From positions 1 to 64,000 of the forward strand of contig CAZCNH010000007.1 in assembly GCA_964500065.1 (NCBI GenBank): DNA of 64,000 bases, given 5' to 3'. Each line of letters starts with the position of its first letter. The first letter of the stretch is position 1. Source of the stretch: an uncultured Acidobacteriaceae bacterium. Its GTDB lineage: Bacteria > Acidobacteriota > Terriglobia > Acidiferrales > UBA7541. The translations under genes and the position numbers were made by a program. This document shows positions 1 through 64,000 of the stretch, one piece after another. The notes below the pieces were generated by a model that worked only from the letters and a program-made list of their open reading frames with translations, did no database searches and was not told the origin of the DNA.

Positions 1-1892
1 TCGGCGCTATTGGCATTTCCCTGCTCCCGCTGATTTTCATGTTTTTCATCAGCTATGCGCTGATGAACCGTACGCTCAACAAATGGTTTTCTCGGCCGCT
101 GGAATCCGCCGTCACCGCCAGCCATGAATTGCTGGACGACATGGTTCGCCGCGAGTACCAGCATCTTTTGTCTGTGGGCCAAGAAGTCCAGGCCGCATGG
201 AAGGGCGACTGGAAACTGTTCCCTGCCGACTCCGCGCGCCTCGGTACCCTGGCACGTAAAGCCGGCGCAGATTGGGCCATGGCGTTTAGTGAGGAAGCCA
301 TTCAATCCCATGTGAAATACCGCATGGCGGGAGGTCCACTGATCTGGGAAGACTTCGGAAATCAATCGTCGGTTTGTGCGCGACTTCCAGTCCCCCGCGG
401 GGGCTTGCTCGTTTGCCGGGCTCTGCCCGAGGATTTTCTGGGCCGATACACCCAAGTGATCGCACAAAGAGAATCCTACCTGCAGCAGGGTCAACAACTA
501 CGGGCCTTCAAAAATCAGATCCTGTTGACGCTTGCCCTTCTGACCGTTCTGCTGATGTTCTCCTCCATGTGGTTTGCCCTGTTTCTTGCCAAGCAGGTAA
601 CGGGACCGATTGAGGCGCTGGCGCGAGGAACGCAAGAAGTTTCCCAGGGCAATCTCGGGTATCAGGTGGACGTGGCCGCGCGGGATGAATTGGGAATCCT
701 GGTCAACTCCTTTAACCAGATGACCCGCCAACTGGCCGATAGCCGGCGGCAACTCGATGAGTTTACCCGCAGCCTGCAACAGGCCGTGGGCGAAATCGAA
801 GAACGTCGCAAGTTGATGGAGACGATTCTCGAAAATATCCCTACGGCCGTGCTTTCGCTCGACGCAAGCGGCGGCATCACTCGCGCTAATCAAGCGGCTC
901 TGCGCATGTTCGGCAACGACGTGCTTTCTCAGCGACCGGTGGCTGAGCTTCTGGGCGCGGAAACTGCGCGCTCACTTGAACAGCAGATGCGCAAGGCCCT
1001 GCGCATGGGCACTGCTTCCGCGGCGCTCGAATTTCACTTGCCGGCCGCAAATGGCGGCCACCCGGGACGGGTGATGAACGCTGCGGTCACCATCAGCGCG
1101 CTCGGCACGCGGCGCTCCAATCCCGGCTATGTGGTGGTGATTGACGACCTCACCGAGCTGCTGCGCGCGCAGAAAGCTTCCGCGTGGCAGGAAGTCGCGC
1201 AGCGCATTGCTCACGAGATCAAGAATCCGCTCACGCCGATTCAGCTATCCGCGCAGCGGCTCATGCGGCACCTGGACCGCAGCACCAGCGGACAAGCGGC
1301 GGCACGCGAGCCTGAACTCGCCAGCCTGATCGGCGAATGCGCAGGGCTGATTGAACGCGAAGTGGCCACGTTGAAATCGCTGGTGGACGAGTTTTCCCAA
1401 TTCGCGCGTTTTCCCACCGCCAAGCTGGCGCCGCTGGATGCCAACGCTATCGTGGCGGGGGCGCTGGAGGTCTTCAGCGGGAGACTTGATGGCGTGACTG
1501 TGCGCGCGAATTATCAGGAGGGTCTGCCGCTGGTCAAAGCCGACGCGGAACTTTTGCGCCGGGTGCTGGTCAACTTGATTGATAACGCCGCGGAGGCCAT
1601 GGAAGGGGCCACCGTTCGCGAATTGGGCATTTCCACCCGCACCGGGCGGGATGGCGAGATGATTGAAATCGTGGTGGCCGATAGCGGCCACGGCATTTCA
1701 CCCGAAGACAAGGAAAGACTTTTCCTCCCTCATTTTTCCACGCGCAACCGCGGCACAGGACTCGGTTTGGCGATTGCCAGCCGCATCGTAGCGGAGCATA
1801 GCGGAATCTTGCGGGTGGAAGACAACAATCCGGTGGGGGCGCGGTTTGTGATCAAGCTGCCCGTGGCGGAAGCAGTACCCAAGGCTACCTAG
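1..1892 (+). CDS. ntrY: sensor histidine kinase, NtrY-like (TM, HAMP, PAS, HisKA, HATPase); 5' end truncated by the window edge
   Basis: ORF 39..1892 stays open in-frame back to nt 3 (GAIGISLLPLIF MFF...). HAMP-like segment after a TM helix, PAS-like region, H-box AHEIKNPLTPI, ATPase motifs DNAAEAM / GTGLGLAI. Immediately followed by a sigma54-type response regulator. Confidence 0.8.
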   Translation, partial: GAIGISLLPLIFMFFISYALMNRTLNKWFSRPLESAVTASHELLDDMVRREYQHLLSVGQEVQAAWKGDWKLFPADSARLGTLARKAGADWAMAFSEEAIQSHVKYRMAGGPLIWEDFGNQSSVCARLPVPRGGLLVCRALPEDFLGRYTQVIAQRESYLQQGQQLRAFKNQILLTLALLTVLLMFSSMWFALFLAKQVTGPIEALARGTQEVSQGNLGYQVDVAARDELGILVNSFNQMTRQLADSRRQLDEFTRSLQQAVGEIEERRKLMETILENIPTAVLSLDASGGITRANQAALRMFGNDVLSQRPVAELLGAETARSLEQQMRKALRMGTASAALEFHLPAANGGHPGRVMNAAVTISALGTRRSNPGYVVVIDDLTELLRAQKASAWQEVAQRIAHEIKNPLTPIQLSAQRLMRHLDRSTSGQAAAREPELASLIGECAGLIEREVATLKSLVDEFSQFARFPTAKLAPLDANAIVAGALEVFSGRLDGVTVRANYQEGLPLVKADAELLRRVLVNLIDNAAEAMEGATVRELGISTRTGRDGEMIEIVVADSGHGISPEDKERLFLPHFSTRNRGTGLGLAIASRIVAEHSGILRVEDNNPVGARFVIKLPVAEAVPKAT

Positions 1893-1894
1893 AA

Positions 1895-3250
1895 ATGTCG
1901 CACTCGATTCTCATTGTGGACGACGAAGGCGGAATCCGGCAGTCACTGGGCTCTGTCCTGCGCGATGAAGGCTACCGCGTGGACGCGGTGGCCAGCGGAG
2001 AAGAGTGCCTTGCCGCGGTGAAAAAGTCCCCCTACGACCTGGTCCTGCTGGACGTTTGGCTGCCGGGCATGGACGGCATGGCCACGCTGGAAAAGCTGCG
2101 TGAAAACGGCCCGCGCCCCGTGGTGGTGATGATTTCCGGCCACGCGAACATCGAAACCGCGGTGCGCGCCACCAAGCTGGGCGCCCTGGATTTCGTGGAA
2201 AAGCCGCTCTCGATTGACAAGACCATGCTGGCGGTGAAGAACGCCATCGAGCACCTGCGTCTGGAAGAAGAAAATCTGCGCCTGCGCGCGGAGTTGGAGG
2301 AACGAGTACGCATCATCGGGGATAGCGTCCCGATGAAAGCCCTGCGCCAGCAGATTGCACTGACCGCTCCCACCAATAGCCGGGTCCTGATTTATGGAGA
2401 AAGCGGCACGGGAAAAGAGCTGGTGGCGCGCGCCCTGCATGTGCAAAGCCACCGCTCACGCATGCTTTTCGTGGAGGTGAACTGCGCGGCCATCCCCGAG
2501 GAACTCATCGAGTCCGAGCTGTTCGGCCACGTCAAGGGCAGCTTTACCGGCGCCTCCGCGGACAAAGTCGGCAAATTCCAGAAGGCGGACGGCGGAACGT
2601 TGTTTTTGGACGAAGTGGGCGACATGAGCGCGAAGACGCAGTCCAAGGTTTTGCGCGCGCTGGAAGAACAGCGCTTCGAGCCGGTGGGCTCCAACCAGGC
2701 CGTGCGCGTGGACGTGCGCGTGATCGCCGCTACCAACAAGAGGCTCGAAGAGGAAACTTCAAAGGGAACCTTCCGCGAAGATCTCTTCTACCGCCTGAAC
2801 GTGATTCCCTTTTTCGTTCCCCCGCTGCGCGAGCGCACCGAGGACATTCCGAGCCTGGTCCGCCATTTCATCGGCGACTTTGCAGCATCCTATGGCCGCA
2901 AGCCCAAACAAATGAGCGACGCGGCAATCGAGGTGCTGGCGCGCTATTCCTGGCCCGGCAACGTGCGCGAGTTGCGCAACTTGATTGAACGCCTGGTGAT
3001 CATGGTGCCGGCGCAGGTCATCGAGCCGCACCACCTTCCTCCGGAAATTTTTCGCGGCGCCATGCGCAGCACCCAGCAGTCGTTCAGTTCCCTGCACGAA
3101 GCGCGGGCCGCCTATGAACGCGAGTTTATCTTGCGCAAACTGGAAGAGCACCGCTGGAACATGACCCGCGCCGCCGCCGCCCTGGGCCTCGAGCGCAGCC
3201 ACCTCTACCGCAAGATGAAGGTTTTGGGAATTACCCCGCAAGGCGAATAG
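1895..3250 (+). CDS. ntrX: sigma-54-dependent two-component response regulator (NtrX/NtrC family)
   Basis: Receiver domain (DDEGGIR...LLDVWLPGMDG), AAA+ sigma54-interaction domain (GESGTGKELVARALH, GSFTGA, ESELFGH), C-terminal HTH. Starts 3 nt after the kinase stop. Confidence 0.9.
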   Translation: MSHSILIVDDEGGIRQSLGSVLRDEGYRVDAVASGEECLAAVKKSPYDLVLLDVWLPGMDGMATLEKLRENGPRPVVVMISGHANIETAVRATKLGALDFVEKPLSIDKTMLAVKNAIEHLRLEEENLRLRAELEERVRIIGDSVPMKALRQQIALTAPTNSRVLIYGESGTGKELVARALHVQSHRSRMLFVEVNCAAIPEELIESELFGHVKGSFTGASADKVGKFQKADGGTLFLDEVGDMSAKTQSKVLRALEEQRFEPVGSNQAVRVDVRVIAATNKRLEEETSKGTFREDLFYRLNVIPFFVPPLRERTEDIPSLVRHFIGDFAASYGRKPKQMSDAAIEVLARYSWPGNVRELRNLIERLVIMVPAQVIEPHHLPPEIFRGAMRSTQQSFSSLHEARAAYEREFILRKLEEHRWNMTRAAAALGLERSHLYRKMKVLGITPQGE

Positions 3251-3310
3251 AAAAGCAGCCGAAAATCAGCGCAGAGACTATCCGCGATCATCTTCGCTTG
3301 CTTGTGATGT

Positions 3311-4219
3311 TTATTCCCTGCCCATTTGTTCCAGTTGGTAGCGCCAATCGAGCTGGCGCACGAAATCCGGGCGGCTGCGCCAGTCCCGTTGCACCTTCAC
3401 GAACAATTCGAGGAAAACTCTGGCGCCCAGCAAGCCTTCGATTTCCAGCCGGGCCGCGGTGCCGATTTTCTTGAGCATGGCGCCGCCCTTGCCGATCAAA
3501 ATGCCCTTCTGCCCGTCACGCTCGACGTAGAAGGTCGCGTGAATGCGCACCAGTTTGGGGCCTTCTTCAAACCTGTCAATCAAAACGGCCAAGGCGTGCG
3601 GGACCTCTTCCTTGGTCGCGGTGATGGCTTTTTCCCGCAGGATCTCCGCGGCCAGGAACCGTTCCGGCACGTCGGTGAACTGGTCCTTTGGAAAGAACGG
3701 CGAGCCTTCCGGCGCCAGTTCGCGCAAGGTATCCAGCACCCCCGGCAAGCCTTCGCCGGTCAGCGCGGAAATGGGCAGGATCGCCGCGAAATGGCCGCCT
3801 TCTCCGTAGCGGGCCATCAGCGGCAGTAATTGTTGCTTGGGGATGCGGTCAATTTTGTTCAGCAGCAGAATGCGCTGGCCGCGGAACTTCCTTGCGCGTT
3901 CGAGCACGTAGCGATCGCCCGCGCCGAAATCTTCTTTTGCATCCACAATCACGGCCAGCACGTCCACGCCGTCCAGCGCCTGCTCGATTTCGTTCAGCAT
4001 CTGCCGGCCGAGCGCCGTTTCCGCCTGGTGCATGCCGGGAGTATCCACCAGCACCAGTTGCATTCCTTTGCGGTTGACGATGCCGGTGATGCGGTTGCGC
4101 GTCGTCTGCGGTTTCGGCGAAACAATGGCCACCTTCTCCCCAACCAGTTGATTGACCAGCGTGGATTTCCCCGCGTTGGGACGCCCGATGATGGCCACGA
4201 ATCCTGCTTTGAATGGCAT
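3311..4219 (-). CDS. era: GTPase Era
   Basis: N-terminal G-domain GRPNAGKST, DTPG, NKID, plus C-terminal KH domain. Length 302 aa, typical for Era. Confidence 0.93.
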   Translation of the reverse strand: MPFKAGFVAIIGRPNAGKSTLVNQLVGEKVAIVSPKPQTTRNRITGIVNRKGMQLVLVDTPGMHQAETALGRQMLNEIEQALDGVDVLAVIVDAKEDFGAGDRYVLERARKFRGQRILLLNKIDRIPKQQLLPLMARYGEGGHFAAILPISALTGEGLPGVLDTLRELAPEGSPFFPKDQFTDVPERFLAAEILREKAITATKEEVPHALAVLIDRFEEGPKLVRIHATFYVERDGQKGILIGKGGAMLKKIGTAARLEIEGLLGARVFLELFVKVQRDWRSRPDFVRQLDWRYQLEQMGRE

Positions 4220-4252
4220 AGGGACATCTTATCCTGCCTCGCGCGGCAGGAG

Positions 4253-5992
4253 CTATCGGTTGGTGATCAGCCGGACTTCTGCGGGCACGGTGGTTCCCTG
4301 GCCGACGCTGATTCGCGTGCCCTTCTCTTCAAACGGTGCAAGGAACTCGGCATCCTGCCATGCGCCCTGATCCACATCGTCCCACGCGAACAGTTTGTAC
4401 TCGCCCGGGGGAATCCCCTGCATGGAAAACTTACCCTGCGCGTCGGTGAGCACTGTGCGGTAGAACATGGGATTGGCGCGGCGCTTCGCAGATGGAACCA
4501 GCACCACGGTGACGGCGGTGGCTGGCAGGCTCTCCGCATCCAGCACAGTGCCTTCTATACGGCCACCGTTCGCATTCATGACGATTTCAAGCCCGCTGCC
4601 GCTCTTGCCGGACATCAATAGTCCGCTTTCTGAAACTTCCTCGCCGCCAATTTTTGCCGACTTCAGATAGAAAGTGGGCGGCAAACCCTGCACGCTGACG
4701 TAGTGGCGTTCGGAAACAGGAATGCCTTGCAAGGTGAATGCGTACTCTGTCGAGACGGAGGCTTGCGTGCCGCCGGTGAACGTTTCCGCCGCCGGCACAA
4801 GCTGGACGCGGATGCTTTGCGGATTGATTCCCGCATCGCCTTCCAGCCGGAGTTTGCCGCTTAGGTCGGCGCCGCTGTTCATCACAATGTGGATCCCGTC
4901 CAAATCGGAGCGCCCTACCTCGACCGGCTCGCGGTGCACCGTGGCGCGGCGGTCGGCAACGGAAATCACCTGAATGATGTACGACCCGGGAAGCACCGCC
5001 CGAAACTCGAAAGTGCCTTGATCCTGGTCAACATCCGCCTGCTGGGAAAAGGCTCGGGTGTAGGATCCCGCGGCGGCCTGGCGCATCAACATGGCTTGAA
5101 TCCCGCCGCGCCGCTGCTGTTGGCCGGGATCCGAAGCGGCCGCCAACGGCGGCAAACTAATACGCCCGCGAACTCGATACGCTCTTTGCGGGGCAATGGA
5201 TATGTCAATCCCCGCGATTTCGTCAGCGGGCCCCACTTGCAGCGCAGAAGCGTTTTGCGGGTCGGTGGTGCCGGGATAAAACGTCGGCGCGTACACTTCG
5301 TCCTGCGAATCATCGTTGCTCATGACGCGAAAATCGCGGCCACCTCCCGGCCCGCCCCTCTGCCCACCGGCAGTCGCGCTGACGTAATACCTGCCCGGCG
5401 TGATGCCGAAGAGGCGGTATTCTCCGCGGTCATTGGTCTGCGCGCCACCCGCCGGGAAAAACTGCTTCTGCCCGCGTTGATAGGAGAGCCGCAAGGTTTG
5501 GACAAATCCATTCACCACCGGCTCGCCATCCTCATCGGTTACGCGCCCGGTGATGACCCCGTCATCAAGCAGCCGAAAAACCATTTCGCGCAGCCGTTGC
5601 CCGGGATCCAGGGTAAGCGTGGCGCCCGGCCGGCCTGGCCCGCGCTGGCCATATTCTGTGCGCACGTAGCCTTCCCGCTCGACCGTCAAGCGAAAACGAC
5701 CAGGCGGGATATCTGCGATGCGGAACTTTCCGGAAGCGTCGGTAACCGACTGGAACGTGCGCATCCGGCCTTGCTGCCCCCGCCCATCCAATTGGAACGG
5801 CGGGCGGCCGTCGAATTGCGGGCGCAAAATCACCCGCGCCCGCTTGAGCGGCTTGCCGTCCGATGCCCGGGTCACTGTGCCTTCGATCAGCGCGGTGGCC
5901 GGCGCGGGCGTAGCCGGGGCCTGCTGCGCCTGCGAAAAAGCGGCAGCGGAGGCAGCCAGAATCGCCAGGCCGATTTGCAAAATAACTCTCAT
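4253..5992 (-). CDS. secreted carboxypeptidase-regulatory-like (CarboxypepD_reg) repeat protein, function unknown
   Basis: Signal peptide MRVILQIGLAILAASAAAFSQA. Repeated Ig-like segments of the form 'GxVxxxxDGxPxxxAxV'. Common acidobacterial family. Confidence 0.6.
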   Translation of the reverse strand: MRVILQIGLAILAASAAAFSQAQQAPATPAPATALIEGTVTRASDGKPLKRARVILRPQFDGRPPFQLDGRGQQGRMRTFQSVTDASGKFRIADIPPGRFRLTVEREGYVRTEYGQRGPGRPGATLTLDPGQRLREMVFRLLDDGVITGRVTDEDGEPVVNGFVQTLRLSYQRGQKQFFPAGGAQTNDRGEYRLFGITPGRYYVSATAGGQRGGPGGGRDFRVMSNDDSQDEVYAPTFYPGTTDPQNASALQVGPADEIAGIDISIAPQRAYRVRGRISLPPLAAASDPGQQQRRGGIQAMLMRQAAAGSYTRAFSQQADVDQDQGTFEFRAVLPGSYIIQVISVADRRATVHREPVEVGRSDLDGIHIVMNSGADLSGKLRLEGDAGINPQSIRVQLVPAAETFTGGTQASVSTEYAFTLQGIPVSERHYVSVQGLPPTFYLKSAKIGGEEVSESGLLMSGKSGSGLEIVMNANGGRIEGTVLDAESLPATAVTVVLVPSAKRRANPMFYRTVLTDAQGKFSMQGIPPGEYKLFAWDDVDQGAWQDAEFLAPFEEKGTRISVGQGTTVPAEVRLITNR

Positions 5993-6063
5993 GTAGCTAC
6001 AGACGAATTTTCAGGACCGCGGGTTAGCGGCACACTGAGAAGCATACTGCAATCCGGATGCGG

Positions 6064-7350
6064 CTAGGAGGAAGAAGGAGCGGCAGCGGCAAGCTTGCGG
6101 CGGATGCGAAGGCGGAGCACCTTGCGTTGATTGGCTTCGAGCACCTCAAAGCGGTGTCCCACAAGTTCCATCGATTCCCCAGGAGCGGGCACGTGCCCGG
6201 CAATCGCGTTGAGCAGGCCGGCGATGGTGGCCGCACCATCCTTCCCCTGCGTCTCCAAGTCCACCCCCAGCAGTTCCTTCACCTTTTCCAGGGAGACGCT
6301 GCCGCGCAACAGCAGTGCGCCATCGGCTTCGCGCACGACTTCGGGAACCGGCGAGCGGTCTTCCTCGTGTATCTCGCCGACAATTTCTTCGACCAGATCT
6401 TCGGCGGTCACGACGCCGGCTACCGACCCGTACTCATCAATCACCACCGCCATTTGCTGGCGCTTCTGCTGCATTTCTTTGAGCAGTTGCGAGCCCATCT
6501 TGGTCTCCGGCACAAACAAGGCCGGGCGCACCAGTTCCTCCACCCTGCGAGTGCGGGCATCGTTCTCGGAAATCTGCAGCAGGTCGCGGGCATACACAAT
6601 GCCGCGGGTTTCGTCGAGATTTTCCTCGTACACCGGCAAGCGGGAGAACTTCGTTTCCACGATGACCCGCCGCAGTTGCTCGAGGGTGGCATCGGCCGGA
6701 ATGGCCACCACTTCCGGGCGCGGCGTCATCATGTCGCGCACTCGCTTATCGGCAAATTCCACCACTTGCTCGATCCATTTCGCTTCGTCTTTTTCCAGTA
6801 TGCCCTGCTCCTCGGCGGCTTCCACCAGGGCTTCCAGTCCTTCTTGCTGCTTTTGCTCCGCATCGTCCGGCACTTCCCCCAGCCGGGTCACCGAGATAGC
6901 CACCTCGGTGAGGGCTCGAACCGGCCACGCCATCCAACTGAACAGCTTCACCACCGGCAAAAAAGCGATCAGCCAGCGGCCACTGGTTCGAGAGATCAGC
7001 AGGTAAGGAAGGAAATGCATGCAGACTGAAATCTGCGCGGCCAGGATCACAATATGCTGCAAGAGCGATTCCCACGTGCCGGGAGTGAAGAAAGTGACCC
7101 CGCGGGTGGTTTGCACGGCGACCAGCACCAGCCAGCCATGCGCCAGCAAGGAAAACGTCAGCGCGGCCCGACGCCGTTCGAGACCCAGGCGCGGCTCGAC
7201 TTCAGCCTCGAAAATATCCAGGTTGGCGTGAATCCTGCCGGTCGTCACCCGGCCCAACTCGCGGTACACGCGGTCCACATAGGCGAACAGGACCAGCCCG
7301 CCGAGAGTAAGAAAGACCGAGAACGTATAAAAGGTGAAGATCCATCTCAT
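6064..7350 (-). CDS. HlyC/CorC family transporter (CNNM/DUF21 membrane domain + CBS pair + CorC_HlyC domain)
   Basis: N-terminal TM helices, two CBS domains, C-terminal transporter-associated domain. Sits in the conserved phoH-ybeY-ybeX(corC) neighbourhood. The start overlaps the ybeY stop. Confidence 0.85.
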   Translation of the reverse strand: MRWIFTFYTFSVFLTLGGLVLFAYVDRVYRELGRVTTGRIHANLDIFEAEVEPRLGLERRRAALTFSLLAHGWLVLVAVQTTRGVTFFTPGTWESLLQHIVILAAQISVCMHFLPYLLISRTSGRWLIAFLPVVKLFSWMAWPVRALTEVAISVTRLGEVPDDAEQKQQEGLEALVEAAEEQGILEKDEAKWIEQVVEFADKRVRDMMTPRPEVVAIPADATLEQLRRVIVETKFSRLPVYEENLDETRGIVYARDLLQISENDARTRRVEELVRPALFVPETKMGSQLLKEMQQKRQQMAVVIDEYGSVAGVVTAEDLVEEIVGEIHEEDRSPVPEVVREADGALLLRGSVSLEKVKELLGVDLETQGKDGAATIAGLLNAIAGHVPAPGESMELVGHRFEVLEANQRKVLRLRIRRKLAAAAPSSS

Positions 7351-7790
7351 GGTTTGAGGCCCAGTTTGTGGCGCAAGCGTCGTTCGTATCGCTCCATTTC
7401 GCCGGAGTCGTGTTCGTGGTCGTATCCCAGCAAATGCAGCACCCCGTGCAAAATCAGAATCCGTAGTTCATCACTCAATGGCCGCCCGAATTCACCGGCG
7501 TTGCGACGTGCTACCGCAGGGGCGATGGCAATATCGCCGAGGAAATGCCTCCGTCCATTCCGCTTTGGCTGACCGGGGCGGAGATTGTCGCGTTCGGAGG
7601 GAAACGAAAGCACGTCAGTCGGACCGCGCTTGCCGCGGTAAGTCTGATTGAGTTTGGCCATTTCCCGATTCTCGATGAAGCAGACCGTTACCGATTCGCC
7701 CGGGAGCTTCAGGGTACGGCGCACCCGGCTCAGGAAACGGCCCAGTACCACCGGAGACACCCGTACGGCGCGCTGGCGGTTCAGAATCAT
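7347..7790 (-). CDS. ybeY: rRNA maturation endoribonuclease YbeY
   Basis: Metal-binding motif HGVLHLLGYDHEHD, about 147 aa, downstream of phoH. Confidence 0.9.
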   Translation of the reverse strand: MILNRQRAVRVSPVVLGRFLSRVRRTLKLPGESVTVCFIENREMAKLNQTYRGKRGPTDVLSFPSERDNLRPGQPKRNGRRHFLGDIAIAPAVARRNAGEFGRPLSDELRILILHGVLHLLGYDHEHDSGEMERYERRLRHKLGLKP

Positions 7791-7926
7791 GCCCCAGTGC
7801 CATCCTTTACCAATGATCGCGTTGAGTCGGAATCAGCCATCGCCGATGGTTGACTTGAGAACAAATCAGCACCCAATTATACAGTGAATGAGGCAGGAAC
7901 CGGCCAAGACATGAAGAGTGTATGAC

Positions 7927-8913
7927 TTACAGGCGCCGTGGAGCACTGGACTGTGCCTGGCGGCCAGGTTTGCCCAGGAACTCATCGTAGGCCTTGATGA
8001 TCTGTTGCACCAGGCTGTGCCGAACCACGTCGCGCTCATCAAAGTGCACAAATGCAATGCCCTCGATCTTGCCAACCACATCCAGGGCCTCGATCAATCC
8101 CGACCGGGTGTGCGCCGGGAGGTCAATCTGGGTGATGTCGCCGGTGATCACCGCCTTGGAGTTGAATCCCAGGCGGGTAAGGAACATTTTCATCTGCTCG
8201 CTGGTGGTGTTCTGGGCCTCGTCCAGGATGACAAACGAATCGTTCAGGGTGCGGCCGCGCATGAAGGCCAGCGGGGCCACTTCGATAATTCCCTTCTCCA
8301 GGAAGCGTTCGAGCTTGTCCGTTTCCAGCAGGTCATAGAGCGCGTCATACAGCGGACGCATGTAGGGGTCCACTTTTTGCTGCAGGGTGCCGGGAAGAAA
8401 TCCAAGGCGCTCGCCGGCTTCCACCGCGGGCCGCGCGAGAATAATGCGCGTGACCTGTTTCGATAGCAGCGCGCTGACCGCCATGGTCACGGCCAGATAC
8501 GTTTTACCGGTGCCGCCGGGCCCAATGCCGAACACCATGTCGTGCTTTTCCATGCACTCCATGTAACGGCGCTGGTTCGGACTCTTGGGCGTGATTTGCT
8601 TTTTGCCATGGGCGCGCCCTCGGACCGGGTCCGCGATGCCGCGCAAAGATGGCGCCGCCTCCTGCGTGGCCACGCGAAACAACGAAAGCACTTCGCCGTT
8701 ATTGAACGCGCGGCCTTCGCGCACCATGTCGTTGTATTCGCCCAGAATGCGCGCCGCTTTCTCCACTGGTTCCGGCTCGCCTTCGATTTCCAGCATTTCC
8801 CCGTTCAGGTGAGTGCGGATGCGCAGGGAAGATTCCAACAGCTTGATGTTCTGATCGTGAGTGCCGAAGAGTTGTTCGATTCCGCCAAGAATCGGGATGG
8901 AGCGTTTGGTCAA
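7927..8913 (-). CDS. phoH: PhoH-like ATPase (YbeZ)
   Basis: Walker [13 protein letters not shown], PhoH family length (328 aa), conserved synteny with ybeY. Confidence 0.9.
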
Positions 8914-9029
8914 AGCGTGCGTCGTAGCCTCGTTTCGCGCGTCGTGCAGCGACTACCAGCCTACGCGAGCGTGACCCGGCGCGTCAACTTTCAGGAGCTT
9001 GCAAGCGGCTCAGCTTCCATCCTGCCCGC

Positions 9030-9389
9030 CTAGCACTCAAAGTCACGAACCAGCCAGGATACGGAAGGCTTGCCGACTGCGCGAAAACCAACCTGCTGTT
9101 CGAGCCATTGGACGAGCATTTCGACGGCCCTGCCTTCAACAGCGCGATCGACCTTTGGGTCGGCCAACCAGGCAATCAGAACCATTCCGTAGGTTGTCGC
9201 TGCTTTGCGAATATGCGTAATTTGATTGATCTCGAGCGCTTCAAACTCGCAGGCCTCGCGGTCCAACAGAAGATCGAACCCGCCGGACTTTCGTTTCGCC
9301 AGCCAGGCGACAAACAGAAAGCCCCTGCCTTCGATTTCCACAAGCGAAGCAGGGCCAGATGAGTACTCGTCTTCCGCGCCGAATCCCAT
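9030..9389 (-). CDS. hypothetical protein (120 aa) immediately downstream of the AAA ATPase
   Basis: Internal ATG at 9389 preceded by GGGAGG 5 nt upstream. The longer ORF 9030..9527 would overlap the AAA gene. No recognisable domain. Confidence 0.4.
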   Translation of the reverse strand: MGFGAEDEYSSGPASLVEIEGRGFLFVAWLAKRKSGGFDLLLDREACEFEALEINQITHIRKAATTYGMVLIAWLADPKVDRAVEGRAVEMLVQWLEQQVGFRAVGKPSVSWLVRDFEC

Positions 9390-9489
9390 CGTTGCCTCCC
9401 TTCCCCCGCTGTCCAACGAAGACGCCGAATCCTGGCGGCTCTGCAGCCTTCGTCCGCGGAAGATGTTCTTGCAGGAAATAGCTTGAAAC

Positions 9490-10983
9490 TCAACCGGCAG
9501 GCACCGCCCGTTCGCTCGCCCAAGCACGAAGCCGCTCGACGTCTTCCCGCCGGGTAACCGAAAGCGGTCGCGTTGAAGCCAGCTCCTTGAGCAGAATTCC
9601 TGTGGAGAGCTGTTGCTTCAGCGAAAACGCCGAATACAGGCCCCCCGCAATAGCTTGCTCGATTTCCGCCCCGGAGAAGCCCTCGCTGGCATCGGATAGA
9701 CGGAACAAATCAAACTGGCTTGCGTCACGGCCCCGTTTCTTCAGGTGAATCCGAAACAACTCTGCGCGCGCTTCCGAGCCGGGCAGGTCCACGAAGAAAA
9801 TTTCATCAAAGCGCCCCTTGCGCAGCAATTCGGGCGGCAGTTGCGAAAGGTTGTTGGACGTGGCCACCAGGAACACGCCGCCCTGCCGGTCTTGCAGCCA
9901 AGTCAATAGCGTCGCCAGGATGCGCTGCGTCAGCCCGGCGTCCACGTCGGCGCTGGCCCCGCTGGCGGCGAAGCCCTTCTCGATTTCATCCACCCATAGG
10001 ACGATCGGCGCCAGTTGCTCGGCAATCTCCAGCGCCTTGCGCAGCCGCTTTTCCGATTCACCGATAAACTTGTCGTATAGCGCGCCGGCATCGAGGCGCG
10101 CCAACTGCAACCCCCACTCGCCGGCCACGCATTTTGCGCAAAGACTTTTTCCGCATCCCTGCACACCGGTGATCAGAATGCCTTTGGGCGGCTCCAGCCC
10201 GAAGGCGCGCCCTTCCGGGGTCAACGCGTCCTTCCGCTTGCGCAGCCATTCCTTCAGCCTCGACATCCCCGCAAGCTCGGAAAAATTCTCCGGCGCTTTC
10301 AAATACTCGAGCACGCCTTCCTGCCGCAGCGCAGCGCGCTTGGCTTCCAGCACATCGACGATAGTCTGTTCGTCGCAACGGTTGCGCGAAAGAAGGCACT
10401 TCGCGAGGGTGCGCCGCGCTTCATCCAACGTCAGGCCGGCCAGGCTTTCTGCCAGCCGCCGGATGCCCTCGTGGTTCAGCGCCACCTTGAAGCTCGCATT
10501 GGCGCCGAATTCGGCGATGGCCGCCTGGGCGCCTTTCAACAGAAGGCCGGCATCCGGCAGGGCCAGGTGAAAGCGGACAAGGTCATCTTCCAGTTCCCGG
10601 GGTGTTTCAATGACCGGCGCGGAAATAATGATGGACCGGCGCACTTCGCGAAAACTCGCGGCCAATTCGCGCATGCGCCGGAGGATTTTGTCGTTGGAGA
10701 AGTAGCGGGCCATGTCCCGCAGCAGAAAAATCGCGTCGCCACGCATCTGCGCGATGGCCGCCAGAACCCGCTCGGGGTCTTCCGTCTCATACATGGCCTG
10801 GTCGTTGCCCCGGCGGAGCAGGCCGCTGGTGATGCTCCATACGAAGAACGGCACGCTCAACAGAATGGAAATCTCCGAAAGCAATTCCTCGACGCGGGAT
10901 TCCTCCGAGGTTTCCACCGTGATAATAGGGTGGCGGGAGTTAATCAGCAGGAGCAGTTCGTCGCGTTTGTCGCGAGCTGGCAT
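9490..10983 (-). CDS. AAA+ family ATPase with a long N-terminal domain (Ycf46-like architecture)
   Basis: C-terminal AAA module: Walker A GVQGCGKS, Walker B VLWVDEIEK, sensor region; ~250-aa N-terminal domain of unknown function. Confidence 0.8.
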   Translation of the reverse strand: MPARDKRDELLLLINSRHPIITVETSEESRVEELLSEISILLSVPFFVWSITSGLLRRGNDQAMYETEDPERVLAAIAQMRGDAIFLLRDMARYFSNDKILRRMRELAASFREVRRSIIISAPVIETPRELEDDLVRFHLALPDAGLLLKGAQAAIAEFGANASFKVALNHEGIRRLAESLAGLTLDEARRTLAKCLLSRNRCDEQTIVDVLEAKRAALRQEGVLEYLKAPENFSELAGMSRLKEWLRKRKDALTPEGRAFGLEPPKGILITGVQGCGKSLCAKCVAGEWGLQLARLDAGALYDKFIGESEKRLRKALEIAEQLAPIVLWVDEIEKGFAASGASADVDAGLTQRILATLLTWLQDRQGGVFLVATSNNLSQLPPELLRKGRFDEIFFVDLPGSEARAELFRIHLKKRGRDASQFDLFRLSDASEGFSGAEIEQAIAGGLYSAFSLKQQLSTGILLKELASTRPLSVTRREDVERLRAWASERAVPAG

Positions 10984-11130
10984 GTGCGGAGTTTTGCGAA
11001 ACTCAACAGACGTGCTACTCTAATGGTTTGTTTGAGCAATGAAAAGGCCACTGTCCGGGCCTGTTTCCACAAGCAACCGGCGGAACTCGCGCGGGATTTA
11101 CCGCGGATTAAACAAGAATGAGGATGAGGA

Positions 11131-11433
11131 ATGGCAACTGGCACGCCCACCAAAGTCAAGAAGAAGAAAAAGTCGGTCCTGAAGCGCATCCGGCAAACGG
11201 AAAGCCGCGCGGAATTTAACCGCGCGAACCGCACGCAGGTGCGTTCAGCGATCAAGCGCCTTCGGGCAGCCATCGGCGGCGGCGACGCCGCCGGAGCGCA
11301 GCAATTGCTGTCGCCCACGCTATCGTCAATCGATCAGGCCATCCGCAAAGGTGTTTTGAAGGAAAATACCGCAAACCGCTACAAGTCGCGACTGACCCAC
11401 GCATACAACAAGATGAAGGCCGGGGCAAAGTAG
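11131..11433 (+). CDS. rpsT: 30S ribosomal protein S20
   Basis: 100 aa, basic N-terminus KVKKKKKSVLKRIRQ, conserved S20 helices (AIKRLRAAI...). Confidence 0.95.
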   Translation: MATGTPTKVKKKKKSVLKRIRQTESRAEFNRANRTQVRSAIKRLRAAIGGGDAAGAQQLLSPTLSSIDQAIRKGVLKENTANRYKSRLTHAYNKMKAGAK

Positions 11434-11475
11434 ACTGAGCCCGGCCGAGCTGCCGGATCCTCAGGATTTCAGGCG

Positions 11476-11507
11476 AAAGCCGCTGGAGATTTCCAGCGGC
11501 TTTTTTC
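11476..11507 (+). terminator. rho-independent terminator after rpsT
   Basis: Hairpin gccgctgga-gattt-ccagcggc followed by TTTTTTCTTT. Confidence 0.7.
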
Positions 11508-11586
11508 TTTGATCGTGCACCGCACGGCGGAGCAGGCTGACTCCGGTCCCAGTTGTTAACCTGGCAGCTGACCATCATTGCGGAAA

Positions 11587-11615
11587 TTGACACAGGCTTC
11601 GCTTAATGATACTTT
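11587..11615 (+). promoter_or_regulatory. putative sigma70-type promoter of mntH (TTGACA-N17-TACTTT)
   Basis: Perfect -35 hexamer, 17-nt spacer, -10 with the conserved T-A...T positions. Lies 27 nt upstream of the mntH start. Confidence 0.4.
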
Positions 11616-11624
11616 ACTGCGTGA

Positions 11625-11642
11625 ATTAACCATGCTTAATCA
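11625..11642 (+). promoter_or_regulatory. near-palindromic candidate operator ATTAACCATGCTTAAT overlapping the mntH start codon
   Basis: Imperfect inverted repeat. The same motif class recurs at ~28084 (see findings). Confidence 0.3.
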
Positions 11643-13021
11643 TGGCGTCGCCTGAGAACAGTACGCTGAACTCTCCGCCCACCTCTCCGTTAGGGCACGC
11701 GAAAACGGACTCCGGCTTTCAACGAGCTGGCGCCTTGCCTTCCCTCCCGGAAGCCTACCGCACCGTCCCCGTCTATTCCGGGTCTTCCACTTGGCGGAAG
11801 CTTTTGGCTTTTGCCGGGCCCGGCTATCTGGTCGCCGTGGGCTACATGGATCCCGGCAATTGGGCCACCGATCTGGCGGCAGGCTCGAAGTTTGGCTACT
11901 CGCTGCTTTGGGTCATCTTGCTCAGCAACATCATGGCCATGTTTCTCCAGGCCCTTTCCGCGCGACTGGGAATTGTGACCGGACGCGACCTGGCACAAGC
12001 TTGCCGGGATCACTATTCCAAGCCTGCCGGAATCACCCTATGGCTGCTGTGCGAGATTGCCATCGCCGCCTGCGACTTAGCCGAAGTGCTCGGGTCCGCC
12101 GTTGCTCTAAAACTGCTGTTCGGCATCCCGTTGCTCGCAGGGGTGCTGATTACCGCAGCCGATGTGCTTCTCGTGCTGGCTTTGCAGGGACGCGGTTTCC
12201 GCAAGATCGAAGCCCTGGTGATTGCGTTGATTGCCACCATCGCGGGCTGCTTCGCGTATGAAATTTTCTTTGCTCAGCCGCTGTGGTCGGAGGCTGTCGT
12301 GGGTTTTCTTCCTGCCACGGAGATATTCCGCAACCGCGAGATGTTGTACCTGGCCATCGGCATCCTGGGCGCCACGGTGATGCCCCACAACCTCTACTTG
12401 CACTCCAGCGTGGTGCAGACCCGGGCGTTCGGGGACCAACTCGAATCGAAGCGCGAGGCGGTGAAGTTTGCCACCATTGACTCGACCATCGCGCTGGGAT
12501 TCGCCTTCTTTATCAACGCATCCATCCTGGTGATGGGGGCAGCCGTCTTTCACAAACGCGGCATGACCGAAATCGCGGAGATTGACCAGGCCTACCAGTT
12601 GCTTTCCCCGGTGATGGGGGCGAGCCTCGCGAGTATCTTGTTTGCCTCCGCCCTGCTTTGCTCTGGCCAGAATTCGACGCTCACCGGAACCCTGGCGGGT
12701 CAGATCGTCATGGAAGGCTTTCTGAATTTCCGCCTGCCCGCCTGGCTGCGCCGTATGATCACCCGAGCCATTGCCATCGTACCCGCAGTGATCGTGATCG
12801 GCTGGATGGGGGAAGGCCAAGTGACCAACCTGCTGGTGCTGAGTCAGGTGGTCTTGAGTTTTCAATTGCCCTTCGCGGTCGTACCCTTGGTTCTTTTTAC
12901 CAGCGACAAGAAGAAAATGGGGGAGTTTGCCAATCCACCATGGGCGATCGCTGTTGGGTGGACCATGGCCGCAATCATTATTCTGCTCAACGCCCTGCTG
13001 ATTTATCTGGTTCTGCGCTGA
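11642..13021 (+). CDS. mntH: Nramp-family divalent metal (Mn2+/Fe2+) transporter MntH
   Basis: Nramp signature DPGNWATDLAAGSKFGY, multiple TM helices, 459 aa. Confidence 0.9.
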   Translation: MASPENSTLNSPPTSPLGHAKTDSGFQRAGALPSLPEAYRTVPVYSGSSTWRKLLAFAGPGYLVAVGYMDPGNWATDLAAGSKFGYSLLWVILLSNIMAMFLQALSARLGIVTGRDLAQACRDHYSKPAGITLWLLCEIAIAACDLAEVLGSAVALKLLFGIPLLAGVLITAADVLLVLALQGRGFRKIEALVIALIATIAGCFAYEIFFAQPLWSEAVVGFLPATEIFRNREMLYLAIGILGATVMPHNLYLHSSVVQTRAFGDQLESKREAVKFATIDSTIALGFAFFINASILVMGAAVFHKRGMTEIAEIDQAYQLLSPVMGASLASILFASALLCSGQNSTLTGTLAGQIVMEGFLNFRLPAWLRRMITRAIAIVPAVIVIGWMGEGQVTNLLVLSQVVLSFQLPFAVVPLVLFTSDKKKMGEFANPPWAIAVGWTMAAIIILLNALLIYLVLR

Positions 13022-13030
13022 ACGGGCGGA

Positions 13031-14411
13031 TCAGGCAGTCAATTGAGCGACGAGAAATTCAAGCACGGCGCGGTGATCCGCGGCGCCGCCCTTCAATTGC
13101 GAATCCGCGTCGTAGAGAGCGGTCAGTCCGGCCAGGAGCCGCTCGCGCGGCATTTTTTGAGCGGCGCGCAACGCCAGTTCTGCGGTATCGGGCTTCATCT
13201 TCAGCAGGCCTGCCGCGGCAAATCGGTTCAAGCCGCGCGGCGCGCCATTGGCTTCAATCAGCTTGCGGTACATCCAGGCCAGCCCGCCAATCAGCCCCGC
13301 GGGCTGCTCGCCTTCGCGCAGAATGCGGTCAATAAATTCGAAGGCCTGCCCCGGCTTTCGTTCCGCCAGCATATCCGCCAGTTGCCAAACGGAGGATTTC
13401 TGATCCGCCACCACCAGTAATTCCACTTCGCGCGCAGTGATTCTTTTTCCCGGTCCCACGTAAGTCGATAGTTTTTCCAGTTCAGTCCGGACCCGCGCCA
13501 GTTCCCCGTTGCAGGCTTCGGCCAAGTCCGCAGCGGCGCCGGTTTCGATGACCGCGCCTGCCTCCCTGGCGATTTCCGGGATCATGCTCTGGCAGGCTTC
13601 GATAGCCGCTTTGCGTTTTTCGTCGCCCTTGCCCTCCGCCAGTTCTACGCTGACCAGTAGCGTCTGGCTGAAAAGCAGCTTGAAGAGCTTTGTGCGCTGG
13701 TCCAGTGACGCCGCTTCCAGCACCAGCACCGTGAAGGGCGCCGGGGCTTCCAGGTACGCGGCCAACTGCTTTTCGGTTTCTTCCCGGCCCCACGTAAGTC
13801 GATAGTTTTTCCAGTTCAGTCCGGACCCGCGCCAGTTCCCCGTTGCAGGCTTCGGCCAAGTCCGCAGCGGCGCCGGTTTCGATGACCGCGCCTGCCTCCC
13901 TGGCGATTTCCGGGATCATGCTCTGGCAGGCTTCGATAGCCGCTTTGCGTTTTTCGTCGCCCTTGCCCTCCGCCAGTTCTACGCTGACCAGTAGCGTCTG
14001 GCTGAAAAGCAGCTTGAAGAGCTTTGTGCGCTGGTCCAGTGACGCCGCTTCCAGCACCAGCACCGTGAAGGGCGCCGGGGCTTCCAGGTACGCGGCCAAC
14101 TGCTTTTCGGTTTCTTCCCGCTTTTCGTCACCCAGCCGGGCCAGCGCCTCCACCCCGGAGAGAATAATGACCTGCAGCGGCGAGAGCATGGGCAGGGTCT
14201 GCGCCCGCTGCAGCGCTGGCTCCAGAGAGATGTCCTCGAGCGAAAGCCGCGTGACCGCCCAGGCGCGCGCCGGCGGCGGCACATAGGCATCAATCAGTTT
14301 GTTGCGGCACAATTCGCGCAGGTAGAGATCTTCCCCGAGCAACACAACCGCCGGGACAGGCTGGCGCTTCGCCAGTTTGGCCAAGAATTGCTCGACGTTG
14401 CTGGACGCCAC
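13031..14411 (-). pseudogene. holA: DNA polymerase III delta subunit (holA), split into two ORFs (13482..14411 and 13031..13765) by a 334-bp tandem duplication that shifts the frame
   Basis: N-terminal ORF has the delta-subunit N-domain (VVLLGEDLYLRE...). The same 105-aa stretch (AYLEAPAPFTVLVLEAAS...TELEKLSTYVGPG) is encoded twice. Removing one 334-bp copy restores a ~348-aa HolA. GTG start overlaps the lptE stop (TAGTG). Conserved lptE-holA order. Confidence 0.75.
13457..14124. repeat. perfect direct tandem duplication, 2 x 334 bp (one mismatch at the junction), inside holA
   Basis: Identical +-strand shadow ORFs 13509..13805 and 13843..14286; identical peptide stretch in both minus-strand ORFs; junction at microhomology ttcccgg. 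Confidence 0.9.
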
Positions 14412-14938
14412 TAGAAATTCTCCAGCAGGGCGCTCACCAGCGTGGCCGCGAACTCCCGCGCCAGCCGGTCGAGCGCCGGGTTCTGCTCTTCAAAGAAACT
14501 CTTCAAGTCCGCGGAAATTTCATACTGTTCGCGGAACAGGTACTCGTCATTTTCCCACAACACTTTCTTGGAGGCGGCTTCCACAAACTTCACCCGGAGC
14601 CGGACCGAAACCAGCATGGTTGTGGCCCGCCCGGTGGCGGTATCGAACAGCACCGCATTGGATTCTAGACTGGTGACTTCGCCGCTCAGAACCGCATCCG
14701 CGTTCGCTGGGTCGGATACCACCCGGTACCTGGTCCGCGCCAGAAACTCCCGCACCAATGCTTCGGTCAACCGTTGCTCGACACGGAAGCGCGAAGTCTT
14801 GTTTTCCAGCGCAGGAATGGCCACGGTCTTGATTCCCGCAGGCAGTCCCGCGCCGGTTCCCGCCACGCGGTAACCGCAACCGGCAAAAAGGAAGGCGCAA
14901 CAGAAAACCAGCCAAAGGGAAGAATAACGGCACATCAT
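14411..14938 (-). CDS. lptE: LPS-assembly lipoprotein LptE
   Basis: Lipobox-type signal peptide (LVFCCAFLFAGCGY) starting at internal Met 14938; LptE-like length; sits immediately upstream of holA as in the leuS-lptE-holA arrangement. Confidence 0.7.
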   Translation of the reverse strand: MMCRYSSLWLVFCCAFLFAGCGYRVAGTGAGLPAGIKTVAIPALENKTSRFRVEQRLTEALVREFLARTRYRVVSDPANADAVLSGEVTSLESNAVLFDTATGRATTMLVSVRLRVKFVEAASKKVLWENDEYLFREQYEISADLKSFFEEQNPALDRLAREFAATLVSALLENF

Positions 14939-15003
14939 TTGAGAAGCCGCGCGGTCCCTGTTTTCCATTTTCCCTGTTCCCTTTTTCAGAAGACAGCGGG
15001 CAA

Positions 15004-16014
15004 TCATGAAGCAAGCAACGTTTCTGCGATGCTAATCGCGTTGGCTGAAGCCAGGCGCAGGTTATCCGCCGCGCCCCAAATCCAAAAGCCACCGGGAAGA
15101 TTGCCATCGCGCTGCACCGGCCCCAGGTGAATCACCGATTCGCCGGCGATGGAGACGTTCGTAGGCGACTCCACGGCAGACGTGGCCACTTTCCAGCCCA
15201 CGGCTTCAAATGCGCGATCGAGATCTCCGGGCTCGCGTACCCCTGGAGCTTCCACAAAGGCGCTAAAGGCGAAGCCATAGAATACCGGAGCATGAACCAC
15301 CTGCAGGGCCGGCTCAGGCAAGCGGCCCGCAAGATACTCTTTGACCTCCAACGCCGCTGCTGCGCTGATTTCCGGCAAGCGCGGCCGGGCTTCCTCTCCA
15401 TAGCCAGCCATGAGATTGAACGCCACCTGGGTATCGAAAACGCCAGAGGCAATCGGCTTCAGCGAAAGCAGGCCCGCGGTCTGGCTCTCTAGTTCTTCGA
15501 TGCCCTCCTGTCCCAGTTCGGAAACGGGCCGGAACACGGTGATAGCCGACCGGGACGGAGCAATCTCCCGGAGAGCGACGGCCAGCGCGCATGCAATCAA
15601 CGCTGGAGGTGAAGGCGAGGAGAACGCTTTCCCGCTCGCGGGGCGTGGCGGTCCCAGCCATTTGCGCAACGAGGGAATCCAGTGGTTAGCGTCGAAGTGC
15701 CGCGCAAGGTGCCCGCTCATATCAATGAGCGTGGTTCCGCCGTGGAGAGCCTGCTGGGCGTGCCGCGCCGTCAGGTCGGCGCTCCCGGCAAAAAAGGCGA
15801 AGCGCACACCGTCAAAACTTTCTTCGTCAATCCCCTGTATCACCAGGGGCTCACCGCCGGCTTCGGTCAAGGTGCCATCTACCACTTCGTCATCCAGCAG
15901 GCGGATATCGGTGGCCGGAAATCCCCGCTCTTCGAGGGCTGCTGCCAAATCCTTCCCGCGCAGGGAGGATGCGCCCACAATGGCCACTCGGCAGTAGTTA
16001 GAATGGAGCGACAT
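15004..16014 (-). CDS. aspartate-semialdehyde dehydrogenase family protein (Asd/USG-1-like)
   Basis: N-terminal NAD(P)-binding VAIVGASSLRGK; C-terminal GAADNLRLASANAISIAE resembles the Asd dimerisation domain. Confidence 0.7.
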   Translation of the reverse strand: MSLHSNYCRVAIVGASSLRGKDLAAALEERGFPATDIRLLDDEVVDGTLTEAGGEPLVIQGIDEESFDGVRFAFFAGSADLTARHAQQALHGGTTLIDMSGHLARHFDANHWIPSLRKWLGPPRPASGKAFSSPSPPALIACALAVALREIAPSRSAITVFRPVSELGQEGIEELESQTAGLLSLKPIASGVFDTQVAFNLMAGYGEEARPRLPEISAAAALEVKEYLAGRLPEPALQVVHAPVFYGFAFSAFVEAPGVREPGDLDRAFEAVGWKVATSAVESPTNVSIAGESVIHLGPVQRDGNLPGGFWIWGAADNLRLASANAISIAETLLAS

Positions 16015-16017
16015 GGG

Positions 16018-16749
16018 TCAGTTTGCCGTCGCCGGCCGGCGAAAGCGCCGAAGAAGGTGAATCACCACGCCCGAGAGCATGTACGTCAGAGCCAGCATCA
16101 ACAGGACCCATTCAGAATACGCGATGGTCAGCCACACCAGGGCCATCACGCCAATCACCATCAGCGAAGACCGGCGCCGGGTGAAGCTAATGTCCTTGAA
16201 CCCGTAGAACCGTATAGTGCTGGTCATCAACCAACCCAAGCCACCCACGACGACCATCCACACTACGGAGAACATCCAGTTCTGAACAGGTTCTTTGAGC
16301 GCATGGACAGTCGCGGCGACTACGCCTGCGGCTCCTGGTGTGGGCATTCCCACAAAGTACTTGGCTTCAGCGCCGGGCGCCATACCCTGGATATTGAAAC
16401 GCGCCAGGCGCCACGCACAGCAGGTGACAAAAATCACCGTCACCGTAATCCCCAGCCAATAGACGTTGCGGTAGAGTCCGGGTTCGTGGGTGGCAAAGGC
16501 GCGCGAGCCCCAGGTGAAGGCCAGGAACGCGGGGGCGACTCCGAAACTGATCACGTCCGCAAGCGAATCGAACTGCTTGCCAAACTCAGACGTGGTGCCC
16601 GTTGCGCGGGCGATGCGGCCATCAAGAGAATCGCATAGGATCGCCGCGCCAATGGCCCTCGCAGCAATATCGAAAGCCGCCGCCGTCCCGGTAATCGCAT
16701 TGAGCACTGCAAAATAGCCCAGGGAAAGATTGGTGACGGTAAAGAACAT
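16018..16749 (-). CDS. pssA: CDP-diacylglycerol--serine O-phosphatidyltransferase (CDP-alcohol phosphatidyltransferase family)
   Basis: CDP-OH P-transferase motif DGRIARATGTTSEFGKQFDSLAD. Hydrophobic protein starting at the internal Met (MFFTVTNLSLGYF); the upstream part of ORF 16018..17028 is probably non-coding. Confidence 0.8.
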   Translation of the reverse strand: MFFTVTNLSLGYFAVLNAITGTAAAFDIAARAIGAAILCDSLDGRIARATGTTSEFGKQFDSLADVISFGVAPAFLAFTWGSRAFATHEPGLYRNVYWLGITVTVIFVTCCAWRLARFNIQGMAPGAEAKYFVGMPTPGAAGVVAATVHALKEPVQNWMFSVVWMVVVGGLGWLMTSTIRFYGFKDISFTRRRSSLMVIGVMALVWLTIAYSEWVLLMLALTYMLSGVVIHLLRRFRRPATAN

Positions 16750-16823
16750 CGGAATAAATGCGATTCCCCTCCGGGGTTGCCGGCCGGGATTGCTTTCCGG
16801 GGAAGCTACTGGGACGCCGCCGC

Positions 16824-17504
16824 TCAACTCGAGCCTTTTCCTTTCGCGGGCCAGCGCGCCAGCGGAGTTGCGCCCGCGGCCACAAACTGGCCCTTCTTCA
16901 CAAGAATTTCCGCCTCCAGCGGGAGCCAAACGTCCATCCGGGAGCCGAAGCGGATCATGCCAATGCGCTCCCCGGTTCGGACCACCGCCCCCGGCTGTTT
17001 CCAGCTCACCACGCGCCGGGCAATCCATCCGGCAATTTGCTTGAACATCAGCATGCCTCGGTCGGTTTCCAGCAGGAAAACATTCTGCTCATTTTCTTCG
17101 GAAGCCCGGGCGCGCATGGCTGCAAAGAAGCGTCCGGGCCTGTATTCAATCTTCTGGAGCCTTCCGGCAAAGGGCGCGCGGTTCACATGCACATCCCACA
17201 CCGAAAGGAAAATGCTGACGCGGCGGCCGGGCTGGCCCTCGCATGATTCTTCGGTGATCACCACCACGCGACCGTCGCCGGGAGCGACCACCAGATCCGG
17301 GTCAGCCGGTGCGGCTCGCTCCGGATCCCGAAAGAAATAAAAAACAAATGCCCCAAGGAAAATCAGCAGTCCACCCGGCCAATAGAATCCCAGTGGGAGC
17401 GCGCCCAGACCCAACAGGAGCGGCGGCGCGCCAAACTTGTAACCTTCGCTGACCATGAGAGGAGCGCGCGCGACACACGCGCACACACTTCCATTGTACG
17501 ACAT
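16824..17504 (-). CDS. psd: phosphatidylserine decarboxylase family proenzyme (short, archaeal-type Psd)
   Basis: Psd-like core with a G-S self-cleavage site (IRFGSRMDV). Adjacent to pssA, forming a phosphatidylethanolamine pathway pair. Start ambiguous (17504 or 17456). Confidence 0.8.
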   Translation of the reverse strand: MSYNGSVCACVARAPLMVSEGYKFGAPPLLLGLGALPLGFYWPGGLLIFLGAFVFYFFRDPERAAPADPDLVVAPGDGRVVVITEESCEGQPGRRVSIFLSVWDVHVNRAPFAGRLQKIEYRPGRFFAAMRARASEENEQNVFLLETDRGMLMFKQIAGWIARRVVSWKQPGAVVRTGERIGMIRFGSRMDVWLPLEAEILVKKGQFVAAGATPLARWPAKGKGSS

Positions 17505-17526
17505 CCGCGGGAAGCCGTCGCGCCGC

Positions 17527-17760
17527 CTAGTGCGCGACCTTCTCTCGCTCCAAGCTGGCCGCGATTTGCTCGATTTCGTCCTTGACCCTGAGTTTTCGTT
17601 TCTTGAGTTCTATTTCGAGGAGCAGGTCTTCCGAGTTGAGGTAGGTTTGGCTTGTGAGGGCTTTCAACTGCTCTTCATACTGGGTGTGTTCAGCCACCAG
17701 ACGCTGCAGGTCTGGGTGGCTTTGGATCAGGGTTTCGCGAATCCCGGGGTGAACGGGCAT
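17527..17760 (-). CDS. DUF465 (YdcH-like) family protein
   Basis: Pattern HPDLQRLVAEHTQYEEQL...LKKRKLRVKDEI typical of DUF465. Start taken at the internal Met (MPVHPG). Confidence 0.6.
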   Translation of the reverse strand: MPVHPGIRETLIQSHPDLQRLVAEHTQYEEQLKALTSQTYLNSEDLLLEIELKKRKLRVKDEIEQIAASLEREKVAH

Positions 17761-17915
17761 CGGTTTCCTCCTGACGCGGCGAAATTGGTTTGAACGGGGC
17801 CAGCCTAACATAGCTCGAAGTTTCCCGCCAAGAAGTTTTGCAATCCATAGAACGAACGGACTAGAGGTACCGCCATGGCCGCGGTACTCCGGATTCGGTA
17901 TGGCGTTTCTTGCGG

Positions 17916-18407
17916 CTATCGGCGGCGCGCGAGCACCAGGGCATCTTCGTCCGGAGCGCGATAGTAATTGGGCCTGCGGCCGGCCGCGGCAAAACCGTGC
18001 ATGGCGTAAAAGGCCTGTGCCGTGCTGTTGGATTCGCGCACTTCACAAAACACCTCCCCGTACCCGCGTTCCACGCCCCAGGCCAGCGCCGTGCGCATCA
18101 GCGCGGAACCCACGCCCATACGGCGCGCGCTTGGCGCGACCGCCAGGTTCAGAACTTCCATTTCGCCCGCGGCGGCACGCACGACAATGAAACCAACCGC
18201 AGTGTTCCCCACCTCGGCAACAAGTATGCGCATTTCGGCGGACCCGCTCCGGGCCGACCCATCCGGACCAAGCGTGGCGTAGTCGTTTGGCGTCCATTGC
18301 GCGGCTTCGGGGCTGGCGCGGGCAATCTCCACCAGGCGCGCTTCTTCGCCGGAGCGCATCGCGCGGACACAAGTCGGTAAGTTTTGCGTCATGCGGGAAA
18401 CGTGCAT
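17916..18407 (-). CDS. rimI: ribosomal-protein-alanine N-acetyltransferase (GNAT)
   Basis: GNAT acetyl-CoA motif RRMGVGSALM. Located immediately downstream of tsaB, the classic tsaB-rimI arrangement. Confidence 0.8.
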   Translation of the reverse strand: MHVSRMTQNLPTCVRAMRSGEEARLVEIARASPEAAQWTPNDYATLGPDGSARSGSAEMRILVAEVGNTAVGFIVVRAAAGEMEVLNLAVAPSARRMGVGSALMRTALAWGVERGYGEVFCEVRESNSTAQAFYAMHGFAAAGRRPNYYRAPDEDALVLARRR

Positions 18408-18447
18408 AAGCCGCGCGCCAAGAAACGGCCAGGACGCCGGATCGATC

Positions 18448-19158
18448 TCATCCTTTGAACAGCATTTCTGCGTCGGAGCGCCGCACGTAATGCGCGTCCA
18501 GGGTCAATGCGTCGCATGTCTCCGCGCGCCGTGCCTTGTGCCAGCCCAGTTGGCCCACCGCCGCGGCGAGCGTGCTTGACACGGGAACAACGTCCCGGCC
18601 GGCGAAAGGCGAGCCATCCAAGGTCGCTTGCAAAAACCCGGAAGTGGTGGTGGCAAAGACAAAACTCTGTTCACCGACCGTGGATGCCAGCAGCGGCCAG
18701 AACTCCGTGGGAGACATCACTACATCCTCCGTCACGCGCCGCAGCCCTTCGCCTTCGCGTGCATAGATTCCCCCATAGATCTGGCCCCGCCGCGCATCCT
18801 CCACTGCAACCACAGGCTCGTGTGGCGGTTGCACCTGGCAGGCGATGGCCTCCAGCGCGCTGACGGCGGCAATCGGCTTTTGATGAATCTCAGCCCAGCC
18901 CTTCACTGCCGTCAGACCGACGCGCAGCCCCGTAAACGAGCCCGGGCCCGCAGCGACCGCAAACAAGTCAAAATCCGCGGTCGTGAGGTTCAACTCACCC
19001 AGCAGAAATTCCAGTTGACGAAACAGCCGTGTGGAATAGGCCTCGTCGCTTTGCGTGGCAACCACTCCAAGCAGGCGACATGCGGCGGATCTTCCTAAGG
19101 CTTCCAACACCGCCACGCTGCCCGCGCGGGAAGTGGTATCCACTGCCAGAATCCGCAT
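18448..19158 (-). CDS. tsaB: tRNA threonylcarbamoyladenosine biosynthesis protein TsaB (YeaZ)
   Basis: N-terminus MRILAVDTTSRAGSVAVLE; ASKHA fold without the Kae1 metal site; 236 aa. Confidence 0.85.
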   Translation of the reverse strand: MRILAVDTTSRAGSVAVLEALGRSAACRLLGVVATQSDEAYSTRLFRQLEFLLGELNLTTADFDLFAVAAGPGSFTGLRVGLTAVKGWAEIHQKPIAAVSALEAIACQVQPPHEPVVAVEDARRGQIYGGIYAREGEGLRRVTEDVVMSPTEFWPLLASTVGEQSFVFATTTSGFLQATLDGSPFAGRDVVPVSSTLAAAVGQLGWHKARRAETCDALTLDAHYVRRSDAEMLFKG

Positions 19159-19308
19159 CTCGCCATTCTACCGCAGGAACTTCTTCTCGAGTGCAGCCCG
19201 GAACAAAACTGAGACCCTTTGCGTTTCTACGGAAGGTAGCAGGACTTTTTTTCACCGAGGGAAGTGGTAGAATCAGCAACCGGCTCCTGAGCGTAGGAGG
19301 GAGACCCG

Positions 19309-20016
19309 ATGCAACAGCAAAACCTGGCGATCGAAGCGACAGCGACTACCGACGACGTCCGGAGGGGCTATAACTTCCGCAGTTACTTCTACCCCTGGGT
19401 GATTTCTCCCTTTCTGGAAAAAGCGAAGCGCATGGCCTCGCACCGGGCGGAGATTCTTCCGCATCATCAGGTTTTGGAGGTAGCCATTGGCCCCGGAAAC
19501 CTGTTGGTCAAAATCCTGCCGCTGCTTTCCCGCGACAACACGATTTGCGGCGTTGACCTTTCACCTAAGATGGTGGCTGCCGCGCAAAAGCGCCTGAACG
19601 AAGCCGGCTATGCTAATCATGACCTGCGCGAAGCGGATGCCCGGAATCTGCCCTATGAGGATGCGAAATTTGATGTCGTCCTCAATGCGTACATGCTCGA
19701 CATCCTGCCCTTGGAAGATATCGCCCTGGTGCTCGATGAATTCCGCCGCGTTCTCAAGCCGGGAGGACAGCTGGTTCTGGTCAACGTGAGCAAGGCCGAT
19801 GCCTCCGAGCAGACCTGGCGCGAGCGCATTTACAAAATGCTGCCTTCCTCGTGGGTGCCCTTCGTCCACGGAGGATCGCGTCCGGTGTTCATGGAAAGCA
19901 TGGTGCGCGACGCTGGTTTTGCCGCAGTAAAGCGCGAATTCGTTCCGCACATTGTGCCCACCGAAATCACCACGGCAATGCGTCCGCTGGCTCGCGCCGC
20001 TCATTCGGTCTCCTGA
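19309..20016 (+). CDS. class I SAM-dependent methyltransferase
   Basis: Motif I-like VLEVAIGPGN, Methyltransf_11-like core, 235 aa. Confidence 0.7.
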   Translation: MQQQNLAIEATATTDDVRRGYNFRSYFYPWVISPFLEKAKRMASHRAEILPHHQVLEVAIGPGNLLVKILPLLSRDNTICGVDLSPKMVAAAQKRLNEAGYANHDLREADARNLPYEDAKFDVVLNAYMLDILPLEDIALVLDEFRRVLKPGGQLVLVNVSKADASEQTWRERIYKMLPSSWVPFVHGGSRPVFMESMVRDAGFAAVKREFVPHIVPTEITTAMRPLARAAHSVS

Positions 20017-20147
20017 GTTCATCTTCTCGCGGGTCTCCGGCCCTTCTCCTGCCCGTTTTTTGTGCATCCTTTCCTTGACGCCACGCAGCGAAAGTGCGAC
20101 TATGAATGTATTGGGGCAATTGGCGACTCAACCTCGGGAGACCTGCC

Positions 20148-20675
20148 ATGGATTTTAAGCTGGGCGAAAAGGTTGTCTATCCTAACCACGGTGTCGGCAT
20201 AATCGAACAAGTCAGTTTTGGTCAGGCCAGCGGCAAAGCAGAAAAATTCTACATGCTGAAAATAGTTTCCACCGGATTGCGGGTAATGGTGCCGCAAACC
20301 AACGTGACGTCCGTGGGCCTGCGCCGGGTGATCCGGTCGGGCGAAGCTTCCAAAGTTCTGCAATTCCTGGAAAAGGGAAAGTTCGATTCGCACCATGACT
20401 GGAAGTATCGCTTCAAGGAGAACTCGGAGCGCATGCGCACCGGGTCTCTGCTGGAAGTGGCCGTGGTGCTGAAGAGCCTGCTTTCCCTGAGCCGCTCGAA
20501 GCCGCTGAGTTTCCGCGAAAAGAAGATGCTCGAGCGCGCCAAGCACCTCCTGGTCACCGAACTGGCCACGGCCGGCAACAAGACCGAAGGGGCTATGGAG
20601 AGCGCGCTCACCCGGGTGCTCGCCAAGGCCCGGCTGCAAATGCCGGAAATCACGGACATGGCGGACGCCGACTAG
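20148..20675 (+). CDS. cdnL: CarD/CdnL family RNA-polymerase-binding transcription factor
   Basis: N-terminal MDFKLGEKVVYPNHGVGIIEQV (CarD_CdnL_TRCF domain); ~175 aa from the internal Met. Confidence 0.85.
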   Translation: MDFKLGEKVVYPNHGVGIIEQVSFGQASGKAEKFYMLKIVSTGLRVMVPQTNVTSVGLRRVIRSGEASKVLQFLEKGKFDSHHDWKYRFKENSERMRTGSLLEVAVVLKSLLSLSRSKPLSFREKKMLERAKHLLVTELATAGNKTEGAMESALTRVLAKARLQMPEITDMADAD

Positions 20676-20763
20676 CTCTGAAACTTCGGAGCGTTTGTTG
20701 CTGTCCATTGGAAGAGCCTGCAACGTTTTGCGGGTCCCCGCCTTCTATACCTCTGGGATATCC

Positions 20764-22182
20764 ATGAAGATCCTTTTTAAGTTCTCTTTTGCCGTCCATC
20801 TTTTGTTCGGGCCGCAGGCCGTCCTGAGCCAGGCAGCGCCGCCAGTTCCGGAGATCCAGCCCGGAAAGGTGATCACTCGCGTCGCGGTGTCCCGCATCCC
20901 TGAACAAAGCTACGCCCTTTATCTGCCCGAAGGTTACACCGAGAAAAAGGCCTGGCCGGTGATCTATGCCTTTGATCCTGCAGCGCGGGGAGCGCTGCCC
21001 GTCGAGATGCTGAAGCAAGCCGCGGAGAAATACGGCTACATCGTTGCAGGCTCCAACAACTCGCGCAACGGGCCGGGCAACTTGGCATTCGATGCCATGC
21101 AAGCCATGTGGGGCGACACGCATCAGAGATTCTCAATTGACAACCAGCGCGTCTATTTCACCGGCTTTTCAGGCGGCGCGCGCGTGGCCACAATGATCGC
21201 CAAGGCCTGCGGGTGCGCCGCCGGCGTGATCGGCCATGGCGCCGGGTTCATGGCCGAGTTTCCACCCGACAAGGACATTCGCTACAGCTACTTTGCCGCC
21301 ATCGGCGTGCGCGACTACAACTTCTACGAGCTTGATCAGTTGGGTCAGATCTTGGATAAGCTGGGTGTGGTCAACCGGATCCGCCGGTATGACGGCACCC
21401 ACCAATGGGCCACTCCGGAAGTGTGGATGGAAGCTGTGGAATGGATGGAAGTTCGCTCGATGCAGGGGAAGCGACGCCCCGTGGATGCTGTTTTTCTTGC
21501 GGACTATTCCCGCCGTCGAGCCGCCTGGGCCACTGCCGCGGAGCAGGCGGGTGACGTACTGGCCGCGCTGGACGAATACCGCCGGCTGGCGGACGATCTG
21601 CAAGGCTTGACGGATGTCACTGCCTTTGTCGCAAGAGCCCGGGAATTGCAGGATTCGCCTGCTGTAGAAAAAGCGCGAAGGAAAGTTCAGCGGGAGATCC
21701 GGGAGCAGGCCGAGCGTATTGGCACGCTCTATGCGGATCTCGATGTGTTGCGCGACGATCCGCGAGCGCGCAACGAAGCTGCGCAGCGCTTGCGTAAACT
21801 GCTGCGTGATTTGGCTGCCGAGCACGATCGCCAGAAAGGCTCGCCCGATGGCATCGTAGTGGAGCGCTCGTTGAACCAGGCCAGCGCGGGGGTCGTTTCT
21901 CTGGCCGAAGCCGAACTGTTCCGCAATGGCAAGAGCCTGGCAGCGCTTTGCTACGAAATCGCTTCCGAGGGGCACCCAAAAGAAGCCTGGCCCTTTTATC
22001 GCGCCGCCCGCCTGGCGGCGGAACTGGGGGAAAAGAAGCGCGCGATTCGCTTGCTGGAGCGAGCTATTGCGAACGGGCTGCCGGATGAAGTCCTTGCCCG
22101 GTTCCAGAAGGACTTCGCGGACCTGGCCGCCGAGAAGGATTTTCTGAAGCTGGTCGCCTCCAGAAAGGCCGCAGCCTCGTGA
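20764..22182 (+). CDS. secreted alpha/beta-hydrolase (esterase-like) with a C-terminal helical/TPR-like domain
   Basis: Signal peptide MKILFKFSFAVHLLFGPQAVLSQA; nucleophile elbow GFSGG; helical, repeat-like C-terminal half. Confidence 0.5.
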   Translation: MKILFKFSFAVHLLFGPQAVLSQAAPPVPEIQPGKVITRVAVSRIPEQSYALYLPEGYTEKKAWPVIYAFDPAARGALPVEMLKQAAEKYGYIVAGSNNSRNGPGNLAFDAMQAMWGDTHQRFSIDNQRVYFTGFSGGARVATMIAKACGCAAGVIGHGAGFMAEFPPDKDIRYSYFAAIGVRDYNFYELDQLGQILDKLGVVNRIRRYDGTHQWATPEVWMEAVEWMEVRSMQGKRRPVDAVFLADYSRRRAAWATAAEQAGDVLAALDEYRRLADDLQGLTDVTAFVARARELQDSPAVEKARRKVQREIREQAERIGTLYADLDVLRDDPRARNEAAQRLRKLLRDLAAEHDRQKGSPDGIVVERSLNQASAGVVSLAEAELFRNGKSLAALCYEIASEGHPKEAWPFYRAARLAAELGEKKRAIRLLERAIANGLPDEVLARFQKDFADLAAEKDFLKLVASRKAAAS

Positions 22183-22210
22183 CGAGTCATGAATGCGGTC
22201 TTAACTTGCT

Positions 22211-22239
22211 GTTGACCGCTGCAAGGTGTCCGTTTACTA
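22211..22239 (+). promoter_or_regulatory. putative sigma70-type promoter (TTGACC-N17-TACTAT) upstream of the desaturase gene
   Basis: Good -35/-10 hexamers with a 17-nt spacer, ~55 nt upstream of the start at 22292. Confidence 0.4.
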
Positions 22240-22291
22240 TTGCTCGGGCTACAGTGCAGTTCCACCCCAACTATAATGGAGTCGACCGAGA

Positions 22292-23125
22292 ATGAGTGAA
22301 GCCGTTGCAGTAGAACGTCCCTGGGAACTTCCCTTTTGGAAACCGGTTCCGGGCAAGCGATTGATCTTCTTTTATTTGGCATTGATTCATGTACTGGCAG
22401 TTGTCGGGCTGATTCTTTTCCCTACACCGGGCTTGCCGGTGTTCTTGACAACCCTAGCCATTGTGGTCGTGGGTGGGCTGGGGACTACGGTCTGTTATCA
22501 CCGGTCGCTTTCGCATGGCACGGTGAAATTGCATCCGGTGATCGAGCACTTTCTGACGTTTTGCGCCATGTTCAACGGTTCTGGAAACCCGGCAAGCTGG
22601 GTGGGCTACCACCGCCACCATCATGCCAATTCCGATGGACCGGAAGATATCTCCAGTCCCAAGCATGGGGGCTTCTGGTGGGCCCACATGCGCTGGCTCT
22701 ATCAATCGGCGCCTGCCGATGAAAAGCGCTGGTGCCCGGAATTCACGCGCGGCATCTACAAGTTCTGGAGCAACGCGGAAGTGTGGATCATCCTGTTCTC
22801 TATTTTCTGCGGCGCGTTTTTTGGCTGGGCCGGTTTCTTCTGGGTCGGCGCGGTTCGTCTGGTGTATTGCCTGCACATGCAGTGCTTTGTGAACAGCCTG
22901 ACACACTTGGGCCACGAACATGAAGACACCAGCCAGAACGTGTGGTGGCTTGGGCCGCTGCAATTGGGCGCCTGGGGCGAAAACTGGCACCGGAATCACC
23001 ACACCAACGCCGCGTCGGCGCGCCTTGGCCTGAAGTGGTATCAAATTGACGTGGGCTGGTATTTCATCTGCACGCTTGAGAAACTCGGCCTTGCTTCACG
23101 TGTCCTGCGGCCCAAAGGCGTTTAA
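22292..23125 (+). CDS. membrane acyl-lipid/acyl-CoA delta-9-type fatty acid desaturase
   Basis: Three His boxes: HRSLSH, HRHHH, and HRNHHT (in WHRNHHTN); TM helices. Confidence 0.75.
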   Translation: MSEAVAVERPWELPFWKPVPGKRLIFFYLALIHVLAVVGLILFPTPGLPVFLTTLAIVVVGGLGTTVCYHRSLSHGTVKLHPVIEHFLTFCAMFNGSGNPASWVGYHRHHHANSDGPEDISSPKHGGFWWAHMRWLYQSAPADEKRWCPEFTRGIYKFWSNAEVWIILFSIFCGAFFGWAGFFWVGAVRLVYCLHMQCFVNSLTHLGHEHEDTSQNVWWLGPLQLGAWGENWHRNHHTNAASARLGLKWYQIDVGWYFICTLEKLGLASRVLRPKGV

Positions 23126-23145
23126 CATCACCGGGCTTTCCCAGG

Positions 23146-24630
23146 TTGCTTTGTTCTTGTGCTTTGGAGCCACCTCTGAAAACTGCTTTACGCAAATGGC
23201 AGGAAATACGCCCCTGCCTTCTTTCCTTACTGGCCTTTACAGCCCTGTTTACGTCCCCCGCCACACCGGCGCCCAAGAGCCGGCCCAACATCATCTTCAT
23301 ATTGATTGACGATTTGCGCTGGGACGAAATGGATTATCCCTTTGTCCGCTTCCCTGCCCTGGAACAGATTGCCCGCGAAGGGGTCCGCTTTCGCAACGCG
23401 TTCGTTACAACGCCCCTGTGTTCCCCAAGCCGTGCAAGCTTTCTCACCGGCCAGTACCCACACAACCACGGCATCATTGACAACACCGACCGCAGCCCGC
23501 GCAGCCATCAGATGGTTACATTTCTTCGCCTGCTGCACGATGCCGGGTATGAGACAGCGTTTGTCGGGAAATGGCATATGGGCGTGGACGACACGGCACG
23601 CCCGGGCATTGATCACTGGGTCAGCATCAAGGGTCAGGGCCGGTACATCGATCCGGAGTTCAACGTCAACGGCCGCCGGTCCGTCTTTCCCGGATACTTC
23701 ACCGATCATCTCAACAAGTTCGCCCTGGATTTCCTGCGGCAGAAGCACACCAAACCTTTTGTACTGTATGTCTCGCACAAGAGCGTTCATCCGGACCTGA
23801 CGCAGTATGCGGATGGGAGCGTGTCTGATCCCAACGCGGACAAGTTCATCCCCGCAGACCGCCACAAGGATTTGTTTCAAGAGGGGGAGATTCCCCGCCG
23901 CCCGAATTACGCGCAGCCACCCGAAGGAAAGCCCGCCTTGCAGCGCCCTGTGGCCGGAATGCCTCCGCTCGGTCCGAACACCATTACCAAAGATGCGGAC
24001 ATCCGCAACCGCCTGCGCATGCTGGCCAGCGCGGATGAGGGCGTGGCCCAGATGCTGGCGGCGCTGCGGGCGCAGAATCAACTGGAGAACACCGTCATCG
24101 TGTTCACCAGCGACGAAGGCTATTTCTATGGCGAGCACGGCTTGAGCACCGAGCGCCGCCTGGCCTACGAAGAATCTGCGCGCATCCCTCTTTACATGCG
24201 CGTGCCGAAAAGCGCTGGAATCAAGAGCGGCCCCGCCGGCAAACCCGGCAGCCAAATTTCTGAATTCGCGTTAAGCATTGATGTGGCGCCAACACTGCTG
24301 GCGTTTGCCGCTGCTCCGCCGTCCCCTGGCATGGACGGCCGTTCCCTTTTGCCGCTGCTGCGCGGCGAAAAGGTCAAGTGGCGCAACTCCTTCTTGATTG
24401 AATATTTTTCCGATACGGTGATGCCCCGCGTTTCGCGCATGGGCTACCAATCGGTCCGCACGCCCCGCTGGTCATACATTCACTATGTAGACCTTCAGGG
24501 CATGGACGAGCTCTACGACATTCAAGCCGATCCTTACCAGCTCAAGAATCTCATCCATCACCCGGATTCGACCGCCACCCTCCAGGAGCTGAACCGTGAA
24601 CTGGCCCGGCTTCTCAAGGCGCGGCAATAA
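23146..24630 (+). CDS. sulfatase (formylglycine-dependent arylsulfatase family)
   Basis: Signal peptide; sulfatase signature CSPSRASFLTGQYPHNHG (C-x-P-x-R); 494 aa. Confidence 0.85.
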   Translation: MLCSCALEPPLKTALRKWQEIRPCLLSLLAFTALFTSPATPAPKSRPNIIFILIDDLRWDEMDYPFVRFPALEQIAREGVRFRNAFVTTPLCSPSRASFLTGQYPHNHGIIDNTDRSPRSHQMVTFLRLLHDAGYETAFVGKWHMGVDDTARPGIDHWVSIKGQGRYIDPEFNVNGRRSVFPGYFTDHLNKFALDFLRQKHTKPFVLYVSHKSVHPDLTQYADGSVSDPNADKFIPADRHKDLFQEGEIPRRPNYAQPPEGKPALQRPVAGMPPLGPNTITKDADIRNRLRMLASADEGVAQMLAALRAQNQLENTVIVFTSDEGYFYGEHGLSTERRLAYEESARIPLYMRVPKSAGIKSGPAGKPGSQISEFALSIDVAPTLLAFAAAPPSPGMDGRSLLPLLRGEKVKWRNSFLIEYFSDTVMPRVSRMGYQSVRTPRWSYIHYVDLQGMDELYDIQADPYQLKNLIHHPDSTATLQELNRELARLLKARQ

Positions 24631-24636
24631 TCAGCC

Positions 24637-25437
24637 CTAAGGAAGCTGCTGCAGGAACGTCCGCCATTCTTGCTCCGCTTGCGTGAGCGATTCGCCATAA
24701 ATCTGTTGGAAGCGGCCGAGGGTGGTCGCTTTCGGCTCCAGGTGCGTGGCCCCGCGAAACATATCCTGCATCTTGACCAGGCCATCGCGGTCAATCAGGT
24801 AACGAACAAACGACCCCGCGCTGGGATAGGTGATATTTGAATCAACGTTCGAGAAAGGAATGCTTTCTACAATGACGTCCAGGCTGGGCAGCGTTCCCTG
24901 CTGGAGAAATGTCTTGGCGCGAGTGTGAATGGGCACGGTTGACCATTTCGCAGTGTAGTCCCCGGCCTGGGGATCCATTTGATAGGCCACCGCGATCCCT
25001 TCGGTGAAAAGTGACGGGGGCAAGCCGTTCAGCGTGGTCAGCAGGTGGGTCACTTCATGGTTGTCCCAGTTCCAGATGGTGTGAATGGAGAATGTCGCAT
25101 TGTCGGCAAACGCGTTGCCGGCGCGGCCGGTGATCGACTGCTTCTGGGCCGCGTCGCGGTATTTGTAGTATTGCACCGGCTGGCTCGGGTTGACGCCCAA
25201 CTGCACAGTGATCCAGGCGTGATATGCCTCTTGCCGCTGAATGTCCACCGAATCACCCGGGGACATGTGATACGTGTAATGCGCCGACTGCGAAGTCGAG
25301 CTGAGCTGTTGCGTAATCTGTTGGGGTGGCGGCACCGGAGCCTGGCCGCCACCGCAACCCGCAGCCAGAACGGCCACCCAAAACACGGCCAACACCAAGG
25401 AGAGAGTCTGACGACCAGCGCGAACCAAGCACATATA
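24637..25437 (-). CDS. lipoprotein with an HExxH motif (putative zinc metallopeptidase)
   Basis: Lipobox LAAGCGG after internal Met 25437; motif NHEVTHLL. No other recognisable family. Confidence 0.45.
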   Translation of the reverse strand, partial: YMCLVRAGRQTLSLVLAVFWVAVLAAGCGGGQAPVPPPQQITQQLSSTSQSAHYTYHMSPGDSVDIQRQEAYHAWITVQLGVNPSQPVQYYKYRDAAQKQSITGRAGNAFADNATFSIHTIWNWDNHEVTHLLTTLNGLPPSLFTEGIAVAYQMDPQAGDYTAKWSTVPIHTRAKTFLQQGTLPSLDVIVESIPFSNVDSNITYPSAGSFVRYLIDRDGLVKMQDMFRGATHLEPKATTLGRFQQIYGESLTQAEQEWRTFLQQLP

Positions 25438-25642
25438 TATGCCTCCGAGTGTCTCTCGGGGCGCGGCGGCTTCCCAATCTGATGCCGGGAGTTTCGCCCA
25501 GGTTGCTATAAACCGAAAAGCACCATATTGGCGATGGTCATCGGCCATTAGCACCATTCGTCTCGTCTAAGTAGAAGGGGCGCGGATGGCTCCGCGCCCC
25601 CTATTGCTTCGCCCACGGCACAGGCTGGAGCGCCTGTGCTAC

Positions 25643-27646
25643 CTACTTCATCGGTGGCTTGGGCAGCGCCGGCTTCTGGGCTTCCGAGGCTGCGCCACTG
25701 AGCCACTTCATCGCCACGGCCGCAAGGCCATCCACAGCGCCGGACCCGTTGCCGTTTGCGCCGCTGGTGACCAGCACCTCCGGCACGAACCGCGCACCGC
25801 TTTCGGCGAGCGCATTGATCACGTTCACCAACGCGGTCACGTTCGGGCCGAGCGCCGCGACCTGCGCCTCGTAGCCCTTGGCGCGGGCCATGCCGACCGC
25901 TTCCACCTCCGCGCCCTTGGCCGCGCCGGTTCCCCGGATGTAATCCGCTTCCCCGCGGGCTTCGGCCGTGCGCGCGTTGGCGTTGTTGGTTTTGATGTCC
26001 ACGCCGACCTTCGAGCGCGCCAGATCGCTCTGCATGTCCGCGGTGCCTTTGGCGTGCTCCATCTGGATGCGTTCATCCTGCGCAGCGCGCTGTTTGCGGA
26101 ACGTTTCAATCTCCTGATTGGCGATTTCGCGTTCCGTCAGCACCTTCACCAGGTCCTGCGGGAAGATCACGTCCTGGATGTACACGCCTTTGGTTTCCAC
26201 CTGATACTGCTCGATGGCTCCGCGAATGTGCTCGAACGCCTCCTCCTGGACTTTCTGCCGCGTCTCGATGAACCGAATCGCGGGCATGCTCTGCAACTTA
26301 TCGCGGAAGTGGTTGCCCACCGCCGCCTGCAGCACTTCGTTGACCAGATTGCGCATGGTGCCGACCATCGAAATCACCCGCGGCGCCCGCGTATCCGGCA
26401 CGTGGATCTGCACCTGCAAGTCAATCTTGAAGACAAAGCCTTCATTGGACTTCGCCACAATTTGCTGCAGTTGCTGATCCAGGTTGTGCGCCTGGCTCAC
26501 CGCCTCGGCCCAGTTCAGTGTCAGGATGGCCGTGGGCACGATTTCCGCCTCGTAGCAGCGCGGGTTAATCGGATATTTGCCCGTGCGCAACGCTTCCTGC
26601 CAGATACCGCGATGCCCCGGACGAACCAGCGAGCCATACTTGAACTCGCTGCCCGACGTATCCTGCGTCACCAATCCGACGTAGGCCTTGATCACCGCCA
26701 CTTCGCCCTGCTTCACCACCAGCATCGGAACCTGCTCGACACTCACCAGGAACGGGTTGAGCGCGTAGGCGCCGTACATCAGCGGGTCGTGTTGCAGGCC
26801 GATCTTGCCGCCGCTATCCAGGAAGGCCTGAAAATCCTGATAGTTGTTGTGCGCGTTGTTCTTGTTGCCCAGCAGCGATTCGATGATCTCCGCGTCGCTC
26901 GAGTTTTCGTCCTCCATGCGCTGCACGTCGCTGAAGCCGCCCAGCCGCGAGGCGATATCGCCGCTCGGCAGCGGGTCGCCTTCGTACGCGGTGACGATGC
27001 CGATAGCATCGAGCGTCGCGCCGTCTTTGCCCCGTGGTTGCGGTTCGATGCGCACCAGTTCAAGCTGCTCAGGTTTCAGGCCGAACGCGTGGGGCGTAAG
27101 CTTCGCCCCGCGCCCCGGCAACTGTGTCCGCAAATCCGGCGAGACCGGCAGCCCATACACTTCTCGCTTGGTCACCACCAGAAAGCCCACCGGATGCACA
27201 GGAACCAGCGAGCCCGGAGGCAGCACCGGCCGCTGCACGCCTTTTTGCCCGCCGCATTCCACGAACGAGCGAAGGTTGCTGAAATTGGCGAACTCCCGGC
27301 GATAGCGCGCCGACTTGGCGCCAATCGGCAGCGGGGCGCCCGCTTGCGCGATCACCACGCCGATTTCTCCGGCCGGCACCTGCACCCACGGATACTTTTC
27401 CACGCCGTACCAAAGCCACGGCATCCAGCGCAGACCCGGCATCAGCAGATCCGCCTGGTAGCCCGCTTCGCCGTGGAAGGCGATGGGGTTGTCGTTTGCC
27501 AGCTTCTTCAAGGCGAAGCGCTTGGTGACCAGTCCTACTTCGGTCGGACCGATGCGCCGGATGGAAAGCAGGCAATACAGGAACGCCAGTTTCAGTGCCA
27601 GCGTTATGTACCAATACTCCAAAGCAAGATTGATCAGCCAAAACAT
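25643..27646 (-). CDS. flotillin-like SPFH/band-7 domain protein
   Basis: N-terminal TM segment, SPFH domain, long coiled-coil region ending in the Ala/Glu-rich flotillin repeats (AEARGEADYIRGTGAAKGAEVEAV...). AAGGAG RBS before the ATG at 27646. Confidence 0.8.
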   Translation of the reverse strand: MFWLINLALEYWYITLALKLAFLYCLLSIRRIGPTEVGLVTKRFALKKLANDNPIAFHGEAGYQADLLMPGLRWMPWLWYGVEKYPWVQVPAGEIGVVIAQAGAPLPIGAKSARYRREFANFSNLRSFVECGGQKGVQRPVLPPGSLVPVHPVGFLVVTKREVYGLPVSPDLRTQLPGRGAKLTPHAFGLKPEQLELVRIEPQPRGKDGATLDAIGIVTAYEGDPLPSGDIASRLGGFSDVQRMEDENSSDAEIIESLLGNKNNAHNNYQDFQAFLDSGGKIGLQHDPLMYGAYALNPFLVSVEQVPMLVVKQGEVAVIKAYVGLVTQDTSGSEFKYGSLVRPGHRGIWQEALRTGKYPINPRCYEAEIVPTAILTLNWAEAVSQAHNLDQQLQQIVAKSNEGFVFKIDLQVQIHVPDTRAPRVISMVGTMRNLVNEVLQAAVGNHFRDKLQSMPAIRFIETRQKVQEEAFEHIRGAIEQYQVETKGVYIQDVIFPQDLVKVLTEREIANQEIETFRKQRAAQDERIQMEHAKGTADMQSDLARSKVGVDIKTNNANARTAEARGEADYIRGTGAAKGAEVEAVGMARAKGYEAQVAALGPNVTALVNVINALAESGARFVPEVLVTSGANGNGSGAVDGLAAVAMKWLSGAASEAQKPALPKPPMK

Positions 27647-28083
27647 ATAGCGCTCCTTTTCTGCGCGCAGACACACCCGTGGCGTCGCGCCCGCAGGCCC
27701 GTGCTTTTGGCGCCTGATTCGTGATGGTTTTGCCGCGCGGTTCGCACGCTTGGCGAGTCCGCTCAGCCGAAACCGCTATCTTATCGAGCCGCCGGCAAGG
27801 GATTTGCCCACCCCGTGGGCGTGCAAGGTCCGCTTGAGCGGTAACAAAGTTTGGGTTGGTTGGTTCGGGATTGGACCCGCCCTGACCGTCCCTCTCGGGG
27901 GCTCGACCAGACCGGATTGGAGAACGTCGTTACATCTTGTACGGTGACCCCTAGCCGCTGATCATCACATTACTCCGGTGCGGGTGGGAGTCAAGTGAAA
28001 TCGGAAATATCAGTTAACTCGCATGATTGCAATGTCTTAGCTTGCCTGCTGGTAGCGCGGTTTCAGCTCCGTTTCTGCCGGTG

Positions 28084-28101
28084 GATTAACCTTGGTTAAT
28101 C
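28084..28101 (+). promoter_or_regulatory. near-perfect 18-bp palindrome GATTAACCTTGGTTAATC upstream of the hydrolase gene (candidate operator)
   Basis: Inverted repeat with 8-bp half-sites, AT-rich in a GC-rich genome, ~50-100 nt upstream of the candidate starts. Confidence 0.35.
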
Positions 28102-28148
28102 TTCAAGGTACACAATGACTTACAATGGGGAAGTGCCACTTCGTTTGA

Positions 28149-29252
28149 GTGTCCCAATCGGAAGGAACGAAATCCTCATTTCCGCGGATAATGTGGCCGG
28201 GCATGGATACGGCACTTTTCATCGCTGAGACTGTTGGCTGGATCCTGGCCATCGCCATCGTGTACCAAGCTTTCGGCGTGGGGCTGGACGCCAGGCGTTT
28301 CCCTCCTCCCGGCAAACGAGTGGATGTGGGCGGCCGTTGCATTCACATTCACGTGGACGGGAAATCCAGCGCAGGCGCGCCGGCGGTGATCCTCGAATCC
28401 GGCATCGCGGCGTCTTCACCCAGTTGGCGGCTGGTGCAGCCAGAAATCGCTAAGCTCTCCCGGGTGATCACCTATGATCGCGCCGGCCTCGGTTGGAGCG
28501 ACATGAGCAAAAGTCCGGTAACCCCGGAAAGTATCCTGCACGACTTGCGCACCGCGCTCGAGCGTGCCGGCGTAAAGCCGCCGTACGTTTACGTCGGCCA
28601 TTCGTTTGGCGGCCTGGTGGCACAACTGTTTGCGTCGAAGCATTCGAACGAGCTTGCCGGAATGGTACTGCTCGACCCGCCGCACTGGAGCGAATGGCAC
28701 CCGCAAGCCCCTCCCGAAAAACACATCATGCTGCAACGCGGCGCGCGGCTTTCCCGGCGCGGCGCGTGGTGCGCACGGTTCGGCATCAACCGCGCACTGC
28801 TCAGCCTGCTCACCTCCGGCTTTGTGCGCGGGCCACGCGCGTTTGTGGTGGCGGTCAGCGGGCGCGCCGCCACCATCGCCAATCGCATCGTCGGCGAGAT
28901 CCGCAAGTTGCCGCCGGAAACATATCCAATCCTGAAGGCCTTGTGGTCGCAGCCAAAATGTTTTGAAAGCATGGCCGCCCATCTCGAGGCCTTGCCTGCC
29001 GTTTCAGCCGAAGTTGGCAAGTGGTCCAAGCCCGGGGTGCTGGGCGATCTCCCGCTGGTGCTGATCACGGCAAGCAATCACACCACGGACATCATGCGCC
29101 TGCATGAAGAAGTTCCCGCACTTTCCACACGTGGGCGTCATTTGGTGGCCAGGCACAGCGGCCATTGGATCCAACTCGACCAACCCGAGCTGGTGGTACA
29201 CGCCATCAGGAGCCTGACAGAATCACCCACCAGTGCGGAAGCGGGCGGATAA
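28149..29252 (+). CDS. alpha/beta-fold hydrolase with an N-terminal TM anchor
   Basis: Nucleophile elbow VGHSFGG; HGxP-like region; ~360 aa; start ambiguous (28149/28191/28203). Confidence 0.7.
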   Translation: MSQSEGTKSSFPRIMWPGMDTALFIAETVGWILAIAIVYQAFGVGLDARRFPPPGKRVDVGGRCIHIHVDGKSSAGAPAVILESGIAASSPSWRLVQPEIAKLSRVITYDRAGLGWSDMSKSPVTPESILHDLRTALERAGVKPPYVYVGHSFGGLVAQLFASKHSNELAGMVLLDPPHWSEWHPQAPPEKHIMLQRGARLSRRGAWCARFGINRALLSLLTSGFVRGPRAFVVAVSGRAATIANRIVGEIRKLPPETYPILKALWSQPKCFESMAAHLEALPAVSAEVGKWSKPGVLGDLPLVLITASNHTTDIMRLHEEVPALSTRGRHLVARHSGHWIQLDQPELVVHAIRSLTESPTSAEAGG

Positions 29253-29312
29253 TCAGGAGAAGTCGTCCAGTATTGCTTTCCCGAGGGCCGTGGCCGCGTC
29301 TTCAAAGGCACT

Positions 29313-30563
29313 TTACGCGCCTTGTGCGACTGCGCGTAGTGCCGCTAGGAATCGTTCCACTTCTTCCGCCGTGTTGTAATGCACGAGGCCGATGCGCAGG
29401 AAGCCGCCGGATGATTCGATACCCAGGCGTTCGGTGAGGTTCAATGCGTAGTAATTGCCATCCCAGGTGAAGAAGCCACGGTCGCCCAGCCGACGCGCGA
29501 GTTCGGTGGGGTGATGGTCGCCAATGCGTACGCCGAAGGTGGGCACGCGCTGTTCAAGCCGCGCTTCGTCGGAGATCCCGTACAGCTTCAATCCGGGAAT
29601 GGCCAGCAGCCCGCGCAGCATTTGCAGGGAAAGCTCCTGCTCATAAACATGGATCGCGCGGTGCGCAGCCAGAATCGCAGCGCGGCGAGATGCGACGGCG
29701 GGGTCCGCCTGCCGGCCCAAATCCGCAATGTAATCCACCGCGGCTTCGATGCCCGCGAGCAGCTCGTGGCACAGCGTGCCGGTTTCCCAGCGGTCCGGCA
29801 CATTATCGGATGCGGGCCTGACCTTGTATGGCCGGAACCGCGCCAAATGCTCGCGCTTGCCATAGAGCGCGCCGGAATGCGGGCCAAAGAACTTGTAGGG
29901 CGAACACGCCAGAAAATCACAGTCAAGCGCGCGCACGTCAATCGGTCCGTGCGGCGCATAGTGTACGGCATCAAGGAAGGCCAGCGCGCCCACGTTGTGC
30001 GCCAGCCGTACAACTTCGTTCACATCATTGATCGTGCCCACCGCATTTGCGGCATATCCAACCGCGACCACCCGGGTGTTGGAGTTGATCTTCAACCGCA
30101 GGTCATCCATGTCCAGCGTGCAGTTTTCGGGGTGAATATCCACTTGACGGATAATCACGCCGCGCTCTTCCAGCGCGCGCCACGGGGCCACGTTGGCATC
30201 GTGATCGAGCGTGGTAACTACAACCTCATCGCCGGGACCGAGAGTGCGGCCGATCGAGCGCGCCAAGCCCAGCGTGAGCGTGGTCATGCTCGGCCCAAAG
30301 ACAATTTCCGTCGCGTCACAGCCCAGGAAGTCGGCCATGGCGCCGCGCGCGGAGAGGATCAGCGCATCGGTGCGCCGGCTGGTATCGAACATCCCGCCGG
30401 TGTTGGCGTTGGAGCGAGTGTAGTAGTCGCTGACGGCGTCAATGACTCGCTGCGGCACCTGCGTCCCGCCGGGGCCGTCCAGGTAGACAGCAGGCGCTCC
30501 TGCCACCTTTAGATCGAGTGCCGGGAACTGTCTGCGAGCATAATTCAGATCGAATTTGGTCAT
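29313..30563 (-). CDS. class-V aminotransferase / cysteine desulfurase family protein (SufS/CsdA-like)
   Basis: PLP-fold class V; C-terminal HYNTAEEVERFL typical of the cysteine desulfurase/selenocysteine lyase group; 416 aa. Confidence 0.75.
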   Translation of the reverse strand: MTKFDLNYARRQFPALDLKVAGAPAVYLDGPGGTQVPQRVIDAVSDYYTRSNANTGGMFDTSRRTDALILSARGAMADFLGCDATEIVFGPSMTTLTLGLARSIGRTLGPGDEVVVTTLDHDANVAPWRALEERGVIIRQVDIHPENCTLDMDDLRLKINSNTRVVAVGYAANAVGTINDVNEVVRLAHNVGALAFLDAVHYAPHGPIDVRALDCDFLACSPYKFFGPHSGALYGKREHLARFRPYKVRPASDNVPDRWETGTLCHELLAGIEAAVDYIADLGRQADPAVASRRAAILAAHRAIHVYEQELSLQMLRGLLAIPGLKLYGISDEARLEQRVPTFGVRIGDHHPTELARRLGDRGFFTWDGNYYALNLTERLGIESSGGFLRIGLVHYNTAEEVERFLAALRAVAQGA

Positions 30564-30588
30564 TGGGGTCTCTAGCGTGTATGCCGCT

Positions 30589-30718
30589 CTTCCGTCATTC
30601 TAAGACCGCCGGAGGCGGACGAAGAATCTCGATGTTCAATGTTGCGGAAGACTTGTGACCGAGATTCTTCGGCCAAAACCGGGCCTCAGAATGACGAAGT
30701 GACTTCTTCCGCAGCCTG
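30589..30718. repeat. ~130-bp nested-palindromic intergenic element, copy 1 (sits in the 5' leader region of the sufS-like gene)
   Basis: About 80% identical to 58240..58371. Outer stem GTCATTCTaAG/CTCAGAATGAC, inner stem CGAAGAATCTCG/CGAGATTCTTCG, direct repeat of GACGAAG. Confidence 0.8.
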
Positions 30719-31783
30719 TCAGGTCTCCACTGCTTCAACAAAGTCCGACAGCAGCCCATACGCGGTAGCGATCACGCCGGGCTTGTGCTCGATGATGGAG
30801 AGGCCGAACACGTCCATATCAAAAAACAACGCTGACGTGGTCCCGGTCAGTTGCGCAAGCGGGTCACTCAGCGGCAATTGCTCGGGAGCCACACGAGCGC
30901 GAATCGCGCTGCCATCGCGGCGGGCGCTGCACACAAGTTTGTACGGCTTGCCGGAGGCGCGTGCTTCACGCGCCGCTTCCCTCGACAAGGTCGCAATGCC
31001 AACCCGCTCGACCTCGCCCGGCCGCAACGACGCGCCCATCAACACATTGCACAGCGCGCAGATTTTTACCGCCGGGTCCCAGCCCTCCAGATCGTCACTG
31101 GGATCAGTTTCCGCAACGCCAATTTCCTGCGCGCGGCGCACCGCATCGGCAAAAGTTCGGCCGGCCTCCATTTCCGTGAGCACCACGTTGCTGGTCGAGT
31201 TCAATAAGCCGCGGAACCCGCGCAGATTCACCACCGGCAGCGTGTGGCGAAACAGATTGAAGACCGGCGTGCCATCCATCACCGACGACTCGAAGAGAAA
31301 CCGTTTGCCAGCCTTCTCCGCAAGAGCATGCAATGCGTCTAACGCGTAAACCACCGGCCCCTTGTTGGCGCTAATGGCGTGCGCGCCATGCTCCAGCGCT
31401 GCCTGTAAGTGTTCGATGGCCGGCTGCCCCGTATGGCGGTTGAGGGACGACATTTCCATCAGCGCGTCCGCCTGTGCGGCGCGCAACCACTCACGCACAT
31501 TTGCGAATTGCCGCGGCATGACGCCGCTTTTGTGCCACGTCGAAGGCTCGCCGGGCGACGCAAGCAGCGCCGCCGGATCGAACCCATCAGGATGCGCGTT
31601 CCACCCCAGGCGCCGCGAAGCCATTCCGGTGATGCGCCAATCAATGCCATGTTGCTGGCGCAGGGCTTCGCGCTTGCTCATAAGCAAACGCACCAGTTCG
31701 CGGCCCACGTTGCCAAAGCCAACCAATGCCAGGTTGTAGGTCTTCGCGCTCACGTTGTGAACCCGGAATATTATCACGCCCAC
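30719..31783 (-). CDS. hom: homoserine dehydrogenase (short form without an ACT domain)
   Basis: NAD-binding LALVGFGNVGRELVRLL; homoserine dehydrogenase catalytic-domain motifs. Confidence 0.8.
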   Translation of the reverse strand: MGVIIFRVHNVSAKTYNLALVGFGNVGRELVRLLMSKREALRQQHGIDWRITGMASRRLGWNAHPDGFDPAALLASPGEPSTWHKSGVMPRQFANVREWLRAAQADALMEMSSLNRHTGQPAIEHLQAALEHGAHAISANKGPVVYALDALHALAEKAGKRFLFESSVMDGTPVFNLFRHTLPVVNLRGFRGLLNSTSNVVLTEMEAGRTFADAVRRAQEIGVAETDPSDDLEGWDPAVKICALCNVLMGASLRPGEVERVGIATLSREAAREARASGKPYKLVCSARRDGSAIRARVAPEQLPLSDPLAQLTGTTSALFFDMDVFGLSIIEHKPGVIATAYGLLSDFVEAVET

Positions 31784-31901
31784 AGATCTTCATTTTCGGG
31801 CGAGCCTAGCTCGTGGACACCATTTTCGGCGCGCCGCGAAGATAACTCTCTTGCCGGTTAAGGGAGTTGGCTCTTGTTCCAGGCACCCGTAGAATGGCAG
31901 C

Positions 31902-32882
31902 GTGACCAGTGGGCCTCTTGTTCTGGTTTTGGGCGATATCAACGTGGATGCGCTCGCCCGTTTGCCCGCGCCGCTCGAACCCCGCGCCGATAATCTTCAC
32001 ACCGGGTACGACTTGCAACTGGGCGGTGTCGGCGCCAACGTCGCAGTGTCGCTTGCCAAGTGCGGCGTAGCGGCCAGGCTGGCCGGATGTGTTGGCCGCG
32101 ACTGGCTGGGCGACTTCGCCTCGCGAGCGCTGGCGCGCCATGGGGTGGATACAAGCTGCGTCGCTCGCGCAGATGGTGTCACCGGCCTGGTGGTGATTCC
32201 CATTGATCCGGACGGCCAAAGAACGATTCTGGGAGCGCGCGGTGTGAACGAGCTTCCGCCCGACCGAACAACCGAGTCCTGGCTTTCTGGAGCAGCCGCC
32301 GTGCACCTGGTTGGCTACACTTTGCTCAGCCGGCATACCCAGCGGCTTCCTTCACAAATCGCCCGCGCCGCCCGCGAGCGCGGCATTCACGTTTGCTTCG
32401 ATCCGGGGCCCGGCCCCTGCAAACTTGCCCGCAATACCGTTCTGGAAGTCATCGCGCATTCCGATACGCTCCTGGTTGGATTGAACGAGGCGGAAATGCT
32501 TACCCACGCGAATGGCGCAGAAGCCGTGGGCGCGATTGCAACAATTGGCGCTGGGGCAGTGATCGTCAAGCGCGGCGAGGGCGGTAGTCAATTCCATGAA
32601 GCTGGACGCTGGTGGGCTATGCCGCCCTTCTCGGTGTCTCCCGTGGATTCCACTGGAGCCGGCGATGCCTTTGCCGCAGGTTATCTGTTCGGAAAGCTGC
32701 GCGGCTGGGGCATGGCCGATTGCGTTCTGCTGGCCAACGCCATGGGCGCAGCCGCGGCCGCCCGGATAGGCGCGGGGGAAAACATGCCCGGCCTCGAAGA
32801 TGTGCAAGCATTGGTGAAGACAGTAGAAATCCGCGAAACAAATGGCAAGCTGGCCGCGCGGCTGGCGCGCCTGCTGGGATAG
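31902..32882 (+). CDS. PfkB-family carbohydrate kinase (ribokinase-like)
   Basis: N-terminal GG motif; C-terminal GAGDAFAAGYL PfkB signature. Confidence 0.8.
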   Translation: MTSGPLVLVLGDINVDALARLPAPLEPRADNLHTGYDLQLGGVGANVAVSLAKCGVAARLAGCVGRDWLGDFASRALARHGVDTSCVARADGVTGLVVIPIDPDGQRTILGARGVNELPPDRTTESWLSGAAAVHLVGYTLLSRHTQRLPSQIARAARERGIHVCFDPGPGPCKLARNTVLEVIAHSDTLLVGLNEAEMLTHANGAEAVGAIATIGAGAVIVKRGEGGSQFHEAGRWWAMPPFSVSPVDSTGAGDAFAAGYLFGKLRGWGMADCVLLANAMGAAAAARIGAGENMPGLEDVQALVKTVEIRETNGKLAARLARLLG

Positions 32883-32906
32883 GCTGCTTATGACGGAGGT
32901 GCGCGT

Positions 32907-33767
32907 ATGACCGGAATGCCTGAGTGGAAGGAAAAATCGGACGCGTCAAGATTGAAGCGCATGAGCGACCTGTTCGGCGTGCAAAAGCCGGTGATCGGCA
33001 TGGTGCACCTGTGGCCGTTGCCGGGCGCGCCCGGCTTCATGGGCAATGGCCCGGGTTATGGCATGCAGCGCATCATTGACGAGGCGCTGCGTGAAGCCGA
33101 TGCGCTGGTGTCCGGCGGCGTGCACGGCTTGATGGTGGAAAACATGTGGGACTTGCCCTTTCGCGTCGGCAAAGATGTGCAAGTCGAGGCCGCTGCCGCG
33201 CAGGCGGTCGCTGCCGCCGAAGTGGTCAAGCGGTTTACGCGCGTACCGGTGGGCATCAATGTTATTCACAACGGCGGCATGGTTTGCCTGGCCATTGCGC
33301 TGGCCTCGGGCGCGAGGTTCATGCGCGTGTGCATCTTCACCGGGGCGCGCGTGTGGGACACCGGCGAACTCGACCACGGCTGCGCCGCAGACCTATTGCG
33401 CAAGCGCAAGGAGTTGGATGCGGAACACATCCACATTTTCGCCGATGTCGACAAGAAACACTCCGTCGCCTTCCCCGGCATTGATCTGGCCACGCATATC
33501 ACCTGGACGGAGTTTTATGGCGCAGATGCCCTGATCGTTTCCGGGAAAATGACTGCCGACGCTCCGGATTCTTCCGAACTGGCGCAAGCCAAGCGCCAGG
33601 CAAAAAAGCCTGTGCTGATCGGCAGCGGCGCGGACGAGCAGAATATCGGCGCCCTCCTGCAACATGCCGATGGAGTGATCGTCGGCTCCAGCCTGAAACG
33701 CGACGGGGTGATGGAAAACCCGGTGGATGTCGAACGCGTTCGCCGCTTTGTTGCCGCTGCCCGCTGA
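32907..33767 (+). CDS. BtpA/SgcQ family TIM-barrel protein
   Basis: GMVHLWPLPGAPGF N-terminal motif and overall length (286 aa) match the BtpA/SgcQ family. Confidence 0.65.
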   Translation: MTGMPEWKEKSDASRLKRMSDLFGVQKPVIGMVHLWPLPGAPGFMGNGPGYGMQRIIDEALREADALVSGGVHGLMVENMWDLPFRVGKDVQVEAAAAQAVAAAEVVKRFTRVPVGINVIHNGGMVCLAIALASGARFMRVCIFTGARVWDTGELDHGCAADLLRKRKELDAEHIHIFADVDKKHSVAFPGIDLATHITWTEFYGADALIVSGKMTADAPDSSELAQAKRQAKKPVLIGSGADEQNIGALLQHADGVIVGSSLKRDGVMENPVDVERVRRFVAAAR

Positions 33768-33796
33768 GCCTGATCTCTTCCCGGGCTTTTTTGTCA

Positions 33797-34894
33797 CTAC
33801 AATTGAATGTGCGGCGTCACTTTTTGCGTGCATTCGTACATGTCGCAGCAGGTGTGGCAGACGCGCTTGTAGGCCCGATACTGGCGCAGGCTGACGTGCG
33901 GCGAAAGGTAGTCTTCCCGCACCGGTTCCTCTTTCATCAGTCCTGTGCTCAGGTATTTTTTGTTATCGTCGGGGAAAATCGTGACCACCACCGCCTTGGG
34001 CCCCAGCTCTTCCTGCACCTTCAAGGCTCCCAGGAAATTCGCTCCGGATGAAATGCCCACGGCGAGTCCCAGTTGCGCCGCCAGTTTCTGCGCCATCAGG
34101 ATGGAATCTCCATCAGCCGCATCCACCGGAGAATCAAGCTGCGGCAAATCCACAATCTGCGGGATGAATTCATCGGAGATACCCTGGATGCGATGCGATC
34201 CGACTTTGCATCCCGTTCGCAGCGTGGGCGATTCGGCGGGTTCCAGCGGATGCACGCGTATCTTGGGATTCTGGCTTCGCAAATACTTGCCCACACCCAT
34301 CACCGTGCCGCCGGTGCCGACCCCCGCTACAAAAGCGTCTGGAAGGAGCGACGCAAACTGCAACTGCCACCAGATCTCCGGGCCGGTGGTTTCGAAATGA
34401 GCGTCCACATTCGCGGTATTGGAAAACTGCGACGGCAGAAAAATGGCTTGATCTTTTTCGCGTAGCTCCTGCGCCATGCGGATGCTGCCCACGAAGCCGC
34501 CTTGCTCGCGCGAGACCGAAACAATGTCTGCGCCCAGGCTGCGAATCAAGTCGTGCCGCTCCCGGCTCATCCAATCCGGCATGAAGATGGTGACCGGATG
34601 TCCCATGGATTTGCCCAGGGCGGCGAAGGAAATGCCCGTATTGCCGCTGCTGGCTTCGACGATGCGGTCACCAGGGCGCAGTTCTCCCCTGGCATAGGCG
34701 CGTTCCAGTATGAACATGGCCATGCGGTCCTTGATGCTGCCGGTCATGTTCAACTGTTCGGACTTTGCGAAAAGCGTGCGCGGTTGCCCGCGAAAGGTGA
34801 AATCAATCGCCAGCAACGGAGTATTGCCGACCATATGGCGCAATCCAATCGTACGCATGGCGGCAAGCGATTCCGCGGGGGCTGAATGGGACAT
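33797..34894 (-). CDS. cysteine synthase family PLP-dependent enzyme (CysK/CysM/CBS-like) with a ~45-aa Cys-rich C-terminal extension
   Basis: PLP-lysine motif [10 protein letters not shown]; SSGNTG loop. Internal ATG 34894 preceded by GAGG. Tail ...[10 protein letters not shown]... lies beyond the usual CysK end. Confidence 0.8.
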
Positions 34895-35175
34895 GGAATC
34901 CTCGGAGGCAGGGTGCCTCTGGGGCGGGGCGCACCAGCAGTCTAACATGGCCCGCGGGCCGTGCGCGCAAAGTACGCATTGCAGTTTTCCATGCGTTGTG
35001 CGATAATGTGGCTGCGTTTGTTGCTCTTGTACCTTTAGTTTGCTAGAGGCTGCGGGGAACGACCTCGCGGCCTTTTTTCTTTTGCGGCTAGGGGCGCGCT
35101 GTAGCTGCCGGTCTTGCGACCGGCCCGGCACGGATACAGAGACATCAAATAGCTTCAAAGAATGAGGAAACATCA

Positions 35176-35379
35176 GTGAAAGAACAAGGAACAGTAAAGT
35201 GGTTCAACGCCAGCAAGGGATACGGCTTCATCCAGCGCCAGTCGGGTGAGGACGTCTTCGTGCACTTCTCCGCGATTCAGGCGGAAGGCTACAAATCGTT
35301 GAACGAAGGCCAGGCCGTGGAATTCGAGGTCCGCAAGGGCCCGAAGGGTCTGCAGGCCGACCAAGTCGTCGCGCTCTAA
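35176..35379 (+). CDS. csp: cold-shock protein (CspA family)
   Basis: RNP motifs [12 protein letters not shown] and VFVHFS; 67 aa; GTG start with AGGAAA RBS. Confidence 0.9.
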
Positions 35380-35410
35380 GCTGCAAACGCAAAAGAGATT
35401 GCGATTTATC

Positions 35411-35455
35411 CGCCCGCTCCGGTCCGCCGGGGCGGGCGTTTCCTTGTGTAGCACG
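35411..35455 (+). terminator. putative intrinsic terminator after csp
   Basis: GC hairpin GCCCGC...GCGGGC followed by a weak T-rich tract (GTTTCCTTGTG). A second 7-bp hairpin CACGGGCttccGCCCGTG follows. Confidence 0.4.
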
Positions 35456-35565
35456 GGCTTCCGGCCCGTGCGCCTCCCTCCCGCGGGGCAAACGGGCAAC
35501 TATCTTCCGGGCACCCGCACAACCGCGTTTTTTTTGCTTTTGTGTTAAAATTATTTTGGTTCCGC

Positions 35566-35641
35566 GCGCCCTTAGCTCAATGGATAGAGCGTCTGGCTAC
35601 GAACCAGAAGGCTGGGGGTTCGAGTCCCTCAGGGCGCGCCA
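35566..35641 (+). tRNA. tRNA-Arg (anticodon ACG)
   Basis: Folds by hand into a cloverleaf: acceptor GCGCCCT/AGGGCGC, D-arm GCTC-AATGGATA-GAGC, anticodon arm TCTGG-CTACGAA-CCAGA (ACG), T-arm GGGGG-TTCGAGT-CCCTC, discriminator G, encoded CCA. Confidence 0.9.
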
Positions 35642-35656
35642 CTTCATTGCCCCAGA

Positions 35657-35911
35657 ATGTTCCACGTTTATGTCCTTCGCAGCACTGTCACCGGTCGGCA
35701 CTATGTCGGCCACACTTCCGACGTTACCCAACGAGTCGGTCAGCACAATCGAGGAATTACGAAGTCAACCAGGAACCGTGGCCCATGGGAACTGGTTCAC
35801 CATGAGTCGTACGAGACCAAACGTGAAGCCACTCGACGGGAGAGGTTCCTGAAAACCGGCAAGGGCCGCGAAGAATTGAAGGCCATACTTAACGCGAAGC
35901 TTGCACCATAG
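35657..35911 (+). CDS. small stand-alone GIY-YIG nuclease-domain protein (YhbQ/UPF0213-like), copy 1
   Basis: MFHVYVLRS...GRHYVGHTSDVTQRVGQHNRG...ESYETKREATRRERFLK matches GIY...YIG...R...E...N spacing. 84 aa; starts 16 nt after the tRNA. Confidence 0.8.
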   Translation: MFHVYVLRSTVTGRHYVGHTSDVTQRVGQHNRGITKSTRNRGPWELVHHESYETKREATRRERFLKTGKGREELKAILNAKLAP

Positions 35912-35979
35912 CTGTTGGATAGAGTCCGCCTGCGGCGGAAACCAGAAGGCTGGGGGTTCGAGTCCCTCAGGGCGCGCCA
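35912..35979 (+). pseudogene. tRNA-Arg-derived fragment: D-arm-like segment, GC hairpin TCCGCCTGCGGCGGA in place of the anticodon arm, then intact T-arm/acceptor 3' strand with CCA
   Basis: GCTGTTGGATAGAG-TCCGCCTGCGGCGGA-AACCAGAAGGCTGGGGGTTCGAGTCCCTCAGGGCGCGCCA aligns to the intact tRNA except for the 5' acceptor strand and the anticodon arm. Confidence 0.7.
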
Positions 35980-35994
35980 CTTCATTGCCCCAGA

Positions 35995-36249
35995 ATGTTC
36001 CACGTTTATGTCCTTCGCAGCACTGTCACCGGTCGGCACTATGTCGGCCACACTTCCGACGTTACCCAACGAGTCGGTCAGCACAATCGAGGAATTACGA
36101 AGTCAACCAGGAACCGTGGCCCATGGGAACTGGTTCACCATGAGTCGTACGAGACCAAACGTGAAGCCACTCGACGGGAGAGGTTCCTGAAAACCGGCAA
36201 GGGCCGCGAAGAATTGAAGGCCATACTTAACGCGAAGCTTGCGCCATAG
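35995..36249 (+). CDS. small stand-alone GIY-YIG nuclease-domain protein, copy 2 (identical protein; one synonymous difference)
   Basis: Same 84-aa sequence as 35657..35911; single gca->gcg difference at the last Ala codon. Confidence 0.8.
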   Translation: MFHVYVLRSTVTGRHYVGHTSDVTQRVGQHNRGITKSTRNRGPWELVHHESYETKREATRRERFLKTGKGREELKAILNAKLAP

Positions 36250-36325
36250 CTGTTGGATAGAGTCCGCCTGCGGCGGAAACCAGAAGGCTGGGGGTTCTCC
36301 GCCGCGGCGGACTCAGGGCGCGCCA
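36250..36325 (+). pseudogene. second tRNA-Arg-derived fragment; the T-loop is additionally disrupted by GC hairpin TCCGCCGCGGCGGA
   Basis: Same as fragment 35912..35979 up to GGGGGTTC, then TCCGCCGCGGCGGA replaces GAGTCC, then CTCAGGGCGCGCCA. Confidence 0.65.
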
Positions 36326-36341
36326 CTTCAACCCACTCCCC

Positions 36342-36758
36342 TTACTTTGAGGTTTTCTTGACGCGGATGCGCCGGTAGAGGGTTTTCTCTTTGTCCACGA
36401 CCAGGGTGCCCACGAGTTCGTTTCCTGTGAGTTTGAATTCCCAGTAGCCCCACTTGCGAAAATTGGCTTCGCAGCCCAGGGTCGTGGCAGGCGCGTCGTA
36501 CTTGCAGGGGAGGTTGCCCATCCACTCGCGCTTGCCGTCCACAATCTTGAACGCCTCAATGGTGACGCCGTTTGCGGTACCTCTATCGGGCTTGATCTCA
36601 TAGACCACATGCTCGTTCTTGCAGGGTGAACTGGGAATCGTGCATAGCGATTCGCCTTCCCATGTCCCAGTGACGGCTTCCACCCCCGTAGCGGCTTGAC
36701 CATTCGCCAAAAGTACCAGCAGAACTGCGACTGTGGTTGACCCCAAAAAGCGCTTCAT
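36342..36758 (-). CDS. secreted hypothetical protein (138 aa)
   Basis: Signal peptide MKRFLGSTTVAVLLVLLANGQAA after internal Met 36758; no recognisable domain. Confidence 0.5.
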   Translation of the reverse strand: MKRFLGSTTVAVLLVLLANGQAATGVEAVTGTWEGESLCTIPSSPCKNEHVVYEIKPDRGTANGVTIEAFKIVDGKREWMGNLPCKYDAPATTLGCEANFRKWGYWEFKLTGNELVGTLVVDKEKTLYRRIRVKKTSK

Positions 36759-36903
36759 AACCTCGCCCCCACTCGTGCTGACTTTGAATTCTCCGTCCGT
36801 CACAATTGTAAACTGTAACTGGCTCACAATCGGCCTCGTTACGTCTTTTTCCCTGTGGTATCTTTCCCGGAAAGGAGAAAATCCACATAGGAGTCTAGAC
36901 AGA

Positions 36904-37275
36904 ATGGCCGGCGAAAAAAGAAAACTTGTAATTGTCATCACGTGCGGCCTGGAAGATGAAAAAATGTCGGTTGCCTGGAGCATTGCCAACGGCGGTGCCA
37001 AGTCCGGGCTCGACGTGGCGGTCTTCCTCACCAGTTCAGCCGTGGACTGTGTTCGCAAAGGAGCGGCCGATCAAGTGCGCCTGAACCCGCTGGACCCGCC
37101 CGTGGGAGAAATGATTCAAACTTTGCGGGCGCAGGGCGCGCCGATTTTTGTATGTCCGCCCTGCGCAAAAGTCAGGGGCTACACCGAGAAAGATCTCCTG
37201 GACGGCGTGGTAATCACCGGATCGGGGGCGATTCATGAGTTGATCAAGCAAGGCGCCGCAACCTTGACATTCTGA
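36904..37275 (+). CDS. DsrE/DsrF/TusD-like family protein
   Basis: ~120-aa core, KLVIVITCGLEDEKMSVAWSIANGGAKSG... typical DsrE-fold; Cys in VCPPCAKVRG; ATG 36904 with AGGAG upstream. Confidence 0.6.
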   Translation: MAGEKRKLVIVITCGLEDEKMSVAWSIANGGAKSGLDVAVFLTSSAVDCVRKGAADQVRLNPLDPPVGEMIQTLRAQGAPIFVCPPCAKVRGYTEKDLLDGVVITGSGAIHELIKQGAATLTF

Positions 37276-37313
37276 GGGCTGCGGCTGCGCACCGCCTCCG
37301 GTGGAACGGCCGA

Positions 37314-39296
37314 CTACGGTTCCGGGGGAACTGTGGAAGGGGAACTCCGCAGTTGCGCCGCAAGAGATTTTTCCCTGGCAGCATCGCCGATCCGGCCGAG
37401 TTGCTCATAGGCGAGCCCGAGAAATCTATGAGCCTCGGCGGAATCGGGGCGCAATGCAGATGCTTTTTCCAGATAGGGCAGGCCCTCGGCAACGTTGCCC
37501 TGTGCCGCAAGCAGCCGGCCGAGCACCAGGTTTGTTCCGTACTGCTGTGCATCCAGGGAATTCGCTACGCGTAGTTGTTCGATGGCCTTCTCAGGACGGT
37601 TCGAAGTGGCATACGCCGTACCCAGCATAAAGTGAGCGCCGGCCCACTGCGGATTCTTCTCAATCACAATTTCCAAATGCAGCGCCGCTTCCACCGAGTT
37701 CCCCGTAAAAAGCAGGGCCCGCGCGTACGCATATTGGGCGGGTCCGGAGGCTGGCATCAGGTCGGTGGCTTTGCGCAGGGGGCCAAGCGCGGCCCGGTAA
37801 TTCTTCTGCTTCAATTGAGCAAGCCCCAGCTGAACCTGAGCGACAAAAATCTGAGGGTCGCCGGACAGTATTCTGTTCAAGATGGGGATAGCTTCTGCCG
37901 GCCGCTCCTGTTCAACCAGCAGCGTCGCTTGATGCAGCTGGTTGGCGACTTGAATCTTATCCTTTGGATCGGCCAGATCCTTGTCCGGTTTGTCGGTCGC
38001 GGGACCGGCCACATAGCCAAGTGCAGCGAGTTTTTCCGCGAGACGCGGATCCGCAGGTGGTTGCTTTCCAGAAGCCGGCGCGCGGTTCTGGCTGACGTTC
38101 TTGCGAAAAGCGTTCAGCTGACGGGAAAGCCGTTGCGCGTCGGCCGCGCGGGATTTGGCCACGTCGCGCTCGGTCCCTGGATCCGCAGCGGTATCATACA
38201 ATTCGGCGCGCGGCGCTTCGATAAACAGGAAGCTCTCCGTGCGCAGAGCGGCCAGCGAACTCCACCCGAATGCGCGCCGCGTGTACCGCGTTTCAGAATA
38301 CGCCGGCCGGTCAATTGCCCCCCGCCCAAGCAGAGTGAGCAGGTTCTGTCCCTGCATTTCTTTGGGAACGGGGACCGACGATGCAGCCAAGATGGTTGGC
38401 GCGATGTCCGCAAGACAGACGCGCCCGGCATAGCTCTGCCCTGCCCAATGCCCTTCCTGAAACTTCATCACCAGCGGCACGTGGATTGTGGAATCGTAAA
38501 GGAAGACGCCGTGCGTGAACTCGCCGTGTTCGCCAAAGGCTTCGCCATGATCTGCCGCCACTGCGATGACGGAGTTTCCGAACAGATTTCGCCCTTGCAG
38601 ATCCTGGAATAGTTTTCCGAGTTCCGCGTCGGCGTACGCGATCTCCCCGTCATAGGGGGCCTTGCTGTGGCGGCTTCCGTATTCTCCGGGCGCCTCGTAG
38701 GGTTCATGCGCATCGAAAAGATGCACCCAAAGGAAAAAAGGACCCGCAGGTTTCTGGTTGAGCCATTCGCGGGCGCGCCGGACCACTTCTTCGGCGCGGC
38801 GCTCGAGGGTTTGATACCGGTCGTCCTGCCGCCCGCGCCGCAAGCGATAGCCGGCATCGTACACGTCGAACCCGCGGTTGAAGTTCGGGGCCATGCCGTT
38901 GACCGGGTCGAGGATCAACGCCCCCACAAATGCTGCGGTGCGGTATCCCTGCTTCCGCAGCGAATCGGCGAGGGAAGGAACGTCGTTGGGCAGGGGCTCG
39001 CTGAAGTCGTGCACGCCGTGGTACGGAGGAAATGTGCCCGTCAAGATCGTGGCGTGGGATACGGTGGTGATCGGCGCCTGCGCGTAGGCTTGCGAGAAAA
39101 CCACCCCCTGCCGCGCGAGCGCATCCAGATTTGGCGTAAGCCCCGACTTCGAACCGAGAAACCCCATACGGTCAGCTCGGGTGGTGTCCAGTGTAATCAG
39201 GATAATGTCCGGTTTTTCCGATGGCGCTGGCGAGGGCGTGGGCGAAGCGCACGCCGGGGCAAAGATAACCAAAAGCAGTAGAAGCTTGCGCACCAT
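37314..39296 (-). CDS. sulfatase-like (alkaline-phosphatase superfamily) hydrolase/transferase fused to C-terminal TPR repeats
   Basis: Signal peptide MVRKLLLLLVIFAPACAS; ILITLDTTRADRMGF metal-site motif with Thr/Ser-type nucleophile; C-terminal TPR repeats (AALGPLRKATDLMPASGPAQYAYARALL...). Confidence 0.7.
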   Translation of the reverse strand: MVRKLLLLLVIFAPACASPTPSPAPSEKPDIILITLDTTRADRMGFLGSKSGLTPNLDALARQGVVFSQAYAQAPITTVSHATILTGTFPPYHGVHDFSEPLPNDVPSLADSLRKQGYRTAAFVGALILDPVNGMAPNFNRGFDVYDAGYRLRRGRQDDRYQTLERRAEEVVRRAREWLNQKPAGPFFLWVHLFDAHEPYEAPGEYGSRHSKAPYDGEIAYADAELGKLFQDLQGRNLFGNSVIAVAADHGEAFGEHGEFTHGVFLYDSTIHVPLVMKFQEGHWAGQSYAGRVCLADIAPTILAASSVPVPKEMQGQNLLTLLGRGAIDRPAYSETRYTRRAFGWSSLAALRTESFLFIEAPRAELYDTAADPGTERDVAKSRAADAQRLSRQLNAFRKNVSQNRAPASGKQPPADPRLAEKLAALGYVAGPATDKPDKDLADPKDKIQVANQLHQATLLVEQERPAEAIPILNRILSGDPQIFVAQVQLGLAQLKQKNYRAALGPLRKATDLMPASGPAQYAYARALLFTGNSVEAALHLEIVIEKNPQWAGAHFMLGTAYATSNRPEKAIEQLRVANSLDAQQYGTNLVLGRLLAAQGNVAEGLPYLEKASALRPDSAEAHRFLGLAYEQLGRIGDAAREKSLAAQLRSSPSTVPPEP

Positions 39297-39455
39297 CTTC
39301 TTCCTATTCAGGCTAGCATGCGCGATGGACTCTCTCAACGAATTAAGGGAGGGCACAGGGAAGGTCTCAGTGTGGTGCGTTGGATCCTCAGAAATTGCGA
39401 AGGGGAGGGCCTTCCCCTCCCCTTCGCCGGTGATGTGAAAATGCAACCCGCTCCG

Positions 39456-42400
39456 CTAGAAGTCAATCCGCAGAGCAAGCTGGGTGACGCGCGCGCCGCT
39501 GCCGCCGGTGCCCGCGCCGCCAATGGTAAATGTGGACTTGCCGAAGTTTGTGGGGTCGTTCAGGTCGCCCACCGGGACTCCGAAGTTCGGGTGGTTGAAG
39601 ATGTTGAAGAAGTTGGCTTGGAAAGTCATCTTGATGGCTTCCGTGAGCTTAAACTTCTTGTGAACGCCGAAGTCAAAGTTCACAAAACCGGGTGCGCGCA
39701 AGACACCACGGCCCAGATCGGAATTGCACCACCACTGCGTGGCAGTGGCGGGGGTTCCGATAATCCGGCCGCCGTTGGGCAGGCCAGAAGGACAGTTGGT
39801 GGCAGAGCGCAGCCGCGTAAAAGAGGCCAAGGTGACGTAGCCATCCGCAGGGCTCACGCTATTGTTCACGATGTTATTGATGTTCCCGGAGCCGTTGAAG
39901 ATGGGCCGGTCGGTGAAGTGCCCATCCGCGTTGGCATCGGAACCGCTCGAACTATCGAACAGAATCATCGGGACGCCGGTTTGCAACGAAGTGATCCCGC
40001 TGAAGGACCAGCCACCCAGCCAGCGATTGTCCTTCATCCAGGGTAGGTCGTAAAAATAGCTCAGAACGACCCTGTGCCGGATATCGAAGTCGGCGCTGCC
40101 CCTGTCGAGCATCCAATTGAAGTTATCGATCGGCCGCAGGCAGGTTGCGCAAGCGCGTCCGTTGTTGAAGGCATCGCTGACGTAGTCAATCGCATGGCTC
40201 CAGGTGTAATTGGCGTTGAACTGGAGGCCGTTGCTGAAGTTCTTGCGAACTACGGCTTGGAAGGAATGGTAATTGGAACGGAAGGCCGTAGTACGGAAGT
40301 TGTCGTTCGTGATCGTGCCATTGGGACGAGCGGAACCACCACCGCGCGTGCGTCCATTGAATGTATTCAGGTTGAGCACGCCGGTCAGTTTGTTGCCCAG
40401 CGTGCCGACATAGCCCAGTTCCACCACGTAGTCCTTGGCAAACTGCCACTGGCCCGTCAAATGGAACTGTTGCGAATAGGCCGTGGCCAGGTTCTCGTCC
40501 ATGTGCCGCGGGGATGCGCCACCGGGCGAGAACAGGTTGCGGCTGGATTGCGCGAACGGCACGCTGTAGATACCCGTGCTTACCGGTTGGTAGAAAACAT
40601 ACGAGAAGGAGTGGAAGGGGGCATTGAAACGGATGTTCTCGAAAAGATTGTTCCACATCCGGTCAAAGTAAACGCCGTAACTGCCGCGCAGAACCCACTT
40701 CTGGTTGCCGAATACATCGTAGGCAAAACCAAAACGCGGGGCGAAGTTATTCATATCTTTCTGCCAGATATTTTCGTCCCGCTGTTCAAACCGTCCAGAG
40801 ACTTCCCGAGCGATCCAGGGGTTGTTCGCGGGGAAGAAAGGATTGGCGCTAGGCGCAGGGGCCGGAAGCAAGCTGCCTGAATTGCCAAAGTAGAAGTTGG
40901 AGTCCAGGCCCTTGCGGAAGTTGTGCGGGGGTCCAAAATATTCCCACCGCAAACCTACGTTCAGGCTCAACCGGCGGTGGATCTTCCAGTCGTCCTGGAA
41001 GTACCACGAGATTTCGTTGGCGCGGTAACCGCGGTAGTACTCCGGTTCCGGACAACCTCCGGTCGGTGTGGTGCACCGGCTGGGATCAATGGCGGCCCCA
41101 GCATAGTAGATCGCACCGTAGTAAGGCGCGCCATAGAGAAACAGGTCTGCGGCGTCGCTGAACAGGCCGTCGGTGAGCAGGTCTTCCACCGCATGGAACG
41201 CAAACGCCCCGTTCTTAAAAGCGGAAAACGAGGAACCGTTGCGGGTGCGGCGGTATTCACCCCCGACCTTGAAGGTGTGATTCCCTTTTACCACCGACGT
41301 GTGGTTCTGAAGTTGGAAGAGGTTTTCCGTGAAGAACTGCGGGAGGTTCGACCCATTCCCGAACGAAGAAGCCAGACTGTCAAACGCGGTGATGACTTGA
41401 GGGGTATTCTCAAATCCCGGCGTGTTCGGGAAGTTGGCCACGTGGCGCAGATAGCTGAACTTAGTGGTGTTCAATACCGTGGGCGTAAAGGTGCGCGTCC
41501 AGGTGATCCCGGTAAGCACCGAGCCGCCTGGTGAGCTGTAAGGCACGCCGAAGGTTCCGTATCCGCCATAGAGAGAGTCAAAGTTATCGGCATCTTCCCA
41601 CAGCAGGGTGTAGTTCAGTTGGTCCTTGGAAGACAGGTGATTGTCGCTCTTGATGCTCACGCGATGCTCGTTGAATTGCACGCTGCGCAGAGCGCTGGCT
41701 TGCGCATAAACGGGCACCGGGTAAACCACGCCCAGCCCGGTCCATGGGCCGCGACCGGCAGAACTCTGGCCGGTGGCGGACGCTGAGGCCAGCGGAAACG
41801 CAGTGGCTGCCGCCGACAAAAGGCCGTTAAAAATCGGCCCTGTGTTTCCCGATCCGGCAAAGGCACCGGGGCACGGAGCCGCGGCCGGTGTGGGGATGCC
41901 AAAGTTGGAAGTAACATTCGCCAGCAGCGTAGCGTTGTTGCAGATGCCGTTGGGACTGGTTTCGATAAACGTGCGGAACTGGCCGTTACGGACAAAATCC
42001 AGAAACGCTTGTGTCATTACGGTTCCGGTTGCCGGAGTGGACGCGCGCCGCAGATGCCCCTCATAGCTGCCGTAGATGAAAGCGCGATCCTTAATGATCG
42101 GGCCCCCAAGAGATCCGCCATACTGGTTTCGAACCAGCCTGTCCTGCAGGCCGGCCTGGTTGGAAAAGAAACTGTTGGCGGCAAGCGCCTGCACGCGGTT
42201 GTACTCAAACAATGACCCGTGCCAGTTGTTGGTCCCGCTGCGGAGCACCATGTCGTTAATGAAGCCCCCGCCCTTGCCGTATTCCGCCGCGTAGCCGTTG
42301 GTCACTACGCGATACTCTTGGATGGCTTCAGGCGAAATTGAAGTGATGCCACCGGCGGCGGTGCGCGCACCGCGTCCGCCTTGGCCCTGATCGTTATTGT

Positions 42401-42980
42401 CGAAACCTTCGACCAGGAAATTGCCGGTTCCGGGACGCATGCCGTTCACAGCCGCCCCTCGAGTCGTGCCGCCGAAATCATCGGGCACAACGCCGGACAA
42501 AAGATTGATGAACGTATTTTGGTTGCGAGTTTCCAGGGGAATGGACTCCCAAACCCGGCGATCCACAAGTTCGGAGAGCTGCGATTCTCTGGTTTGCACC
42601 AGTTCAGCGCCGGCTTCCACGGTGACCGTCGCGGCCGCGGCGCCCACCTCGAGGTGAACGTCCGTGGTGGTCACACGGGCCACGCTGACTACGATGTTGC
42701 CTACCTCGTAGGTCTTGAAACCGCTTACTTCGACCTTGAGTTTGTAGGTACCCACAACCGGCAAACCGACAAAGCGATAAACTCCCGCGTCGCCGGTCTC
42801 CGTATTGCGCACCACACCGGTAGCAGTGTTGGTGAGCGTAACCTTCGCTTGCGGAACTACCGCACCGGTTTGATCGTAAACGACACCGGTTAAGTCGCCG
42901 GCACCTCCTTGCGCCCATCCTCCGTTAGCTGCCAGAAGGAACAGCGCCAGGCAAAGCGCCATTGTCATCTTTCGAGCCAT
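39456..42980 (-). CDS. TonB-dependent outer-membrane receptor with N-terminal CarboxypepD_reg-like domain
   Basis: Signal peptide MARKMTMALCLALFLLAANGGWAQG; Ig-like N-domain GVVYDQTGAVVPQAKVTL; plug and large beta-barrel (1175 aa); C-terminal ...LRIDF aromatic terminus; AAGGAG RBS. Confidence 0.85.
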   Translation of the reverse strand: MARKMTMALCLALFLLAANGGWAQGGAGDLTGVVYDQTGAVVPQAKVTLTNTATGVVRNTETGDAGVYRFVGLPVVGTYKLKVEVSGFKTYEVGNIVVSVARVTTTDVHLEVGAAAATVTVEAGAELVQTRESQLSELVDRRVWESIPLETRNQNTFINLLSGVVPDDFGGTTRGAAVNGMRPGTGNFLVEGFDNNDQGQGGRGARTAAGGITSISPEAIQEYRVVTNGYAAEYGKGGGFINDMVLRSGTNNWHGSLFEYNRVQALAANSFFSNQAGLQDRLVRNQYGGSLGGPIIKDRAFIYGSYEGHLRRASTPATGTVMTQAFLDFVRNGQFRTFIETSPNGICNNATLLANVTSNFGIPTPAAAPCPGAFAGSGNTGPIFNGLLSAAATAFPLASASATGQSSAGRGPWTGLGVVYPVPVYAQASALRSVQFNEHRVSIKSDNHLSSKDQLNYTLLWEDADNFDSLYGGYGTFGVPYSSPGGSVLTGITWTRTFTPTVLNTTKFSYLRHVANFPNTPGFENTPQVITAFDSLASSFGNGSNLPQFFTENLFQLQNHTSVVKGNHTFKVGGEYRRTRNGSSFSAFKNGAFAFHAVEDLLTDGLFSDAADLFLYGAPYYGAIYYAGAAIDPSRCTTPTGGCPEPEYYRGYRANEISWYFQDDWKIHRRLSLNVGLRWEYFGPPHNFRKGLDSNFYFGNSGSLLPAPAPSANPFFPANNPWIAREVSGRFEQRDENIWQKDMNNFAPRFGFAYDVFGNQKWVLRGSYGVYFDRMWNNLFENIRFNAPFHSFSYVFYQPVSTGIYSVPFAQSSRNLFSPGGASPRHMDENLATAYSQQFHLTGQWQFAKDYVVELGYVGTLGNKLTGVLNLNTFNGRTRGGGSARPNGTITNDNFRTTAFRSNYHSFQAVVRKNFSNGLQFNANYTWSHAIDYVSDAFNNGRACATCLRPIDNFNWMLDRGSADFDIRHRVVLSYFYDLPWMKDNRWLGGWSFSGITSLQTGVPMILFDSSSGSDANADGHFTDRPIFNGSGNINNIVNNSVSPADGYVTLASFTRLRSATNCPSGLPNGGRIIGTPATATQWWCNSDLGRGVLRAPGFVNFDFGVHKKFKLTEAIKMTFQANFFNIFNHPNFGVPVGDLNDPTNFGKSTFTIGGAGTGGSGARVTQLALRIDF

Positions 42981-43485
42981 TCGGTCTCCTTCCCTTGCCA
43001 ATGAACCACTGTGACTCAGAGGCAAGAAAACATATTTGTGCTCGGAAACTCTCCTGCAAGCACTTCTCCGCCCCTCAATGATTTTTCCTTACTGTTGGCG
43101 CGTTGAAGATGAATCACTTACATCTTGCATGCAGGCCTTCGGAGGCGTATTGCAAATTGCAACAACACATTTTCCCGTACAAAACTATGAAAATCCGGAA
43201 TCTCCCGATTTTCTCCACATTTAGTATTGGACTATTGCATCTCGCGATAGCACGATGCGTACTAATCACGCCGTCCGGTTTTGCCGTGTTGTCCCGCGCT
43301 TGCCCATGTCACCGCTGAACCATCCATGAGACTATTCGCTCTATTCGATCCAACGTGCTTCTGCTCTTATTCAATTGCGGGAGTGCTCACGCGAGCCAAC
43401 AACGAAAGGCGTGAAACTTTGTTATATTTTCTTCTTACTTTCAGCGAGACACGGAAGGACAACCGGAGTGCCGCACCAATCACAC

Positions 43486-44727
43486 ATGATTCTTGTTGGA
43501 CTGGGAAGCGCGGGGGACGTGCATCCCAATATCGGCCTCGGACGCGAACTGCAGCGGCGCGGCCATCGCGTGACGCTTGTCGCGGCCTCCGTGTTTCGCG
43601 AACTGGCCGCGCAGGCCGGCCTGGAATTTTTCGCCCTGGGCAACGACGAGCAGCACTATGCTGCCATCCGCAATCCCGACCTGTGGCATCCGATGAAGGC
43701 TTTCCCGTTGGTGGCGCGTTTATTGATGCTGCCAACCATGCGACCGGTGTACGAGTTCATCGCGCAGAATTATGTGAAAGGAAAAACGGTGGTAGCAGCG
43801 CCCGGCACCGCGTTTGGCGCGCGCCTGGCCAGCGAAAAACTGGGCGTGCCCCTGGCCACCCTGCATTTGCAGCCCAGCCTGTTGCGCAGTTCGCTTGAAC
43901 CTGCGTGCTACGCCGTTCCCGACCTTCTGCGCATGCTTCCGTTGTGGTTACGCAGACCCTACTACCGGCTGATCGATTGGCTGGCCATTGATCGCCTGCT
44001 CGTTCCCGAAACCAATGCCTTTCGCAAGGAACTGGGATTGCCGCCAGTTCACCGCGTCTTTGACGGTTGGCTGCACTCACCGCAATTGGTCATTGGACTA
44101 TTCCCGGAGTGGTTCGCTCCGCGCCCCGCAGACTGGCCGGCGAATTTTCATCACACGGGGTTCCCTCTGTGGGATGAGGGTGAAGTACGGCCCGCCACGC
44201 GGGATCTGGAATCGTTCCTTGCAGCGGGGGAGCCTCCCTGGGTCTTCACTGCCGGCTCGGTAAACATGCATGCCCACAAGTTCTTTCAGGCGGCAGTAGA
44301 CGCATGCCGGGCCAGTGGCCAGCGAGGCATCCTGATTGCCAAGTTTGCGGACCAGATTCCTTCGCCGCTTCCTGCCGGCGTCCGTCACTTTGAATACGTG
44401 CCCTTTAGTCAGATCCTGCCTCGCGCCGCGGCGTTCACGCATCACGGGGGCATCGGAACCGTAGCGCAGGGCCTGGCCGCGGGCGTTCCGCAACTGGTGA
44501 TGCCCCTGGCTCACGATCAGTTCGATAATGCCATGCGCGTGCGCCGACTGGGCTGCGGCGATTTCCTCTTGCCGAAGCAATTTGCCGGGGAAACTGTGGC
44601 CGCCGCTCTTAGAACGCTGACCAAGTCGAAAAGCGTCACCGCGAACTGCCGCCAGCGTGCCGCGGCTCTTGTCCAGGCTCGTCCCCTCGAGGTTATTTGC
44701 CGAATGCTGGAAACCGCGGGCGCCTGA
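43486..44727 (+). CDS. GT1-family glycosyltransferase (MGT / UDP-glucuronosyl-glucosyltransferase-like, GT28 N-domain)
   Basis: N-terminal MILVGLGSAGDVHPNIGLGRELQRRGHRV; C-terminal donor-binding motif HHGGIGTVAQGLAAGVPQLVMPLAHDQFDNA. Confidence 0.8.
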   Translation: MILVGLGSAGDVHPNIGLGRELQRRGHRVTLVAASVFRELAAQAGLEFFALGNDEQHYAAIRNPDLWHPMKAFPLVARLLMLPTMRPVYEFIAQNYVKGKTVVAAPGTAFGARLASEKLGVPLATLHLQPSLLRSSLEPACYAVPDLLRMLPLWLRRPYYRLIDWLAIDRLLVPETNAFRKELGLPPVHRVFDGWLHSPQLVIGLFPEWFAPRPADWPANFHHTGFPLWDEGEVRPATRDLESFLAAGEPPWVFTAGSVNMHAHKFFQAAVDACRASGQRGILIAKFADQIPSPLPAGVRHFEYVPFSQILPRAAAFTHHGGIGTVAQGLAAGVPQLVMPLAHDQFDNAMRVRRLGCGDFLLPKQFAGETVAAALRTLTKSKSVTANCRQRAAALVQARPLEVICRMLETAGA

Positions 44728-44767
44728 CTATTCGGCTTCCCAAGGCTTGAATTCGGCAACGACCTTG

Positions 44768-45406
44768 TCAGTCGTGTAAAACCACGCTGAGAAGCGAATG
44801 GTGAACACTTAAACCGCCGTTGTATTCCAGGAAGCCCAGCCGGCGGAATTTGTTCATGAAGAAATTCACGCGCGAGCGAGTAGTTCCGACCATTTTGGCC
44901 AGTGTTTCCTGGCCTACATGTGGAATCACCTGCGCGGCCTTGTTGGCGTGGCCGAAGTTGGAAAGCAGCAGCAGAATTCGCGCCAGGCGCTTTTCACTGG
45001 AATTGAAGAGCTGGTCCACTAGGTCTTCTTCGATGCGGATATTACGGGAGAGAATATAAGCGATAAACCGGTCGGAAAATTTGCGGTCGTTGCGCAGCAG
45101 CCGCAGAGCGGCAGACTTGTCAATTTTCAGCAGCGAACAGTCCGTCAAACTAGTAGCCGTCGCATGGCGTGTGGCTTGACCGCTCAGGCTTCCCTCGCCA
45201 AAGAAGTCGCCCGAATTGAGCACCGCGATGACGGCTTCTTTCCCCTGGCGAGAAACCACGCTAAAACTGATCTTCCCACGGATGACTTGGAAGACGTGGT
45301 TAGCGCGATCGCCCTGGCAATAAATCGTCTTGCCCTTTGCATAGGACACGACTCTTTGTCCCCGTCTTTTTGCGGGCAAAGCAGGCGTCTTCAACTTCAA
45401 GCGCAT
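44768..45406 (-). CDS. Crp/Fnr family transcriptional regulator
   Basis: cNMP-binding beta-roll (GDFFGEGSL) and C-terminal HTH (TRSRVNFFMNKFRRLGFL); 212 aa from internal Met 45406. Confidence 0.8.
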   Translation of the reverse strand: MRLKLKTPALPAKRRGQRVVSYAKGKTIYCQGDRANHVFQVIRGKISFSVVSRQGKEAVIAVLNSGDFFGEGSLSGQATRHATATSLTDCSLLKIDKSAALRLLRNDRKFSDRFIAYILSRNIRIEEDLVDQLFNSSEKRLARILLLLSNFGHANKAAQVIPHVGQETLAKMVGTTRSRVNFFMNKFRRLGFLEYNGGLSVHHSLLSVVLHD

Positions 45407-45612
45407 AGAAAGCCTCGCACCTCCGACCCAGGCTCGCGTTATAAGAGCACGGCAAAATAGGCCCCGACTGTTCAAAATTGAACAGCACTTTGCCGTTGCA
45501 CACAACTAAAATTTGACCAGCCGATTTCCCGTGACGGGAGTCGCCGAACACGATACAGTCTGCTTGCCGCTTCCACTCCCCTCCTTGTGGAAAATCGCAC
45601 TTCGGCAAGAAG

Positions 45613-47199
45613 GTGATACCGATGCGCGTTTTCCTGGTAAATCCGAGCCATTTGTCGTTCGGCATAGGAGTCATCACGCCGCGCTGGCTCTACGTATTGG
45701 CCGCGGCTACTCCCCGGCTGCACGGCGATCCCGTCATCGTGGACGAAATCCTCGAGCAGATGGATCTCGCCCGAATCAACCGCGGAGACGTGGTCGGCAT
45801 CGGCATTCACAGCGGCAATGCCTTGCGCGGATACGAAATCGGCCGGGCAGCGCGCGACCTGGGCGCATATGTCGTCTTCGGCGGTATTCACGCCAGCTTG
45901 TACCCGCAGGAGGCGCACGAACTGGGTGGCGCGCACTCAACGGTTAATGGCGATGGCGACCTGGTGTGGGCACGTGTTCTAGAGGATTGCCTCGCAGGTT
46001 CCCCCCATCCCCAGTACGAAGGGGGACGCATTGCCGCGGAGCAGTTCCTCTCTGCCCGCTGGGACCTCATGCCGGACGACACCTACATGTGGGCGTCGGT
46101 CCAGACGGTGCGCGGTTGCCCAAAGCATTGCTCCTTTTGCTCGGTGTGGCGGACCGACGGGCAAGCGCCTCGGCAGCGCGCTTCCGATGCCGTGATCGGC
46201 GAAATTGTGGAATTACGCCGGCGTGGGTTTCGCTTTGTGGTTCTCGCCGATGACAATTTTTACCCGGTGACGCTGGCGGACCTGGAGCTCGCCGAAAAGA
46301 ACAAGGACACGCATCGGCTGGGCGAGCTGCGCGCCAAGCGGCAGGAACGGTTTGAAATGATGGGGCGCCTGGCGCAATTGCCGGACGACATGGTCTTCAT
46401 GACGCAAATCACCATGGAAGCGGCGGACGATTCGGAGTTTTTGACGGCCATGAAGGCCGCGCGGATCCGTGGTGCTTTGGTGGGGGTGGAATCGGTCACT
46501 CCCGCCGGGTTGAAGGATGTCTTCAAGGAGTTCAATTCATCCGGCGACGCCTTGGCGCAGAGGCTGCGCACCTTCCGCCAGCATGGCGTGTTCGTTCTGG
46601 GCTCGTTCATTTTTGGATTGCCCAGCGACAATTCGGAAACCTTTGCGGAAACATTGCGCCTTACGAAAAAAGCGCAGCTGACGCTGGCGCAGTTCGTGAT
46701 GCTGACCCCGTACCCCGGAACCGTGGACTTCCAGCGATGGGAAAAGTCCATGACCAACGACACCACTCGGGTGGCGGGCATTCCCCTCACGCGCTACTGG
46801 CTGATTCCGCAATCGCTGAAGACCAAGGTCTATACCACTCATCCCCGGATGTCTGCGGACGAAATTCGCAAGCGCACGCAAGGCGTCTGGGACCAGTTCT
46901 ATGACCTGCGCATGGTGTGGCAACGCTCGAACTTCCTGAAGTCCATGCGCTCGCGCATCGGTTTCACCCTGCTCTCGAAGCTCTACCGGCAAATGTTCGC
47001 TAACACCGGCATCGCTACTGACAGCGCGCGGGTCAGCCGTTCCGCAGCCTGGGCGCGGTGGCTGGCCAAGCCGTGCCGGAAGTTATTCCACGGGCCACTG
47101 TTGCCGCACCTGCAGGTGCCAACCGGACCCCTGCCGCTGAGGGCTCCAGCGCCTGAGGCCGCACCTGCGGCCCTCATCTCCATTTCCAGCACGCACTAG
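45613..47199 (+). CDS. B12-binding domain radical SAM protein (class B rSAM, with DUF4070-like C-terminus)
   Basis: N-terminal Rossmann-like B12-binding domain; CxxxCxxC motif RGCPKHCSFCSV. Alternative ATG start at 45622. Confidence 0.8.
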   Translation: MIPMRVFLVNPSHLSFGIGVITPRWLYVLAAATPRLHGDPVIVDEILEQMDLARINRGDVVGIGIHSGNALRGYEIGRAARDLGAYVVFGGIHASLYPQEAHELGGAHSTVNGDGDLVWARVLEDCLAGSPHPQYEGGRIAAEQFLSARWDLMPDDTYMWASVQTVRGCPKHCSFCSVWRTDGQAPRQRASDAVIGEIVELRRRGFRFVVLADDNFYPVTLADLELAEKNKDTHRLGELRAKRQERFEMMGRLAQLPDDMVFMTQITMEAADDSEFLTAMKAARIRGALVGVESVTPAGLKDVFKEFNSSGDALAQRLRTFRQHGVFVLGSFIFGLPSDNSETFAETLRLTKKAQLTLAQFVMLTPYPGTVDFQRWEKSMTNDTTRVAGIPLTRYWLIPQSLKTKVYTTHPRMSADEIRKRTQGVWDQFYDLRMVWQRSNFLKSMRSRIGFTLLSKLYRQMFANTGIATDSARVSRSAAWARWLAKPCRKLFHGPLLPHLQVPTGPLPLRAPAPEAAPAALISISSTH

Positions 47200-47324
47200 G
47201 TCCGGGCCTTTCTCGCACACTTGTTTAGAAACTTCGTCAGAAAACGGGTTACTGCTATATAATTCACGCCTCGGGGCTCGCCGATCCCAGCCGACTGAGA
47301 AAACCACAACGAAAAGGAGCCCGC

Positions 47325-49238
47325 TTGACCATGCAGGGGCCAACGGAACGTCACATAGCTCCAACAAACGGCTCGGGAAATTCCAAAGCAAATGGCCATG
47401 GCGCCGGCGCGAACGGCAGCCGGCCAGCCTATGCCCCACCGCCCGGCGGCGGCAAGTTGATCGTGCTCACCGCTCCGCTCACCGAGTCCATTGATCATGC
47501 CGGGTACTTCATCCAGATGGCCCTGGCTTCCCTGCCGGAGTGGATGGAATTTGTTCTCAATAAGAAGTACCCGAAATGGCGCGATGTGGAGCGCGAAGCT
47601 GACGGAGCTGCGCGCTACATGCCCGCGGGTGTTCGAGTTCTGGAAAAATCCTTGCTGCGTGAATTCCCGGAAGGCGATGTTGTCGCCTGCTTTCCCGATG
47701 ACCTGGACAAGTTTGTTGGCCCGCGCACCCGGGTCGTGGCGGTTTCCACACACAATCCGCTGGGCGTGACCTTTGCCGCGGGCGTTTACACCTCGATTTT
47801 CGGCTCGTCGAAAATGCCGCTGAACTCCATCTACTCGCGCAAAATGTTTGCTCAGATCAAGCAGCACCCCAACCGCGAGAATTTCCAGGTGATGGTGGGC
47901 GGCTCCGGCGGGTGGCAAATTACGCAAACCAACACCTTCGAAGAACTGGGAATTGATTGCGTGGTGGAAGGGCGCAGTGAATCGGCCGATACGATGAAGC
48001 TGTTCCATGATGCTATCGCGGGCAAATCGTTGCCGCGCGAAGTCACCGTGGGCCATCCCACATCGCGCGAAGACATTCTGTTCCCTGACCGCCGCACCAC
48101 CTTCGGCGTCGTCGAGATGACGACGGGCTGCGGCCGCCGCTGCCAATTCTGCGTCCCGGACCTGAATCCGCAGATTGACATGCCCAAGGAACGCATCATG
48201 GAGGCGGTTCGCGCCAACGTGGCCCACGGCAACAAGCAAATATCACTGGCCACCGAAGACATGTTCATCTGGGGCCAGGTCCACAAGGAAACTCCGTTTT
48301 ATTTCCCCAACCGCGAAGCCCTGGTGGATCTCTACAAGTCCATCGTGGATACCCCTGGGGTCGAGCAGCACGTGCTGAGCCACTGCACCATCGCCCCGTT
48401 CGTTGTGGATCCCACGCTGATTCGGCAAATCAGCGAGGCCGTGCTGGACAAGAGTCCCATCCACCTGCCCATGCTGAGCACCCATCCGAAAAAGAAAGCG
48501 CTGTGCCCCCTGATTGGACTGGAAACCGGGTCGGTGCGCATGGCCAAGCAAATCATGCCCAGCAAAGGCGTGCCGTTTTCCATTGAAGATTGGCCCAGCG
48601 TGGTCATCAATGGGTTGAAGGTGGCCAACGAAAATAATTGGTTCCCGATGATGACGCTGATGATCGGCAACCCGGGCGAAACCGATGACGACGTCCGGGA
48701 AACCCTGGATCTGGTCTACGAAATCGAGCGCCGCGGCCTGTTCGCGTTTCTTGTGCCTTCCATCTTCACGCCGCTGCACGATACGCGCATGGAAAAGCAG
48801 GAAGGCATCCGGCAGACGCGACAACTTCGCCCCTTGCAATGGCAGCTCATCATGAAGTGTTGGAAGATGAACCTGCGGCCGGGCCAATACAGTTGGTGGG
48901 GACCGACGGCATGGCGCGTAGGTTCTCTCGCCATGTGGCTGAAACGCCTGCGTAAACTCAATGGCCCGAACTTCACCTGGCCGTTGCTGATGTTCGCCGG
49001 GCTGGCGCCGGAAAAGCTCCTGGACATGATGGGCAAGATCTACCTGGGCAAGCCCATCAAAGTGAAAACCCGCAAAGAATTGCTGGCCACGCTCAAGCCC
49101 CACCACCTGCGGCACATGCGGCCGGATAACGGCGATTTACCCGAGGGCTTCGAGCAGATGATCGCCAGCGCTCCGCCCGCGGGTCGCGTGGATGTTACGT
49201 TGGCCAGCCTTGGCGCTTCCGCCGGAGCCTCCGACTAA
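47325..49238 (+). CDS. B12-binding domain radical SAM protein, second paralogue-like gene, with N/G/H-rich N-terminal tail
   Basis: CxxxCxxC motif TGCGRRCQFCVP; B12-binding-like N-domain; AAGGAG RBS before TTG 47325 / ATG 47331. Confidence 0.8.
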   Translation: MTMQGPTERHIAPTNGSGNSKANGHGAGANGSRPAYAPPPGGGKLIVLTAPLTESIDHAGYFIQMALASLPEWMEFVLNKKYPKWRDVEREADGAARYMPAGVRVLEKSLLREFPEGDVVACFPDDLDKFVGPRTRVVAVSTHNPLGVTFAAGVYTSIFGSSKMPLNSIYSRKMFAQIKQHPNRENFQVMVGGSGGWQITQTNTFEELGIDCVVEGRSESADTMKLFHDAIAGKSLPREVTVGHPTSREDILFPDRRTTFGVVEMTTGCGRRCQFCVPDLNPQIDMPKERIMEAVRANVAHGNKQISLATEDMFIWGQVHKETPFYFPNREALVDLYKSIVDTPGVEQHVLSHCTIAPFVVDPTLIRQISEAVLDKSPIHLPMLSTHPKKKALCPLIGLETGSVRMAKQIMPSKGVPFSIEDWPSVVINGLKVANENNWFPMMTLMIGNPGETDDDVRETLDLVYEIERRGLFAFLVPSIFTPLHDTRMEKQEGIRQTRQLRPLQWQLIMKCWKMNLRPGQYSWWGPTAWRVGSLAMWLKRLRKLNGPNFTWPLLMFAGLAPEKLLDMMGKIYLGKPIKVKTRKELLATLKPHHLRHMRPDNGDLPEGFEQMIASAPPAGRVDVTLASLGASAGASD

Positions 49239-49317
49239 AGAGTCCCTCCGAGCGCTCTCACAAAACCTCTCCACCATTTGTTAGGATGTACCTGCTTTTT
49301 CTCGGGGCGCCACTTCC

Positions 49318-50484
49318 ATGTCCATTCGCAAAGTTATCTTCTGGACTCACTTGACCTTTGGCGTAACGGCGGGAGTCCTTATTCTGCTGATGAGCGCAAC
49401 CGGCGCGCTGCTGGCCTTTGCTCCGCAAATCCAGCGCTTGGCCGACCGCCATGCACGCATTGTTGCCCCGCCGGCCCCGGATGCCGCGCGGCTTGGTCCG
49501 GACGAGTTGTTTGCCAAAGTACGTGAAGCCCGTCCAGGTGCGAGTCTCGACGGAATCTCCTGGGAAGAAGACCGCACGGTGGCCGCAACGGTCACGCTCG
49601 GCCGGGAAAGTATCTACGTTAATCCTTACACGGCAGAGATTGTGGGCGCCCCTGTACAAGGCGTCCGCAATTTCTTCCGTACCGTAACCGACTGGCACCG
49701 TTCGCTCGGCATGCAGGGAGAAAAACGCAACACTGCGCGAATGTTCACCGGCGCTGCGAACCTTGCATTCTTCGGTCTAGCGCTCAGCGGAATCACCATC
49801 TGGTGGCCGAGGACATGGACGCGGGCACATCTTCGGCCCGCGGCTATATTCCAATCCGGCCTTCGCGGAAAATCGCGTGACTGGAACTGGCACAACGTTG
49901 TGGGCTTCTGGATGTGGCCCGTTCTGTTAATCCTGACTTCAACAGGTGTGGTGCTTTCCTATTCCTGGGCCAACAACCTGCTGTATACGTTGACCGGGAG
50001 TCCACTGCCTATGCAAGGCCCAGCCCCGGCCCAATCCCCTCGGGAAGCGGCGTCAGTTCCCGCTGTCGAGCCCAAAAGCCTGAACGAGCTTTGGAAGCGC
50101 GCGGATGCGCAAGCCCCCGGCTGGCGCATGATGCAGATGCGCATCCCGGCGAAGGCCGGCGACCCCGTAGTGTTCATTCTGCGGGAGAGCGGCACTTGGT
50201 CGGAATTTCAGCGGTCGCAATTGCTGCTCGATCGCGCCACGGGCGAAGTGGTTCGCTGGGAACCCTACGCCGGCCTGAGCGCTGGAAGAAGGTTGCGCAC
50301 TTGGTTTCGCTTCTCGCACACCGGCGAAATGGGCGGCATCGTCGGGCAGTTGCTCGCAGGGTTGGCCTGTGTGGGTGGAATGCTTTTGGTGTATACAGGA
50401 ATCTCGCTTGCGCTGCGGCGCCTTATTGCCTGGGTCGGCCGCCGCAAAGGTCAGGCTGTTCCCGCTGCCGTTCCGATCGAATGA
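49318..50484 (+). CDS. PepSY-associated TM helix domain membrane protein (PiuB-like)
   Basis: N-terminus MSIRKVIFWTHLTFGVTAGVLILLMSATGALLAF and overall topology typical of PepSY_TM proteins. Confidence 0.75.
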   Translation: MSIRKVIFWTHLTFGVTAGVLILLMSATGALLAFAPQIQRLADRHARIVAPPAPDAARLGPDELFAKVREARPGASLDGISWEEDRTVAATVTLGRESIYVNPYTAEIVGAPVQGVRNFFRTVTDWHRSLGMQGEKRNTARMFTGAANLAFFGLALSGITIWWPRTWTRAHLRPAAIFQSGLRGKSRDWNWHNVVGFWMWPVLLILTSTGVVLSYSWANNLLYTLTGSPLPMQGPAPAQSPREAASVPAVEPKSLNELWKRADAQAPGWRMMQMRIPAKAGDPVVFILRESGTWSEFQRSQLLLDRATGEVVRWEPYAGLSAGRRLRTWFRFSHTGEMGGIVGQLLAGLACVGGMLLVYTGISLALRRLIAWVGRRKGQAVPAAVPIE

Positions 50485-50491
50485 GGTTGCC

Positions 50492-51685
50492 ATGAACCGA
50501 AGGCTGACTACTATCCTTGTTATCTCTGCGTTGCTGGCGATTTCTCCCTCCGCGGGCGCCCAATCGTGGCCGACGAAATCCTGGCCTGCGGCAAAGCTCA
50601 ACGACGTGGGCGTCGATCCGGCGCCGCTCGACCGGCTCGACGCGGAGATTCGCGCCGGCAAGCATGGCTACGTGGACAGCTTCACAGTGCTTCGCTGCGG
50701 CAGGCTGGTTTACGACAAGAATTACGCGCACGACTACGACCAGATTTACGGCGAGCGCGCAAAAACTCCCGGCCCGCTCAATCACGACCCCGCCGGACAG
50801 TACAACTACTTCAATCCGGATTGGCACCCGTTCTACAAACGCGGCGAACTGCACTCCATGCAGTCCATCACCAAGACGGTAACCAGCGTGATTATCGGCG
50901 TGGCCATTGCCCGCGGCGACTTTCCTCCTGTCACTACACCGATGCTGAAGTTCTTTGACCCGGACAAAGTAAAAAACGTTGACGAACGAAAACGCCGCGT
51001 CACCATCGAGCACTTGCTCACCATGACCGCCGGGATGGAGTGGAATGAGAATCTTCCCTACACCGACCCCAGGAACTCTGCCGACTTGATGGAAGCCAGC
51101 CACGATTGGGTGCAATACGCCATAGATCAACCTATGGTGCGGGAGCCGGGCGCCCTGTTCAATTACAGCAGTGGTTCCTCGCAAATCCTCTCCCACATTT
51201 TCAAGCAAGCTACCGGCCGCGACATTAGCGACTATGCGGCGGAATACTTGTTCAAGCCGATGGGAATTATCCACTATTGGAAGCGCACGCCGACCGGCCT
51301 GTCGGACACCGAAGGCGGCCTGTACCTTCGCGGTCACGACCTCGCAAAGATCGGCTATCTCTACCTGACCAATGGAATCTGGGATGGTAAGCAACTGGTG
51401 CGCCCGGAGTGGGTGAAGGAATCCGTCGCCCCGCGCACCACGGTGGATGGGGGCCCGGTGCAATACGGCTACAAATGGTGGCTCCCGCCCTATGGCCCCA
51501 ATAAAACCCTGGCCTGGACGGGCAGCGGTTTCGGCGGTCAACGTCTGGTGGTACTTCCGAAAGAGGGCATGGTGATTGTCACCACGGGCTGGACGACCCT
51601 TGCCGCTCCCATTGGAGCGCGCGTTCTGTTAGACGCGGGCCACGCCGCTGCGCAGCCATTTTCCTGCGCCGCTAAAGCGAAATAG
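50492..51685 (+). CDS. beta-lactamase-family serine hydrolase (secreted)
   Basis: Signal peptide MNRRLTTILVISALLAISPSAGAQS; active-site SxxK SITK; YxN-like motif; GAGG RBS before ATG 50492. Confidence 0.8.
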   Translation: MNRRLTTILVISALLAISPSAGAQSWPTKSWPAAKLNDVGVDPAPLDRLDAEIRAGKHGYVDSFTVLRCGRLVYDKNYAHDYDQIYGERAKTPGPLNHDPAGQYNYFNPDWHPFYKRGELHSMQSITKTVTSVIIGVAIARGDFPPVTTPMLKFFDPDKVKNVDERKRRVTIEHLLTMTAGMEWNENLPYTDPRNSADLMEASHDWVQYAIDQPMVREPGALFNYSSGSSQILSHIFKQATGRDISDYAAEYLFKPMGIIHYWKRTPTGLSDTEGGLYLRGHDLAKIGYLYLTNGIWDGKQLVRPEWVKESVAPRTTVDGGPVQYGYKWWLPPYGPNKTLAWTGSGFGGQRLVVLPKEGMVIVTTGWTTLAAPIGARVLLDAGHAAAQPFSCAAKAK

Positions 51686-51697
51686 CGCGGGCAGTTC

Positions 51698-52021
51698 TCA
51701 GTTGCGCTTTATGGCCGTGAAAATAAGGAAGAGTATGGCCGCCGACAGAAGCACCATCAGAACTACAGGTGCGTCGCCGCCGGTGCTGCGGCTAACAATA
51801 GCCGCGGCCAGTATCCCACCCAGGAGTACTGCGAGAAGCAAGAAAAAGGCCGGCGGTGTCTTCGCGGCGGTCTGCTCCTGCGCAACCTTCAATGCCTGGC
51901 GCAATTCCATACCGTCCACCGCGCCATGTTCTCGCCGATAAGCCTCGATCGTTTCGGCAATCTTGCGCCCAAGCTGCTGGGCCCGGGGCGACACCGAGTG
52001 CGACACATGAATGGGGATCAC
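51698..52021 (-). CDS. small hypothetical membrane protein
   Basis: Two predicted TM helices in the C-terminal half; no other support. Confidence 0.3.
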   Translation of the reverse strand: MIPIHVSHSVSPRAQQLGRKIAETIEAYRREHGAVDGMELRQALKVAQEQTAAKTPPAFFLLLAVLLGGILAAAIVSRSTGGDAPVVLMVLLSAAILFLIFTAIKRN

Positions 52022-52124
52022 AGGGCTTCTCCTCCGGGCGGGCGGCTGGATCTCATTCTATACTACGGGCGTGCGCGGCTCTTTGTGTCAGGGCAAGCCG
52101 CGTGGCTACGGGAGATACCAGCCA

Positions 52125-53096
52125 ATGCAGCAGCGTATTTTGGGAAGAACGAATCTGGAAATCAGCGCAATTGGGCATGGCTTGTGGGGCATGAGCAACT
52201 GGACCGGCTCGGACGACGCCGAATCCCGCGCCGCCCTGCAACACGCCGCGCATCTCGGTTGCAATTTTTTCGACACCGCCTGGGCTTACGGCAAAGGCAA
52301 GAGCGACCGCTTCCTGGGCGAACTGCTGCGTGCAAATCCCGGCAAACGCCTGCACGCGGCTTCGAAAGTTCCCCCGAAAAACGGAAAATGGCCGGGCAGC
52401 CCTGCGGACTCCATCGAAGCAACCTTCCCCATGGACCACGTTCTGGAATACGCCGACCGCATCTGCGAGGCGCTGGATACCAAGACCATTGACCTGCTGC
52501 AATACCACGTGTGGAGCGATGCCTGGGCGGAAACGGACACCTTTCGCAAAACCGTTGAGCGGCTCAAGAGCGAAAGACGCATCCGCTATTTCGGCCTGAG
52601 CCTGAACCGCTGGGAACCGGAAAACGGGACTCGCGCACTTCGCACCGGCCTGGTGGATGTGGTGCAAGTGATCTACAACATCTTTGACCAGGCTCCCGAA
52701 GATGAACTGCTGCCCCTGTGTAAGGAGTTGAACATCGGCGTGATCGCCCGCGTGCCGCTGGATGAAGGCAGCCTGGCAGGGACCTTTACTCGCGATACCA
52801 GGTTTCCCCGTGAAGACTGGCGCGCCAATTATTTCAATCCGCAGAACCTGGTGGAAACGGTTGAGCGCGTCGAAAAACTGCGCCGCCTGCTGCCGCAGGG
52901 GATGAACATGGCGGAAATGGCCCTGCGCTTTATCCTGTCGAACCCCGTGGTGAGCACCACGATTGTCGGCATGCGCCGCGCTTCTCACGTGGAAGCAAAC
53001 CTGCGCGCAGGCGATGGCGTGCCGCTTGCCGCTTCCCTGCTGAGCGAACTGCGCGCCCACCGCTGGGACCGCCGGCCAGCAACGTGGTCAGCCTGA
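52125..53096 (+). CDS. aldo/keto reductase
   Basis: MQQRILGRTNLEISAIGHGLWGM...FFDTAWAYG AKR N-terminal signature; GGGAG RBS before ATG 52125. Confidence 0.85.
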   Translation: MQQRILGRTNLEISAIGHGLWGMSNWTGSDDAESRAALQHAAHLGCNFFDTAWAYGKGKSDRFLGELLRANPGKRLHAASKVPPKNGKWPGSPADSIEATFPMDHVLEYADRICEALDTKTIDLLQYHVWSDAWAETDTFRKTVERLKSERRIRYFGLSLNRWEPENGTRALRTGLVDVVQVIYNIFDQAPEDELLPLCKELNIGVIARVPLDEGSLAGTFTRDTRFPREDWRANYFNPQNLVETVERVEKLRRLLPQGMNMAEMALRFILSNPVVSTTIVGMRRASHVEANLRAGDGVPLAASLLSELRAHRWDRRPATWSA

Positions 53097-53113
53097 TAGT
53101 GCGCCCTTTCTGG

Positions 53114-53839
53114 TTATTTCACCGCGGTCCCCAGCGTGTCGTGGTGGGAGCGGATCAGCGTGCGCAGGTAGGGGCCGATTTGAGATACGGATTGGAAGCC
53201 CGCGGCGCGGGCAGCTTCTTCCTGTTTTTCCGCGGGGATGTCCGCTGATTCCGCATAGTGTTTCAAGTCGCGGTAAACACCAATCGTGTAACAGTCCCAC
53301 GCTGCGCCCATATCGCGCATGAAGATGAGATTTTCCGGCCGGCCGAGGTATTTCTGGTAAGCATTTTCCATCTGGCGTTCGCGGCGCAATTCACCTTGCA
53401 GGCGCGGCAAAGCGATGAACATCTCCACGTGGTAGAAATTTCCTGAAGTCATCACCGAACGCACCTCTTCCACCGGCGGTCCCCACACAAACACATCTTC
53501 CTGCCAGGCGATGGCGTCCCGCAGCCGCCCTGGGGCGACGGCGAATGACTTTTCGCGCTTTTCCACTCGTTTCTCAGAGAAATAATCCATGTAACTGCCG
53601 ATGGGGGTGAGCAGCAGCAAATCCCAGTGGTCGCCCTGGGAGTGGCGGATCATCCACGTCGGCGGCTCGCCGATTCCCTGCTCCGCGGCGGTGCGCGCTT
53701 TCAATTGATCAATCAGCCACAGCAGTTGCCCCGGCGCGGCCTGAATCAGCGTGGTGCGATAAAGGTATTGCTGCGGGGCTTGCGCAAATCCCGGCGCGGC
53801 AAAGCAAACCAACAGGCAGACGATCATCACGCGGTGCAT
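53114..53839 (-). CDS. secreted hypothetical protein
   Basis: Signal peptide MHRVMIVCLLVCFAAPGFAQA; no recognisable domain. Confidence 0.5.
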   Translation of the reverse strand: MHRVMIVCLLVCFAAPGFAQAPQQYLYRTTLIQAAPGQLLWLIDQLKARTAAEQGIGEPPTWMIRHSQGDHWDLLLLTPIGSYMDYFSEKRVEKREKSFAVAPGRLRDAIAWQEDVFVWGPPVEEVRSVMTSGNFYHVEMFIALPRLQGELRRERQMENAYQKYLGRPENLIFMRDMGAAWDCYTIGVYRDLKHYAESADIPAEKQEEAARAAGFQSVSQIGPYLRTLIRSHHDTLGTAVK

Positions 53840-53899
53840 CGCTGAGCCTCCCAATGGAGACAAGCTTACACCAGGAAGCGTCTGCGTCTCCGGTGCCGG

Positions 53900-56170
53900 C
53901 TAGGCTACCGGTTGCTCCGTCTCCGTCCGGCACTTCTTGCACAGGTATTCGAAATTGGGATTGGAAAGAATCCATTCGTTCCGGCAGGTCGCGCAGTTCT
54001 CGGGTGAACGCCGGTCGCAATCGGCGCAGTGGTCATCGCAGGGCGGCTCTTCCTGCAAATACACGTCGAACGGGAGCAAGGTGCGGCAGCGCGCGCATTC
54101 AATCGCGGAAAGCCGCGTGCTCAGTTCCGGCCGCAGCACCGGTTTCCAGTGACGCCGTTCATACATCTCGGCCACGCGTTGCGCGATATGCTCCGCGGTC
54201 AAGCCGAAGTGCTGCACCAGTTCCCAGGGCTTGCCCGACAAGCCGAAACAATCTTTCACGCCGATCTGGTCGAAAACCAGCGGGCGATCGCTGTGCGGCC
54301 GGGCTCGCAGGATCGCGCCGGAAACAATATTGCCGAAGCCGCCGACCTGATGTTCTTCGGCGGTTACAATGACCTGCGTTTCCTCCGCCGCGGCCACCAG
54401 TGCGGCCACGTCCAGCGGCTTCACCGTATGCAGGTTCAGGACTCGGGTGTGCAGGCCATATTCTTCTTTCAGGATCCAGGCGGCGCGCATGGCCTCAGGA
54501 ACCATGGGACCGCAAGCCACGATGCACGCATCTTCGTTCTCGTTCTTCGCTTCCAGGGAAAGCACGCTTTCGAAGGCGTCCACAAAGCGCGCCTTTGCCC
54601 CGCGATAGCGGACCACGTTGGCGATGCCGAAACGCCACGGGGTCTGCGGCGTGGTGACAATCGGCGTGGCTTCGCGCGCAAACCGCAGGTAGGCCGGGCC
54701 ATGCAAATCGAGCAGGCAATATTTGGTGGCGCGCTCGGTTTCCACCGAATCACACGGCACCACCAGGTGCATGTTCGGCAGAATGCTCATCAGGCTGATC
54801 TCTTCCAGCGACTGATGGGTCGCGCCGTCCGGGCCCACGCTGATGCCACCATGGGCTCCGGCAATTTTCACGTTCAAGTTGGAGTAGCAAATCGTGGTGC
54901 GGATCTGGTCCCAGGCGCGGCCGGAGGCGAACACCCCATAGGTCCCGGTCACCGGGATCAATCCTTCGCGCGCCAGTCCCGCGGCCACGCTCATCATGTT
55001 CTGTTCGGCGATGCCTACGCTGAATACGCGCGGCATCCGTTCGGGATGCTTGGCTTCGAAGTCGGTGATGCGGATCGAGCCGGAAATATCCGCATGGATA
55101 GTGACCACGCGCTCGTCTTCCCCGGCCTTCTCGAGGCCGCGGCCAAAGCCCATGCGCGTTGGGTCCAGATCCACTTTCATGTTGTCCTGTCCGTTCCACC
55201 AGTAATCTTTCCGGTACTCGGGGATGCCGTTGCGCTCCTTTTCGGTCACCTGGCGGGCGTTTAGCGCTGCGCGCTCCACCAGAGCATCCACCCGTTCACG
55301 CGGGACGGCCGGGCAAAGAAGTTCGGCGATGGCTTTGTCAAATTGCTCGCGGCTGGGCGCCACGCCGTGCCACCCGGCCTGGTTTTCCATGAAGCTGACG
55401 CCCTTTCCCTTTATGGTCCGGGCCAGAATCATTGCCGGCTTTCCCTTGATGCTCGCGGCTTTTTCATACGCGGCTACCACCTGTTCCATGTCGTGCCCGT
55501 CAATTTCGATCACTTCCCAGCCAAACGCCCGGTACTTGTCACCGAGGGGATCCACATTCATCACGTCGCTCACTCGGCCGTCAATCTGCAATTCGTTCTT
55601 GTCCACCACCGCGCACAGGTTGTCCAGCTTGTAGTGGCCGGCCGCCATCACCGCTTCCCAGACGCTTCCTTCCTGATGCTCCCCATCGCCCAGAATGCAG
55701 TACACGCGGTTGGTTCGTCCCTTCAGCCGGGCAGAAAGTGCGCTGCCGACGGCAATGCCCAGTCCCTGCCCCAGCGAGCCGCTGGAAACTTCCACGCCGG
55801 GAACCTTCAAACGATTCGGATGCCCTTCGAATGGGCAGCCCAACTGGCGCAAAAGAACCACGTCGTCGAGCAGGAAATAGCCAGCGCGGCCGAGCGCAAC
55901 GTATAAGGCGGGTGCCTTGTGTCCGGCCGACCAGAAGACGCGGTCACGCCCCGCCCATTCCGGTTCCTTGGGGTCGTGATTCAGCACACGCAAGTAAAGC
56001 GCAGCGGCCAAATCCATGATGGAAAGCGTTCCTCCGGGATGCCCTGAACCGGCGGCGTAGATGGCGGTTACGTTGATGGCGCGCATCTCCCGCGCGGCCT
56101 CTTTCAGCTCGGCGACGCTCAAAAACGGCCCGCGGCGCTGGGTGGAACTTACAATTTGAACATGACTCAT
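53900..56170 (-). CDS. transketolase-family protein (fused N- and C-terminal transketolase halves) with a ~90-aa Cys-rich C-terminal extension
   Basis: TPP-binding GSGHPGG and ILGDGEHQEG (GDG-x-E) motifs; pyrimidine-binding and C-terminal TK domains; tail with CARC...CDDHCADC...CATC...CKKC. Confidence 0.8.
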   Translation of the reverse strand: MSHVQIVSSTQRRGPFLSVAELKEAAREMRAINVTAIYAAGSGHPGGTLSIMDLAAALYLRVLNHDPKEPEWAGRDRVFWSAGHKAPALYVALGRAGYFLLDDVVLLRQLGCPFEGHPNRLKVPGVEVSSGSLGQGLGIAVGSALSARLKGRTNRVYCILGDGEHQEGSVWEAVMAAGHYKLDNLCAVVDKNELQIDGRVSDVMNVDPLGDKYRAFGWEVIEIDGHDMEQVVAAYEKAASIKGKPAMILARTIKGKGVSFMENQAGWHGVAPSREQFDKAIAELLCPAVPRERVDALVERAALNARQVTEKERNGIPEYRKDYWWNGQDNMKVDLDPTRMGFGRGLEKAGEDERVVTIHADISGSIRITDFEAKHPERMPRVFSVGIAEQNMMSVAAGLAREGLIPVTGTYGVFASGRAWDQIRTTICYSNLNVKIAGAHGGISVGPDGATHQSLEEISLMSILPNMHLVVPCDSVETERATKYCLLDLHGPAYLRFAREATPIVTTPQTPWRFGIANVVRYRGAKARFVDAFESVLSLEAKNENEDACIVACGPMVPEAMRAAWILKEEYGLHTRVLNLHTVKPLDVAALVAAAEETQVIVTAEEHQVGGFGNIVSGAILRARPHSDRPLVFDQIGVKDCFGLSGKPWELVQHFGLTAEHIAQRVAEMYERRHWKPVLRPELSTRLSAIECARCRTLLPFDVYLQEEPPCDDHCADCDRRSPENCATCRNEWILSNPNFEYLCKKCRTETEQPVA

Positions 56171-56464
56171 AGCAGGCCTCCACGGTGGGGGATAGCGGGA
56201 AATAGCGCGGCTGAAAACATGGTAATGCGAGAAATGCCTGTCAGGCCATGCGCAGATTCTTTGGCGTGGCTGGCGGAGGATTTAACGTAAGCAGCGTAAA
56301 TGGAATAACATAGGGTAGGCCACTCAGCTCGGTGGCGCCAGCTGCGACATCGAATCCCGGCAAAGGCGCGCGTATCCCCTTGCATCACCCGCATTAGAGT
56401 GCAAATCGGCAGCCAGAACCGAAAGAACGGCCTCCGAGCCAACCTGGGCAGGCCGCCAACCGCG

Positions 56465-58204
56465 TCAGTAGCCGATGGCTGCGCCATCGCCATCGCGCGG
56501 GTCGGAAGCGCCAGTGCGAATGCCGGTCTTTGGCTCGACCAAAATACCCATGGCGCGCCCTTGCGAGCGGGTGCTGTCGGATATGCGTACCTTGTGTCCA
56601 TAGCTTTCCAGCAGCTTCAGTACTTCCGGCGCGGCGCCGTGCTTTTCGATGTTGATGCGGTCGGGCAGCCATTGATGGTGAATGCGCGGGGCGCCCACCG
56701 CTTCCGCCACGTCCATTTTGAAGTCGAGCACGTTCACCACAACTTGCAGCACAGTATTGATGATGGTGCGGCCGCCGGGCGAGCCGATCAGCAAATAAGG
56801 TTTGTCCTCGTGGACGATGATGGCCGGTGTCATCGAAGAAAGCATGCGCTTGCCCGGCGCGACCACGTTGGGCGGCGTGCCAATCAACCCGGTTTCGTCT
56901 GTGCGGCCGGGCTGCGGATTGAAGTCCCCCATCTCGTTGTTCAGCAGGAACCCAGTTCCCTCCGCAACAATGTGCGAGCCATACCAGCCTTCCAGGGTAA
57001 AGGTCACCACCACCGCATTTCCGTCTTTGTCTATCACCGAATAGTGCGTCGTATGGTCGGATTCCCCGCGCTCCCGATTGAATGCAGCGGGGTCGCTGAC
57101 CGAGGCGCGCGATTCCTGGATACCACGCCGCAAGGTTGCCGCGTGTTCCTTCGAGGTAAGCCGCGCGACTGTTGCCCCCATGTCCGGGTTGAACTCAGGG
57201 TCGCCCATATATTGGGCGCGATCGGCAAAAGCCCGGCGCATCGTTTCGGCCAGCAAATGCAAATGTCGTGCCGAGCCATATCCCGCCCCCGCCAAGTCGT
57301 AACCTTCGAGGATGTTCAGCATTTCAATCAGCGCCGTGCCACCGGAACTCACCGGGGGCATGCCGATCACCTGGTAGCCGCGGTAGGTCCCTTGCAGCGG
57401 CCTGCGTTCCTTCGCTTCGTACGCGGCCAAATCAGCTTCGGTGATCAGCCCGCCGTTGCGCCTCATGTCCGCGGCAAGAAGCCGGGCGGTTTCCCCTTTA
57501 TAGAAGCCGTCACGCCCGCGTTGTTGAATGCGCTTCAGAGACTTGGCCAGATCCTTCTGCCGCCAGATCTCCCCTTGTTGATAGGGTTCTCCGTCCGGTT
57601 TCAGGAAAATTCGCGCGGTTGCCGGATAGCGGCGGAAGTTTTCCGCGTTGCGGCGGAAGTCGTCGGACATGGTCCAGGTCATCGGGATGCCTCGGTCCGC
57701 CAGCCGAATCGCCGGCGCGATCAACTGTTTCATCGGCATCCTGCCCAGTTTGGAGTGAGCCAGGAAAAATCCGGCCACAGTGCCCGGCACGCCGGGAGAC
57801 TTCCATCCCTCATGATTCGACTTTCCGTCGTACACGCCCTGCGCGTTCAAATACATTTTGTCGCTGGCGGCGGCAGGCGCCTTCTCGCGAAAATCGAATG
57901 CGCGAGTTTCGCCGCTGGCCAGGCGCACCAGCATGAAGCCGCCGCCGCCGATGTTCCCGGCGCCCGGCAGCGTCACCGCCAGGGCAAACCCGGTGGCAAT
58001 CGCCGCGTCCACGGCATTGCCGCCTTTTTTCAGGATATCCACGCCGACCTGCGACGCCAGATAATGCGAGGAAACCACCATGCCGCTGCGTGCCCGTACC
58101 GGATGCGCGGCGACCGCAAGGGTCACTGGCGGAGGAATCATCAGCGTGACGCAAAGGGCGGCAGCCAGCAGCCCACACATCACCCGTTTGGAAAAATCGC
58201 GCAT
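56465..58204 (-). CDS. ggt: gamma-glutamyltransferase
   Basis: GGT family throughout; autoprocessing/catalytic Thr in DTTHYSVIDKDGNAV; signal peptide; AGGAGG RBS before ATG 58204. Confidence 0.9.
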   Translation of the reverse strand: MRDFSKRVMCGLLAAALCVTLMIPPPVTLAVAAHPVRARSGMVVSSHYLASQVGVDILKKGGNAVDAAIATGFALAVTLPGAGNIGGGGFMLVRLASGETRAFDFREKAPAAASDKMYLNAQGVYDGKSNHEGWKSPGVPGTVAGFFLAHSKLGRMPMKQLIAPAIRLADRGIPMTWTMSDDFRRNAENFRRYPATARIFLKPDGEPYQQGEIWRQKDLAKSLKRIQQRGRDGFYKGETARLLAADMRRNGGLITEADLAAYEAKERRPLQGTYRGYQVIGMPPVSSGGTALIEMLNILEGYDLAGAGYGSARHLHLLAETMRRAFADRAQYMGDPEFNPDMGATVARLTSKEHAATLRRGIQESRASVSDPAAFNRERGESDHTTHYSVIDKDGNAVVVTFTLEGWYGSHIVAEGTGFLLNNEMGDFNPQPGRTDETGLIGTPPNVVAPGKRMLSSMTPAIIVHEDKPYLLIGSPGGRTIINTVLQVVVNVLDFKMDVAEAVGAPRIHHQWLPDRINIEKHGAAPEVLKLLESYGHKVRISDSTRSQGRAMGILVEPKTGIRTGASDPRDGDGAAIGY

Positions 58205-58239
58205 GACGAAACCTCCTGACAAGCTGCGAAAAAAAAGCA

Positions 58240-58371
58240 CTTCCCCGTCATTCTGAGTCTGCCGAAGGCGGACGAAGAACCTCGACGTTCATTATCGCCA
58301 AGGACTTGGGATCGAGATTCTTCGGCCGCTTCGCGGCCTCAGCATGACGAAGTGACTTTTTCCGCATCCTG
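58240..58371. repeat. ~130-bp nested-palindromic intergenic element, copy 2 (sits in the 5' leader region of ggt)
   Basis: About 80% identical to 30589..30718; same position and orientation relative to the downstream minus-strand gene. Confidence 0.8.
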
Positions 58372-58448
58372 CTAAGCAACCAAACCTGCTGCAATCATTT
58401 CATGCTCAAGCTGACCCGGCGACCCCAGAGTGCGCGCGCCTGCCAGGA

Positions 58449-60260
58449 CTACGCGGCCACTCGCCTGGAGATGTCGCGGTAAAGCAGTGTACCGGTGACT
58501 CCCGCCAGCGCCCAAAGTCCGGCGCCGAGTCCGGGTTCGCCGAGCAGCAATTTGCCCGTGCCGAACAGCGCGGAATAGACCATGGCGCAACCGAGCAGCC
58601 AGGCGGTAAGGTTGGCGCCCAAATCTCGCGTTGGCGCAAGGTCCGGGGCCAGGACCGCGATGGGCTTCCACCCGCTCACGTGGGGCCGCGCGTGACGGTA
58701 AAAATCCAGCAGCTTTTGTTGTGGTTCGGGTTTGGTAAGAAACGTAACGAGTACCCAAACGACCGTGGTCACCAGCGTGGTGGTGAGCGCCGTCTTGGCA
58801 AAGACGACCGAAGAACTGCCCGCAAACGCATCGCTACCCGCAAATTTCTTCCAGTTTTGAATCACCTGGCTGACCACCAGCGAAGTGGCCATCGCAGAAA
58901 TTTCACTCCACGCGTTGATGCGCCACCAGAACCAGCGCAGGATATAGACCGCGCCCGTGCCCGCGCCGATTACCAGCACATTTTCCCAGCCGGAGGCGAT
59001 GCTCGTCAGCAGCCACGAAACCAACCCCGAAGCCACAACCAGCAGCGGCGTGACGGCGAAACGCGACACGTTCACGTAGTGCGCTTCGTCCGCCTCGCGC
59101 TTCACAAAGCGCCGGTAAAAGTCACCCACGATGTAGGACGCGCCCCAGTTGAGTTGCGTGGCAATCGTGGACATGAACGCCGCCAAAAAGCCCGCAACCA
59201 AGATACCGAGAAAGGCGGGCGGCAGATGTTCGGTGGCCAGCCGAATGTAGGAAGCTTCTGCGTCAGACCTCGACAACCCTGGATACAGCACCATGCAAGC
59301 CAGTGCCGTGAAAATCCACGGCCACGGGCGCACCGCATAGTGCGCAATGTTGAACCACAAAACGCTGAGCAGGCCATCGCGCTCGCTGCGCGTCGAGAAA
59401 ATCCGCTGCGCAATGTAGCCGCCGCCGCCCGGCTCCGCGCCCGGATACCAGAAGGCCCACCACTGCACCGCAAGATGAACAATGAAGGTGAGGGCAGGCA
59501 GCGTCCACAAAAGCTCGGAAGAAAATCCGGCGCCAAAATCAGGCAAAAACGCGGTGGGGTCGCCCTGGGTGACGGCGGTGGCGCCCCGCAATTCCTGCAG
59601 GCGGTGCAGCATGGTCTCCATGCCTCCGGCTGCGCCTACGGCGTACCAGCCCACCGCGATCACGATACTCATCATCAGCACGAACTGGAAAAGATCGGTC
59701 CACAGCACGCCCCACAGCCCGCCCAGCGATGCGTAAATGCCGGTAAACGGAATGAGGAAAAAAATGCAAATCCCCAGGGCCGTTGCGTCGGAGACGCCCA
59801 GAGTAATCTTGATGATGCTGGCCATGGCTTTGGTGACCCAGCCCAGGATCAGGCAGTTCATCAGCAAGCCCAGATAAATTGCCCGGAATCCGCGCAGGAA
59901 CGCGGCCGGTTTGCCGGCGTAACGCATTTCCGCGAATTGCACATCGGTGAGCAGGCCGCTGCGCCGCCACAGCCGCGCAAACAAAAACACCGTCATCATC
60001 CCCGACGGCAAAAAACTCCACCACAACCAGTTGCCGGCAATTCCGCTGAAGTAGACGATGCCGGTGACCGCCAGCGGAGTATCCGCGGCAAATGTGGTGG
60101 CCACCATCGAGGTGCCCGCCAGCCACCAGGAAACGCTGCGTCCGCTGACGAAGTAATCCGCGGTGCTGGCGCTGGCTCGCCGCCGGAAATACAAGCCAAT
60201 CAGCATCGAGGCCAGCAGGTACCCGCCAATGGCAAACCAGTCAAGCAAGGTGAGTTTCAT
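58449..60260 (-). CDS. sodium:solute symporter (SSS) family transporter
   Basis: About 13 TM helices; SSS family N-terminal pattern LLDWFAIGGYLLASMLIGLYF...DYFVSGR. Confidence 0.85.
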   Translation of the reverse strand: MKLTLLDWFAIGGYLLASMLIGLYFRRRASASTADYFVSGRSVSWWLAGTSMVATTFAADTPLAVTGIVYFSGIAGNWLWWSFLPSGMMTVFLFARLWRRSGLLTDVQFAEMRYAGKPAAFLRGFRAIYLGLLMNCLILGWVTKAMASIIKITLGVSDATALGICIFFLIPFTGIYASLGGLWGVLWTDLFQFVLMMSIVIAVGWYAVGAAGGMETMLHRLQELRGATAVTQGDPTAFLPDFGAGFSSELLWTLPALTFIVHLAVQWWAFWYPGAEPGGGGYIAQRIFSTRSERDGLLSVLWFNIAHYAVRPWPWIFTALACMVLYPGLSRSDAEASYIRLATEHLPPAFLGILVAGFLAAFMSTIATQLNWGASYIVGDFYRRFVKREADEAHYVNVSRFAVTPLLVVASGLVSWLLTSIASGWENVLVIGAGTGAVYILRWFWWRINAWSEISAMATSLVVSQVIQNWKKFAGSDAFAGSSSVVFAKTALTTTLVTTVVWVLVTFLTKPEPQQKLLDFYRHARPHVSGWKPIAVLAPDLAPTRDLGANLTAWLLGCAMVYSALFGTGKLLLGEPGLGAGLWALAGVTGTLLYRDISRRVAA

Positions 60261-60568
60261 GGCCGCCTAGTTTGGTGGGGAGCGCTGCCACTGTCAACAC
60301 ATTCGAGGGGGAAGGATTGGCGCGGTGCCGGGCGGCTTGGGCAAGTGTCTCGTGCTGCGCGACTCGCGACTCGAAAATCCCGGGGAACCGCCAGCTGCAA
60401 GTCGCACATCGCGAGGCAAGACGCCTCTGGGCCGCCCGGCCCGCATAGAAGATGTACCAGCGAAGGGCTGATGCCGCGCATCAGCCGTTACGCCGAAACG
60501 CCAGGTTTGGCTTTTGTGCATCGCGAACACGAAGAATCGGTCGCGTCGCCAGGGCACAAAAGCGCAAC

Positions 60569-61915
60569 TCAGTAATCCATGAACAGCGGCTGCTTCACCG
60601 CCTCCCGGCCATAAAACTGAGCCTCTTCGGTGGAGCCTCGCAGAGCCGTCGTGGAGGATGTCCCGCCGGTGATCGCCAACGCCACGTCGTCGAAATACTT
60701 TGTGCCCACAAAGCGCTGATGCTTCACCGCGGCATATCCGGAATCCTTCTCCCGCGCGAATTCGGCTTCCTGCAATTTCACATAGGCGCTCATGCCGGAG
60801 GCCCGGTAGTCCGAGGCCAGCTCGAACATGCTCAAATTCAGCGCGTGGAAGCCCGCCAGGGTAACGAACTGGAACTTGTACCCCATGGCGCCCAGCTCGC
60901 GCTGGAACTGCGCAATGGTTTTGTCGTCAAGATGTTTTTTCCAGTTGAAGGAAGGCGAACAGTTGTAAGCCAGAAGCTTGCCGGGGAACTTGGCGTGAAT
61001 GGCTTCCGCAAATTCCCGCGCCTCGGCCAGATTGGGCTTCGACGTTTCACACCACAGCAGGTCGGCGTACGGCGCGTAGGCCAATCCTCGGGCGATGGCG
61101 CATTTCGCGCCTCCATGAATGCGGAAGAACCCTTCCACGGTACGCTCGCCGGTCAGGAATTCGAGGTCGCGCTCGTCGTTGTTGCTGGTGATGAGCTGCG
61201 CGCTGTCAGCGTCGGTGCGGGCGATCAGCACCGTGGGCACGGCCATCACGTCCGCGGCCAGGCGCGCGGCAACGAGCTTCTGGATAAACTCGCCGGTCGG
61301 AACCAGGACTTTGCCGCCCAGGTGGCCGCACTTTTTCGCGGAGGAGAGCTGGTCTTCGAAGTGGACGCCCGCGGCGCCCGCTTCAATCATCGCCTTCATC
61401 AACTCGAAGGCGTTCAGGTTGCCGCCGAAACCGGCCTCGGCGTCGGCCACAATGGGCGCAAACCAGTCCGCCTCGTTGCGACCTTCCGAGTGCTGGATTT
61501 GATCGGCGCGGGTCAAAGCGTTATTGATGCGACGCACCAGGTTGGGCACGCTATCGGCTGGGTACAGGCTTTGGTCGGGATAGACTTGGCCGGCGTCGTT
61601 GGCATCACCGGCAACTTGCCAGCCGCTGGCGTAAATAGCCTTCAGCCCCGCGGCCACTTGCTGCGTGGCCTGATGGCCGGTGAGCGCGCCGAGCGCGTTC
61701 ACGTAAGACTCGGTGTGCAGTAAACGCCAGAGTTTTTCAGCGCCCAGGCGCGCGAGCGTGTGCTCGATTCGCACCGAGCCCGCCAGGCGCGCAACTTCCG
61801 CTGAGCTGTATGGCCGCGTTATTCCGGCCCAGCGGGCTTGCATGGGAGTGGTGGCGTGCCCGTTTTTTCCGTTCCCGTTTGCGTGGCCGTTGCCGCTATT
61901 CCCGTTCGCTGCCAT
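60569..61915 (-). CDS. aceA: isocitrate lyase
   Basis: Near full-length collinearity with E. coli AceA, including the catalytic signature KKCGHLGGK; AAGGAG RBS before ATG 61915; N/G/H-rich N-terminal tail replaces the usual N-terminal helix. Confidence 0.92.
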
Positions 61916-61974
61916 CCGGTGCTCCTTCGATTGGTGTAGTTGCAGTTGGGAAACCACCGCGCGATCATTCCCAG

Positions 61975-63528
61975 TTACACGGGATTGAATTGCTCATCCA
62001 GGATCATGGCTTCGCTGATGTAGCGGGCTTCACGGAAATGCTCGAGGCGATGCGGCTCAGTGCCCGCCGGCAATTCGGCGAGCACGCGGTCCAGTTCCTC
62101 ATCAAAAATGCGCCGCAGCGTTTCCGGGGTGTGGCCCACCGGCGAGCCATTGGCGTCCAGCACCGGGGCTTGTTCAGAATGGCGCATGCGCTGGGCCAGC
62201 ATCAGCCGATAGATCCGGTCTGTGGCCAGGTCTTCCATGTAGCCGTCCAGCAGGCTCGCCCCGCGCCCCTCCAGTACGCCCGCCCGATAGCGGATTACAG
62301 TGCGAACGGCGCTGCGCGTGCCTTCCAGCGTGCGACAACCGATCCCATTCGGAGTCGGGCGCAAATCTGGATGAGCCGACGACTCGCCGCCGCGAAAGCT
62401 GATTTGATTGGGATTGGGAAACTGGCGCACGGCGACTTCGTTTTGATCCGGGTGCCCGGTCCAGGCCCCATCCATCCCGCACGCCGCCTCGTTGTGTTTA
62501 TCCTTCTCCAGAACGCTCAGGGCGCGCTGATTCAGTTCGGGATTGGCGCGGTCAGGAAAGAGCGCGGTCATGCCTCCGATCGCCAGGGCGCCGTGACGGT
62601 GGCAGATCTCCGGCATCCAGGTGCGCAAATTCTGAAAGAACGGAACGTCGTGGGGAATCGTGTTGCGATCAGGCAGCACCCACGAAGGATCGTGCAGGTT
62701 GAAGTGAATCAAGCTGGCCATGTAATCCCAGCGCCCCAGATTCAATCCTGTGATGTGATCCCGCAGATAGTGGAGGAACGGCTCCATCTCAAACGCCAGC
62801 GGGTGCGATTCCACCAGCGCCATGCATTTGATGTAATCCGGCGCCCAGCCGCGCGCAGCGGCAATGGCCTGAAAGAGGTCGCGCCACCACAGCGCTTCTT
62901 CCGCGGATTCGGATTTCGGAATGTAGAAGGCGAGCGGATGCTTCAGTTCTGCCGGGTCAACCTGAAACGCAATCTGGGCCACATCGAATAGAGACGCCGA
63001 GCAATCCTCTCCCCGGAAAACACCTGCCTGCCGGATGTGCAGGCCGCGCGGGCGAATCCAGATGACTGTCGCACTGGGAATGATGCTCACCGTTTTGCCG
63101 CGCTTGTGGTCGAAATAGGTCAATGCGCCGCGGAGGGCCTCGAGACAGTTATGAATCCCGCGCTGCAGGTTCTCCCAGTAATTCGCCATGGAGTCTTCCA
63201 GGTCCAGCATCACACCCGGCGCGCCTGAGTTCAGCATTTTGACAACCAGTTCCGCATCGTCGGCTGGGCCAGTCATTTGATTGCGCTGGTCGCGACACCA
63301 TTCGGGCAGCTCGATGCGCCAGAGCCCGCCGGCGCCGTTTACGCATACGGGGCCAGGCAGGCAACCACGGTGGGCCCGCTGCAGGTTGCTGATTCTTTTT
63401 GCCTGGAGAACTTGCTGGCGCGGCGTAAATACGCGGTGCAGGGGTTCCAGAAATTTCTGAAAGCCTTCCGGAAGAATTCGTCCTATGTCCACGCTGTCCG
63501 GAACCCGGTTCATCGTTGGCACGACCAC
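61975..63528 (-). CDS. aceB: malate synthase A
   Basis: Malate synthase A family length and motifs ([12 protein letters not shown]..., catalytic region); immediately upstream of aceA, forming an aceBA operon. Confidence 0.9.
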
Positions 63529-63665
63529 AAGCAGCCTCCGAAATAAATCGTTCTCTCCCCGCCTGAGCAGCGGGGCAGAATGATTCCATTTACTCCCTGG
63601 GTTCTGAGCGTAGCGAAGGTACCGCGGGGCGGTGCATTCGCTTCGCCCAGAACGAGCGAAGCCAG

Positions 63666-63863
63666 TTAGAGATGCTCGCTATGAGCCAGTAGAGAGAGCC
63701 GGCGCAAGTCCTCAAAGGTAAAGAACCAGCGTTGCCCATCATCCGACGATTGCCCTAGAGCGGCCTCTCGCGCCAAACTGCGCAGCTCCGCTGAGGACAA
63801 CCCGGTGATGGCAGCGGCTTGCCTGTCATCCACCTCGCTCATCTTTCCATTCAACTTGTCCAA
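63666..63863 (-). CDS. small hypothetical protein (65 aa)
   Basis: ORF only; no supporting motif. Confidence 0.2.
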   Translation of the reverse strand: MDKLNGKMSEVDDRQAAAITGLSSAELRSLAREAALGQSSDDGQRWFFTFEDLRRLSLLAHSEHL

Positions 63864-64000
63864 TGGGCGCCTCCCCCGATAGCACGACTTTTGCCCTGGG
63901 TTCCGTTTGCGCTCCCCAATTTCTTAGAAGGACCCGATGGTGATTCCGCCCGGGATCCGGCCTAGGTAACGATACTCACCCAGTTTTCTTCCTCGACAGC

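Follow-up and report, generated by a model that had tools for sequence, protein, structure and literature searches.

A 334-bp tandem duplication frameshifts holA in a contig from an uncultured Acidobacteriaceae bacterium

In the window analyzed here, a 64-kb stretch of DNA from an uncultured Acidobacteriaceae bacterium, a 334-bp segment inside holA, the gene for the δ subunit of DNA polymerase III, is written twice. Since 334 mod 3 = 1, the duplication shifts the holA reading frame. On balance, we favor the view that the junction between the two copies was present in one or a few of the molecules sequenced, from which the assembler took it into the consensus, and that the working gene is the single-copy form encoding 348 amino acids. 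We infer the template switch that would have formed the junction, the minority status of the molecule, and the role of the assembler, the minority status solely from the expected lethality of the allele.

Results

Identity and reading frames of the split gene

As written in the window, the gene consists of two open reading frames (ORFs) on the minus strand. The N-terminal ORF (13482..14411) starts with GTG and encodes 309 aa, of which residues 1 to 210 are native and the 99 aa beyond the junction are out of frame. This ORF matches PF06144 and covers positions 2 to 180 of the TIGR01128 profile. The C-terminal ORF (13031..13765) encodes 244 aa, starts at a TTG that is codon L105 of the native gene, runs to the gene's own stop codon, matches PF21694, and covers TIGR01128 positions 84 to 316. 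No GGAGG-like or other Shine-Dalgarno–like motif was found ahead of this TTG (upstream sequence GGGAAGAAACCGAAAAGCAG). The two ORFs overlap in different frames, and no single ORF of ~330 to 360 aa is present in the gene as written.

When one 334-bp copy is removed, a single ORF of 348 aa results, a length within the range expected of HolA. The rebuilt protein scored 47.4 bits against PF06144 (cutoff, 21), 48.2 bits against PF21694 (cutoff, 27), and 189.5 bits against the TIGR01128 equivalog (cutoff, 80), the last match extending over profile positions 2 to 316, that is, the whole profile. The nearest solved structure is that of Bacillus subtilis δ (PDB 3ZH9, E = 3e-27). The rebuilt protein aligns end to end with homologues of 58 to 72% identity, and there is no indel at the junction. 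By these sequence comparisons, the gene is identified as holA, with the duplicated segment inside it. The original prediction had placed the duplication within holA, and PF06144, PF21694, TIGR01128, and 3ZH9 all agree with it; the frameshift and the two ORFs that it described, 13482..14411 and 13031..13765, were both recovered at those positions, and the δ of ~348 aa that it expected upon deletion of one copy was regenerated as a 348-aa ORF collinear with homologues. Compared to HolA as represented by TIGR01128, PF06144 plus PF21694, and 3ZH9, the gene with one copy removed is full length, collinear, and located at the conserved position next to lptE, whereas the gene as written is split and frameshifted, with residues ~99 to 210 encoded twice.

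The frame shifts at Gly210. Residues ~99 to 210 presumably correspond to the last third of domain I together with domain II, if the domain limits of Escherichia coli δ apply. The frameshift parts the clamp-binding N-terminal domains of δ from its collar-forming C-terminal domain. δ is needed for clamp loading, and holA is essential in both E. coli and B. subtilis.

Genomic context

The left edge of the holA locus is formed by an Nramp/MntH-type transporter gene (11642..13021, plus strand) that is convergent with holA. Directly upstream of holA lies lptE (14411..15007, minus strand; PF04390), preceded by a semialdehyde dehydrogenase–like (asd-like) gene (15004..16014, minus strand). Of 80 loci from relatives, all 80 have lptE directly upstream of holA, and 77 have the asd-like gene as well. 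Because the lptE-holA position is conserved in all 80 relatives, the holA of the window is, as judged from gene order, the orthologous and normally unique holA. The lptE stop codon TAG and the holA start codon GTG share one base (TAGTG, 14409 to 14413), an overlap that suggests translational coupling within the conserved asd-like/lptE/holA string.

A tblastn search with the rebuilt HolA detected no second holA in the 64-kb window. The window is otherwise clean: 91% of it is coding, its ORFs are up to 1189 aa long, holA is the only broken gene, and there are no Ns. Besides the duplication in holA, Tandem Repeats Finder (TRF) and a second repeat finder detected only a tandem repeat at 35602 to 36297 and one dispersed repeat of 127 nt in the 64 kb.

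Structure of the repeat and its junction

Both repeat finders reported a head-to-tail repeat in holA at 13447 to 14120, with a period of 334, 2.0 copies, 99% matches, and 0 indels. Copy 1 (13447..13780) begins with TTCCCGG and has a T at 13454; read on the minus strand, this copy specifies holA residues ~99 to 210 in the frame leading into the native C terminus. Copy 2 (13781..14114) starts at the junction with a second TTCCCGG (13781 to 13787) followed by a C at 13788, and on the minus strand encodes the same residues, ~99 to 210, in the frame coming from the native N terminus. There is no spacer between the copies, and the sequence of the junction is GGTTTCTTCCCGGCCCCACG. In a base-by-base comparison, 13455 to 13786 and 13789 to 14120 were identical over 332 consecutive positions. 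The sole mismatch between the 334-bp copies, T at 13454 versus C at 13788, adjoins the junction and is synonymous (GGA/GGG, Gly208). The two back-to-back 334-bp copies with one differing base described in the original prediction were thereby recovered both by the repeat finders and by direct comparison. Since the copies differ only at the base adjacent to the junction, the duplication must be extremely recent.

The same prediction had reported a TTCCCGG microhomology at the ends of the duplication. A microhomology does exist, but it is not 7 bp long. TTCCCGG is present at the left border (13447 to 13453) and at the junction (13781 to 13787), whereas the right border, where a third occurrence is located (14115..14120), has only TTCCCG, followed by a C. 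All three sites thus share only the 6-bp TTCCCG. On the minus strand, the microhomology reads CGG-GAA at one end (codons R98-E99, to which the right-border hexamer corresponds) and (C)CG-GGA-A at the other (P209-G210-K211). A blunt, random 334-bp duplication in the window would have endpoint microhomology of at least 6 bp at 0.2% of positions (an empirical frequency of ~0.002). The endpoint microhomology thus favors a homology-guided join over a blunt computational one, although 6 bp of microhomology is by itself weak evidence.

The C at the junction matches neither of its candidate templates, since positions 13454 and 14122 are both T. An origin of the mismatch as a strain polymorphism was considered and rejected on the same ground: with T in both candidate templates, the C is a new base.

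Occurrence of the duplication in relatives and public data

Related holA loci were collected from GTDB representative genomes. The resulting 80 loci (0.97 Mb) all come from Acidobacteriota/Terriglobia-type metagenome-assembled genomes, with identities of at most 53%. In every one of them, holA is single copy, with a length of 993 to 1044 bp, and TRF found no tandem repeat with a period of at least 100 bp in the 0.97 Mb. The best 120 homologues are 333 to 361 aa long. Neither the duplication nor a matching gain in length is present in the 80 related loci or among the best 120 homologues.

The 244-aa C-terminal ORF is identical to a catalogued protein, P0005, which is found on a single NCBI contig of 80,968 bp. 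This contig most likely belongs to an unannotated metagenome-assembled genome, probably one from the Acidobacteriota (Terriglobia). As this exact ORF is catalogued, the duplication is already in the public record. P0005 was also the sole high-identity match in a protein search with HolA residues 70 to 240, and a codon-degenerate 47-nt pattern for residues 213 to 228 had no match in JGI metagenome contigs. Neither these searches nor the scan of GTDB representative genomes turned up an independent assembly of the organism.

Two ENA long-read contigs from Acidobacteriota relatives also have a split holA call, with ORFs of 172 and 118 aa in L161 (793 to 3411) and of 171 and 141 aa in L162 (1456 to 3432). 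The asd and lptE genes of L161 are in pieces too. These splits look like typical indel noise, and split holA calls in public metagenome assemblies are thus commonly technical. Because the window, unlike L161 and L162, is otherwise clean, an isolated structural event fits the holA duplication better than general noise does.

Programmed frameshifting or translational rescue was rejected as an explanation, since the split recurs in none of the 80 related loci or the best 120 homologues. No slippery site was seen by eye in the 299 nt from the junction to the stop of the N-terminal ORF at 13482.

The second tandem repeat consists of tRNA-linked GIY-YIG units

The repeat at 35602 to 36297 has a period of 338 bp and one mismatch. 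Each 338-bp unit combines the 3′ end of tRNA-Arg(ACG), position 37 onward, with an 84-aa GIY-YIG ORF (PF01541 match at 1.9e-15) and a tRNA-like remnant. The tRNA-Arg(ACG) gene ends 15 bp before the ORF, and a copy of tRNA positions 37 to 76 lies 32 bp after it. In the remnant at the end of the unit, a hairpin, TCCGCC-TGC-GGCGGA, occupies the place of the anticodon arm, and the array, within 35566 to 36329 of the window, closes with a degraded tRNA 3′ fragment, the third in the series. Hairpins of the form TCCGCC-(N2-3)-GGCGGA are located at 35925 to 35939, 36263 to 36277, and 36298 to 36311; in the degraded third fragment, the GC-rich hairpin stands in for the T-loop segment GAGTCC. For the hairpin, a scar left at the target site, a site for a nuclease, and a small insertion are all conceivable.

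Homologues of the GIY-YIG ORF were examined in 80 further loci (L081 to L160) from JGI metagenomes. Most of these have the same layout, in which an intact tRNA gene is followed after 6 to 30 bp by an ORF of 74 to 84 aa and, after another 22 to 78 bp, by an exact or near-exact copy of the tRNA 3′ end. The tRNAs that precede the units include Arg-ACG, Arg-TCT, Lys-CTT, and Pro-GGG/TGG/CGG, as well as others. Tandem arrays of two or three units, frequently accompanied by additional degraded copies, are present in about 10 of the 80 loci, and TRF detected arrays with periods of 313 to 325 and 76 to 95% identity in four of the loci (L123, L132, L133, and L140). In six loci (L082, L085, L090, L107, L109, and L147), the contig starts within tens of bases of the ORF (match start at locus positions 10 to 88), which is consistent with tRNA-derived repeats breaking short-read assemblies.

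Because a similar layout and tandem pairs recur in independent metagenome contigs, the 338-bp period is set by the architecture of the element. The similarity between 334 and 338 bp is then best read as a coincidence. The original prediction had counted the holA repeat as the second near-perfect duplication of ~335 bp in the window; another such duplication does exist (35602 to 36297, period 338), but the common cause that this count implied did not hold up, as the other repeat is made of tRNA-linked GIY-YIG units.

Discussion

Origin of the holA duplication

The original prediction left three options for the duplication, namely, an artefact, a variant present in a subpopulation, and a duplication that is somehow tolerated, and we regard these as the right ones. 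In the scenario that we favor, a polymerase would have copied up to the TTCCCG at 14115 to 14120 and re-annealed on the identical hexamer 334 bp upstream, at the left border (13448 to 13453). The interval would then have been copied again, and a single wrong base would have been incorporated beside the switch point. Such a template switch could have taken place in vivo, giving a just-arisen, non-propagating slippage product, or in vitro, giving an amplification chimera. The product would be a holA null allele, and the assembler would have written its structure into the consensus. It is very unlikely that the duplicated allele is the working gene of the population, because δ is needed for clamp loading.

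A contig built from a de Bruijn graph can hold a junction only if reads hold it, and, since a perfect 334-bp repeat exceeds the usual k, the assembler must have used read pairs or long reads. Among the molecules of a clonal bacterial culture, spontaneous duplications that are unique and have short direct repeats at both ends are common (PMC3411829), and metagenome assemblers report variants backed by a single read (Trigodet et al. 2025, bioRxiv 10.1101/2025.04.22.649783). In the former study, candidate duplications whose microhomology was only 7 to 9 bp long could not be verified experimentally (Sun et al. 2012, PMC3411829). Counting against a junction carried by rare molecules, a variant that is lethal in vivo should be very rare among molecules. 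PCR chimeras, for their part, usually need longer homology. The fact that the 338-bp tandem pair was resolved suggests, in addition, that spanning information was available, so the read support of the holA duplication may be substantial.

A rather unlikely but serious alternative is that the duplication is purely computational, the 334-bp interval having been written twice by the assembler or during merging or polishing, with no molecule ever containing the junction. False duplications without any read support have been documented for all tested long-read metagenome assemblers (bioRxiv 10.1101/2025.04.22.649783), and the odd C at the junction may be an error in the consensus, made where no read truly crosses the position. 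The essential nature of the gene and the absence of the duplication from all relatives agree with this explanation, as does the splitting of holA through assembly noise in L161 and L162. However, the endpoint microhomology of at least 6 bp would arise by a blunt join only ~0.2% of the time, and joins based on overlaps or k-mers normally need far longer matches, although some scaffolders may use short-overlap gap joiners. The rest of the window has no other sign of misassembly, and its other tandem pair matches a natural architecture. That the duplication is instead the real, dominant allele of a living population whose cells survive with it appears improbable. Survival could be afforded by a second holA/δ gene elsewhere, by multiple chromosome copies with an intact allele regenerated through recombination between the 334-bp repeats, or by a δ made of two polypeptides. 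The duplication does stand in the deposited consensus of a contig that is otherwise of high base quality, and both ORFs are intact, the N-terminal one keeping complete domains I and II and the C-terminal one keeping domains II and III. Yet no second holA exists within the 64 kb, and the broken copy occupies the conserved lptE-holA position, that of the single holA in 80 of 80 relatives. The C-terminal ORF would have to be translated from a TTG without a Shine-Dalgarno–like motif, and the split parts the clamp-binding from the collar portion of δ; we know of no precedent for a functional δ split in such a way. The copies, moreover, have not diverged and give no sign of persistence.

We consider it highly improbable that one process with a characteristic length, either technical or a lineage-specific burst, made both ~335-bp duplications. 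The two periods, 334 and 338, are only 4 bp apart, and each repeat has one mismatch, in both cases a synonymous transition. Against a shared cause, the 338-bp unit is a discrete element in which a tRNA 3′ part is combined with an 84-aa GIY-YIG ORF, most of the 80 metagenome loci have single units of like design behind tRNA genes (with a comparable spacing of ~326 bp in L086), and tandem pairs with diverged copies (76 to 95% identity) occur in independent assemblies. The borders of the GIY-YIG units share at least 20 bp of tRNA-derived homology, compared to 6 bp for holA, and TRF found no further tandem repeat in the window.

Relation to known events and practical consequences

By either of the two routes, template switch or computational error, the holA feature would be a known kind of event, either a tandem duplication flanked by microhomology or a false duplication made in assembly. 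It does not represent a new system, a new recoding device, or a new gene architecture. It resembles the RecA-independent, microhomology-mediated tandem duplications of Salmonella (PMC3411829) in being head to tail and without a spacer, with a short direct repeat at both endpoints, one copy of which is kept at the junction, and in being private and recent. It differs from them in that its microhomology is 6 bp long, whereas the duplications verified in that study had 11 bp or more, and in that an out-of-frame duplication in an essential gene cannot be a propagating allele; an origin in vivo is, in the case of holA, only a proposal. With the false duplications of metagenome assemblies (Trigodet et al. 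2025), it has in common that a contig assembled from an uncultured community contains a long direct repeat, which makes spurious ORFs, removes a genuine one, and is biologically implausible in its context. That class is, however, defined by read clipping, a drop in coverage, or absent supporting reads, and the endpoint microhomology in holA is not predicted by a blunt computational duplication.

The duplication has little biological weight, and its practical value is that of a quality flag. In the public contig, holA will be called truncated or split, and completeness and pseudogene statistics that use the contig will be slightly wrong. The tRNA-Arg “duplication,” on the other hand, should not be taken as an artefact: it is an instance of a recurring class, the tRNA-linked GIY-YIG units, which is the more interesting object in the window.

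The GIY-YIG unit and the dispersed repeat

From its layout, the GIY-YIG unit looks like a selfish element that targets tRNA genes and brings its own replacement for the tRNA 3′ end. A search of the literature for bacterial tRNA-linked mini GIY-YIG elements retrieved only phage T4 SegB and organellar cases. The likeness to SegB, a free-standing GIY-YIG homing endonuclease (PMC2330249), would lie in the small GIY-YIG ORF beside tRNA genes and the resemblance to a selfish insertion. Unlike SegB, the units in the window are chromosomal, their 84-aa ORF has no recognizable DNA-binding domain, and each includes a duplicate of the neighboring tRNA's 3′ part.

The dispersed repeat of ~127 nt is intergenic and occurs at 30592 to 30718 and at 58245 to 58371, with 82 to 85% identity. 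A search of Rfam returned no match for it. Inverted repeats mark its termini (CGTCATTCTRAG ... CTCAGMATGACG), hairpins lie within it, CCGCCGRAGGCGG among them, and by these features it looks MITE- or REP-like.

Follow-up and report, generated by a model that had tools for sequence, protein, structure and literature searches.

Two radical SAM genes side by side in an acidobacterial contig: a probable mosaic of independent transcription units

Genes and features of the locus

The 8-kb stretch described here is part of the window, the whole 64,000-nucleotide stretch of DNA that was analysed. All the genes of the original prediction are present at their expected places, as judged by Pfam and NCBIfam matches. 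On the minus strand, a TonB-dependent outer-membrane receptor is encoded (39456–43025; Pfam OMP_b-brl_4, 7e-160, with CarboxypepD_reg and Plug domains). The receptor gene had been tied to the radical SAM locus. Its partner is instead the adjoining downstream gene on the same strand, coding for a protein with Sulfatase and TPR domains (37314–39446); the receptor gene lies 10 bp upstream of it, and the two probably form a separate uptake unit, outside the radical SAM genes. The divergent intergenic region of 460 bp between the receptor gene and the next one (43026–43485) indeed has a low GC content, 47% against about 60% in the flanks, and has no match in Rfam. This is followed by a glycosyltransferase gene on the plus strand (43486–44727). 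Its product contains the Pfam domains EryCIII-like_C, Glyco_transf_28 and UDPGT, in line with the predicted GT1 family (MGT/UDPGT-like), and scores 89 bits with the NCBIfam MGT model, for which the cut-off is 260.

A gene for a Crp-family transcription regulator, with an HTH domain and a sensor domain of the cNMP-binding kind, is located on the minus strand (44768–45406; Pfam cNMP_binding, 9e-23, and HTH_Crp_2), and between it and the first radical SAM gene there is a perfect palindrome of 16 bp, TGTTCAAAATTGAACA (TGTTC-N6-GAACA, 45469–45484), which occurs once in the window. The first radical SAM gene, rSAM1 (45613–47199, plus strand; Radical_SAM, 5.6e-14; cysteine motif CPKHCSFC), probably starts at the ATG at 45622, while the second, rSAM2 (47325–49238, plus strand; cysteine motif CGRRCQFC), probably starts at the ATG at 47331. 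The gap of 125 bp between them contains a promoter-like element, TCGTCA-18-TATAAT (47234–47263, plus strand), a consensus match in 10 of 12 positions of a kind no commoner here than in shuffled sequence. Downstream, again on the plus strand and as predicted, are the genes for a PepSY-associated TM protein (49318–50484; PepSY_TM, 4e-51, 175 bits) and a secreted serine hydrolase with a beta-lactamase fold (50492–51685; Beta-lactamase, 1.5e-23). These two genes are 7 bp apart and probably co-transcribed. From the ATG at 50492, probably the true start, the hydrolase begins with the signal peptide MNRRLTTILVISALLAISPSAGAQS; its SxxK motif is SITK, and its top NCBIfam match is 119 bits, for a cut-off of 800.

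The two radical SAM enzymes had been described as a tandem pair, implying that they are related. They are not paralogues: hhalign gives a probability of 14%, covering only the region of the cysteine motif, and the score of rSAM1 does not exceed 13.5 bits with any of 174 relatives of rSAM2. The predicted CxxxCxxC motifs are present in both, but the N-terminal cobalamin-binding domains stay below threshold: with the Pfam B12-binding family (PF02310; cut-off 32.1), rSAM1 reaches 17.1 bits and rSAM2 reaches 11.7. Both are below the cut-off of every curated NCBIfam subfamily, HpnJ, HpnR, BchE, PhpK and others being far below threshold in the profile search, and nothing resembling the hpn gene set is present.

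rSAM2 and its archaeal relatives

rSAM2 is a stand-alone and very strongly conserved gene across the classes of Acidobacteriota. Over 80 genome loci, its product is 72–88% identical, with about 75–80% from class to class, and no neighbouring family recurs in more than 20 of these loci. The close matches are all from Acidobacteriota, except for one contig labelled Nitrospiraceae. The structure model is poor (pLDDT 58). The architecture is class-B-like, and the enzyme may use cobalamin. The carboxy-terminal extension is rich in tryptophan and specific to the Acidobacteria, with seven invariant tryptophans in residues 503–557.

The distant full-length relatives of rSAM2 are archaeal B12-type radical SAM proteins, with 23–36% identity in a MAFFT alignment and 28–36% by the search program; they are found in Thermoprotei, Desulfurococcaceae, Archaeoglobaceae, Ferroglobus, Bathyarchaeia and Asgard archaea, and many of them contain PF02310. 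This taxonomic spread matches the published one of the ring synthases (Grs) of GDGTs, the tetraether lipids of archaea. Published grs homologues include Acidobacteriae MAGs, with 27–30% identity to GrsA/B (bioRxiv 10.1101/2022.08.15.504015), while in Solibacter usitatus the only GrsA/B homologue is Acid_5783 (597 amino acids), with 25–29% identity to GrsA/B and an E-value of about 1e-40 (PMC10087280 Table S6; bioRxiv 10.1101/2022.04.07.487437). Judging from the taxonomic profile and from matching score ranges, on which the link to GrsA/GrsB and Acid_5783 is based, rSAM2 probably corresponds to the acidobacterial "Grs homologue" noted before in S. usitatus. Alternatively, the archaeal relatives may be enzymes of the Gmm, Cgm or Ted type; Gmm has been reported in Ferroglobus placidus. 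A membrane-lipid role had been suggested for the locus as a whole. For a single locus this is not supported, but for rSAM2 it is plausible, given that the proteins distantly related to it are archaeal and of the Grs type.

A non-lipid housekeeping role of rSAM2, in the modification of protein, RNA or a cofactor, with the archaeal likeness due to shared fold ancestry only, is possible but rather doubtful. It would be in keeping with the extreme conservation (mean column identity 85%, and 72–80% between acidobacterial classes), with the solitary position amid housekeeping neighbours and with a weak match (42 bits) to the methylthiotransferases of the MiaB/RimO family. The archaeal B12-type clan also holds cyclases, methylases and one desaturase (bioRxiv 10.1101/2025.10.20.683597), so activities diverge easily. 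However, there is neither an auxiliary-cluster cysteine triad nor a TRAM-like domain, and the only cysteines invariant throughout the clan are those of CxxxCxxC. The experimentally characterised archaeal B12-type enzymes placed with Grs in the literature (Grs, Gmm, Cgm and Ted), with which the relatives of rSAM2 would appear to belong, all act on lipid tails, and the tryptophan-rich extension may serve to attach the protein to the membrane interface.

rSAM1, the Crp-family regulator and the palindrome

rSAM1 is a member of an uncharacterised family, about 65–72% identical across Acidobacteriota, with homologues at about 70% identity that are also labelled Gemmatimonadota, Binatia and Entotheonella. 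The fold of its AlphaFold (AF2) model (pLDDT 77) resembles B12-type radical SAM structures and AprD4. Foldseek matches are AprD4, TsrM, CysS and MgmA (TM 0.53–0.67), with cobalamin-dependent methyltransferases among the nearest structural relatives, and a PDB profile search gives a match to MgmA (4.7e-12). AprD4 has a domain of the cobalamin-binding type, but is not known to contain cobalamin. The model points to a class-B-like architecture, with which the use of cobalamin would be consistent.

Crp homologues are the sole recurrent neighbours of rSAM1 in 80 loci. They adjoin it in about nine (L087, L088, L096, L103, L127, L131, L132, L152 and L161), with 51–59% identity. Of 77 rSAM1 loci, 15 (about 20%) have the motif of the palindrome 144–286 bp upstream of the gene, against 1 of 78 rSAM2 controls (binomial P = 1.4e-14), and its presence goes together with that of a neighbouring Crp gene (Fisher P = 0.0013). 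Further copies of the box are intergenic in the same loci of related genomes, near genes for Hsp20, alcohol dehydrogenase, sortase/LPXTG, LolA-like and Crp-paralogue proteins. The Crp–rSAM1 unit is real, and the divergent upstream regulator of the original prediction, supported by this recurrence and by the palindrome, is the probable regulator of rSAM1. The palindrome, with its CRP-like spacing, is a candidate operator common to the divergent Crp and rSAM1 promoters.

Fnr-type control had also been proposed, which would make rSAM1 an oxygen-independent replacement enzyme, induced in hypoxia via an oxygen sensor of the FNR type. Radical SAM clusters are oxygen-labile, a Crp/Fnr-family regulator and a conserved box do adjoin rSAM1, and the Hsp20 and alcohol dehydrogenase genes at box-bearing loci are reminiscent of dormancy or hypoxia regulons. 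Nevertheless, this is unlikely: the translation of the regulator does not have the cluster of N-terminal cysteines by which a [4Fe-4S] FNR is defined, scores 20.7 bits with the NCBIfam Fnr model (cut-off 228) and falls below the cut-off of all named NCBIfam subfamilies, while the box differs from the FNR site, TTGAT-N4-ATCAA. The regulator is Crp-like and not an Fe-S oxygen sensor of the FNR type.

Gene order and proposed organisation

rSAM1 and rSAM2 are side by side only in a narrow acidobacterial lineage, and each is conserved separately. The 80 Acidobacteriota rSAM2 loci (with 2 kb or more of upstream sequence in 70 and of downstream sequence in 65) do not contain rSAM1, GT1, PepSY, hydrolase or aldo-keto reductase genes, even at E < 1e-5, and rSAM2, GT1, PepSY and hydrolase genes are found in none of the 80 rSAM1 loci. 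The order GT1-rSAM1-rSAM2-PepSY is repeated only in L165, a contig of 5 kb, with proteins 68–88% identical to those of the window. L163 has GT1 and rSAM1, with the palindrome, but not rSAM2. The GT1 proteins of L163 and L165, encoded upstream of rSAM1, are 69% identical to that of the window, and GT1, not found in the 80 more distant rSAM1 loci, adjoins rSAM1 only in the closest relatives; in both contigs the Crp gene is absent between the two, and L165 has none at all. Only the window and L165 have PepSY_TM after rSAM2 (68% identical); it is absent from L164 and the 80 rSAM2 loci.

L164, an equally close relative, is syntenic with the window on both sides of rSAM2 (identities: Aminotran_5 84%, homoserine-dehydrogenase-like 76%, PfkB 68%, BtpA 83%, rSAM2 85% and aldo-keto reductase 76%), but lacks window positions 33797–47199, a block of ~13 kb that includes the receptor gene along with GT1, Crp and rSAM1; the hydrolase gene is also absent. 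The -10 region upstream of rSAM2 is conserved in L164, although rSAM1 is not there: CTATA(A/C)T and flanking bases are preserved when the window is aligned with L165 and L164.

Because only the closest relatives retain the gene order, the stretch cannot be read as one modification or biosynthetic locus, as originally proposed. A young operon, in which GT1, a methylase-type rSAM1 and a Grs-type, C-C bond-forming rSAM2 act in turn on one membrane-spanning lipid, with PepSY_TM and the hydrolase as accessory envelope proteins and Crp for condition-dependent control, is distinctly improbable. The repeats in L165 and L163, the position of these genes on one strand with short gaps, and the methyltransferases and lipid-tail enzymes among the respective relatives of rSAM1 and rSAM2 speak for it; lipid-modifying B12-type genes are sometimes clustered in archaea (PMC11214058; bioRxiv 10.1101/2025.10.20.683597), and therefore a methylase-like and Grs-like pair could be meaningful. 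Against it, none of 160 more distant loci has this order, two of the three relatives that are equally close (L163 and L164) do not keep it, the opposite-strand Crp gene separates GT1 from rSAM1 in the window, and each radical SAM gene has its own conserved upstream element. Their taxonomic ranges also differ, and therefore they are not obligate partners.

With a probability of roughly two in three, the 8-kb stretch is not one system but a mosaic, in which transcription units independent of one another were joined by lineage-specific rearrangement. In such a mosaic, GT1 would be a unit of its own with its own low-GC promoter region, and PepSY_TM and the hydrolase would be an accessory pair shared with the nearest relative alone. 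The Crp regulator, which lacks an Fe-S cluster, would bind TGTTCAAAATTGAACA between the divergent genes and control itself and rSAM1. With its cobalamin-type, class-B fold, rSAM1 would most likely methylate or otherwise functionalise an unactivated carbon. rSAM2 would stand alone at its ancestral chromosomal position, between the BtpA-family gene (32907–33767 of the window) and the aldo-keto reductase gene (52011–53096), with its own promoter-like element. Its archaeal-dominated B12-type family has the published taxonomic profile of the GDGT ring synthases. As in Grs, a 5'-deoxyadenosyl radical may abstract hydrogen from a saturated lipid tail, leading to a C-C bond; likely substrates would be iso-C15-derived membrane-spanning lipids, iso-diabolic acid or branched GDGTs (brGDGTs).

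rSAM2 looks like a bacterial relative of the enzymes with which archaea remodel the tails of their membrane lipids. For rSAM1, the genes near the box copies in relatives may be under control of the box as well; if the box controls those for Hsp20, alcohol dehydrogenase and the others, rSAM1 would be one member of a stress-type regulon.

Gene content and transcription units

The genes named in the original prediction are present, as judged from the open reading frame listing and family scans (Pfam and NCBIfam). A TonB-dependent receptor gene on the minus strand (39456-43025) is separated from a GT1 glycosyltransferase gene on the plus strand (43486-44727) by a 460-bp spacer, which has a GC content of 47% against about 60% in its surroundings and bears out the low GC noted there. 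The glycosyltransferase contains GT1 Pfam domains scoring above cut-off, while its match to TIGR01426, the model of the MGT subfamily, is 89 bits for a cut-off of 260; the protein is a GT1 enzyme in general, and the suggested MGT membership is at most tentative. This gene is followed by that of a Crp-family regulator on the minus strand (44768-45406; PF00027, 80.5 bits, and PF13545, 34.4 bits, both above cut-off) and by the two radical SAM genes, rSAM1 (45613-47199, motif CPKHCSFC) and rSAM2 (47325-49238, motif CGRRCQFC). Both are on the plus strand and have PF04055 scores of 53.1 and 37.9 bits, respectively, for a cut-off of 29.5. Since the closest database matches contain 525 amino acids for rSAM1 and 635 for rSAM2, we place their starts at ATG 45622 and ATG 47331. 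Further downstream on the same strand, and separated by only 7 bp, are the genes of a PepSY_TM protein (49318-50484; PF03929, 174.9 bits for a gathering score of 28.8) and of a beta-lactamase-fold hydrolase (50492-51685; PF00144, 84 bits against 27). The true start of the hydrolase is probably ATG 50492, which yields a signal-like N-terminus and an SITK sequence (SxxK motif), in agreement with the predicted serine hydrolase with a secretion signal. No Rfam family, cobalamin riboswitches included, was matched across positions 42900-53200.

A sulfatase of 710 amino acids with C-terminal TPR repeats is encoded 10 bp after the TonB receptor gene and on the same strand, the pair spanning 37314-43025 (minus strand). 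The two proteins probably form an uptake/desulfation unit independent of the radical SAM genes. Because the receptor pairs with the sulfatase-TPR gene, the functional link to the radical SAM genes that had been proposed for it was rejected.

Elsewhere in the window, four sizeable open reading frames without a Pfam family are located at 25586-27724 (plus strand), 36342-37058 (minus strand), 58680-60575 (plus strand) and 53114-53863 (minus strand), the last with a signal-peptide-like N-terminus, and an isocitrate lyase gene is present at 60569-61957 (minus strand). The 16-mer AGTTCTACGCTGACCA, which came from a relaxed palindrome scan, occurs twice (positions 13641 and 13975, 334 bp apart) and may mark an internal repeat.

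Gene order in related loci

When one genome per species was scanned with the rSAM2 alignment, at least 519 loci were found, the best 80 of which were examined. These are labelled Acidobacteriota (Terriglobia, Blastocatellia, Pyrinomonadaceae and Chloracidobacterium), save for one short contig labelled Nitrospiraceae. In none of the best 80 does the 10-kb neighbourhood contain a homologue of rSAM1, GT1, PepSY, hydrolase or aldo-keto reductase, even with the threshold relaxed to E < 1e-5; at least 2 kb of flank is available upstream in 70 of the loci and downstream in 65. Stray weak matches at this threshold are to the TonB receptor (25% identical, locus L019) and, over part of its length, to the Crp regulator (30%, L069). 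Clustering of the neighbouring open reading frames gave no family occurring in more than 20 of the 80 loci. In metagenome contigs, the rSAM1 alignment picked up 80 loci of 64-72% identity, none of which contains rSAM2, GT1, PepSY or hydrolase.

Among the closest relatives of the window, L165 (5.2 kb) contains GT1, rSAM1, rSAM2 and PepSY genes (69%, 86%, 88% and 68% identical, respectively) and no Crp gene, while in L163 the GT1 and rSAM1 genes are followed by unrelated genes. The third, L164, shares synteny with the window on either side of rSAM2, with identities of 84% for Aminotran_5, 76% for a homoserine-dehydrogenase-like protein, 68% for PfkB, 83% for BtpA, 85% for rSAM2 and 76% for the aldo-keto reductase. 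Missing from L164 are the PepSY and hydrolase genes and all of window positions 33797-47199, a block of about 13 kb made up of a PLP enzyme, a 238-aa open reading frame, the sulfatase-TPR protein, the TonB receptor, GT1, Crp and rSAM1, in which no mobile-element genes were seen. Since L164 lacks this block and is nevertheless syntenic, the adjacency of rSAM1 and rSAM2 is an insertion/deletion difference between close relatives; the older position of the two is that of rSAM2. In place of the block, L164 (6689-9436) contains CSD and TPR/GT41 genes and a small open reading frame. The 125-bp gap ahead of rSAM2 contains a promoter-like sequence, a consensus match that by itself is weak evidence; the bases of and around its -10 region are kept in L165 and in L164, where rSAM1 is absent.

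The gene order is thus lost in both sets of 80 distant loci and broken in L163 and L164, being kept only in L165. The prediction had the gene content largely right, but its single, uncharacterised biosynthetic locus is not supported. We picture the region as a mosaic, which would consist of the GT1 gene, the Crp gene with a palindrome and rSAM1, the stand-alone rSAM2, and the PepSY and hydrolase genes, with the TonB receptor-sulfatase unit as a separate neighbour. Alternatively, these genes could form a young, lineage-specific lipid operon. Given the breaks in L163 and L164 this is unlikely; we keep it in consideration because L165 repeats the gene order of the window and because pairs of methylase-like and Grs-like genes cluster in archaea (Grs, ring synthase of the archaeal tetraether lipids or GDGTs). 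The two-radical-SAM biosynthetic cluster is unsupported, and a false lead is removed.

When the rSAM1 and rSAM2 families are compared profile to profile, the probability of a match is 14% and only about 60 residues around the cysteine motif align; they are not paralogues. The Pfam B12-binding domain (PF02310) scores 17.1 bits in rSAM1 and 11.7 bits in rSAM2, below the cut-off of 32.1; each protein has the CxxxCxxC core, and the proposed tandem of B12-binding enzymes describes them loosely at best. The subfamily profile searches that had been suggested place both proteins outside every curated subfamily, with no Pfam or NCBIfam subfamily model reaching its cut-off. For rSAM1, the NCBIfam equivalog cut-offs are missed by HpnJ (65.8 bits against 577.6), HpnR (38.2 against 650) and BchE (55.2 against 481), and rSAM2 has no listed match to any of the three. 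An hpn-like hopanoid locus was rejected, as the Hpn models are far under cut-off for rSAM1 and unlisted for rSAM2.

The first radical SAM protein and its Crp-type regulator

The rSAM1 protein is about 67-85% identical across its top 120 database matches. Like the class-B, cobalamin-dependent radical SAM methyltransferases (TsrM, CysS, TokK and MgmA) and AprD4, it combines an N-terminal Rossmann domain with a CxxxCxxC barrel after it; unlike them, it has a B12-binding domain below the Pfam cut-off, and its sequence identity to them is just 15-19%. The AlphaFold model (pLDDT 77, pTM 0.80) gives Foldseek TM-scores of 0.53-0.67 with TsrM, CysS, MgmA and AprD4, of which AprD4 is the best structural match. 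AprD4 contains the same domain and is not known to use cobalamin, so the class-B fold by itself is no proof of cobalamin use. When the rSAM1 sequence and profile were searched against the PDB, only generic class-B matches were obtained (with the profile, MgmA at 4.7e-12 and CysS at 7e-07). A 68% identical homologue on a 4-Mb contig (L001, 7535-11608) stands alone, divergent from a fatty-acid desaturase gene, and PSCyt2/PSD1 and DUF1501 genes come after.

The 5' leader of rSAM1 (window positions 45500-45612) is kept in close relatives (L163, 590-700; L165, 905-975). It contains an inverted repeat, CTTCCAC...GTGGAA(A/G), with CCTCC in the loop, directly ahead of a Shine-Dalgarno-like AAGGTGA. 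The leader has no Rfam match and its predicted folding is not above that of shuffled sequence (z = -0.3); the repeat could still form a translational control hairpin.

Among the 80 rSAM1 loci, the sole recurrent neighbour is a protein 51-59% identical to the regulator of the window, present in L087, L088, L096, L103, L127, L131, L132, L152 and L161. The spacer between the Crp gene and rSAM1 contains a perfect 16-bp palindrome, TGTTCAAAATTGAACA (45469-45484), which was spotted by eye, confirmed by pattern search and is unique in the window. L163 likewise has it ahead of rSAM1. Among the 77 rSAM1 loci whose flank is long enough, 15 contain the pattern TG.TCA....TGA.CA, one mismatch being allowed, 144-286 bp ahead of the gene, compared to 1 of 78 rSAM2 loci tested as controls (binomial P = 1.4e-14); a few of the loci are near-duplicates. 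An adjacent Crp gene is present in 6 of the 15 rSAM1 loci with the box, compared to 3 of the 62 without (P = 0.0013). Extra intergenic copies of the form TG(T/G)TCA-N4-TGA(A/C)CA are found in the same loci (L131, 3265-10915; L096, 6169-9125; L128, 7909-19963; L087, 9046), which encode a LolA-like lipoprotein, an LPXTG protein/VWA/sortase set, a Crp paralogue, a zinc alcohol dehydrogenase, Hsp20, response regulators and a GT4 and GH130 pair. We infer that TGTTCAAAATTGAACA is the candidate binding site of the regulator, and the extra copies suggest a Crp-family regulon with a 16-bp box in Acidobacteria.

The regulator contains the cNMP-binding-type and Crp-type HTH domains of the CRP/FNR superfamily (E. 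coli CRP, FNR, FixK and CooA), and the candidate site is CRP-like in being a 16-bp palindrome with 5-N6-5 spacing. Unlike the TGTGA or TTGAT of superfamily members, the half-site would be TG(T/G)TC. Assignment to the Crp/Fnr superfamily therefore stands, while the Fnr type does not: the protein lacks an N-terminal cysteine cluster, with two scattered cysteines only in the mature protein, and every named NCBIfam subfamily model is far under cut-off (Fnr, 20.7 bits against 228). On these grounds FNR-type oxygen sensing was rejected; the regulator is Crp-type. A Crp paralogue in L131 (7679-8395), which has a cysteine-rich N-terminus (CVESCLTCHLRYENFFC), might bind an Fe-S cluster, unlike the regulator of the window.

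The second radical SAM protein and membrane-spanning lipids

The rSAM2 protein is strongly conserved, with 75-88% identity over its top matches, a mean column identity of 85% in an alignment of 25 sequences, and orthologues of 602-641 aa. No meaningful PDB match was found by sequence or profile. Its AlphaFold model is of low confidence (pLDDT 58), and the Foldseek matches to MgmA, AprD4 and TsrM (TM 0.3-0.5) are hints at the level of architecture only. Seven of its 13 tryptophans, all invariant in the acidobacterial alignment, are located in residues 503-557 (window positions 48831-48995), a segment suggestive of binding at the membrane interface. Two orthologues of 78% identity (L008 and L014) are on separate contigs of one Acidoferrales MAG, CAWCIG01, which reflects either a duplicated gene or an artefact of binning or assembly. 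MAGs of the Bryobacteraceae, the family of S. usitatus in GTDB, contain a more divergent protein, P0250 (40% identity, 555 aa), which is a paralogue or an orthologue.

When 1.84 billion representative proteins were searched exhaustively for relatives of rSAM2, 253 were retrieved at E <= 1e-30. Outside the compact acidobacterial clade come first intermediates of 40-46% identity and then many full-length relatives of 480-560 aa, for which the search tool gives 28-36%. The named remote relatives are archaeal (Thermoprotei, Desulfurococcaceae/Staphylothermus, Archaeoglobaceae, Bathyarchaeia, Odinarchaeota and Lokiarchaeota) and belong to no curated Pfam or NCBIfam subfamily. With the Archaeoglobaceae member as query, every name returned was archaeal, for example Ferroglobus placidus, Archaeoglobales, Bathyarchaeia, Hadarchaeum, Thermoplasmatota, Nitrososphaerales and Asgard lineages, many of the proteins having PF02310; no named A. 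profundus protein was among them, and this search does not separate Grs from Gmm-type enzymes. In a MAFFT alignment the remote relatives are 23-36% identical to rSAM2, a value of 23-32% being given for the archaeal members, with shared motifs in the N-terminal domain, in the core and beyond, and the CxxxCxxC cysteines as the only invariant positions. Against these relatives, rSAM2 scores 165-265 bits (median 206), whereas rSAM1 reaches at most 13.5 bits.

GrsA and GrsB are Saci_1585 and Saci_0240 of Sulfolobus acidocaldarius. By the published criterion (BLASTP to GrsA and GrsB with at least 70% coverage, at least 20% identity and E <= 1e-40), grs homologues are present in Thermoproteia (especially Desulfurococcales), Bathyarchaeia, Korarchaeia, Archaeoglobi and Lokiarchaeia, and in four Acidobacteriae MAGs, whose proteins are 27-30% identical to GrsA/B and were interpreted as transferred from archaea to bacteria (bioRxiv 10.1101/2022.08.15.504015). 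The archaeal B12-radical SAM clan also holds the methylases Gmm and Cgm and the desaturase Ted, mutually homologous (bioRxiv 10.1101/2025.10.20.683597). Solibacter usitatus has a single GrsA/B homologue, Acid_5783 (Q01UE0), of 597 aa, 25-29% identical at E ~1e-40 (PMC10087280 Table S6; bioRxiv 10.1101/2022.04.07.487437), which two groups have proposed as the ring synthase of branched GDGTs (brGDGTs) (PMC10087280, Halamka et al. 2022; bioRxiv 10.1101/2022.04.07.487437, Chen et al. 2022).

Like the members of the Grs, Gmm, Cgm and Ted clan, rSAM2 aligns over its full length (Rossmann-type domain, radical SAM core and following region) with archaeal B12-type radical SAM proteins of about 490-550 aa, at a divergence comparable in size to that of GrsA from GrsB (31%). 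The taxonomic profile of its relatives is that of the published grs homologues, Acidobacteriae included. Acid_5783 is likewise an acidobacterial radical SAM protein, its 597 aa being close to the 602-641 aa of the rSAM2 orthologues, and is the sole GrsA/B match in its proteome, just as rSAM2 alone, and not rSAM1, scores against the archaeal clan; its score level (~1e-40, one proteome) fits the 165-265 bits of rSAM2. Unlike the clan, rSAM2 is about 100 aa longer, having a low-complexity N-terminus and a tryptophan-rich C-terminal extension specific to Acidobacteria and missing from the archaeal relatives; PF02310 is below threshold, unlike in many archaeal homologues, and the substrate would be a fatty-acid-derived lipid rather than the isoprenoid of Grs. 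From the taxonomic profile and score ranges, rSAM2 is probably a member of the acidobacterial Grs homologue family (probability about 0.7).

The structure of a GDGT-MAS enzyme is present in the PDB. No chain of the Tes/GDGT-MAS type was found there at E <= 1 with either protein or the rSAM2 profile, at E <= 0.1 with the rSAM1 profile, or among the top Foldseek matches of either model; Tes membership of rSAM1 or rSAM2 was accordingly rejected. Tes/GDGT-MAS and Mss are radical SAM enzymes that join saturated lipid tails by C-C bonds, as iso-diabolic acid requires (PMC13159169). In Acidobacteria, mss homologues are reported absent, for which reason Mss membership of either protein was also set aside as unlikely, and tes homologues are present in 3 of 14 producers of iso-diabolic acid; the absence of mss and scarcity of tes prompted the proposal that another pathway exists (PMC13159169). 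Papers of 2026 likewise name no acidobacterial enzyme (PMC13274423; PMC13459092). With none named in these papers and a Grs-like, stand-alone radical SAM gene kept across acidobacterial classes, rSAM2 is a reasonable candidate for a lipid-tail reaction.

The spread of rSAM2 over classes and its extreme conservation seem beyond the need of a minor trait such as brGDGT rings. Among the measured lipid phenotypes of Acidobacteria, iso-diabolic acid occurs in subdivisions 1, 3, 4 and 6 but not in 8, 10 and 23. A bolder reading, which we regard as a long shot, is that rSAM2 would be a B12-type radical SAM enzyme derived from Grs and acquired from archaea, which would join two iso-C15 tails to give iso-diabolic acid rather than only make rings. 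This would explain its occurrence across classes, subdivision-4 included, its core-gene conservation, and the absence of mss and most absence of tes; the methylase-like, Crp-controlled rSAM1 could then be a C5/C6 tail methylase. Both the Crp box and the Grs-like identity proposed for rSAM2 are testable leads rather than findings. If tail coupling were true, rSAM2 would be the missing acidobacterial enzyme for membrane-spanning lipids, iso-diabolic acid being the backbone of the branched GDGTs, on which widely used palaeotemperature and pH proxies are based. As one stand-alone candidate gene, rSAM2 makes the question of acidobacterial membrane-spanning lipids testable.
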